A DNA stretch of 32,639 nt from Spirochaetia bacterium (lineage in GTDB: Bacteria; Spirochaetota; Spirochaetia; DSM-27196; Salinispiraceae), in contig JBBRCZ010000020.1 in the NCBI GenBank assembly GCA_038204425.1, positions 1 through 32,639 of the forward strand, given 5' to 3'. This document shows positions 1 through 32,639 of this stretch, one piece after another. The translations under genes were made by a program, and so were the position numbers. Positions within the stretch are counted from its first letter, which is position 1. Every line of letters begins with the position of its first letter. The notes beneath the pieces were generated by a model, which saw only the letters and a program-made list of their open reading frames with translations, was not told the origin of the DNA and made no database searches.

Positions 1-886
1 CTGGATCGGTGTTGAGTTGGCTCAAGGGCAGCCAAAACTCAAACAACTGGCTGGAGCTGGCAGCTGACCACATGCGGCCAACTACTCTCAAAACTTGACT
101 GCTAGGACTTCCTGTTAGACTAGTGCTAACAATTTCCACTGTTTGTCGCATAAGCGGCAAAGGATCACCAGGAAAAAGACTTGGTAGCAAAGGTTCAATG
201 TCGTTTCTGATAGTTTTTCCATCTATTAACACGACATTCCAAGGAATTAAACTACCGTAGTCGTAAATAGCATAGTTTAGTAATATTTGACTTGGAGAAG
301 TTGGCGGGACCAAAGTTAGTGCCAAACCGATATTTTTGATACCATCTCCCAAGTAGTCGCCTTGGATCCATGTAAATTGAGTTGCCCCGCTAACGTCGGG
401 TAGCTTCCAGGTGCTGTCCTCGAGCGACCAGCCACCATTGGCAGGGCTCGTTAAAACGGTGCCATTGGAAGACGCGCCCGTCTGCACATAGCCCGGTCTT
501 AATTGAATATTGCCTATAGCATCCATGTGCCACAAACGCATGCTGTAGAAGTCTTGATCACTGGCATCAAAGTCATAGGCAACGTTCCAATTGGCATCCA
601 GTACTACAATGTGGTTGGGTGCAGCGGGCGCTCGCTTTTGTAAGACAAGATAGTAGATAGGCTTGTCGCCATAAGAAAGTTTCTTGGCGCTGAGACTGGC
701 ATTTTGATAGCTGCGAGGAAACTGCGCTTCAAGTGCAATCTTCTTAACAATATAAGTTGTGTTCCAGCGCATATACTGCAAAGGCAGCGTGCATCCAGCC
801 ACAAGCACTAACAAGCCGACCGCAACAAACCTAGCGAGCGGCTTAGCAAAGAACCGTTCTAATAAAGAAGCATGTATATTTACCAT
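1..886 (-). CDS. Lipoprotein of unknown function (3'-truncated by window edge; not in ORF track)
   Basis: Manual translation: ATG at 886 overlaps the end of the upstream gene. MVNIHASLLERFFAKPLARFVAVGLLVLVAG-C gives a hydrophobic stretch plus LVAGC lipobox. The frame is open to position 1 (...LFEFWLPLSQLNTDP). Confidence 0.85.
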   Translation of the reverse strand, partial: MVNIHASLLERFFAKPLARFVAVGLLVLVAGCTLPLQYMRWNTTYIVKKIALEAQFPRSYQNASLSAKKLSYGDKPIYYLVLQKRAPAAPNHIVVLDANWNVAYDFDASDQDFYSMRLWHMDAIGNIQLRPGYVQTGASSNGTVLTSPANGGWSLEDSTWKLPDVSGATQFTWIQGDYLGDGIKNIGLALTLVPPTSPSQILLNYAIYDYGSLIPWNVVLIDGKTIRNDIEPLLPSLFPGDPLPLMRQTVEIVSTSLTGSPSSQVLRVVGRMWSAASSSQLFEFWLPLSQLNTDP

Positions 887-2238
887 TGATACCCCACATA
901 TACTCTAAATGGCAGAAAGGTCGAGATAGCACCTGCAGGCAGCACCGGTGCAGCAAAGGCGTTTACGCTAAAGTCTATTGATGCCTGAAAGCCAATCACG
1001 ATCGGGTGCAAATTGAGTTCTAAGCCCAAGACAGGCAGGCTAAAAATAAGGTTGCCACCGGTAAAATCTTTGCTGCCAGCTAGGACTGCTTCTATTCCAA
1101 GTCCAAGGGACAGCTTAATTATCTGATCTGCCGGCGAAAATAAGTAGACCCCTGTTTCAAAGCCAAAGCGATGCAAGAAGCTGCGTTCTGGCGTTATCAA
1201 AAGAGCTTGATTAAACAGCGACAAGTCACTGCTTCCATCACCAAGCTCGCTGTGATTGAGATCCTCGTACCAACCATCGTCTGGGCTCGCCATCGTCCAT
1301 GCTGCTTGCACGTACCATTGATCAGGCAGCGGCATCCATCTAAAAAAAGCTCCCCATGAGATCGGACTGAGCGGAACCCACAATAGTCCGGCCGTAAATG
1401 AGTTCTTGCCGTAGAGGGCAGGGAGCACTATTTGTGCATCTTGGTCTTCCAGTACAATGCTGACTTGTTTGTCGTAGTAGTCTTCTTTGCTCATTTGGAC
1501 TATCAGTTCTTGACCTAAGGCAAGTTGCTTAAATGGCAAGAAAAGCTTGCCATCGACAATTGTGCCCAGAAGATTGCCAGCGATACTCACTGTAGCTGCT
1601 TCGTCTGGACTTATAAAAGTGACTGACTTGCTTTGTTTAGTACCGGAGCTTACGCCCCATTCAGATCGAATTTTGGCTGCTTGATCCGCGAGTTTGGCAA
1701 TAACATTGGTCATTGATTTGTCCAAAGCACTCAGCAGGCCCAGTTCACCTTGAGCGCTCTGCACATCTCCGGCAATCAGTCTTCCGTTCCAAGTTTCATA
1801 CAATCTTGCTACTACCGTGGAGCGGAGTCCTTCTGAAAAATAGCTCAAAAACAAGGCCAAATTGGCGTTGGCATCGCGTGCAAGAGTTAAAACTTGGCTG
1901 CGAGACTTTTGAGAATCCGCTTGGGAGTCAAGGTCAATGGTCACCAGTCCAGCTTGCTTGACCGCTGCCAGAATACTCTGTGCAATTATGGTCTCTCGTT
2001 GTAAGTCATCCGCCTCGTCTAGTGACTCGGGCTTTAAGATCGTCAACGACATACCAGAGTGGGCATTTTCGCCTTGGATTTTTGCTAGTCGGTCTCTCTC
2101 AGCATCGACTCTTTGTAACGATTCTTCGGTAGCGGTCTTGGGAAGCTCAGCTTGGGATGGTTCTTGGCCAAACAACGTGAGCGGAGCGAGCAATAGACAG
2201 AGCACAAGCAGCAGATACAAGGGCAGTTTTTTGTTCAT
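880..2238 (-). CDS. Exported protein; N-terminal alpha/beta domain, PEGA-like beta segment, probable C-terminal outer-membrane beta-barrel
   Basis: AAGGAG lies upstream of ATG 2238 (MNKKLPLYLLLVLCLLLAPLTLFG, signal peptide); the GTG at 2250 overlaps that SD. The C-terminal ~170 aa has alternating amphipathic strands and ends YVGYQW (terminal aromatic residue). Confidence 0.65.
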   Translation of the reverse strand: MNKKLPLYLLLVLCLLLAPLTLFGQEPSQAELPKTATEESLQRVDAERDRLAKIQGENAHSGMSLTILKPESLDEADDLQRETIIAQSILAAVKQAGLVTIDLDSQADSQKSRSQVLTLARDANANLALFLSYFSEGLRSTVVARLYETWNGRLIAGDVQSAQGELGLLSALDKSMTNVIAKLADQAAKIRSEWGVSSGTKQSKSVTFISPDEAATVSIAGNLLGTIVDGKLFLPFKQLALGQELIVQMSKEDYYDKQVSIVLEDQDAQIVLPALYGKNSFTAGLLWVPLSPISWGAFFRWMPLPDQWYVQAAWTMASPDDGWYEDLNHSELGDGSSDLSLFNQALLITPERSFLHRFGFETGVYLFSPADQIIKLSLGLGIEAVLAGSKDFTGGNLIFSLPVLGLELNLHPIVIGFQASIDFSVNAFAAPVLPAGAISTFLPFRVYVGYQW

Positions 2239-2256
2239 TCTGATATCCACTCCTTA

Positions 2257-3915
2257 CTACTTGTGATCCATAATTCTCACACCATTCCAACCTTCTGGCG
2301 GTGGAGTGTCAATATACCCTTGGCAGATTTCTAGCATGCTGGTAGATGCGAAGTCGTCGGGCAAGTTTGCTTGCACTTTCTTAAATAGATCACGTGCCTT
2401 CAAAAAATTCCTGCCAACATAGAGTTCCATTGCCTCATTGTGCCAGGCCCAAGCCGCTTTTTCTTTGTCGTCAATCTTGTCTTTGGCAGTATAGATTCTC
2501 ACGCCAAGACTCTTTCCCTTTACGGCCACGGTGTCAATAAATCGGGTTGGCACAAAAGTTTCCACGCGTTCCTTGAGGCTTTCGGTTATCAAGAGTGTTT
2601 GGTGGTATTCTTTGGTTAAGCCTTCTAAGCGACTGGCCAAGTTTACGTTGTCGCCTATAACGGTATAATCCATTTTTTTTTCGGTACCAATATTGCCCAC
2701 TGTTACCTTGCCGTAGTTGATGCCAACCCCGATGTAAAACGGTGGTTTGCCCTTGGCTATTTGTTGACGATTAAAGACTTCTACTTGTTGCGTCATTTCG
2801 ATACCGGCTAGGACTGACTGCAATGCATCATCGTCGTGTGCCACTGGCGCACCAAAAAACGCCATAATGGCGTCACCAATGTATTTGTCAACAATGCCTT
2901 TTCGGTTGACTATTAGGTCGACCATAAACGAAAAATATTGGTTGAGGCTTTGCACAAGATCATGAGGGTGCATTTTTTCCGAAATGGTAGTAAAGCCTCG
3001 GATATCAGAAAACAGCGTAGAAACGTCGACATCACGGCCAACCAACATTTCTTCCGGATTGGTCTCGACTTGATTGATGACTTCTTGTGGAACATAACGC
3101 TGGAAGATATTGCGAATGCGGGCTTCTTTTTTTTGTGCCAAAACCGCTTGTAAGGCATAGTTTTTGATCTGCTTCCAAGCCTTGTCCAATTCGTTGGTCA
3201 TAATATTAAAGGTATGGGCCAAGACGCCAGTTTCGTCATTGTATTCGACCTCAACCTGCTTAGACAAATCTGCTGAAGAAATTATTTCCTTCATAGAATC
3301 TACTATTTTTCGCAGTGGTTGAGTTAAGCGCTGCGAGAAAATAAAGAGCAAGATACTGGCCAAAGCGAGTGTTAAGACAGAAATTATAAGTGTTCGGACT
3401 GCTATTTGGTTAATATCACCATAAAACGCGGCGGAAAGGTCGCTTACAAAGTAGTACCAATCAAAAGGAGCAAAGTAGAAGCCTCGTCCAACACGGTCTT
3501 GCCCCTCGAGCCGCACCGTCATAATGGAGGATTGATTGCCTTTAATCTGTGCAACAAGCTGCAGGCCTTCATCAGGCCCCAGGTTAACCGCCCTTGTTTG
3601 CGAGCCTGGTTTGCCGTCGCGTCCGAGGGCCACTATGAGTTCGCTCGGCTTTCGTATCAGGCCGCGTGCATAGACTTCTACACTGCCCTTGTTTGCTTGT
3701 ATCCAAGCCTCTTGGTCAGTCTTGTTGTTGTCAATCAAGAGTTGCCATTGGCTGTCAGCGTATTTTTGCAGTTCAAAGACTTTAAATCCCAAAAAATCTG
3801 AGGTCACACGATTGATGCCAGAAGCCGCCGAAAAGTACGATGCAATGCCTACCAAGATTGCTGCCGTCGCCAGCAGCGGTAAGACCAATATGATGATTTT
3901 AAACCTAATGCTCAT
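2257..3915 (-). CDS. Membrane class III adenylate cyclase (TM-periplasmic sensor-TM-HAMP-cyclase-TPR-like tail)
   Basis: Motifs FSDIRGFT, KYIGDAIMAFFG, GNIG and DYTVIGDNVNLASRLE, with the ATP-specifying Lys and Asp present. Two TM helices and a HAMP segment (LTQPLRKI...NDETGVLAHTFNIM). Start set at 3915 from promoter position; the ORF track uses 3927. Confidence 0.93.
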   Translation of the reverse strand: MSIRFKIIILVLPLLATAAILVGIASYFSAASGINRVTSDFLGFKVFELQKYADSQWQLLIDNNKTDQEAWIQANKGSVEVYARGLIRKPSELIVALGRDGKPGSQTRAVNLGPDEGLQLVAQIKGNQSSIMTVRLEGQDRVGRGFYFAPFDWYYFVSDLSAAFYGDINQIAVRTLIISVLTLALASILLFIFSQRLTQPLRKIVDSMKEIISSADLSKQVEVEYNDETGVLAHTFNIMTNELDKAWKQIKNYALQAVLAQKKEARIRNIFQRYVPQEVINQVETNPEEMLVGRDVDVSTLFSDIRGFTTISEKMHPHDLVQSLNQYFSFMVDLIVNRKGIVDKYIGDAIMAFFGAPVAHDDDALQSVLAGIEMTQQVEVFNRQQIAKGKPPFYIGVGINYGKVTVGNIGTEKKMDYTVIGDNVNLASRLEGLTKEYHQTLLITESLKERVETFVPTRFIDTVAVKGKSLGVRIYTAKDKIDDKEKAAWAWHNEAMELYVGRNFLKARDLFKKVQANLPDDFASTSMLEICQGYIDTPPPEGWNGVRIMDHK

Positions 3916-3922
3916 TGTATAG

Positions 3923-3951
3923 AGCATAGTCTCTTTGGAGAAATCCTACAA
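3923..3951 (-). promoter_or_regulatory. sigma70-type promoter, probably leaderless, for the cyclase operon
   Basis: TTGTAG-17 nt-TATGCT, then 7 nt to ATG 3915; no SD. Confidence 0.6.
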
Positions 3952-3961
3952 GTTTTTTAGC

Positions 3962-4795
3962 TCAAGTCGTACCTTTGATCTGCCTCTGTCGCCAAGATTC
4001 ATAGAGTAGTAGAGTGGCAGCCTGTGCGACGTTGAGGCTATTGACGCTGCCACGCATAGGAATTTGAACCTGCTCCCTTGCAGCTTGCAGCCAGAACGAG
4101 GATAGACCCTCTTTTTCGGTACCCAAAACTAGGGCGCACGAAGCAGAAAGGTCGCTTTGCCAGATACTCTTGGTGCCAGAGGGGCTGGCAGCAAAGATCT
4201 GAATCTCGTTTTTTTGCAACCAATCAAGTGCGTCCTGATTGCTGCACTCTACCACAGCTTGACTAAAAATGCTGCCTTTACTCGCTCTCACCACGTTTGG
4301 GTTGCCAGGATCGGTTCGACCGTCGCAAACCAAAACGCCATCGGCACCAACTGCGTCAGCCGAGCGTAGGATTGCACCAAGGTTGCCGGGCTTCTCAAGT
4401 TGCTCAGTGACCACAAGTAAGGGATGAGTGACCTGTCGATCCACGAGACTAGCTTGCAACTGATCAAGTGACAAAAAAGTCTTGTGAATAACGGCCAACC
4501 AGGCGTCAGGGTGCTCGCGATAGCAGAGTTTTTTCATCAAATCTGCAGAAATTTCGTGTATTAGCGGCAAGCTTGCCTCAAGCTGCAGCACTAGTGCTTC
4601 TTCGCCAGCCTTCAATAAAGCGGGACACAAGAATAGGCTCTGCAAGCGTGCGTGATTGGCCAAGGCTAGGCCCAGTTCTGCAAAACCTTCTACCAAAATC
4701 AGTCCGGTCTCTGTGCGAGTGCGGCGATTTTGCAAGGATAGTACCTGTTTTAAGCGTTCGTTCTGAGGGCTGCTAATGCTCAAGCGTTGTGACAT
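3962..4795 (-). CDS. TrmH/SpoU-family RNA 2'-O-methyltransferase
   Basis: SPOUT motifs LEKPGNLGAILRSADA, LVLGTEKEGLS and IPMRGSVNSLNVAQA; N-terminal substrate-binding domain (ISSPQN...VEG). Confidence 0.93.
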   Translation of the reverse strand: MSQRLSISSPQNERLKQVLSLQNRRTRTETGLILVEGFAELGLALANHARLQSLFLCPALLKAGEEALVLQLEASLPLIHEISADLMKKLCYREHPDAWLAVIHKTFLSLDQLQASLVDRQVTHPLLVVTEQLEKPGNLGAILRSADAVGADGVLVCDGRTDPGNPNVVRASKGSIFSQAVVECSNQDALDWLQKNEIQIFAASPSGTKSIWQSDLSASCALVLGTEKEGLSSFWLQAAREQVQIPMRGSVNSLNVAQAATLLLYESWRQRQIKGTT

Positions 4796-4817
4796 AAGCC
4801 AAAGAATACCGTATAGT
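4789..4817. promoter_or_regulatory. Back-to-back promoters in the 29-bp gap between the TrmH- and RluA-family genes
   Basis: Plus strand: GTGACA(4789)-17-TATAGT(4812)-7 nt-ATG 4825. Minus strand: TATTCT(4808-4803)-7 nt-ATG 4795. Confidence 0.55.
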
Positions 4818-4824
4818 TAAACCG

Positions 4825-5922
4825 ATGAAAAGTGAAGCTACGCTGCAGCGCCTCGACCACTATTGTTGGCAGCTGCATCCCGACAAAAGCGTCAACGCTT
4901 GGCGGGCGTTGATTGCTCAGGGCTTAGTGCGCGTCAACGGGCGACCTGCTTCAAAAGGCACTATGATAGGTCGCCAAGACCAAGTCACAATCGACCAGGT
5001 GTTTTTGCAGCGCACTAGCGAGCTGGGACCAGGTCGAACTAAACATCTGTCTCCCGATGCAGCCAACTTAGCCCTCGTGTATCAAGATGACTATATAATA
5101 GTCATCAATAAACCATCAGGAATGCCTTCTCATCCGCTACTTTTGGAAGATCCAGTAACTGCGGCCGATCTGTTTGCAAGTTTGGAGCCAAAATTTTGGT
5201 CAGCAGGGCCAGTTGAACGGGAAGGTGGCCTTCTACAGCGACTCGACAATGACAGCAGCGGACTCTTGCTTGCCGCACGCACTGTCCAAGCTTGGCATGA
5301 GTTTGCCCCATATTTTAGAACTGCAACTATCGACAACCTGTCCCAAGAGCATTCTGCCAAGAAGAGCTATCTGGCGCTCGTACACGGAACCATGGAAAGA
5401 CCTCTGCGATGCAACTTGTCCATCAGTCATGACGGCCGAGACTCAAGAAAGATGACCGTTGCCAGTATTAATGACCATGTGTTGCAAGTCAAAGCCTGGG
5501 GTGAGCCGCGAGGCAAAGCGCGCGAGGCGCTGTCTGTCTTTACGCCGGTGGCCCAAGCCGAGACAAGCCATTTATTGCCAGACAAGAGGCTCGACCAGCA
5601 TTATATAACCTTGGTGCGAGTGGAGCTGGGCCATGGACAACGTCATCAAGTTAGGGTGCACGCAGCAGCCCTGGGTTTTCCGCTGGTGGGAGACACGCTC
5701 TACGCGCCAGACGACAAACAAGAAGTTTTGCAGCTCAATAGCTTGCTTGGAAATAAGCACCTTTTGCACGCCCATGAGCTTCAATTCTGGCATCCATTTC
5801 TCGAGCAAGTCATGTTCCTTGGGGCGCACCCGTCTCAAAAATTTGGACAAATTTGTGACCAAATTGGCATCAAGCTTGATGTTCTTCCAAAAAAAACTCA
5901 TAGTAGTCTAACTAAATCCTAA
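4825..5922 (+). CDS. RluA/RluD-family RNA pseudouridine synthase with N-terminal S4 domain
   Basis: S4-like RLD...LIAQGLVRVNG; INKPSG; QRLDNDSSG (catalytic Asp); KSYLALV; GQRHQVRVH; LVGDTLY; LLHAHEL. Confidence 0.92.
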   Translation: MKSEATLQRLDHYCWQLHPDKSVNAWRALIAQGLVRVNGRPASKGTMIGRQDQVTIDQVFLQRTSELGPGRTKHLSPDAANLALVYQDDYIIVINKPSGMPSHPLLLEDPVTAADLFASLEPKFWSAGPVEREGGLLQRLDNDSSGLLLAARTVQAWHEFAPYFRTATIDNLSQEHSAKKSYLALVHGTMERPLRCNLSISHDGRDSRKMTVASINDHVLQVKAWGEPRGKAREALSVFTPVAQAETSHLLPDKRLDQHYITLVRVELGHGQRHQVRVHAAALGFPLVGDTLYAPDDKQEVLQLNSLLGNKHLLHAHELQFWHPFLEQVMFLGAHPSQKFGQICDQIGIKLDVLPKKTHSSLTKS

Positions 5923-6064
5923 CGTATTGTCCATAAATACTCCCTAACGATGCGCCGTATCAGTAGAAAATACGAAAATAACATACCAAAATGTAGTAGT
6001 TCAAAAAAATGTCATCAAATATGTAATAAAAATACTATTTTTCAATTTTTTATACCTCGTTGTG

Positions 6065-6093
6065 TTGTCAAAGATTTTCTAATTTGCTAAGCT
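6065..6093 (+). promoter_or_regulatory. sigma70 promoter of the beta-barrel-like gene
   Basis: TTGTCA-17-TAAGCT with a TG extended -10, preceded by an AT-rich region and the palindrome AAAAATA-C-TATTTTT (6028-6042). Confidence 0.6.
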
Positions 6094-6168
6094 CTCAACA
6101 AGAAGCGCGGATCTGATCCGCAGCTAAAAATGGTCGGCCCCAAAGGCTGTTCCAAAAAGGAGATTCTT

Positions 6169-6825
6169 GTGAAAAAGATCCTCGTAGTTTTGTTGGTAAT
6201 GATGGTCGGCTTGGCTTCCTTGTCAGCACAACAAGAAATGGCAGCCAAAGAAGAAATGGCAGCACCAAGTGTTGGAGTAACCAGTGGGTTTGAAGTTGGT
6301 ACAGATTTTGCCAGTGTATCGGTTACACCATCATTTGATTTTACCACTTCAACTGGTATTGCCAGTTTTTCTGCCTATGGTGAGTTTACCGCAGGTTTGT
6401 TTGATACAGCTGGTATTTCTAGTGTAGACCTTGGTACATCAGCAGCATTTGATTTTGACTTGGGAGGCGCAACACTTTCACCATATGTCAGTTTTGATGT
6501 AGCGTTTGATAGTGCCAGTGTCTTGTCCGGGACTTCAGATATTGGTATCGCTTTAGGCATAGATCCTGTCTATTTTGATCTTTCTACAACCTTGCTTTAT
6601 GACGCAGGGACTACCTTTAACTTGTATCTTGAGTTTGGTGGTGCAGTGGACATTTTTGGCTTCTATGTTGGTTCTGGCTATGACTTTACGGATAGCGCCT
6701 TTGCTGGCATAGATTGGGGTATCAGTTTTGACCTTGGTAGCGGTGTAAGTCTATACACTGACGGATCTATCGCGAGTGGATTCGACGGATACAGTCAGAG
6801 CATTGGTGTCTCGGTAAGTTACTAA
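6169..6825 (+). CDS. Small acidic outer-membrane beta-barrel/porin-like protein
   Basis: AAGGAG SD then GTG 6169. Signal peptide MKKILVVLLVMMVGLASLSA. Mature region has Gly/Ser/Phe/Asp-rich alternating strands and ends SIGVSVSY. Has its own promoter and terminator. Confidence 0.75.
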   Translation: MKKILVVLLVMMVGLASLSAQQEMAAKEEMAAPSVGVTSGFEVGTDFASVSVTPSFDFTTSTGIASFSAYGEFTAGLFDTAGISSVDLGTSAAFDFDLGGATLSPYVSFDVAFDSASVLSGTSDIGIALGIDPVYFDLSTTLLYDAGTTFNLYLEFGGAVDIFGFYVGSGYDFTDSAFAGIDWGISFDLGSGVSLYTDGSIASGFDGYSQSIGVSVSY

Positions 6826-6854
6826 AACTTTCTGAGCAAGTAATTGCTTTAACT

Positions 6855-6889
6855 AAGGCTGTTTGGGTTAATCCCAAACAGCCTTTTTT
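6855..6889 (+). terminator. Intrinsic terminator
   Basis: AAGGCTGTTTGGG-TTAAT-CCCAAACAGCCTT followed by a T run. Confidence 0.9.
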
Positions 6890-6937
6890 GTTTCTAAACA
6901 CAAGCGACGGGAGTTTTTTTATTGATGGTTTGAGCAT

Positions 6938-6966
6938 AAAAAAACCTTCCAAGTGGAAGGTTTTTT
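6938..6966. terminator. Bidirectional intrinsic terminator downstream of tRNA-Phe
   Basis: A7-CCTTCC-AAGT-GGAAGG-T6. Confidence 0.85.
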
Positions 6967-6969
6967 CAA

Positions 6970-7042
6970 TGCCGCCGGGCAGAATTGAACTGCCGACACG
7001 TGGATTTTCAGTCCACTGCTCTACCAACTGAGCTACAGCGGC
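6970..7042 (-). tRNA. tRNA-Phe (GAA), CCA not encoded
   Basis: Reverse complement folds as a full cloverleaf: GCCGCTG TA GCTC AGTTGGTA GAGC A GTGGA CT-GAA-AA TCCAC GTGTC GGCAG TTCAATT CTGCC CGGCGGC A. Confidence 0.98.
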
Positions 7043-7068
7043 GTCACTTTTATGAAAGCGTGAGACAG

Positions 7069-7097
7069 TTTATAACCTGCCCAAAAAAAACTGTCAA
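7069..7097 (-). promoter_or_regulatory. sigma70 promoter of tRNA-Phe
   Basis: TTGACA-17-TATAAA, 26 nt upstream of the tRNA 5' end. Confidence 0.8.
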
Positions 7098-7129
7098 GTC
7101 ATGGAGCCTCTTTTGGGTTCAAGTGCTTA

Positions 7130-7158
7130 TTCCATTTGGCAATGCTCTGTGATACTTT
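7130..7158 (+). promoter_or_regulatory. Probable leaderless promoter of the Ldh_2 gene
   Basis: TTCCAT-17-TACTTT with a TG extension, 7 nt before ATG 7166; no SD. Confidence 0.45.
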
Positions 7159-7165
7159 ATGGCCC

Positions 7166-8182
7166 ATGAAATGTGATCTCGAGAAGCTTTACACATGGAC
7201 AAACAAATTGCTGCTCGCAAGTGGACTAAACGCTGATCACGCTGGCATTGTTAGTGATGTTTTTATGCGAGCCAGCCAAAGGCAGATGGGCCATCATGAC
7301 CTGAGTTACCTACCGCAACGTCTTTTGTGGTTGCATGAGGCTGGCGTCAAGGCCAAAGCACAGCCATTTAGGGTTTCTGAAGGCCCAGCTTTTGAGGTTT
7401 GGGATGGAGACGCTGGTCTTGGTGAGTTGGCTTGCGCCACTATCTGTAAGCAGGCTATCGAACGCGCCAAAACAAGTGGTGTGGCCTTTGCCAGCGTGCG
7501 CCATAGTAATCATTTTTTGGCTGCTTCTCCGTATACCGACATGGGGCTCGAGGCGGGGTGTCTTTTGCTGGTCTGGTCCAATACCGACGCCGGTATGTCG
7601 GGGCCGGGTACTGGAAAAAACATCATTGGCAACAACCCAGTAGGCTTTGCTATCGAAGTCGCACAAGCAGCACCGCTCTCAGTTGATACCTGTTTGGCCT
7701 ACTCTTCGCTTGGCAATTTGCGGGACTTGGCTCTCAATGCTTCTGAAGTGCCATCGTATTGGGGCAACGATAAGTCTGGCAAACCAAGCAGCAAGGCAAG
7801 TGAACTATTGGACGGTGGGGCAGTGCACCCAATTGGTGGGCACAAAGGCTTTGGCCTAGCTCTCTTGCACGAAGTTTTGACAGGTATCTTGTCAGGCGGT
7901 ACCACCCTTGACCAAGTAGCATCAGGCGGAGGCATTAACACCCACAATCAATCGGTGCTTGTGTTTGATCTGGAGTTTTTTGGTGGTCGCCAAGAGGTGG
8001 CCCAACGCACGGCTGACATGCTAAGTCGCTTACTACAAGTCGAAGAAGGGCTGCGTTTGCCAGGGCAGCACAGTCACCAAGCGCGGCTGCAGAGTCTTAA
8101 AGAAGGTATTGAGCTGAGTCCGTCTACGCTAGAGCAACTGCGCTGGTGGTCGCATAAACTTGATGTCCAAGCTGCTTATTGA
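7166..8182 (+). CDS. Ldh_2-family (type 2 malate/L-lactate/ureidoglycolate/sulfolactate) dehydrogenase
   Basis: Motifs DGDAGLG, RHSNHF, GNNP, PIGGHKGFGLAL and RLPG. Substrate cannot be assigned. Confidence 0.88.
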   Translation: MKCDLEKLYTWTNKLLLASGLNADHAGIVSDVFMRASQRQMGHHDLSYLPQRLLWLHEAGVKAKAQPFRVSEGPAFEVWDGDAGLGELACATICKQAIERAKTSGVAFASVRHSNHFLAASPYTDMGLEAGCLLLVWSNTDAGMSGPGTGKNIIGNNPVGFAIEVAQAAPLSVDTCLAYSSLGNLRDLALNASEVPSYWGNDKSGKPSSKASELLDGGAVHPIGGHKGFGLALLHEVLTGILSGGTTLDQVASGGGINTHNQSVLVFDLEFFGGRQEVAQRTADMLSRLLQVEEGLRLPGQHSHQARLQSLKEGIELSPSTLEQLRWWSHKLDVQAAY

Positions 8183-8976
8183 GGGTGCTTGTTTAGCAAA
8201 TAGTGCCTAAGTTGGTCAGATGCAAGATCGTCACAGACAAGATCCGGTTTGTAGGCCCATTGTTTGAGCTCGTCTTTTTTGGTGACGCCAGTCAAAACCA
8301 AGCAAGTGTGCATGGCAGCAGCCATGCCGGCTGCTATGTCAGTGTCCATTCGGTCGCCGATCATCAAGGCTTGCTCGCTGTGCACCTGGATGCCTCGTGT
8401 TGCAAGACTTAGCATGAGAGGATTAGGTTTACCTACGATATAAGGTTTTTTTCCGCTGCCAGTTGCTATGGCGGCCAACAAAGCACCGCAGGCCGGTTGG
8501 CTGCCAAATTCGGTAGGGTCGGCTTGGTCGGGGTTGGTGCCAATAAAGCGAGCTCCCTTGCTAATTAGCTCGGCAGCCTTGGCCAATTGTTTAAAGTCAA
8601 AGTCATGGCTCATGCCCACCACCACATAGTCCGCTTGCTGAGCAGCCATATCCAAGATCTGCATGCCAGCATCGCGCAACGCACTGCGTAACCCATCACC
8701 ACCCAAGACCCAAACAGCAGCATGGGGACTCTGGCGTTTGATAAACTGCGCCGTCGCCAGAGCAGCCGTCATAAAGTTGCTCGCATCAATCCCGTCGATG
8801 CCCATGGAATTTAACTTCTTGCACAAGTCCTGTGGACTGCGTTCGCTTATGTTGCTTATAAATACAAGTTTGATGGCCAGGGCTTGCAAAAATCTAACGA
8901 ACTCTTTGGCGCCATCGATCAGTTTTGAGCCACGGTAAATAACTCCGTCCATATCACACAAAACGGCTTTAATCAT
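8176..8976 (-). CDS. nagD: HAD-IIA family hydrolase (NagD-like)
   Basis: Motifs CDMDGVIY, SN, TNPD, GKPN and IGDRMDTDI. ATG 8976 overlaps the alr stop (ATGA). Confidence 0.88.
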   Translation of the reverse strand: MIKAVLCDMDGVIYRGSKLIDGAKEFVRFLQALAIKLVFISNISERSPQDLCKKLNSMGIDGIDASNFMTAALATAQFIKRQSPHAAVWVLGGDGLRSALRDAGMQILDMAAQQADYVVVGMSHDFDFKQLAKAAELISKGARFIGTNPDQADPTEFGSQPACGALLAAIATGSGKKPYIVGKPNPLMLSLATRGIQVHSEQALMIGDRMDTDIAAGMAAAMHTCLVLTGVTKKDELKQWAYKPDLVCDDLASDQLRHYLLNKHPQ

Positions 8977-10115
8977 GACAAGTAGGTCCTCGTTAGTCGG
9001 GATGGAATCCCGCAACATATCTCATAGGGTATAGTTTGGGCAATCTCCGCCAAGTCGCCCGCATCCTGGGCGGAAGGGCTAGGTCCAAAAACTACCAGCT
9101 CTTGCCAACGATCTGCTGGGCAAGCAATTGGACGACCTTGGTCGTCGCGCGATGGACCCAAATCCAGCATACATTGATCCATACAGATAGTCCCAATCTG
9201 CTGCCAATGGTGACTGCCGTCCAAATTGCTAAAGCAAATTTTGCCACTGGCGAGTCGAACGAGTCCATCTGCATAGCCGCAAGCGACCGTAGCAATCCAG
9301 CGCCAAGACTGGGTGGTATGTCGCAGTCCGTAAGAAACGCCTGTCTGGGGAGCAAGTTCTTTAATAAAGCTTATGTTACTTTTTAAACTCATGATTGGTT
9401 TGAGGCCCAATCTATCGCCTTTTTTTCCCATTGGATGATAACCATAAGCAGCTATACCGATTCTAAGCATGTCAAAGCGCGCATTTGGAAAATTGATGGC
9501 GGCCGCCGAATTACTTGCGTGAACTTGACCAGGGTCGACCCCAGCTGCGCGTATCTTGGCAACTGTATCACAAAAAAGTGCCACTTGCTTGTCAGAAAAG
9601 CTTCTGTCCTCCGCGTCGGCGACCGGGAAGTGTGTACAAGTACCCATTAATTTGAGACTCTTTTTTTCCTTAAAAATCTGCTTGGCCAATGATAGTGCTT
9701 GGTGGGGGGCGCAGCCAATACGCGCCATTCCTGTGTCAATTTTTAAGTGTACTTTTGCAACGGCACCAAGTTTTTTGGCAAGCTGGCTGGCATGCATAAC
9801 GTCATCTTGGTGGGCAACAAGAAACTCTATGTCGTGTCTAATAAGCACGTCGATTTCAGCAGGACTAGAAAGTCCAAAATAAATGATACGTCCTTGGTCT
9901 TGGCTGTCCCGCAGCTCAAGTGCTTCTTGTGGACTTGCTACACCCAAGGCCTCTATACCGAGCGAACGAGCGTAAGCGGCAATAGCCGCAGAGCCGTGAC
10001 CATAGGCGTTGGCCTTTACTGCCAAACAAATTGTTGTACTTTGACTCAAAGAACCCATTAGTTCTAGATTATGACGCAAGGCTCTAAGATCGATAATTAC
10101 CGAACTGTTTCGCAT
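8973..10115 (-). CDS. alr: Alanine racemase
   Basis: Motifs AVKANAYGHG (PLP Lys), KIDTGMARIG, GVSYG (catalytic Tyr), GYADG, ICMDQ and TIPYE. Confidence 0.97.
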   Translation of the reverse strand: MRNSSVIIDLRALRHNLELMGSLSQSTTICLAVKANAYGHGSAAIAAYARSLGIEALGVASPQEALELRDSQDQGRIIYFGLSSPAEIDVLIRHDIEFLVAHQDDVMHASQLAKKLGAVAKVHLKIDTGMARIGCAPHQALSLAKQIFKEKKSLKLMGTCTHFPVADAEDRSFSDKQVALFCDTVAKIRAAGVDPGQVHASNSAAAINFPNARFDMLRIGIAAYGYHPMGKKGDRLGLKPIMSLKSNISFIKELAPQTGVSYGLRHTTQSWRWIATVACGYADGLVRLASGKICFSNLDGSHHWQQIGTICMDQCMLDLGPSRDDQGRPIACPADRWQELVVFGPSPSAQDAGDLAEIAQTIPYEICCGIPSRLTRTYLS

Positions 10116-10121
10116 GCATCA

Positions 10122-10151
10122 ATCCTATCAGCTCAGAGACCTGTACCTCAA
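10122..10151 (-). promoter_or_regulatory. Probable leaderless promoter of alr-nagD
   Basis: TTGAGG-18-TAGGAT with a TG extension, 6 nt before ATG 10115; no SD. Confidence 0.5.
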
Positions 10152-10170
10152 TGCTTTTTGTCAAAAATGC

Positions 10171-10199
10171 TTGGAGCTTTTCAAGGTTTATGTTATAAT
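10171..10199 (+). promoter_or_regulatory. Probable leaderless promoter of the envelope cluster
   Basis: TTGGAG-17-TATAAT with a TG extension, 6 nt before GTG 10206; no SD. Confidence 0.7.
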
Positions 10200-10205
10200 T
10201 AAGCT

Positions 10206-12149
10206 GTGAAGTTGTACCCGGTTCTTACCACGGTCCTAATTGCCTTTCTCGCACTTAATGCCTGTACGGATACTGGTACCTTTTTGCCCAATCTTTCTTC
10301 CTTAGAAAACGATCAAGCACAACGTTTTAGATTGCCTCAAGATGGCGCCGTGCTAGATTACAGCAGATCGTTCCCTTTGGTGATTAACGACTTAGCCGGC
10401 TCGGTTCCGATCTCACTTAGCTTTTCCTTGCTTACAGGCGCAAGCGGGGAAGAACAACTGAAGAGCATAAGCTACCCAGAGACTGGTGCTGCTTTACAAA
10501 TAAATTTGCCAGCCTTGACTGATGGTAGATACCGTTATCGAATAGTTCTTCAAGAACAAAACAGCGAGAAGACGGTTGTTGAGCGCAGTTTTCTGATTTT
10601 GGCAAACCCCCCCAAGATAAATTCAATTGCCAGCTATCCCTCAATTCCAACTGCCAATGTTGATATTCTGCTACAAGCGAGAGTAGAGCGCACCGACGCT
10701 CTCAGCTATTTTGCACGCTGGAAGCTTGGTGGCAAGGTTGTCAAAGAAGGTCCACTTGCATCGTTTCTTGCTGGACTAATGCTGCGAGCTCCTGATAGAA
10801 GTGGGATCCACGCTGCCAGCCTGGAGCTCTATCCGATTTTTGATGAGCAGACAACGTTTGACTATCCAGCGCCAGTTAATCATTCTTTTGATATCGTTGT
10901 TGCTGATAAAGCCTTGGCAGAATCCGGAGATCTTGGCCCAGCCAACAGTTTCTCGGTCAATCTGCACTTTAAGGGTCACTTTTTTGCGGAGCATGAAACA
11001 CAAAACGGTTCTGATTCTGACCGCATTAGTGGTGAGCGAGTTTTGCTCGCGGATAAGTCGAATTATGGTTATCGTCTCGGCCAAGGCAGCATTGCCGTGC
11101 TTCCATTTGCTCTCTTAGCAAACTACTCAAGCGATTCATTTAACCAAGTCCTTGTGACAAAGATAAAGATTTTACAAGCCAGCAAGGGTAGCCTTTTAGT
11201 TTCGCACCAGGCAGATGGTGGACAAAGTTTTGCACTTTCACTTGACGAGCAAAGCCGCTTAGTTGCCGAGTGGACAGTTGCAAATAAAGTATTAAAGGCC
11301 CGTTCAGAAAGCCCAATTGGCGTCAATACCTGGCAAACTATTCGCATTGCGCTAGTTTCCGTGCAAGGAAGGCGTAGTCTATTGGGCTTTTTTGAAGACC
11401 AAAGCCTCGAGGCTAGTTCTCAAGATTCCCAAGAGTTTCTGGCAAATAGACAGGAATTGGTGGACGCGCAAGGTTCAGAGTCACAAGGACAAACTCGATT
11501 GGGATCAATAGAAAAACCAATCTTTCTAATAGACGAGTTAGGCGTTTTTAATCCCGCTTTAGCCGAGGGCAAGAAGCTCTCTAAGTCAGCGTTTCAGACC
11601 TTGATGATGTATGAGTTTGGTTCCAGCCTATTGTTTGCCGAAGATTTTTCAGAAGGTCAGTTGCCAAGGAATTTTGACGCAGAAGGTGAGATTAGTATCC
11701 AAAACGGCCACGCTCAATTGAGTCGAGGTGCCAGTTTGGGCTTGCCAAGCTTGGATAGCCAGCGTGGGGGGATAGAATTGAGGTTCGCTTTTAAGAAAGC
11801 GCCAGAAAAATTAGCTCGTCGCCTAAAGTTGGACCTTGATGGTCTCGGCCAAGAGCCGATATTCGTTTTGTCAGACGGGCGCCTTGTGCAAGGTAACACT
11901 GCTGCAAGCAGCTCAGATGTCAAGGCCTTGCTGTCGATTGCATTGAGAATTGAAAGACAAGGAAACACCTTAGAGATTAGCACAAGCATTGACACCGGCA
12001 GCCATAATCTTGCAATTAACACGGTCAGCCATAGTCTGACAATTACCATGGCCAAAGATTCAAAACTCAACTTAAAAATTCTTTCTGATGATGGACCAGT
12101 AGAAGTAGACAAAGTAAGTTCTTGGCTCTTGCCTGACCAAGTCTTGTAG
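10206..12149 (+). CDS. Large beta-rich lipoprotein, probable Ig-like and LamG/ConA-like domains
   Basis: Signal MKLYPVLTTVLIAFLALNA-C. The segment FALSLDEQSRLVAEW...VNTWQTIRIAL...FLIDELGVFNPAL resembles a LamG jelly-roll. Confidence 0.6.
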   Translation: MKLYPVLTTVLIAFLALNACTDTGTFLPNLSSLENDQAQRFRLPQDGAVLDYSRSFPLVINDLAGSVPISLSFSLLTGASGEEQLKSISYPETGAALQINLPALTDGRYRYRIVLQEQNSEKTVVERSFLILANPPKINSIASYPSIPTANVDILLQARVERTDALSYFARWKLGGKVVKEGPLASFLAGLMLRAPDRSGIHAASLELYPIFDEQTTFDYPAPVNHSFDIVVADKALAESGDLGPANSFSVNLHFKGHFFAEHETQNGSDSDRISGERVLLADKSNYGYRLGQGSIAVLPFALLANYSSDSFNQVLVTKIKILQASKGSLLVSHQADGGQSFALSLDEQSRLVAEWTVANKVLKARSESPIGVNTWQTIRIALVSVQGRRSLLGFFEDQSLEASSQDSQEFLANRQELVDAQGSESQGQTRLGSIEKPIFLIDELGVFNPALAEGKKLSKSAFQTLMMYEFGSSLLFAEDFSEGQLPRNFDAEGEISIQNGHAQLSRGASLGLPSLDSQRGGIELRFAFKKAPEKLARRLKLDLDGLGQEPIFVLSDGRLVQGNTAASSSDVKALLSIALRIERQGNTLEISTSIDTGSHNLAINTVSHSLTITMAKDSKLNLKILSDDGPVEVDKVSSWLLPDQVL

Positions 12150-12176
12150 CCCTTATACCGTAACTTGGAGTTTTTA

Positions 12177-13553
12177 GTGCCTCGAGCTTTCATTTCTTTG
12201 TCATTGATGTCTTTAGTAGCGTGTTTACTTCTTGGACATCCACTTGCCGCCCAAGAGCTCGTTGCAACTAAGTCGGTTGAACTTCTGCCAGTTGATAGCG
12301 TTAAGCTGGTCTCGCCACCAGACTATGTGGAAGAAGCAAAAAAAAATATGCTTGCTCAGCTAAGCAAGGCTCTTCAAACCCCAGACCGTTATAAACTTAT
12401 TCAGCCTAGTGATCAGATTGGCACCAATGGAGCCGGCCCAGTTGCGGCTGCTGGTTCACTAGACCCTGGACTGCCAAAAATTGAAGCTCAAACAGTGTCA
12501 GACTATAGCATCCTGCTTCGGCTAACAAAGTTAGAACAAAACTTGGTCAATGAACAAACGATCTTACATGCCGTAATCGAGATAGAGCTAAGCTCAACCA
12601 CCAGTGTCAGGTTAAATGTCCCGCAAAACGTCACGCAAAACCAAAGCTTAATATTGCGAAGCCAACAAAGCTTTGACCAAGTGATCCAAGGGACGCCGGT
12701 AGCTGCTTTTCTAGAGGGATTCGCAACTATTGTTCCGGCCCTAAGGCAAGATCTGTCACGCTTTGCCTTGTTCTTTCGCTTTGCAGAAATTGCCAACCTG
12801 CGGGCTAACGAAACCATTCTGGATGTCGGTCAATATGCTGATGTGCAAGTTGGCGACCAGTTTGATGTATTTGATGCCAATAGCCTTAGCAATCAACTCG
12901 CCAGCCAAAAAAAGGCTCGCGTCGCTGTGGTGGCGGTGCGCAATAGTTTTGCTGTGGTCCACATATTGTCATTAAACCGAGCACTTGCCGCTGGTGATCA
13001 GGCTGTGCGTGTGGATGTGTTTGGACTAGAAATTGGTCTCGCCAACACCTACTACCTGCAACAGAATGCTCCGGGAGGAGCAAAGATCACCGAGGATCGT
13101 ACCTACACAAACACGGATGGCACAAGCCGCACCTTGCTTGCTTCGCAAAGAACTGTCCCTTTTGATCTCGCCGTGCACATCTCGCTCAACAAGTGGGTTT
13201 ACTATGTCCGTCCTTATCTACAAATTGGACTTATACTAAACACCGACTGGTATTTTGAAGACCTCGATCCTGCTTACCAAGTGTACTTTGCTGCGCTTGG
13301 CCTTGAATATAGACTCAATCTCGGTATCTTTAACATTAGTCCGCGCGTTGACCTGGCTTTGGTCACCATTGACCCAGCCGCCGATCAGCTCTTGTTTGTA
13401 GCCGGCGGAATTGTAAGGTCAAAAATAAATGTCTCCGTCCTAATGTTTGAGGCTTTTAGATTTTGGCTAGAAGCAGGCTACCAAATAGGCTTTGGGGAGC
13501 ACTTCCAAGGATTCATCAGCAACTCACTTGGATTTGGACTGAGTTTGCAATGA
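12177..13553 (+). CDS. Exported protein with CsgG/TolB_N-like N-domain, FlgT_C-like domain and probable C-terminal beta-barrel
   Basis: GGAG SD 6 nt before GTG 12177; signal peptide ending PLAA. LDVGQYADVQVGDQFDVF...ARVAVVAV is FlgT C-terminal-like. Amphipathic strands end GFGLSLQ. Confidence 0.55.
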   Translation: MPRAFISLSLMSLVACLLLGHPLAAQELVATKSVELLPVDSVKLVSPPDYVEEAKKNMLAQLSKALQTPDRYKLIQPSDQIGTNGAGPVAAAGSLDPGLPKIEAQTVSDYSILLRLTKLEQNLVNEQTILHAVIEIELSSTTSVRLNVPQNVTQNQSLILRSQQSFDQVIQGTPVAAFLEGFATIVPALRQDLSRFALFFRFAEIANLRANETILDVGQYADVQVGDQFDVFDANSLSNQLASQKKARVAVVAVRNSFAVVHILSLNRALAAGDQAVRVDVFGLEIGLANTYYLQQNAPGGAKITEDRTYTNTDGTSRTLLASQRTVPFDLAVHISLNKWVYYVRPYLQIGLILNTDWYFEDLDPAYQVYFAALGLEYRLNLGIFNISPRVDLALVTIDPAADQLLFVAGGIVRSKINVSVLMFEAFRFWLEAGYQIGFGEHFQGFISNSLGFGLSLQ

Positions 13554-14089
13554 AGTACTGCAAGTGGGGACTTTCTGTCATGTGTCTTGTGGTTTTTGTT
13601 AGCCTGTGGTCGTGCCAAACTAAAGTGCCTCTGGAACAAAATGATTCTGTGTCAAAAATCGAAGCGATCAAAACAGAGACGCTTGCTGAGCTCTTCCAAA
13701 TGCCCAAGAAAGTCGTCCTTTATTTGATAGAGACCGCGGCTCATGAAGCTGAGCTTCTTGTTTTTTTAGAGCCCTATTTTGCAAAGGCTCGTGAAGAATT
13801 ACTAAAAAAAACCAGCCTAATCGTTTTGGCTCAAGAAAGTCTTGATAATAGTGCTGCTATTATTGAGGCCACCATCAGCATTGTTCGTAGCAAAAGTTCA
13901 AAAAATTTTTACTCGCAAGCATCTTTGACCTTGTCCGGTTCGTTTATTGATCAAATAAAGCTTGATCTATCAGCCACAGTTGGACCAAATGTCTTAAGCA
14001 CTGTTTCTAGTGATGACGCAGATTTTAGAGCAATACTTCAGGCATATCAAAAACTCCTGGCTTGGCTTGCGGCACTAGCAAATAAATAG
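13550..14089 (+). CDS. Small lipoprotein of unknown function
   Basis: ATGA overlap with the upstream stop; MKYCKWGLSVMCLVVFVSLWS-C lipoprotein signal. Confidence 0.7.
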   Translation: MKYCKWGLSVMCLVVFVSLWSCQTKVPLEQNDSVSKIEAIKTETLAELFQMPKKVVLYLIETAAHEAELLVFLEPYFAKAREELLKKTSLIVLAQESLDNSAAIIEATISIVRSKSSKNFYSQASLTLSGSFIDQIKLDLSATVGPNVLSTVSSDDADFRAILQAYQKLLAWLAALANK

Positions 14090-14099
14090 TCAACTTTGC

Positions 14100-14128
14100 T
14101 TGACAGTCTCATATGCTTGCATAACACT
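14100..14128 (+). promoter_or_regulatory. Probable internal promoter for the Lpp20-like lipoprotein
   Basis: TTGACA-17-AACACT, followed by a ~90-nt leader and a GGGGGA SD. Confidence 0.45.
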
Positions 14129-14224
14129 ATTGAATGAGCCTGTGTTTCAGGCGGATGGAAGACTCTTGACCCGTGGGCTCAAAAAATCTTCCGAGATCTC
14201 GCTTTCCTAACTTTGGGGGAATAT

Positions 14225-14881
14225 ATGAAGAAAGTACTTGGACTTATCGGCCTTGTAGCTATTGCACTAACTTTGGTTGTTTCTTGTGGTACGCCAACAT
14301 CAACTGGAACTACAGTCGCTGGTGCTGCTATCGTCAACGTTCCGGCTTATAGAATCGTTTCGAATCAGAATTCAGATTTTGGTGGTTCAGTACCTTCTTG
14401 GGTAACTGCCAGCATAACGAGTCTAGAGAGTGCTCCTGAATACAAGGACTTTTATGTATTCAAGTTTGAAGGCACTGGTGGCAATCTGGAAGGTACTAAG
14501 TTAAAGGTTACCAACCTCAATGCAGCCGGAGAAATTGCTAGATTTATCTCATTGCGTGTACAAGCATTGTTTGCAGGCGCTCAAGTTGGTGACGAGAACA
14601 AGCTCGAAACTTACATGGAAAACGTTGTTAAGACACTCGCTCAGACCACCATCAGTGGCTTCCGTAAAATTGACGACTTTTGGATCCAACGAGAATTTAC
14701 TAAAGATGGCCGTACTGAGTACGTCTACCGGGTTCTCTATACCATCGAAAAAAACACTGTAAAAAAACTGCTTGGTCAAGCCGCAGAAGCTCAACCAGAT
14801 TCTCCAGAAAAGCAAACCGCCAAGTCTCGCGTAATGCAGATCATGGAAGGTGGCTTGCCAGCACTCGCCGGTCAAGAATAA
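14225..14881 (+). CDS. Lpp20/LipL21-like lipoprotein, probably abundant
   Basis: Signal MKKVLGLIGLVAIALTLVVS-C; pattern VPSWV...A.GEIARFI...ISGFRKIDDFW...YVYRVLY. Many GCT/GGT/GTT/ACT codons; own terminator. Confidence 0.65.
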   Translation: MKKVLGLIGLVAIALTLVVSCGTPTSTGTTVAGAAIVNVPAYRIVSNQNSDFGGSVPSWVTASITSLESAPEYKDFYVFKFEGTGGNLEGTKLKVTNLNAAGEIARFISLRVQALFAGAQVGDENKLETYMENVVKTLAQTTISGFRKIDDFWIQREFTKDGRTEYVYRVLYTIEKNTVKKLLGQAAEAQPDSPEKQTAKSRVMQIMEGGLPALAGQE

Positions 14882-14919
14882 TTCTAGACAATTGTTTGTA
14901 GGGATCCGCAAGGATACAA

Positions 14920-14950
14920 GCGCATCGCCACAAGCGATGCGTTTTTTTTT
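14920..14950 (+). terminator. Intrinsic terminator inside the envelope cluster
   Basis: GCGCATCGC-CACAA-GCGATGCGT followed by a T run (T9). Confidence 0.9.
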
Positions 14951-14966
14951 GTGAGGGAAGGAAACT

Positions 14967-15935
14967 ATGCGGAAAACATCCATATTTATTATCAGCTTTT
15001 TGTTATTGGTTTCGGGATTGTCAGCCCAAAGTGGCGTATTTAATAGTACTGGCAGTGCAAAGACCGAGTATGCTGCTTTGCAGGCTGCAATTCTTGGTTT
15101 GGTCAACCAAATTGAAGTTAGGGTTAAGTCTAGAACCGGTTCAGCTATTATTGTAGAAGGGCAAGACAGCCAAAGCAAATCAGATTTTGCTTCTATTTCT
15201 GACTTGCTGGTGGAATCCAACGTTGTCCTGATGGGCCTGAAGTATGATGTTCAGACACCAAGTAAAGAAGGGGGAAGCTTTGTGGTCAAGGCTCGCCTCG
15301 AGGCGGACTACAGTTTGCCTCTCTATCGCTTGCGCCTGGCTGACCTTGCGCGGCAGATAAAAGTCGGCAAAGACCTTGTCGATGCCAAGGGAAGCACCAA
15401 TAAAGAATTGTATGTTCGCGCGATGGCAAGACTTCTTGACGAGTACCAGCGCTACCGTTGGGTAGCAATTGCCTTGGGCGCTGACGACAAAGAGCTCGAG
15501 TCGGTGCCACTAAACGCCATTGAACTAGCTGCCCAACAGACATTTGCCTCTCAGACTATTGATACCATGGAAAAGGCCGCCTTGCGCCTAACGGAAGGTA
15601 TTGCGCTTTACAGTCGCAAGGCACGTGCCAAGGTTTATGTAGACTTTTCGCCAAGCCAAGGCAGCGATGTTAACCAAGCATTTGGCAATGCTCTAAGAAT
15701 GTACGTTGAATCAGTTTTGGTTAATCAAGGGGTGGCAGTGATGGAAAAGCCTGACAATGCCGTCCTGATTGTTTCGATTGACTTTGCAGCCGTGGTTTCG
15801 GCACGTGATCAGTCCTTGCAGCATCTGGAGGCTCAAGCCAGTTTGTATGAAAAGGCTGGCAGCAATGCCGGCTTGGTAAGAAAAAATAACGTCGTTAGGA
15901 TTCTGCCCCAAGCGGCAAGTTCTTACAGCTATTAA
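14967..15935 (+). CDS. Exported Lpp20-like domain protein (paralog A)
   Basis: Signal peptide ending LSA-Q; STGSAKTEYAALQAAILGLVNQIEVRVKS is an Lpp20-like start; helical middle, alpha/beta C-terminal domain. Confidence 0.6.
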   Translation: MRKTSIFIISFLLLVSGLSAQSGVFNSTGSAKTEYAALQAAILGLVNQIEVRVKSRTGSAIIVEGQDSQSKSDFASISDLLVESNVVLMGLKYDVQTPSKEGGSFVVKARLEADYSLPLYRLRLADLARQIKVGKDLVDAKGSTNKELYVRAMARLLDEYQRYRWVAIALGADDKELESVPLNAIELAAQQTFASQTIDTMEKAALRLTEGIALYSRKARAKVYVDFSPSQGSDVNQAFGNALRMYVESVLVNQGVAVMEKPDNAVLIVSIDFAAVVSARDQSLQHLEAQASLYEKAGSNAGLVRKNNVVRILPQAASSYSY

Positions 15936-15947
15936 CAGGAGAGAAGA

Positions 15948-16931
15948 ATGACAAGGAACGCGTGTGTGACATTGTTTCTTTTTGTTTTGGTCGCCAATCT
16001 GTCGGCACAGTCCGAGACAGCCCAAGGCTTTTGGACGGCACAAGGATATCACCATCAAAGAGAATCAGAGGCCCTAAAGCAAGCCACCGAAAAGCTTTTG
16101 TGGCAAATTGAACTAAGGGTTAGCAGTACTTCTGCTTTTTCGGCGATACTTGATGAGCAAGGAAACTTTATGGATTTTGACCCTTATTCGCAATCCAGAG
16201 AAGTTTTTGAAAGCCCTGTCCAGGTTCTCAACGCGACACAGTCAACTGCCCCACGGGCAACGATCAATAGCCCTTTTGCAATTACCTTAAATTATCGAGC
16301 CCCAACAAGTTTTGAAGCCTACAATCGTGGCCTAAACCAAGTGTCGGCTCTGCTCAAAGAAGCACTCAATCATCTAAAGACAGTTGTGTCCCTGGATGAA
16401 GCAGAACTAAGTCAAAAAGCCATCATCGCCTATTTAGAAGAATATCAAAAATACCGAAATATGGCTGTGTTACATGGTTTGACGGAAGACTACCTAGCCT
16501 CGGTACCTTTGCTCATAGCCGAATTGCAAGAAGACACCAAAAAGAATCAATACCTCTGCGATAGTTTAGAACGCATAAGCAGCAAGGTGATAGGCTTCCT
16601 TCGCAACGACTTTGAGCGCTCTGGTGCAAGTATCTTCATCGAAGCTGCTGTTTCACTTAAAGCAACGAAATCTACTTCTTTTTCTAACGAGCTAAAATTG
16701 GGGCTTGAGAGTGGTCTACGTCAGGCAAAGCTCAAGTTCGCTAGCTCCGCGCGCGCTGCCAGGTGGCTGCTGCGTTCTAACTACGTGGTGCTTAGAGACA
16801 ACTTAGGTAATTTGAACGGCATGGACTTGTATTTTTCGCTCGTACCCAACACAGGTCCAGAAAAGGGCATGGTCAAGCAACGCCTAATTTTTAAAGTTCT
16901 CAATCAGGTTTTTGATAAGTTTGATTACTAG
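15948..16931 (+). CDS. Exported Lpp20-like domain protein (paralog B)
   Basis: AGGAG SD; signal peptide ending LSA-Q; colinear similarity to paralog A (QIELRVSS, LEEYQKYR, LASVPL). Confidence 0.6.
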   Translation: MTRNACVTLFLFVLVANLSAQSETAQGFWTAQGYHHQRESEALKQATEKLLWQIELRVSSTSAFSAILDEQGNFMDFDPYSQSREVFESPVQVLNATQSTAPRATINSPFAITLNYRAPTSFEAYNRGLNQVSALLKEALNHLKTVVSLDEAELSQKAIIAYLEEYQKYRNMAVLHGLTEDYLASVPLLIAELQEDTKKNQYLCDSLERISSKVIGFLRNDFERSGASIFIEAAVSLKATKSTSFSNELKLGLESGLRQAKLKFASSARAARWLLRSNYVVLRDNLGNLNGMDLYFSLVPNTGPEKGMVKQRLIFKVLNQVFDKFDY

Positions 16932-16953
16932 TTTTATTTTGGAGGACTTGGTC

Positions 16954-18177
16954 ATGAATCTCAAAGAACGCTTCTTACTAGGTCGTAGTGGACCAAAAAT
17001 ACTACTTTTGGTTTGCATGGTATTTGTGGCCCTTGCTTGGGCACCATGTTTGGTTGCGCAGCCAATCAGTATTGAGTTGCGAGGCAAAGGACTTGCAAGT
17101 CTTGAGGGCATTCTAATAACGCCTGACGGAAATAGTTATCAAGTCCTGCGTGCGGTGCGGGGTGAGCAAATCTTGGCCGACGGCTCGGCCAAGGCCAGCC
17201 GAGGTAATTTGGCAGCAGGGATTGTCGGCACTTGGACCATAACGCGACTGTTGCCCGGCAGATATTCGTTTTTTGTAAACGACTTGGCGGGCTCAGATGA
17301 AGCCCCAGGAGAAATGACTTGGTCAAGCGATAGTGCCACGGTGGTAATCAGAAGGGGCAACACGACTGAGGAAATCAAGCCAGCAGCTTTGCGCAATGGA
17401 AAATCTGCCCGTGGGCGAACTTGGCACGCCTTTGATATTGACGGTTCCAGCGGGGAGACCGGAATTGTCAATTTAGTCTTTCCCTATCGCAAAATGGTGT
17501 ATGGCTATATCGCCGATGCTGTAACTGGTAGAGGCGTAGCTGGCGTAAAGGTTTCTTTGCACGATGAAAGAGGAAATGTCGTTGACGAAATGAACACTGA
17601 GGCTGGCGGACTCTATATGGCTTTTCCACCGGGGCCAGGAACCTGGAAGGTTCGTTTTAATAAAGAGGGCTTGATAGCGACCGAACGTACTGTCCGCTAC
17701 CTGATAGCTGAGTCGCCGATTAGGTTTGATATTGCTGTTTCTGAAAGGCTAAAAGCAGACCAGATAAGGATAGTCCTCAGTTGGGGGCGCTATCCGCAAG
17801 ATTTAGACTCCCACTTAAGTGGCCCCGCTGAGAACGACGAAGAGTTTCACATCAGTTACCGGCAAATGAAAGAATATGGCGGTCGCTACTTTTTAGATCG
17901 AGATGACCAAGACTCCTATGGCCCCGAAACGGTAACGCTCAACAAACCTGAACAAGGTGAGTTTTTGTTTAGCGTACATGACTATAGCAATATCGAAAAG
18001 CCCAAGTCTGGGGCATTGTCCGCCAGCGGTGCGTTGGTGACGGTCTACAAAGGTAGTGCAGTTGTAACTAGTTTTAATGTGCCAAGTGGCAAAGGGACCT
18101 GGTGGCATGTTTTGCGGTTTAATGAGTTTGGTGAGGTGACAGCAATAGACCGCATTGATGATAATCCTTTGCCTTGA
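16954..18177 (+). CDS. Exported YfaP/DUF2135-like protein with central carboxypeptidase-regulatory-like (Ig) domain
   Basis: GGAGG SD; signal peptide. Central GYIADAVTGRGVAGVKVSL...TEAGGLY...GTWKVRFNKEG; C-terminal IRIVLSWGRYPQDLDSHL.GP and LDRDDQDSYGPET. Confidence 0.72.
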   Translation: MNLKERFLLGRSGPKILLLVCMVFVALAWAPCLVAQPISIELRGKGLASLEGILITPDGNSYQVLRAVRGEQILADGSAKASRGNLAAGIVGTWTITRLLPGRYSFFVNDLAGSDEAPGEMTWSSDSATVVIRRGNTTEEIKPAALRNGKSARGRTWHAFDIDGSSGETGIVNLVFPYRKMVYGYIADAVTGRGVAGVKVSLHDERGNVVDEMNTEAGGLYMAFPPGPGTWKVRFNKEGLIATERTVRYLIAESPIRFDIAVSERLKADQIRIVLSWGRYPQDLDSHLSGPAENDEEFHISYRQMKEYGGRYFLDRDDQDSYGPETVTLNKPEQGEFLFSVHDYSNIEKPKSGALSASGALVTVYKGSAVVTSFNVPSGKGTWWHVLRFNEFGEVTAIDRIDDNPLP

Positions 18178-18179
18178 GC

Positions 18180-18208
18180 TTGAGGATAGCAGCTCTCCAT
18201 GATAGTCT
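18180..18208 (+). promoter_or_regulatory. Probable promoter of mnmA-dusA-EamA (near-leaderless)
   Basis: TTGAGG-17-TAGTCT with a TG extension, 8 nt before ATG 18217. Confidence 0.5.
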
Positions 18209-18216
18209 AATGGACT

Positions 18217-19587
18217 ATGAAGATTGCGGTCTTATTGTCTGGCGGTGTCGATTCTTCGGTGGCCTTAAATCGTCTCAAGTCTGCGGGTTTTGACAATTTA
18301 AAGGCATTTTATCTAAAAATTTGGTTAGAAGATGACACTGCCTACATGGGTGAGTGTCCTTGGGAAGAAGATCTCAACTTCGCAAGTCAGGTCTGTAAAG
18401 CGAGTGGCGTTGCCTTAGAGATTGTGCCTTTGCAACTCGAGTATTATGATAGAGTAGTTTCCTATGCTTTGGATGAACTCAAACGGGGCCATACACCCAG
18501 CCCAGACATTTTCTGCAATCAAAGAATCAAATTTGGTGCCTTTTTTGAAACCACGGCTGCTAGCTTTGACAAGGTAGCCAGTGGTCACTACGCTCGACTA
18601 GAATGGACTGACCAGCCCCGTCCCGGTGCCAGCCATTCTGATGTCGAAGCTTGGAGCAGACTTGGTGCGTTGGAAGAAGACGCTGGTAAGGGTCCTGGTC
18701 GTTGGAAGCTCTCGCGGGCACCTGATCCGATAAAGGATCAGAGCTATTTTTTGAGCCATTTGTCCCAGCAGCAACTAGCCAAAATGGTATTTCCTATTGG
18801 TAACCTGCCCAAAACTAGCGTCAGGGGACTGGCACAAGAGTTTAAATTAGCCAACAAAGATCGACCCGATAGTCAGGGTATCTGCTTTTTGGGGAAAATT
18901 CGCTACCCTGAGTTTGTGCGACACTATTTGGGTACCAAAGACGGCCCTATCGTGGAGCTTTCTAGCGGATTAGTGCTGGGGCGTCACGATGGATTTTGGT
19001 TCTTTACGGTTGGTCAGCGAACAGGTCTAAAACTTGGCAACGGTCCATGGTATGTTGCGGCCAAAGATGCCATGCGCAATATTGTCTATGCAGCCCATGC
19101 CAACCAAGAAAAGGAACTGAGCCGAACTCAGCTCGAGATCGCCCAGGTCTCTTGGTTGTCTGACCAGCCACCCAGCGATCAGGAGCTACAGTTGTGGAAT
19201 GCTCAAATTCATGACGAACAAGGCACCAGCGGATTATTTGTAAAATTACGTCATGGTCCTCAGCTCATAGCCTGCACTTTAGAGTCATTGGGACAGGAAG
19301 TTGCATCCACCGTAGACAAAAAGTCTGATGAGACAAGTTTAGGCCATCTCAAAATTAATTTGGCAACGGCAGACCGCGGCATAGCCCCAGGGCAATTTGC
19401 AGTGCTCTACTTGGGAGAGGAATGTTTGGGCGGTGGCAAGATTCAGGCTCATGGCCTGGCCGACCTTGAAGTACTCCATCAGCGATTTGTATCTGAGCAG
19501 TTGCGCCAAGAAAATGAAGCGGCGGCGTTATTGGCAAACAAAAAGTCATTGCGACGACTAGCTCGTTCTAAGCGTGCGTCTTTGTGA
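18217..19587 (+). CDS. mnmA: tRNA 2-thiouridine(34) synthase
   Basis: Motifs SGGVDS, TPSPDIFCNQRIKFG, SGHYAR, KDQSYFL, DSQGICFLG, TVGQR and IAPGQ. Confidence 0.97.
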   Translation: MKIAVLLSGGVDSSVALNRLKSAGFDNLKAFYLKIWLEDDTAYMGECPWEEDLNFASQVCKASGVALEIVPLQLEYYDRVVSYALDELKRGHTPSPDIFCNQRIKFGAFFETTAASFDKVASGHYARLEWTDQPRPGASHSDVEAWSRLGALEEDAGKGPGRWKLSRAPDPIKDQSYFLSHLSQQQLAKMVFPIGNLPKTSVRGLAQEFKLANKDRPDSQGICFLGKIRYPEFVRHYLGTKDGPIVELSSGLVLGRHDGFWFFTVGQRTGLKLGNGPWYVAAKDAMRNIVYAAHANQEKELSRTQLEIAQVSWLSDQPPSDQELQLWNAQIHDEQGTSGLFVKLRHGPQLIACTLESLGQEVASTVDKKSDETSLGHLKINLATADRGIAPGQFAVLYLGEECLGGGKIQAHGLADLEVLHQRFVSEQLRQENEAAALLANKKSLRRLARSKRASL

Positions 19588-20717
19588 AGAAAACTCAAGA
19601 GACTTGGTACAAAAAGATTCAAAGTGGGCCTATCACTAGTAGTCCGCTGGAGTTGCGCCGCGCAAGTCAGGCGTTGATTCCACAGGGCCGAGCTATGCGT
19701 AAGCGTGTTGGTGGTCTGATTTCAATTGCACCAATGATAGACAAAACCAATCGCCATTTTAGACGATTTCTGCGTCTTATGACGCGCAGTACGGTTCTCT
19801 ACACTGAGATGATCACCGCTTTGGCCATCATCCACGGCAAACGAAAGCCACTGCTTGATTTTTCACCAATAGAACATCCACTTATCTTGCAGCTTGGTGG
19901 GGACAATCCAGAGCACCTAAAGCAGGCAATCAGCATTGCCGAAGACTGGGGATACGATGAGTACAACCTCAATGTAGGGTGCCCCTCCGAAAAAGTGCAA
20001 AGAGGCAGTTTTGGCGCCTGTTTGATGGCCGACCCCAGTCATGTCGCCGAGCTTATGGACGCTATGGCTCAAGTAACCAAAAAGCCAGTAAGCATCAAAC
20101 ACAGAGTTGGCATTACAGGCTTTGGCTACGAACGTCAAAGCTATGAGGAACTTGCGGAATTTGTGAGCTGTGTTGCAGCCGCCGGAAGTGAACGATTTGT
20201 AGTGCACGCGCGCATTGCAATGTTAGAAGGGCTCAACCCGCGCGAAAACAGAACTATTCCGCCATTGCGCTATCAAGATGTCTACCAACTCAAGCAACAG
20301 TTTCCAGACCTGCATATAGAAATTAACGGTCAGATTAAGGACGTGGCTAGTATTCGTCAACATCTCAAAGCTGGTATGGATGGCGTCATGATTGGTCGAG
20401 CAAGCTATGAGAACCCATCGCTAATGGCCTATCTCGACGCATTTGAACGTGATTGGCAAGGTGGCGGGTCTCGCAATCCCGAATGGCCACTTCCAAGCTT
20501 TGATCGCAGCGACTTGGTCTTAAAATATGCTGACTATCTTGATCAAGAGTCGGGCACTGGTCTAAGTCCACGCGCCCATATTTGGCCAATTTTAGAGCTC
20601 TTTAATGGTATCCCCGGTAGTCGCAAATATCGCCAGATTCTAAGTCAGGCTTATCGTCCGCCCGTCTCAGTACTTGGCTTAGCAAAAAGCGCTTTAGAGG
20701 CGCTCTCGATTGACTAG
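19584..20717 (+). CDS. dusA: tRNA-dihydrouridine synthase A
   Basis: Motifs APMIDKTNRHFR, LYTEM, QLGG, NLNVGCPS..V..GSFGACLM and the DusA-typical VHAR.A.L.GLNPRENRTIPPLRY. Start uncertain (GTGA overlap used). Confidence 0.92.
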   Translation: MKKTQETWYKKIQSGPITSSPLELRRASQALIPQGRAMRKRVGGLISIAPMIDKTNRHFRRFLRLMTRSTVLYTEMITALAIIHGKRKPLLDFSPIEHPLILQLGGDNPEHLKQAISIAEDWGYDEYNLNVGCPSEKVQRGSFGACLMADPSHVAELMDAMAQVTKKPVSIKHRVGITGFGYERQSYEELAEFVSCVAAAGSERFVVHARIAMLEGLNPRENRTIPPLRYQDVYQLKQQFPDLHIEINGQIKDVASIRQHLKAGMDGVMIGRASYENPSLMAYLDAFERDWQGGGSRNPEWPLPSFDRSDLVLKYADYLDQESGTGLSPRAHIWPILELFNGIPGSRKYRQILSQAYRPPVSVLGLAKSALEALSID

Positions 20718-21582
20718 TAGCCTTGTTGGGGTATTGACCTTCTTGTCGAGCGCCGTTCTTTTTTCTCTTTCGACCGTTTTCGTTAAAATAATTAGCTCGG
20801 CACCTTATGAACTCAACCCGCTGATGCCCACCATGGTGCGCTTTTTTTTGGGATTGTTGGTGTTTGGTACGTGGGTCATCGTGCATAAGGTTGATGTCAG
20901 GCCAAAAAATCTTGGGCTTGTGCTGTGGCGCGGCATTCTCAACTCGCTAGCTGTCTTGCTTTTTTATGGTTCTTTGCATTTTACAACAGTCACTAACGCC
21001 AACTTACTCAATCTTACCTATCCTGCTTGGATGTTTATTGCTGGGCCATTGGTAACCGGGGAGCGCTCACCTTGGTACTACGGACTCTATCTAATACTGA
21101 GCCTAGTAGGCTTTTTTTTGATTTCGGGACTTCACTCACTTGACCTAAACAATGCACAATTTAACGTCGGAGATCTAATTGCTCTGGTATCAGGAATAAT
21201 TGCTGCATTTGGTATCGCCGTACTTAGGCAATCCCGCAAGTCTGACACTACCCTAACCATCGTCTTTTGGCTTTTTGCGGTTGGTTTTGTGATCTGCTTG
21301 GTTCCAACTATTTTGGTCTGGAAGACGCCAGCCGACCTGTGGGCTTGGACCTGTTTGTTGGCCGCTGGCGGCTGTGGAATCCTCGGTCAGGTTATGATCA
21401 CCTCGGGCTATCGACTGCTCAGCGCCGGCCAAGGTAGTCTAATCTCGAGCTCAGGTATTCTGATTGGAGCCGCCATGGGCATAGTTTTTTTTGGAGACTC
21501 GCTTACATGGTTTCTTGTCGTGGGGGCGTTGTTGGTTTTGATCAGTTTGCTTGGTGTCAGTGGCGCTATCATTAAACGATAG
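20710..21582 (+). CDS. DMT/EamA-family membrane transporter
   Basis: About 290 aa with roughly 10 hydrophobic helices in two EamA-like halves (GER and FGDSL loop motifs). Confidence 0.88.
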   Translation: MTSSLVGVLTFLSSAVLFSLSTVFVKIISSAPYELNPLMPTMVRFFLGLLVFGTWVIVHKVDVRPKNLGLVLWRGILNSLAVLLFYGSLHFTTVTNANLLNLTYPAWMFIAGPLVTGERSPWYYGLYLILSLVGFFLISGLHSLDLNNAQFNVGDLIALVSGIIAAFGIAVLRQSRKSDTTLTIVFWLFAVGFVICLVPTILVWKTPADLWAWTCLLAAGGCGILGQVMITSGYRLLSAGQGSLISSSGILIGAAMGIVFFGDSLTWFLVVGALLVLISLLGVSGAIIKR

Positions 21583-21622
21583 TTGGCTCTAAGCTTAGTC
21601 AATATACTATACTTCATTAGAC

Positions 21623-23572
21623 ATGGATCGACGCAAACCACTAGGTCTTTACCTCATACGAATATTCTTCCTCGGCATTTTTCCAGCGCTCCTTATCTTT
21701 TGCACTGTAGCAAGCGTAATTGGCTATGGGATCATCAACCATCAGATTTCTGACAAGTCTCGCTTGCTCACTAAAGTGCTAACACAATCTTTTGAGTCAT
21801 TTCAAAGTAACACTTCGCGTGCTTTAGGCTTTATTGGCAACAACTTGCAACAAGACAATAGTCTGGCACGAGGTTTGTATAACCCAATCAATCTTCTACT
21901 GCAAACCGCCCTGTCGTCGTACGAGTATTTTAATGCCATCTTGGTTTTGGACAAAAAAGGCACCGTACTAGTAAGCGTGCACAGCGATTTTGACTTGCCT
22001 GGCATCGACTATTCTCTGCAATCATTTTCAAACGCCGAGAAGGATAAATTTAATTGGTCACTTTTATCCAAGTCTCCCGAAACCAAAAAGAACAGTCTGG
22101 CCTTGTCTGTGCAGGTTGGAGAATACGTTCTTGTTGCAATTTTAGACTTGACACCTTTAGAGAAAATCTTTGACGCAACACTTGATCCAGGCAGCGAGAT
22201 GCTTATTTTGACCGACAAGACTGGTCTTGTTATTGCTCGAAATCATTCAAAAAAAGCATCCGCAAACGCAGTAGATAGAGACCACTTTGCGTGGATGCCT
22301 AAGCAAGTAGACCAAGAGTTTTTTGAGACTCAACGTGTCAGCAATAGCGAAGGTTTACTAGAAGTACAGACATTTTCCTTGGGTGTTTCTAAGGTGCTGA
22401 TGCACCTGGTAAGGGATCAGAACGTTCTCTTTCAAGGCCTACGTACTTACTTGGCGGCGATTGGTTTGGTGTTTTTGATCTTGGTTGTCATTGTTTCTGG
22501 ATTGGTATTTCCTCTCTTTAGACTGATGTCAGATCAACTAAAAGACATTGTCCTAGCGATTACCTCAATCTCCGACGGTCGACAGGGCAAGATTGCGTTA
22601 GCAGGTGAGATAGAAGAATTTTACCAACTTGGCGCGCAGGTTAACCGCATGCTTGCAACCTTACATTCGAGAGAAGGCAGAATCTTGGAACTCAACCTCT
22701 CATTAGAAAGCAAAGTAAGAGCGCGAACTGGTGAACTAGAAGACAAAAACAAAGAACTTTCGGAGGCATTGATCAATCTCAAATCTACCCAAGATCAATT
22801 ATTGTTGTCGGAAAAAATGGCTACAGTTGGTCAGTTGGTGGCTGGAGTGGCCCATGAAATAAGCACGCCAGTTGGTGTTGGTCTTACGGCTGCTACTTAT
22901 TTGGAAAGCAAGGTGCAGACAGTAAACAAAGCATTTGTGGCTGGTGCTCTAAGCAAAAAGGACTTTGAGGCTTTTATACAAACGGTAAAGGAGTCTAGCC
23001 ATATTGTTGCGCGAAATCTAGAAAGAGCTTCTGATCTGATTGGCAGCTTTAAGCAAGTTGCGGTAGACCACTCGACCGATGATTTGCGCACGTTTGATGT
23101 TAAGGCGTATTGTGAAGAAGTGGTTCGTAATATCAGACCAGCCCTCAAGCATCGACCAATAGAAGTGCAAGTTCTAATAGAAGATGGTATTAGGATTATG
23201 TCGTTTCCCGGCGGATTTTCACATATACTCACTAACTTAATAATGAACTCACTTATCCATGGCTATGATCCCCAACAAGCAGGGATCATAAAAATTTCCG
23301 CCAGCATGGATGATGACTATTTCACTTTAATCTACTGCGATGACGGAAAAGGCATCACACCAGCGATAAAAGACAAGGTTTTTGAACCATTTTTTACCAC
23401 GCGAAGAAATGAAGGCAGCTCGGGACTAGGTATGCATATTGTCCACAACATAGTTAGCAATCAACTAAAGGGAAGTTTGGACTTACAAAGTGCTCTCGAT
23501 CACGGCATGACCGTCACCATTACCATTCCTGCCCATGAATGTCGCGTGTCATCTAACAGGGAAAAGTTATGA
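21623..23572 (+). CDS. Membrane sensor histidine kinase (Cache-like periplasmic domain, HAMP, HisKA, HATPase)
   Basis: H box VAHEISTP, N box NLIMNSLIHG, DDGKGI, FEPFFTT and GSSGLGM; two TM segments. Confidence 0.95.
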   Translation: MDRRKPLGLYLIRIFFLGIFPALLIFCTVASVIGYGIINHQISDKSRLLTKVLTQSFESFQSNTSRALGFIGNNLQQDNSLARGLYNPINLLLQTALSSYEYFNAILVLDKKGTVLVSVHSDFDLPGIDYSLQSFSNAEKDKFNWSLLSKSPETKKNSLALSVQVGEYVLVAILDLTPLEKIFDATLDPGSEMLILTDKTGLVIARNHSKKASANAVDRDHFAWMPKQVDQEFFETQRVSNSEGLLEVQTFSLGVSKVLMHLVRDQNVLFQGLRTYLAAIGLVFLILVVIVSGLVFPLFRLMSDQLKDIVLAITSISDGRQGKIALAGEIEEFYQLGAQVNRMLATLHSREGRILELNLSLESKVRARTGELEDKNKELSEALINLKSTQDQLLLSEKMATVGQLVAGVAHEISTPVGVGLTAATYLESKVQTVNKAFVAGALSKKDFEAFIQTVKESSHIVARNLERASDLIGSFKQVAVDHSTDDLRTFDVKAYCEEVVRNIRPALKHRPIEVQVLIEDGIRIMSFPGGFSHILTNLIMNSLIHGYDPQQAGIIKISASMDDDYFTLIYCDDGKGITPAIKDKVFEPFFTTRRNEGSSGLGMHIVHNIVSNQLKGSLDLQSALDHGMTVTITIPAHECRVSSNREKL

Positions 23573-23587
23573 ATTTTCTGCAAAAGG

Positions 23588-23616
23588 TGGATAGGGATAA
23601 GTCAAAGAACTATAAT
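23588..23616 (+). promoter_or_regulatory. Probable promoter of the EAL-cNMP gene pair
   Basis: TGGATA-17-TATAAT, about 60 nt upstream of ATG 23678. Confidence 0.5.
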
Positions 23617-23677
23617 TTGTATAGGCTGTTGCAAACGGCTCCGGAAGGATGCAATTTTTTGGCAAAAGGGTTGAGTC

Positions 23678-25888
23678 ATGAGTGATGCACCGCTGGTTTT
23701 TTTTGACGACTCACGCGTAGAACCCAAACAGGGCGAACAAAGTCCATGGAAGATTATGGTAGTTGATGACGACCATGATGTTCACAGCGTCACAGAGTTT
23801 GTAATGCACGGCGTAACCATTCTCGACCGTTCCTTGAGTTTTTGTCATGCCTACTCCGCCGCCGAAGCGCGAGAACTTTTGGCCCACGAACAGGATATTG
23901 CTGTCATTTTGCTGGACGTAGTAATGGAAAGCGAAAATGCCGGACTTACCTTGGTCAAGCAAATTAGAGAAGAACTTGGTTTGCTTTCTACAAGAATTAT
24001 TCTGCGCACAGGGCAGCCTGGGTACGCCCCTGAGTACGAAGCCATCCGCGACTACGACATCAACGACTATCGAACCAAGTCCGAGCTCAGTTATGCTCGT
24101 TTGTTAACTTCTCTCACTGCCGCGATTCGCTCTTATGTTCAAATCAAAGATATTGCCGAGAATAGTCGCGGCTTGGAGTACATCATCCAGTCTGCTCCCC
24201 GTCTTTTGACTTTAACCAGTGAAGAATCATACGCCAGCGCCTTGATAGAACAAATCGGCGGCATCATCAATCAAAAATTTGATGCTTTTGTTGCCAAAAT
24301 AGACCCCCATACTAGCGGTAGCTATGAGTTCTTGGCCAGCTGTGGCAAGTACAAAAATATAAAGACTCTGAGTAATGACTCGTTGCTTCCCCATTCGGAC
24401 CTACAAAGTCTCGAAGCGAGTCTAAAGTCATCAATACAGAAACAAGACAGTCTGTTTGGCTATCAGTCTGCTTGCTTGTATATTTCTGGTGGCGATGACC
24501 AAATTTTGTGTTTTTACATCGAACTTGCTAGCCAGCTTGTTGATCAAAAACGTCGTATGCTGTCAGTTTTTAGTGTTGCAGCAATTATGGGCTACCAAAA
24601 CATGTACCTCATGCACCGCTTGCGACTTTTGGCCTATGTTGACCAAGCGACGGGCCTCTACAACCGAACTGGTTTTATTAATGCAATAGATGAACTTGAA
24701 ACCAAAAGTCGCCAAGGTTTGTCAGTGGTGCTGATAGATATCGAAGGGTTCTCAGAAATAAACGAAGCACTTGGACATGATTTTGGGGATGATCTGCTTC
24801 TGGCGGTCGCAAGAAGGCTAAGTTCGGTCTTTGAACATAACATGGTGGTTGGTCGGGTCAGCGCTGACGGCTTTGCGCTTTTGGGTCAAGAAATTTCTTT
24901 GGAGCCAGAGCGGATTAGTGACATTTTTGCCCAGCCTTTTGCCGTTCAAAAAAACAGCATGTATCTAAGAGTGGTCTTTGGTCTGGTTCGCCTCGGCCAA
25001 GTCCAAGGTGATGGCGCTGACATTGTTAAAGACGCCTTTATTGCGGTAAAGATCGCTAAGTTTCAACAACAGCCGCGCTACTGTTATTATTTGCCACAGC
25101 TGGAAGTTGAAACCAGAAAAAAGCTGGCTATGCTTGACGCACTCAGGCATAGCTTAATTGATAACCGTTTGGAGCTCTACTACCAACCTCAAGTCGATAC
25201 AAGAGATGGGGCTTTAACCGGAATGGAAGCGCTGATGCGCTGGAAGACTGATGATGGTGTTTTTATTCCGCCATCAACCTTTATTCCCTTGGCCGAACAA
25301 AGTGGTCTGATTGTGGACATGGGCAATTGGGTGCTTAACGAATCGTGCCGCAATGCTCGTCGTTGGCTTGATGAAGGTCTAAAGCCAGGTCGGATTGCTG
25401 TTAACGTCTCGGTTAGACAGTTTCTCAATCCAGCCTTCCTTGATATCTTTGCTGATATACTTAAACGTCACCAATTGGACGAGTCCAACTTTGAGTTAGA
25501 AATTACCGAAAGCATGGCCATGCACGATGTTGAAGACGTATTGCGCATCCTAACCGATATGAAGAGCCGTGGTTATTTTATTGCTATAGATGATTTTGGA
25601 ACCGGATTTTCTTCTCTTAGTTACTTGCAACAGTTACCCATTGATAGACTTAAGATTGACCGCTCGTTTGTAATGGCGATTCACGAGACCGAACGTGACC
25701 GAGCAATCGCTGGCCTGATTGTTGGACTTGGCAAAAGTCTCGGGCTGTCGGTAATCGCTGAGGGCGTGGAACATATCCAGCAGTCAGAGATCTTAGCGGC
25801 ACTTGGCTGTTATGAGGCCCAAGGTTATTATTATGGAAAACCTATGGATTCAAAGGCAATGTTTGAACTCTTGAAGTCAAAAGTTTAG
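23678..25888 (+). CDS. Response regulator c-di-GMP phosphodiesterase: REC-DUF3369-like-degenerate GGDEF-EAL
   Basis: REC: VDDD, LLDVVM, RTGQPG. GGDEF motif replaced by SADGF. EAL domain intact: EALMRW, AVNVS, ELEITE, DDFGTG, KIDRSF, EGVE, QGYY. Confidence 0.93.
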   Translation: MSDAPLVFFDDSRVEPKQGEQSPWKIMVVDDDHDVHSVTEFVMHGVTILDRSLSFCHAYSAAEARELLAHEQDIAVILLDVVMESENAGLTLVKQIREELGLLSTRIILRTGQPGYAPEYEAIRDYDINDYRTKSELSYARLLTSLTAAIRSYVQIKDIAENSRGLEYIIQSAPRLLTLTSEESYASALIEQIGGIINQKFDAFVAKIDPHTSGSYEFLASCGKYKNIKTLSNDSLLPHSDLQSLEASLKSSIQKQDSLFGYQSACLYISGGDDQILCFYIELASQLVDQKRRMLSVFSVAAIMGYQNMYLMHRLRLLAYVDQATGLYNRTGFINAIDELETKSRQGLSVVLIDIEGFSEINEALGHDFGDDLLLAVARRLSSVFEHNMVVGRVSADGFALLGQEISLEPERISDIFAQPFAVQKNSMYLRVVFGLVRLGQVQGDGADIVKDAFIAVKIAKFQQQPRYCYYLPQLEVETRKKLAMLDALRHSLIDNRLELYYQPQVDTRDGALTGMEALMRWKTDDGVFIPPSTFIPLAEQSGLIVDMGNWVLNESCRNARRWLDEGLKPGRIAVNVSVRQFLNPAFLDIFADILKRHQLDESNFELEITESMAMHDVEDVLRILTDMKSRGYFIAIDDFGTGFSSLSYLQQLPIDRLKIDRSFVMAIHETERDRAIAGLIVGLGKSLGLSVIAEGVEHIQQSEILAALGCYEAQGYYYGKPMDSKAMFELLKSKV

Positions 25889-25897
25889 GAAAGCAGT

Positions 25898-26473
25898 ATG
25901 AAAATTGTAAACGAAAACCATGAGCTTGTGGCCAAAAATCTTAGTACAAGTTTGCTTGGCAAACACTTGGATCTCGATGAAATACGAATTTTGGTCGATG
26001 AGGCCGAACTAATCGAATATGAGGCTGGCGAAGCAATAGTTTTAGAAAAGCATGCCTCTAGTGATATGTTTATAGTTGTACGAAATACCGTCGTAATTGA
26101 AGTGGGCGAGGGCCCTGAGGCGGTCTACGTTTGCACCTTGGGCGAAGGCGAGGTATTTGGTGAGGCCGGCCTGTTTGTAAATGTTAAACGGACTGCTACG
26201 GTTCGATCCAGTGAAGCCGCTTTGCTATTGCGTATGAAGCGCCTGTCGTTCTTTAATTTGCTCAAAAGTGACTCAAAACTCGGTATCAAGCTTTTATTTA
26301 TAATTATGTATGGTCTTTTATATAAACTTCGTCTCAGCAATCAAGACTTAGCTCTCGAACGACGCCATGAGCCGCATCAGTCGGACATCGATCGCATGAT
26401 TGACGAGCTCATCCCCGATGATACAACCAAACTCTTTGCCGACCTCAAAAGCCAACGAACAGTCCCTCAATAG
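25898..26473 (+). CDS. Stand-alone cyclic-nucleotide-binding domain protein
   Basis: Phosphate-binding cassette GEVFGEAGLFVNVKRTATV; no recognisable CRP-type HTH. Confidence 0.88.
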   Translation: MKIVNENHELVAKNLSTSLLGKHLDLDEIRILVDEAELIEYEAGEAIVLEKHASSDMFIVVRNTVVIEVGEGPEAVYVCTLGEGEVFGEAGLFVNVKRTATVRSSEAALLLRMKRLSFFNLLKSDSKLGIKLLFIIMYGLLYKLRLSNQDLALERRHEPHQSDIDRMIDELIPDDTTKLFADLKSQRTVPQ

Positions 26474-26499
26474 ACAGCCAAGGCGTCTGCCAGTATGAT
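26471..26499 (+). promoter_or_regulatory. Probable promoter of the second dus (near-leaderless)
   Basis: TAGACA-17-TATGAT, 8 nt before ATG 26508. Confidence 0.6.
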
Positions 26500-26507
26500 C
26501 TGGCGGG

Positions 26508-27503
26508 ATGAGTGATAATCGTTGGCCTAACTTTTGGCAGAGTCTGCCGCGCCCCTTTGTGGCACTTGCTCCGATGGAGAATGTCAGTGACTTTGTTTTT
26601 AGACAATTGATTGCTGGCTTTGGCGCGCCGGATGTTTTTTTTAGTGAGTTTGTAAGCGCACGAGCCTTGGTTTCTGGCAGGCAGGATGCTTGGATGAGCC
26701 TGTGTAATCCTGGTGACCATCCCTTGGTTGCGCAAATCTGGGGCACCGATCCCAAGCTTATTTACGAGGCTGTTAAGCTCTTGTTAGACTACGACTTTGC
26801 TGGCGTTGACCTCAATATGGGCTGCCCACAGCCTAAAATCACCCGCAAAGGAGCCTGTGGCGGTCTAATCAAAAACCCTAACTTGGCCTATGAGCTAGTG
26901 CGTGCTGCCCAAGAAGCTGCCAAAACATTGCCGGTTAGCGTTAAAACTCGCATTGGTTGGAAGCAGAGTGAGATTGAAACTTGGATTGCTGGACTGCTAG
27001 AGCTCAAACCTGCTGCGCTTACTGTCCATGGACGTACCGTCGATCAAATGTCAGATGGCCTGGCCGATTGGACCGCAATCGCCGAAGCTGTGGCACTCAA
27101 AAACCAGATTAGTCCACACACCATCGTGATTGGCAACGGCGATCTTGAAATCCCGCAAGAAGTGGATTCTCGTTTTGAGCAGACGGGAGTTGACGGCCTC
27201 ATGGTGGCACGCGGCATATTTAAGGATCCTTTTATCTTTAGACGCTGGAAAGAAATAAAGAATAAAGCGCCATTGAGCCCAGCCTTTGCTGACCTAGCAC
27301 TAAAGCAAAGAGTTGAGCTTGCTCGCTACCATCTCGACTTGTTTGAAGAGTTTCGTGGGGACGGACCTCACTTTGAGATCATGAAGAAGTTCTTTAAAGT
27401 TTATCTCTCTGGTACCGCCGAGCGCGAGGCAGTTAGAGAGCGGCTTAACCTTACCCATAGCTGGGACCAAGCACGTGCCATTTTGATTGAGCACAGCAGT
27501 TAA
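26508..27503 (+). CDS. tRNA-dihydrouridine synthase (DusB/DusC-like)
   Basis: Motifs LAPMENVSD, QIWG, DLNMGCP, VKTRIG, VHGRT, GNGD and GLMVARG. Confidence 0.92.
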   Translation: MSDNRWPNFWQSLPRPFVALAPMENVSDFVFRQLIAGFGAPDVFFSEFVSARALVSGRQDAWMSLCNPGDHPLVAQIWGTDPKLIYEAVKLLLDYDFAGVDLNMGCPQPKITRKGACGGLIKNPNLAYELVRAAQEAAKTLPVSVKTRIGWKQSEIETWIAGLLELKPAALTVHGRTVDQMSDGLADWTAIAEAVALKNQISPHTIVIGNGDLEIPQEVDSRFEQTGVDGLMVARGIFKDPFIFRRWKEIKNKAPLSPAFADLALKQRVELARYHLDLFEEFRGDGPHFEIMKKFFKVYLSGTAEREAVRERLNLTHSWDQARAILIEHSS

Positions 27504-27532
27504 TGGCGTAATTGTGCGCCTGGCCAAATCAG

Positions 27533-27561
27533 TTGTCACGAGCATTATACTTGCATATACT
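27533..27561 (+). promoter_or_regulatory. sigma70 promoter of the lipid operon
   Basis: TTGTCA-17-TATACT; GGAG SD at 27598. Confidence 0.7.
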
Positions 27562-27610
27562 ACCAGCCTTCCACAAAGGAACAGATTGCTAGGTATTGGA
27601 GTAGAGCTTG

Positions 27611-28744
27611 ATGAGGGAACTTGAAATCAGAGAAGTGACTAAGCGCCGCGACAAAAGACGCTTTGTTAACTATCCCTTTGCATTGTATAAGCGCCCAGCT
27701 CTGTCCCCATCGTTATGGACTCCGCCCTTGTTGATTGAAGAATACCGGACGCTTGATAGCCAAAGAAACAAGTGGTTCTTGCAAGGCGAACAGAGCGAGT
27801 TTATTGCTGTGCGCAAGGGGCGTTTGGTGGGACGAATCGCGGCTCATGTCGACCACGGTTACGTTAATTATCAGAGTGATAGGACAGGCTTTTTTGGCTT
27901 CTTTGAATGTGACGACGACCACGAGGCTGCCAAACAACTTTTTGCGGCCGCCGAATCGCGACTGCTTGATTATGGTGTACTGGCCGCTATGGGGCCTATC
28001 AATCAAAGTCCCAACCAAGTAATGGGTTGTCTGGTTGACGGTTTTGAAAACACAGCTCCGATCTTTATGGGTTGGAACCCCGGCTACTACGACACGCTAA
28101 TTCAAGCAAATGGTTATACGAAAGAAAAGGATCTTCTTTCGTATCGCATGGATACAAGCGCGCCACTTCCGCAGCAGATACTGCGAATTGCAACTTTGTG
28201 TAAGGAACGCGAGCAGATAAGTATCCGCAGATTAAACCTGCGCGAGTTTGACGATTTACTAGAGTCAATAAGGAATATTTACAATGAGGCTTGGGCTGAC
28301 AAATGGGGTTTTGTACCATGGACAAGGGAGCAGTTTGTTCAACTTGGCAACGATCTCAAACCGTTTATCCACCTGCAAATGTTGATTGTAGCTGAGCATG
28401 CTGGTCGGCCGGTTGGTTTTGCACTTGCCATACCTGACCACAGTCAGCTTATGCAAAAAATAGACGGTCGACTTTTGCCTTGGGGTTTTGTTCATTTACT
28501 TAAAAACTTCCGCAATACCTCAATTTTTAGAGTGGCGGCCTTTGGTATAAAACCAGCATGGCGGGCTAGGGGTGTTGACGCCCTGTTTGTCTATGAATTA
28601 TACACTCACGGTATAGAATTGGGATGTAAACTGGCAGAGTTTTCTTGGATTGCTGAAGATAACTATCCTTTACGCAACATGCTCGCTAAGTGGGGCGCTC
28701 AAGCTTCTATGACCCATCGTATCTATCGCAAGGAGTTAACATGA
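27611..28744 (+). CDS. YghO/bacterial ceramide synthase (bCerS)-like GNAT N-acyltransferase
   Basis: Family pattern WTPPL..E...LD...N, VGRIAA, GFFGFFE.DD, GP...SPN...G.LVDGF, M.WNP.YY, YNEAW..KWGFVP, G.KP.WR.RG and E.SWI.EDN. Confidence 0.75.
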   Translation: MRELEIREVTKRRDKRRFVNYPFALYKRPALSPSLWTPPLLIEEYRTLDSQRNKWFLQGEQSEFIAVRKGRLVGRIAAHVDHGYVNYQSDRTGFFGFFECDDDHEAAKQLFAAAESRLLDYGVLAAMGPINQSPNQVMGCLVDGFENTAPIFMGWNPGYYDTLIQANGYTKEKDLLSYRMDTSAPLPQQILRIATLCKEREQISIRRLNLREFDDLLESIRNIYNEAWADKWGFVPWTREQFVQLGNDLKPFIHLQMLIVAEHAGRPVGFALAIPDHSQLMQKIDGRLLPWGFVHLLKNFRNTSIFRVAAFGIKPAWRARGVDALFVYELYTHGIELGCKLAEFSWIAEDNYPLRNMLAKWGAQASMTHRIYRKELT

Positions 28745-29670
28745 AGACCGTATTTCTCTTCCCTGGACAAGGAGCCCAGTATCCAGGTATGGCCAAGGAT
28801 CTCTACGAGCAAAGCCAAGCAGTCAAAGATTTGTTTGAGCAAGCCTCACAGGCTGCAGGCATAAGTATGACCAAGCTGCTTTTTGAAGGCAGCGAAGATG
28901 ATCTAAAGGCCACACACAATACACAAATCGCCATAACGTTGGCTAATCTCTCGGCCTCTGCCGTTTTGTCCGAACAAGGTCGCAGTGCTGAGCTCTGCGC
29001 TGGATTTTCGGTTGGTGAGTACGCAGCCTTGGCAGAGTCGGGAGTTTTGAGCGCCGAGGACGCCTTTAAGGCTGTCTTAATTAGAGGCGAAGTCATGGAG
29101 GCGGCCAGCCGTACTTGTGACAGCCAGCAGGGACCCTCCGGTATGTCCGCCATCTTAGGGATGAGCTATGAAGAGGCCGCGCCAATTGTGCAAGCCTTGT
29201 CTGCCGAAGGGGTGTTTATTGCCAATCATTCATCCCCAAGTCAGATAGTAATTGCAGGAACAGCCAGGGGGCTTGAGATTGCCGAGTCAAAACTCAACGA
29301 CGCGGGAGCTATGAAGGTAGTGCGCCTTAAGGTATCGGGGCCGTTCCATTCGCCGTTACTCGAGCAAGCCAAAAAAGATTTTGCAGCCCGAGCCGCTGCA
29401 CTCACTTGGAAAAATCCTACAAAACCGATAGTATCAAACGTAAGCGCTGCGTTTATTAGCTCGGGCGAACAAGCTCGAGACTTTGCCGCACAGCAAATTG
29501 TATCTACCGTTAAATGGGTTGACAGTATGCGTCTCTTGACTCAATCAGGTGCCTCGTTGGTACTTGAGGTGGGACCGGGTAGAGTGCTTGGAGGCTTGTG
29601 GAAGTCGTTTACCAAAGAAATAAGGTGTCAGAGTGCCGGCACGCTGGAGCAGATACAAGCAATTCAATAA
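28741..29670 (+). CDS. fabD: Malonyl-CoA:ACP transacylase
   Basis: Motifs FPGQGAQ, GFSVGE (catalytic Ser), IRG (malonate-binding Arg) and SGPFHS; ATGA overlap with the GNAT gene. Confidence 0.92.
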   Translation: MKTVFLFPGQGAQYPGMAKDLYEQSQAVKDLFEQASQAAGISMTKLLFEGSEDDLKATHNTQIAITLANLSASAVLSEQGRSAELCAGFSVGEYAALAESGVLSAEDAFKAVLIRGEVMEAASRTCDSQQGPSGMSAILGMSYEEAAPIVQALSAEGVFIANHSSPSQIVIAGTARGLEIAESKLNDAGAMKVVRLKVSGPFHSPLLEQAKKDFAARAAALTWKNPTKPIVSNVSAAFISSGEQARDFAAQQIVSTVKWVDSMRLLTQSGASLVLEVGPGRVLGGLWKSFTKEIRCQSAGTLEQIQAIQ

Positions 29671-29713
29671 GCCGCTTACAGAGACCGTTTCTATAATTTT
29701 CCAAGGAGTAAGA

Positions 29714-31027
29714 ATGGAACATCGCATTGTAATTACCGGTATGGACACCATAAATCCGTGTGGAGACACTTTGGATGGCTACTACCAAAACTTGATCCAA
29801 GGTAAGTCCGGTGTAAAAAGATGGACTTCACTTGATATGTCCCGTGTAGAAAACAAGGTGGGCGGTGACCTAGGAGACTATGACTGGCCCGCGGCCTTAG
29901 AGCGTGTAAAGCATCTTTTTGGCGACCGCTACAAAGCTATAAGAAAGCTTTTTAAGAACGCCACTTTTACCAGCCGATTGTCGATGCTTACCGCCATCAA
30001 CGCATGGAACGACGCGGGTCTGTTTGCCGAAGGTGCGCGCGACGGTGAAGATCCTTATCGCACTATGTCTATCGTTGCCGGACACAACCTCAATAGCAAC
30101 TACATCAGCACACAATACGAACAGTTTAAGATTGAACCTGAGTACATGGATCCGCTTTCTTCGGTGGAGGCGATCGACAACAATGTTCCGGCTTTGATCA
30201 CCGAAGTCTTGGGCTTGCACGGTCCAGCGTATACCCTTGGTGCTGCTTGTGCCTCTGGTAACCTTGCTTTGCGAGATGCTTGCCGCGACATACGCGCTGG
30301 AGAAATAGACCGGGCCGTAGTCTGCGGAGCCGTTTTTGATGTGGCGGCTTCCGATATTCAGGCCTCGGCAATACTTAACTCCGTGGTAGTAAAACCCGAG
30401 CTCCAAGTTGACCCAACCCAAGCGAGCCGACCTTTTGATCACAAGCGCAATGGTTTTGTTTACAGCCACGGTTCTGCTACCTTGATTGTAGAAAGTCTAG
30501 AAAGTGCTCTCAAACGTGGGGTCAGAATTTACGCTGAAGTAGCTGGCATTAAGGCCAGTTCCAACGGTGTGCATTTGCCAATGCCAGCGGCTGAGCACCA
30601 AGCTTATGCAATGCGTGAAGCAATCAAACAAGCTGGTCTTGTGCCCGAACAAGTCCAGTATGCAAACTGTCATGCCACCGGAACCCCTGCCGGAGACTTA
30701 GAAGAACTAGATGCAATGCGCTTGGTTTTTGGCAAGCACGTGTACAACATGAAGTTTAATGCTCCCAAATCCATGTTGGGACACACTTGTTGGGCAAGTC
30801 CTTTGGTAGAAACCGTGGGTGGTATATTGCAGATGATGCACGGTAGACTGCACCCAACTATCAATATAGAAAAGCTCGATCCTCATGTGGATGTCGATGT
30901 TTGTGCCAATGTTGCGGTGGACTTTAAGGCCGAGATCATGCTCAAAAACAGCTTTGGTTTTGGCGGTCTCAATTGCTGTTCGGTAATTCGCTTGTGGAAA
31001 CCCGAAATGGCTACCAGCAAGGTTTAG
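29714..31027 (+). CDS. Stand-alone beta-ketoacyl-ACP synthase (FabF/PksF-like)
   Basis: AAGGAG SD; GAACASG (Cys), HATGTPAGD and KSMLGH (His-His), SRPFD, NSFGFGG. Confidence 0.92.
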   Translation: MEHRIVITGMDTINPCGDTLDGYYQNLIQGKSGVKRWTSLDMSRVENKVGGDLGDYDWPAALERVKHLFGDRYKAIRKLFKNATFTSRLSMLTAINAWNDAGLFAEGARDGEDPYRTMSIVAGHNLNSNYISTQYEQFKIEPEYMDPLSSVEAIDNNVPALITEVLGLHGPAYTLGAACASGNLALRDACRDIRAGEIDRAVVCGAVFDVAASDIQASAILNSVVVKPELQVDPTQASRPFDHKRNGFVYSHGSATLIVESLESALKRGVRIYAEVAGIKASSNGVHLPMPAAEHQAYAMREAIKQAGLVPEQVQYANCHATGTPAGDLEELDAMRLVFGKHVYNMKFNAPKSMLGHTCWASPLVETVGGILQMMHGRLHPTINIEKLDPHVDVDVCANVAVDFKAEIMLKNSFGFGGLNCCSVIRLWKPEMATSKV

Positions 31028-31056
31028 TTGCTATTGGCAACGGAGAAGGATCAAAT

Positions 31057-31797
31057 ATGAATGCATTTGTAACCGGCGGATCTAGAGGGATAGGGCGGGC
31101 TATTGTTCTGCGCTTTGTTAAAGAAGGCTGGGGCGTTGCTTTTACTTATTCGAGCAATCAAGCTGCTGCAGATGAGACGATTGCTCAGGCTAAGATAGTT
31201 AACCCACAGGCTAAGGTTAAGGCCTATCAATTAGAACTGAGCGATGCTGGCAAAATTGAAACCGTAATAGATGATGCCATCAAAGACTTTGGAGACATAA
31301 CCGCTGCCGTTAACAATGCGGCAGTCTTGCGCAACAATGCAGCAGCTTTAATGTCCAATGACGAATGGGAAGACGTTATCAGAGTTAACCTGTCGGGGCC
31401 GTTTTATGTCTCACGTTCCTTTATTATGCATTTTTTGAGTCAACGCAAAGGTCGCTTGGTGCATATTTCCAGCATATCGGCTGGTGGCAGCTCTGGCCAG
31501 ATCAACTACGCGGCCTCCAAGGCTGGCTTAGAAGGCATGAGCCGTACCATAAGCAAAGAGTACGGTAAGAAGGGAATCACTTCCAATATCGTAACCGTTG
31601 GATATGTACCGACTGATATGACCAATGACCATATGGTCGACTCACTTAAAGAATACTGGCTTAAACACTGCCCGGCTCGTAGAGTAGGCACACCCGAAGA
31701 AATTGCGGCAACTGTTTACTTTCTCTGTTCTGACGAAGCCGCATTTATCAGCGGCGAAAACATCCAACTTGGCGCAGGACTTACCTACGCACCCTAA
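31057..31797 (+). CDS. fabG: 3-oxoacyl-ACP reductase (FabG-like SDR)
   Basis: Motifs TGGSRGIG, VNNAA, ISS and GQINYAASK. Confidence 0.85.
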   Translation: MNAFVTGGSRGIGRAIVLRFVKEGWGVAFTYSSNQAAADETIAQAKIVNPQAKVKAYQLELSDAGKIETVIDDAIKDFGDITAAVNNAAVLRNNAAALMSNDEWEDVIRVNLSGPFYVSRSFIMHFLSQRKGRLVHISSISAGGSSGQINYAASKAGLEGMSRTISKEYGKKGITSNIVTVGYVPTDMTNDHMVDSLKEYWLKHCPARRVGTPEEIAATVYFLCSDEAAFISGENIQLGAGLTYAP

Positions 31798-31806
31798 GGA
31801 GCAATC

Positions 31807-32639
31807 ATGAATCGCGTTGGCATCGAAAAAATGAACATCTATGGTACTTCTATGTACCTTTCTCAAAAAGACTTGGCTGTAGCTCGAGGTCTGGATCCTG
31901 ATACCGTAGTAGCAGACTACTTAATCGACACACGTTCGCTCAACCCGGTCTGGGAAGACACGGTCACCATGGGCGCAAATGCCGCTATTACTATGTTGAG
32001 TGAAGAAGACAAGGCCTCAATCGGTCTTTTGGTGGTAGGAACAGAAGGGTCTGTTGACCATGGAAAGCCAATTTCTACCAATATTCACAAAGCACTCGGT
32101 CTCGGGCCCAATGTGCGTAACTACGAAACCAAGTTTGCTTGTTATTCTGGCGGAGCTGCGCTTGATGCGGCTATCAATTACGTAGGAAGTGGCTTTAACC
32201 ATGGCAAAAAGGCTTTGGTAATTTGCGCGGACTTTTCGCGCATGCACCTTGGTGCCAAACATGAGTTTGTTATGGGTGGTGTTTCGGCGGCCTATCTTAT
32301 CAGTGACAATCCAAAAATTGTCGAGTTTGAAGCAAATAAAAAGGGCACTTGGACTACCGACATCTATGATACCTTTAGACCAACAGCTCGGGTAGAAATG
32401 GGAAATAACGAAGTTAGCTTGTTTTCGTACATGGACGCTGTCCAAGGTGCCTATGAGGACTATCTGCGCAATAATCCTGACAAAGACATCGATTTTGACA
32501 AGTATTTTAAGTACATCATTTATCACACGCCATTCGCTGGTATCACCTTTCAGGCCCACCGCACCTTGACGCGCAACTTTGCGCCCAAGAAGAAGCCCGA
32601 ATTGCAAGACGACTTTGACAAACGAGTTTTTCCAGCCCT
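31807..32639 (+). CDS. HMG-CoA/HMG-ACP synthase of the PksG (polyketide beta-branching) type; 3'-truncated, not in ORF track
   Basis: AAGGAG SD, ATG 31807, frame open to the window end: MNRVGIEKMNIYG...WEDTVTMGANAA...GTEGSVDHGKPISTNIHKALGL...ETKFACYSG...DTFRP...SLFSY...YHTPF..AHR. Glu-Cys-His triad intact. Confidence 0.88.
   Translation, partial: MNRVGIEKMNIYGTSMYLSQKDLAVARGLDPDTVVADYLIDTRSLNPVWEDTVTMGANAAITMLSEEDKASIGLLVVGTEGSVDHGKPISTNIHKALGLGPNVRNYETKFACYSGGAALDAAINYVGSGFNHGKKALVICADFSRMHLGAKHEFVMGGVSAAYLISDNPKIVEFEANKKGTWTTDIYDTFRPTARVEMGNNEVSLFSYMDAVQGAYEDYLRNNPDKDIDFDKYFKYIIYHTPFAGITFQAHRTLTRNFAPKKKPELQDDFDKRVFPA

Follow-up and report, generated by a model that had tools for sequence, protein, structure and literature searches.

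A discrete β-branching synthase operon coupled to an α-oxoamine synthase and a ceramide-synthase-like acyltransferase: a probable route to a methyl-branched ceramide-like lipid

We report an eleven-gene operon from a Spirochaetia bacterium that, judged from its sequence, probably encodes a self-contained dissociated fatty-acid/polyketide synthase with β-methyl branching, feeding a sphingolipid-type end pathway whose product would be a methyl-branched ceramide-like lipid. Gene content, gene order, catalytic motifs, family placement and conservation are directly established, and from these we infer the pathway steps. In existing descriptions β-branching belongs, as an accessory, to modular polyketide synthases (PKSs), and bacterial ceramides are made from ready-made fatty acids. 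If true, the proposal would make β-branching part of a membrane-lipid pathway that stands on its own and spans many phyla, and would define a new clade of α-oxoamine synthases (AOS) and a new Cys-retaining ketosynthase (KS) clade. It would also give a lead on the origin of KS0 cassettes, a candidate source of unassigned aminolipids in anoxic habitats and a small discrete enzyme set for setting methyl branches on acyl chains.

Layout of the operon across two contigs

The window, the whole stretch of 32,639 nt that was analysed, spans all of contig C20. The gene series that the first-pass annotation had read there (GNAT, fabD, stand-alone KS, FabG-like SDR and PksG-type HMG synthase) is present as claimed, with all five ORFs on the plus strand (Table 1). 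The GNAT stop codon TGA overlaps the ATG of the AT gene as ATGA (28741-28744), which bears out the proposed coupling of GNAT to fabD. The same annotation spoke of one clear promoter. A sigma-70-like sequence indeed matches the consensus at 10 of 12 positions, with three such sites in 500 bp against 0.4 expected; as a consensus match only, it is a putative promoter.

The operon had been expected to continue beyond the window. The last 141 nt of C20 are the first 141 nt of the reverse-complemented contig C17, the sole join found for this end, and in three public sequencing runs contigs extend beyond the window end, which speaks for extension only and not for where it leads. No RNA data set was listed as containing the stretch, a result neutral as to expression. 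Through this unique overlap the rest of the operon is found on C17, with the HMGS C-terminus, ECH1, ECH2, an enoyl reductase-like SDR (ER), an ACP, an AOS and FabZ. The resulting order is GNAT-AT-KS-KR-HMGS-ECH1-ECH2-ER-ACP-AOS-FabZ (n=11), then FabF and a PPTase. As first noted, the window itself is free of Spt, ACP and ECH genes; AOS, ACP and both ECHs are located just past its end, and the ACP, two ECHs, dehydratase, enoyl reductase and Spt-like AOS that had been suggested for a downstream search are every one present on C17.

Table 1. Positions of the operon genes and associated features
Feature	Coordinates	Strand	Description	Basis or location
Promoter	27533..27561	+	predicted sigma-70-like consensus TTGTCA-17-TATACT, between dus gene and GNAT	pattern match only
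GNAT	27611..28744	+	N-acyltransferase of the YghO/bCerS family with tandem GNAT fold, 377 aa; TTG at 27608 as possible other start	
AT	28741..29670	+	FabD malonyl-CoA:ACP transacylase, GFSVG and HS motifs	TIGR00128 fabD
KS	29714..31027	+	stand-alone ketosynthase, intact C179/H320/H357	Cys-retaining clade, sister to PksF-type KS0
KR	31057..31797	+	FabG-like 3-ketoacyl-ACP reductase (SDR), YxxxK motif	family match
HMGS	31807..32639	+	PksG/CurD-like HMG-ACP synthase, first 277 of 410 aa, remainder on C17	sequence matches
Overlap	32499..32639	+	141-nt assembly overlap with C17	C20/C17 end comparison
ECH1	L001 18618-19460	-		C17
ECH2	L001 17873-18625	-		C17
ER	L001 17021-17851	-	enoyl reductase-like SDR	C17
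ACP	L001 16722-16970	-	AcpK/CurB-like ACP	C17
AOS	L001 15347-16642	-		C17
FabZ	L001 14714-15250	-		C17
FabF	L001 13349-14605	opposite to operon genes		C17
PPTase	L001 12461-13279			C17

A complete β-branching set and a Cys-retaining ketosynthase

HMGS, ECH1, ECH2 and ACP match the PksG, PksH, PksI and AcpK families best. The best PDB matches of HMGS are PksG, then CurD, with MvaS-type entries from Myxococcus just below (among them 5HWQ); the best PDB match of the ACP is CurB, a donor-type ACP, and ECH2 scores above the cut-off for the PksI family. A complete branching set of donor ACP, HMGS, ECH1 and ECH2 is thus present in the operon, and the proposal of a discrete type II-like system bearing a β-branching cassette is supported by gene content. 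On an unrooted tree, built without a mevalonate outgroup, the cassette HMGS are separate from the PksG set.

The resemblance to the PksG, PksH, PksI and AcpK families would also suit a branching cassette that works for a modular trans-AT PKS encoded at another site, which, together with an ordinary mevalonate operon, makes up a highly improbable reading. Neither a modular PKS nor a mevalonate operon was found downstream. All six KS matches in the genome (95.6% complete) sit in open frames of 390-467 aa, none of the loci scanned holds a KS-bearing ORF of more than 900 aa, and the genome has no modular PKS KS; a complete mevalonate operon is located elsewhere, on contig C7. This reading is largely refuted. 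Assignment of the HMGS as MvaS of a mevalonate operon was rejected on its PksG/CurD matches and the position of the mevalonate genes.

The AT scores 259.2 bits against TIGR00128 fabD (cut-off 260.9) and is the only PF00698 match, hence the only FabD, in the genome. Since the genome has, elsewhere, an AcpP-like ACP, FabH, FabG/FabF, FabZ and FabV, the operon KR, DH, ER and ACP form a parallel set.

The KS model has the FabF fold (pLDDT 91.5), with H124, N125 and W360 occupying the positions of FabF G107, I108 and G343. In the alignment, the active-site Cys is found in 58 of 58 cassette KSs and replaced by Ser in 21 of 21 KS0, while Asn at the FabF I108 position is common to all 58 and all 21, with Trp at G343. 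By sequence, the KS is therefore not a Ser-type KS0, as it keeps the catalytic Cys; its acyl pocket nevertheless looks closed, KS0-like, which argues against long-chain elongation by the operon KS. The KS scores 299 bits against PRK07103 (cut-off 445). On a tree in which loci with ordinary FabF (L076-L103, omitted from the synteny counts below) were thinned, the Cys clade and the PksF-type KS0 decarboxylases are sister groups (support 99/96). When plasmids were searched with the KS, the matches were FabF apart from a single decayed cassette; a profile search of protein representatives was dominated by multi-module PKSs, with four single-domain entries.

The α-oxoamine synthase lies outside the Spt clade

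Among solved structures, the Sphingobacterium Spt is closest to the AOS (273 bits; Kbl reaches 225, CFAT 209 and CAI-1 synthase 112). The alignment pairs the PLP-site His, Asp and Lys, and the His, DEAH, GTLSKS and Arg motifs match 3A2B. The AOS nevertheless forms a separate clade outside the canonical Spt clade (SH-like support 98 vs 99), on a tree that left out L044, L145 and L167 (broken or near-copies) and had 14/19 ALAS and 7/13 Kbl rows thinned. It also falls under all NCBIfam Spt cut-offs (331 vs 640, 273 vs 500 and 235 vs 670 bits), of which the CFB Spt cut-off is strict, being passed by 0 of 26 Bacteroidota genomes. Judged by sequence, this enzyme is no canonical Spt, so serine is only a candidate substrate.

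The Spt positions S81-R82 are A-P in the spirochaete AOS and S-P in most non-spirochaete members, the clade having G[AS]P or SSP where Spt has GSR. In Spt, S81 reaches the substrate carboxylate through water, not through its side chain (PMC10196870). In locus L040, an AcpK-like ACP is fused to an AOS. Relatives of the AOS clade with 37-46% identity occur in 10 genomes lacking the KS.

AOS enzymes of the CqsA type make small diffusible signals. The separate clade with its replaced GSR motif, the short-looking KS pocket and the weak match to CAI-1 synthase would suit such a product here, an α-aminoketone or amino alcohol made as signal or secondary metabolite from a short branched acyl-ACP. We consider this improbable, since a dedicated set of KR, FabZ and ER, often joined by FabF, points to several rounds of elongation, the recurring neighbours are membrane-lipid tailoring genes and long-chain bases are the substrate of bCerS (PMC11087976).

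Conservation and distribution

At least 61 related loci were collected as a sample, two loci fetched twice being counted once, and the 11 genes occur in identical order and strand in 10 of the 61 listed. Among the 33 listed loci that are well covered (at least 6 kb on each side of KS), KR is found in 31, HMGS and FabZ in 30 each, ER and ACP in 29 each, AOS (counted within 10 kb) in 25 and GNAT in 14. Two ER paralogues are present in 19 of the 61 listed loci; spirochaetes have one ER and a dedicated FabF clade. In Spirochaetota, 17 of 301 genomes encode a KS that reaches 53% identity or more, and exactly the same 17 have an AOS of at least 66% identity. A GNAT match is found in all 17 and in 106 of the 301 overall, these genomes including kin and not being independent. 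Outside this phylum, Myxococcota, Bacteroidota and Acidobacteriota, among others, have the core as well.

Ten further Spirochaetota genomes carry a KS at 45% identity without an AOS of the operon type and without GNAT. The five AOS/GNAT-less genomes checked all have HMGS and ACP, which suggests that the core is able to serve another end; their loci carry a PKS-type C-methyltransferase, and in two (L227, L229) a PlsC-like gene sits beside the ACP. Other loci carry genes for CerR-like epimerases, PAP2, fatty-acid hydroxylase and desaturase, the L015 epimerase being 37-40% identical to epimerases adjoining canonical Spt genes. CerR had been among the downstream genes to look for; in the genome, the search gave epimerase matches of only 23-34% identity, none of them clearly a CerR orthologue.

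The cassette is present in Nannocystis records, and Salinispira pacifica encodes a KS 66% identical to the operon KS; with these cultured members the system is directly testable. S. pacifica has 11.7% iso-C15:0, 2.1% iso-C13:0 and an unidentified major aminolipid (PMC4511686), in keeping with the pathway proposed below. It also has anteiso and iso-even acids, fitting ordinary branched-chain keto-acid primers. Candidate 2-oxoacid dehydrogenases (E1), which may include one for branched-chain keto acids, are present in the genomes tested.

These iso acids would be consistent with a core that supplies branched fatty acids for ordinary glycerolipids, working on ACP as the counterpart to the Aib route of myxobacteria (isovaleryl-ACP to iso fatty acids), with AOS and GNAT merely co-located and using ordinary chains. 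The only FabD of the genome sits in the operon, the AOS/GNAT-less version with its PlsC-like genes exists, AOS-clade relatives occur in KS-less genomes, and the KS pocket looks short by sequence. We find this explanation unlikely, however, because AOS is within 10 kb in most well-covered listed loci of several phyla, the close KS and the close AOS occur in the same 17 of 301 genomes, an ACP-AOS fusion exists, and one Bacteroidota genome with the cassette also encodes a candidate fused E1 2-oxoacid dehydrogenase.

The GNAT is a YghO/bCerS-family protein

The GNAT scores 27.4 bits against Pfam Acetyltransf_1, above the gathering score, and is 29% identical to E. coli YghO over 383 aa (E 5e-53). 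YghO comes from an spt-acp-epimerase-FAAL cluster, and yghO has been named as N-acyltransferase orthologue (PMC9386255, section 13). Homology is full-length, 44 of 46 places in the plasmid collection covering at least 80% of the query. On a FastTree phylogeny (deep support only 80-89, Caulobacter enzyme not included), the GNAT is placed among Spt-adjacent homologues, canonical Spt genes adjoining GNAT homologues in the tree set. A PDB sequence search gave nothing significant and a fold search with the GNAT model gave generic tandem GNATs only. The bCerS-like identity first proposed thus holds in both the YghO match and the phylogeny: by sequence, the GNAT is a full-length YghO/bCerS-family protein, and its predicted role is N-acylation of a long-chain base.

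A conserved linkage of GNAT to the synthase genes is supported. The link recurs across loci, but GNAT is not adjacent in 19 of the 33 well-covered listed loci and is the loosest member of the cluster (14/33, vs HMGS 30/33 and AOS 25/33). The GNAT query had no match in two of five non-spirochaete cassette genomes, and GNAT without cassette is common (89 of 106 GNAT-positive Spirochaetota genomes). On the tree, cassette-linked GNATs require four label changes, as would be expected had they been recruited more than once; their monophyly is not rejected (p-AU 0.050, two long-branch GNATs being left out of the clade test).

The first-pass annotation had the branched chain transferred by the GNAT to an amine. 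Its branched-chain type II system and its bCerS/YghO GNAT are retained, but the chain more likely enters the AOS first, forming the long-chain base and not merely the acyl group moved by GNAT; the AcpK-like ACP fused to AOS in L040 argues for this routing. That the branched chain is instead the N-acyl group, moved by GNAT from ACP to an amine or unbranched long-chain base, is quite improbable. The first position of GNAT in the operon, its translational coupling to FabD and the repeated recruitment would fit; the tighter linkage of AOS, the AOS-ACP fusion and the unrejected monophyly of linked GNATs point the other way. The two routings are compatible, as both chains could be branched.

Proposed pathway

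In the AOS-first pathway that we favour, FabD would load malonyl onto the sole AcpK-like ACP, activated by the neighbouring PPTase. The Cys-retaining KS would decarboxylate malonyl-ACP to acetyl-ACP, the HMGS donor, and also condense to give β-ketoacyl-ACP, the HMGS acceptor, so that one ACP type could fill both roles. In a given cycle the β-keto group would be either reduced (KR, FabZ, ER) or methyl-branched, by HMGS, ECH1 dehydration, ECH2 decarboxylation and ER reduction in this order. Branching in the first cycle would give isovaleryl-ACP and in later cycles internal methyls; iso-only and internal or multiple branching seem about equally probable. Chain extension may be carried out by the neighbouring FabF in spirochaetes and by the KS itself elsewhere. 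From the branched acyl-ACP and one of the small amino acids Ser, Ala and Gly, the AOS would then form a 3-keto long-chain base, which the bCerS-type GNAT would N-acylate to an (oxidised) ceramide-like lipid. Tailoring in relatives may involve CerR-like, hydroxylase, desaturase or PAP2 functions.

A bolder version can be put forward only speculatively. An iterative dissociated synthase alternating reduction and β-methylation might build an isoprenoid-like, multiply branched chain (e.g. 3,7,11-methyl) from malonyl-ACP without prenyl chemistry, ending in a ceramide-like membrane lipid, and might also be the living form of a free-standing lipid pathway ancestral to the KS0/donor-ACP/HMGS/ECH cassettes of modular PKSs. 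The doubled ER, the spirochaete ER with its dedicated FabF clade, the C-methyltransferase added in the sister variant and the sister relation of the Cys clade to KS0, which gives no direction of descent, would all suit it.

Relation to known systems

No description of the combination of branching cassette, type II synthase and AOS/GNAT was found in the open PMC and bioRxiv literature, in line with the first-pass statement that no such pathway was known. With the HMGS (HCS) cassettes of modular PKSs (AcpK/PksF/PksG/PksH/PksI, CurB/CurC/CurD, BonN/BonF-I), the operon shares donor-type ACP, HMGS, ECH1 and ECH2, and its KS is sister to KS0. It differs in lacking both a modular PKS and a distinct acceptor ACP, in keeping the KS Cys, in having its own AT, KR, DH and ER, and in ending in AOS and GNAT. 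The Myxococcus Aib route to isovaleryl-CoA likewise obtains a methyl-branched unit from acetate by HMG synthesis, dehydration, decarboxylation and reduction, but is CoA-based with an AibA/AibB decarboxylase, whereas the operon would be ACP-based with decarboxylation by ECH2.

In the Spt-bCerS-CerR pathway with AcpR/AasR (Caulobacter, E. coli B), too, a specialised ACP supplies an AOS and a YghO/bCerS enzyme is present for N-acylation, and CerR-like epimerases stand beside some operon-type loci. There, loading proceeds via an acyl-ACP synthetase; the operon chain would be made de novo on ACP, its AOS belongs to a clade of its own apart from Spt, no CerR could be clearly recognised and a branching cassette is added. 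The SgaAB sphinganines of Pseudomonas fluorescens MYb115 also rely on a dedicated synthase making the chain for a clustered AOS, but SgaA is an iterative type I PKS whereas the operon enzymes are all discrete; β-branching goes unmentioned in the passages considered, and ‘bCerS’ is absent from the main text of that study (PMC12134224).

With the CFAT/SulA sulfonolipid pathway, the operon shares a non-Spt AOS clade for long-chain bases (predicted, in the case of the operon), and the spirochaete AOS subgroup has Gly-Ala at Spt G80-S81. CFAT Lys280/281 is at a dimer-interface pocket (PMC13692747); the Lys280 position would correspond to Cys298 in the operon AOS, as placed through the Spt alignment and that report, and the AOS scores lower against CFAT than against Spt.

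Completion of the operon on a second contig

The window is an entire contig (C20) of a 2.84-Mb genome (G000) that is 95.6% complete. The five genes listed by the first-pass annotation at its 3′ end, GNAT (YghO/bCerS-family N-acyltransferase), AT (FabD), KS (stand-alone ketosynthase), KR and HMGS, were all recovered, as was the ATGA overlap between GNAT and fabD. The promoter it had called clear is a 10/12 consensus match, a pattern match that makes it a candidate promoter. The final 141 nt of the window are identical to the first 141 nt of reverse-complemented contig C17, the only one among the other contig ends checked to join there, and the HMGS frame runs across the join to a total of 410 aa. 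Since contigs from three public runs carry on past the window end, and since all eleven genes are contiguous and in the same order in ten related loci (among the matches listed), the join is well supported, by indirect evidence. Inspection of the downstream genes, as the annotation had suggested, found ACP, two ECHs, AOS (alpha-oxoamine synthase), a FabZ-like dehydratase and an ER-like SDR, all on C17.

Features of the operon, related loci and host genome (L, fetched locus; G, genome; C, contig; L001, C17 region with the operon on its minus strand)
Feature	Location	Remarks
Candidate promoter	window 27533-27561	
ECH1	after HMGS on C17	PksH-like PRK07112, 131.5 bits, below cut-off
ECH2	after ECH1	PksI family PRK07110, 251.7 bits against a cut-off of 215
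ER-like SDR	after ECH2	top family FabL
ACP, 82 aa	after SDR	top family PRK07117; top PDB match, donor ACP CurB
AOS, 431 aa	after ACP	
FabZ-like dehydratase	after AOS	
FabF, then PPTase	beyond FabZ-like gene	FabF on opposite strand
Further GGDEF-EAL gene	L001, after PPTase	
Cache-domain histidine kinase, DUF3369-GGDEF-EAL protein, cNMP-binding protein	window 21623-26473	in series, upstream
Three dihydrouridine synthase genes	window 19584-20717, 26508-27503; L001:9341-10495	flank the operon in ~25 kb
Six ORFs (647, 462, 208, 222, 322, 327 aa)	window 10206-16931	one orientation; no Pfam match
Further regions	window 2-2250, 6130-6825	no Pfam match
AcpK-like ACP fused in frame to AOS	L040:14917-16953	locus also holds second AOS, second ACP, two ERs
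ECH1 and ECH2 domains in a single open frame	L037:10855-12747	
Two KS paralogues (Chthoniobacter)	L050:9492-19510	PlsC-like acyltransferase after the second
Decayed cassette	L134 (Serratia fonticola plasmid pSF001, 1-15985)	mobilizable plasmid; adjoins transposase; KS and ECH1 broken
KS and AOS in a genome of a different order-level group	G250:C119:21898-29598	KS 76%, AOS 81% identity
Sister cluster KS-C-methyltransferase-KR-HMGS-ECH1-ECH2-ACP	L234:6994-14124, L232, L235, L236, L227, L229 (G260, G305, G226, G312, G212)	no cassette AOS or GNAT
Complete mevalonate operon	L117:3303-10157 (G000 C7)	HMGS, FMN-dependent IDI-like, HMG-CoA reductase, decarboxylase, fused kinases
Second YghO/bCerS-like GNAT	L118:1624-2796 (G000 C11)	29% identical to operon GNAT
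Aryl-polyene-like type II cluster	L120 (G000 C9:34000-50000), C9:54199-54642	two KSs, KR, ApeP dehydratase, DUF3261, thioesterase, aromatic amino acid lyase, two ACPs

The ketosynthase is related to KS0

The cassette KS keeps C179, H320 and H357. In a 46-row tree, with FabB left out and the KS0s (Ser-type decarboxylating KSs of modular PKS beta-branching cassettes) drawn from homologues of one myxobacterial protein, cassette KSs (100/100) are sister to KS0s (100/100) with support 99/96, and FabF and modular KSs fall outside the pair; the alternative of a group of cassette KS and FabF was rejected only marginally (p-AU 0.046). At E. coli FabF positions G107/I108 the cassette clade carries H/N (57/58 and 58/58) and KS0 carries S/N. 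Both groups lack E191 and mostly have D in place of A193; the G343 position is W in 58/58 cassette KSs. Substitutions of I108 shorten FabF products. These residues point to an acyl pocket that is short or remodelled and to a decarboxylase-like character, and the invariant Cys suggests real condensation. If the one KS made acetyl-ACP as well as acetoacetyl-ACP, the presence of a single ACP would be accounted for. The FabFs that accompany the cassette in spirochaetes are a clade of their own (100), and 13/15 carry D or A at the I108 position.

The AOS and the GNAT

The top solved relative of the AOS is the Sphingobacterium Spt. In a 75-row FastTree, cassette AOSs form a 33-row clade (98) that is distinct from the Spt clade (22 rows, 99) and takes in one Bacteroidota and Myxococcota group lying next to a long branch. 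Another three cassette-adjacent AOSs group separately. The Spt GSR loop is replaced by GAP, GSP or SSP in nearly all clade members. As Spt S81 and F83 are located at the substrate and acyl sites (PMC10196870), this change may alter the shape of the entrance, without settling which amino acid is used. The lysine of CFAT described in PMC13692747 seems absent. The ACP-AOS fusion is the best hint that the AOS may draw its chain from the AcpK-like ACP.

Membership of the GNAT in the bCerS/YghO family, proposed from the window alone, is upheld by full-length alignment with E. coli YghO from an spt-acp-epimerase-FAAL cluster and by a 40-row tree whose deep nodes are weakly supported, in which its spirochaete clade (100) lies among homologues adjoining canonical Spt genes. 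Cassette-linked GNATs require four label changes on this tree; monophyly was still not rejected (p-AU 0.050). The structural model predicts a tandem GNAT. PMC9386255 identifies yghO as orthologous to the Caulobacter N-acyltransferase and shows a preference of Spt for a specialised ACP; bCerS acylates the 3-keto base (PMC11087976).

Distribution of the cassette

One genome scan found at least 52 loci with a cassette-type KS. Among the matches listed, the closest named KS relatives are spirochaetes, and hosts span Spirochaetota, Myxococcota, Bacteroidota, Acidobacteriota, Verrucomicrobiota, Pseudomonadota, Nitrospinota, Bdellovibrionota and candidate phyla. Across 61 loci (52 listed scan loci and 11 fetched regions, less two duplicates), KR was present in 57, HMGS in 53, ECH1 in 49, ECH2 in 46, FabZ in 45, ACP in 43, AT in 42, ER in 41, AOS in 37 and GNAT in 23, among the matches listed; the 33 listed loci in which 6 kb or more flanks the KS on each side gave HMGS 30/33, AOS 25/33 and GNAT 14/33. 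Two ER paralogues occur in 19/61 listed loci; FabF is present as well in just one of these 19.

The KS was present in 7/7 same-family genomes (41 relatives surveyed) and in 27/301 Spirochaetota genomes. Seventeen of the 301 carry it at ≥53% identity; the same 17 carry AOS at ≥66%, and all have a GNAT match, compared with 106/301 overall, GNAT homologues being far commoner than the cassette AOS. In the other ten of the 27 the KS is 45% identical and both the cassette AOS and GNAT are missing, and ten further genomes have an AOS relative (37-46%) without KS. The G250 KS and AOS are closer to the operon's than those of same-family relatives, from either transfer or misbinning. The decayed plasmid cassette points to possible horizontal spread.

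A sister version without AOS or GNAT

Cassette-type HMGS and ACP occur in 5/5 checked genomes of the ten with the 45%-identity KS. A methyltransferase gene adjoins the KS in all five KS regions fetched, and the one of these enzymes compared with the PDB matches the CurJ C-methyltransferase (E 8e-38); a PlsC-like gene lies beside the ACP at two ACP loci. Of the ten genomes, 4/10 hold an additional KS copy, as does G333, and this copy is usually the more divergent. This gene content points to glycerolipid acyl chains bearing both alpha- and beta-methyl groups. Since genomes devoid of AOS and GNAT keep HMGS and ACP, with methyltransferase or PlsC-like neighbours, the cassette core is a predicted branched-acyl-ACP factory with exchangeable end modules.

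Predicted product

Taken together, the operon probably makes a methyl-branched ceramide-like lipid: the acyl chain would be extended and beta-methyl-branched on the AcpK-like ACP, the branched chain would then enter AOS condensation, and the GNAT would N-acylate the AOS product. Tailoring neighbours at other loci (CerR-like epimerases, PAP2, hydroxylase, desaturase, glycosyltransferase and an extra SDR adjoining AOS) fit a sphingolipid-type product. The branch may be a terminal iso group alone, or internal as well. Salinispira pacifica, whose KS is 66% identical to the operon's, has iso-C15:0, iso-C13:0, anteiso and iso-even acids and an unidentified aminolipid (PMC4511686), a profile compatible with the pathway, not proof of it. 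According to PMC11334938, anoxic water contains many odd-chain ceramides and 1-deoxyceramides that are unassigned; the paper regards AOSs outside its own Spt-like clade as probably unrelated.

Beta-branching cassettes and bCerS are already known, as is PKS-fed sphingoid synthesis (SgaAB, type I; PMC12134224). The usual cassette comprises donor ACP, KS0, HMGS and ECH working on a modular PKS acceptor ACP (PMC12560621, PMC9582728). The present system is free-standing: its KS is a sister of KS0 that keeps the Cys, its single ACP is of donor type, and it ends in an AOS and a bCerS-type enzyme. Searches of the open literature listed no description of such a system.

Genomic background

Each of the six KS matches in G000 sits in a short open frame, and none of them therefore revealed a modular PKS. 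The operon FabD is the sole FabD found; FabH, FabG/FabF, one FabZ, one FabV and three further ACPs are encoded elsewhere. No lipid genes were identified near the second GNAT, and an aryl-polyene-like cluster is also present.
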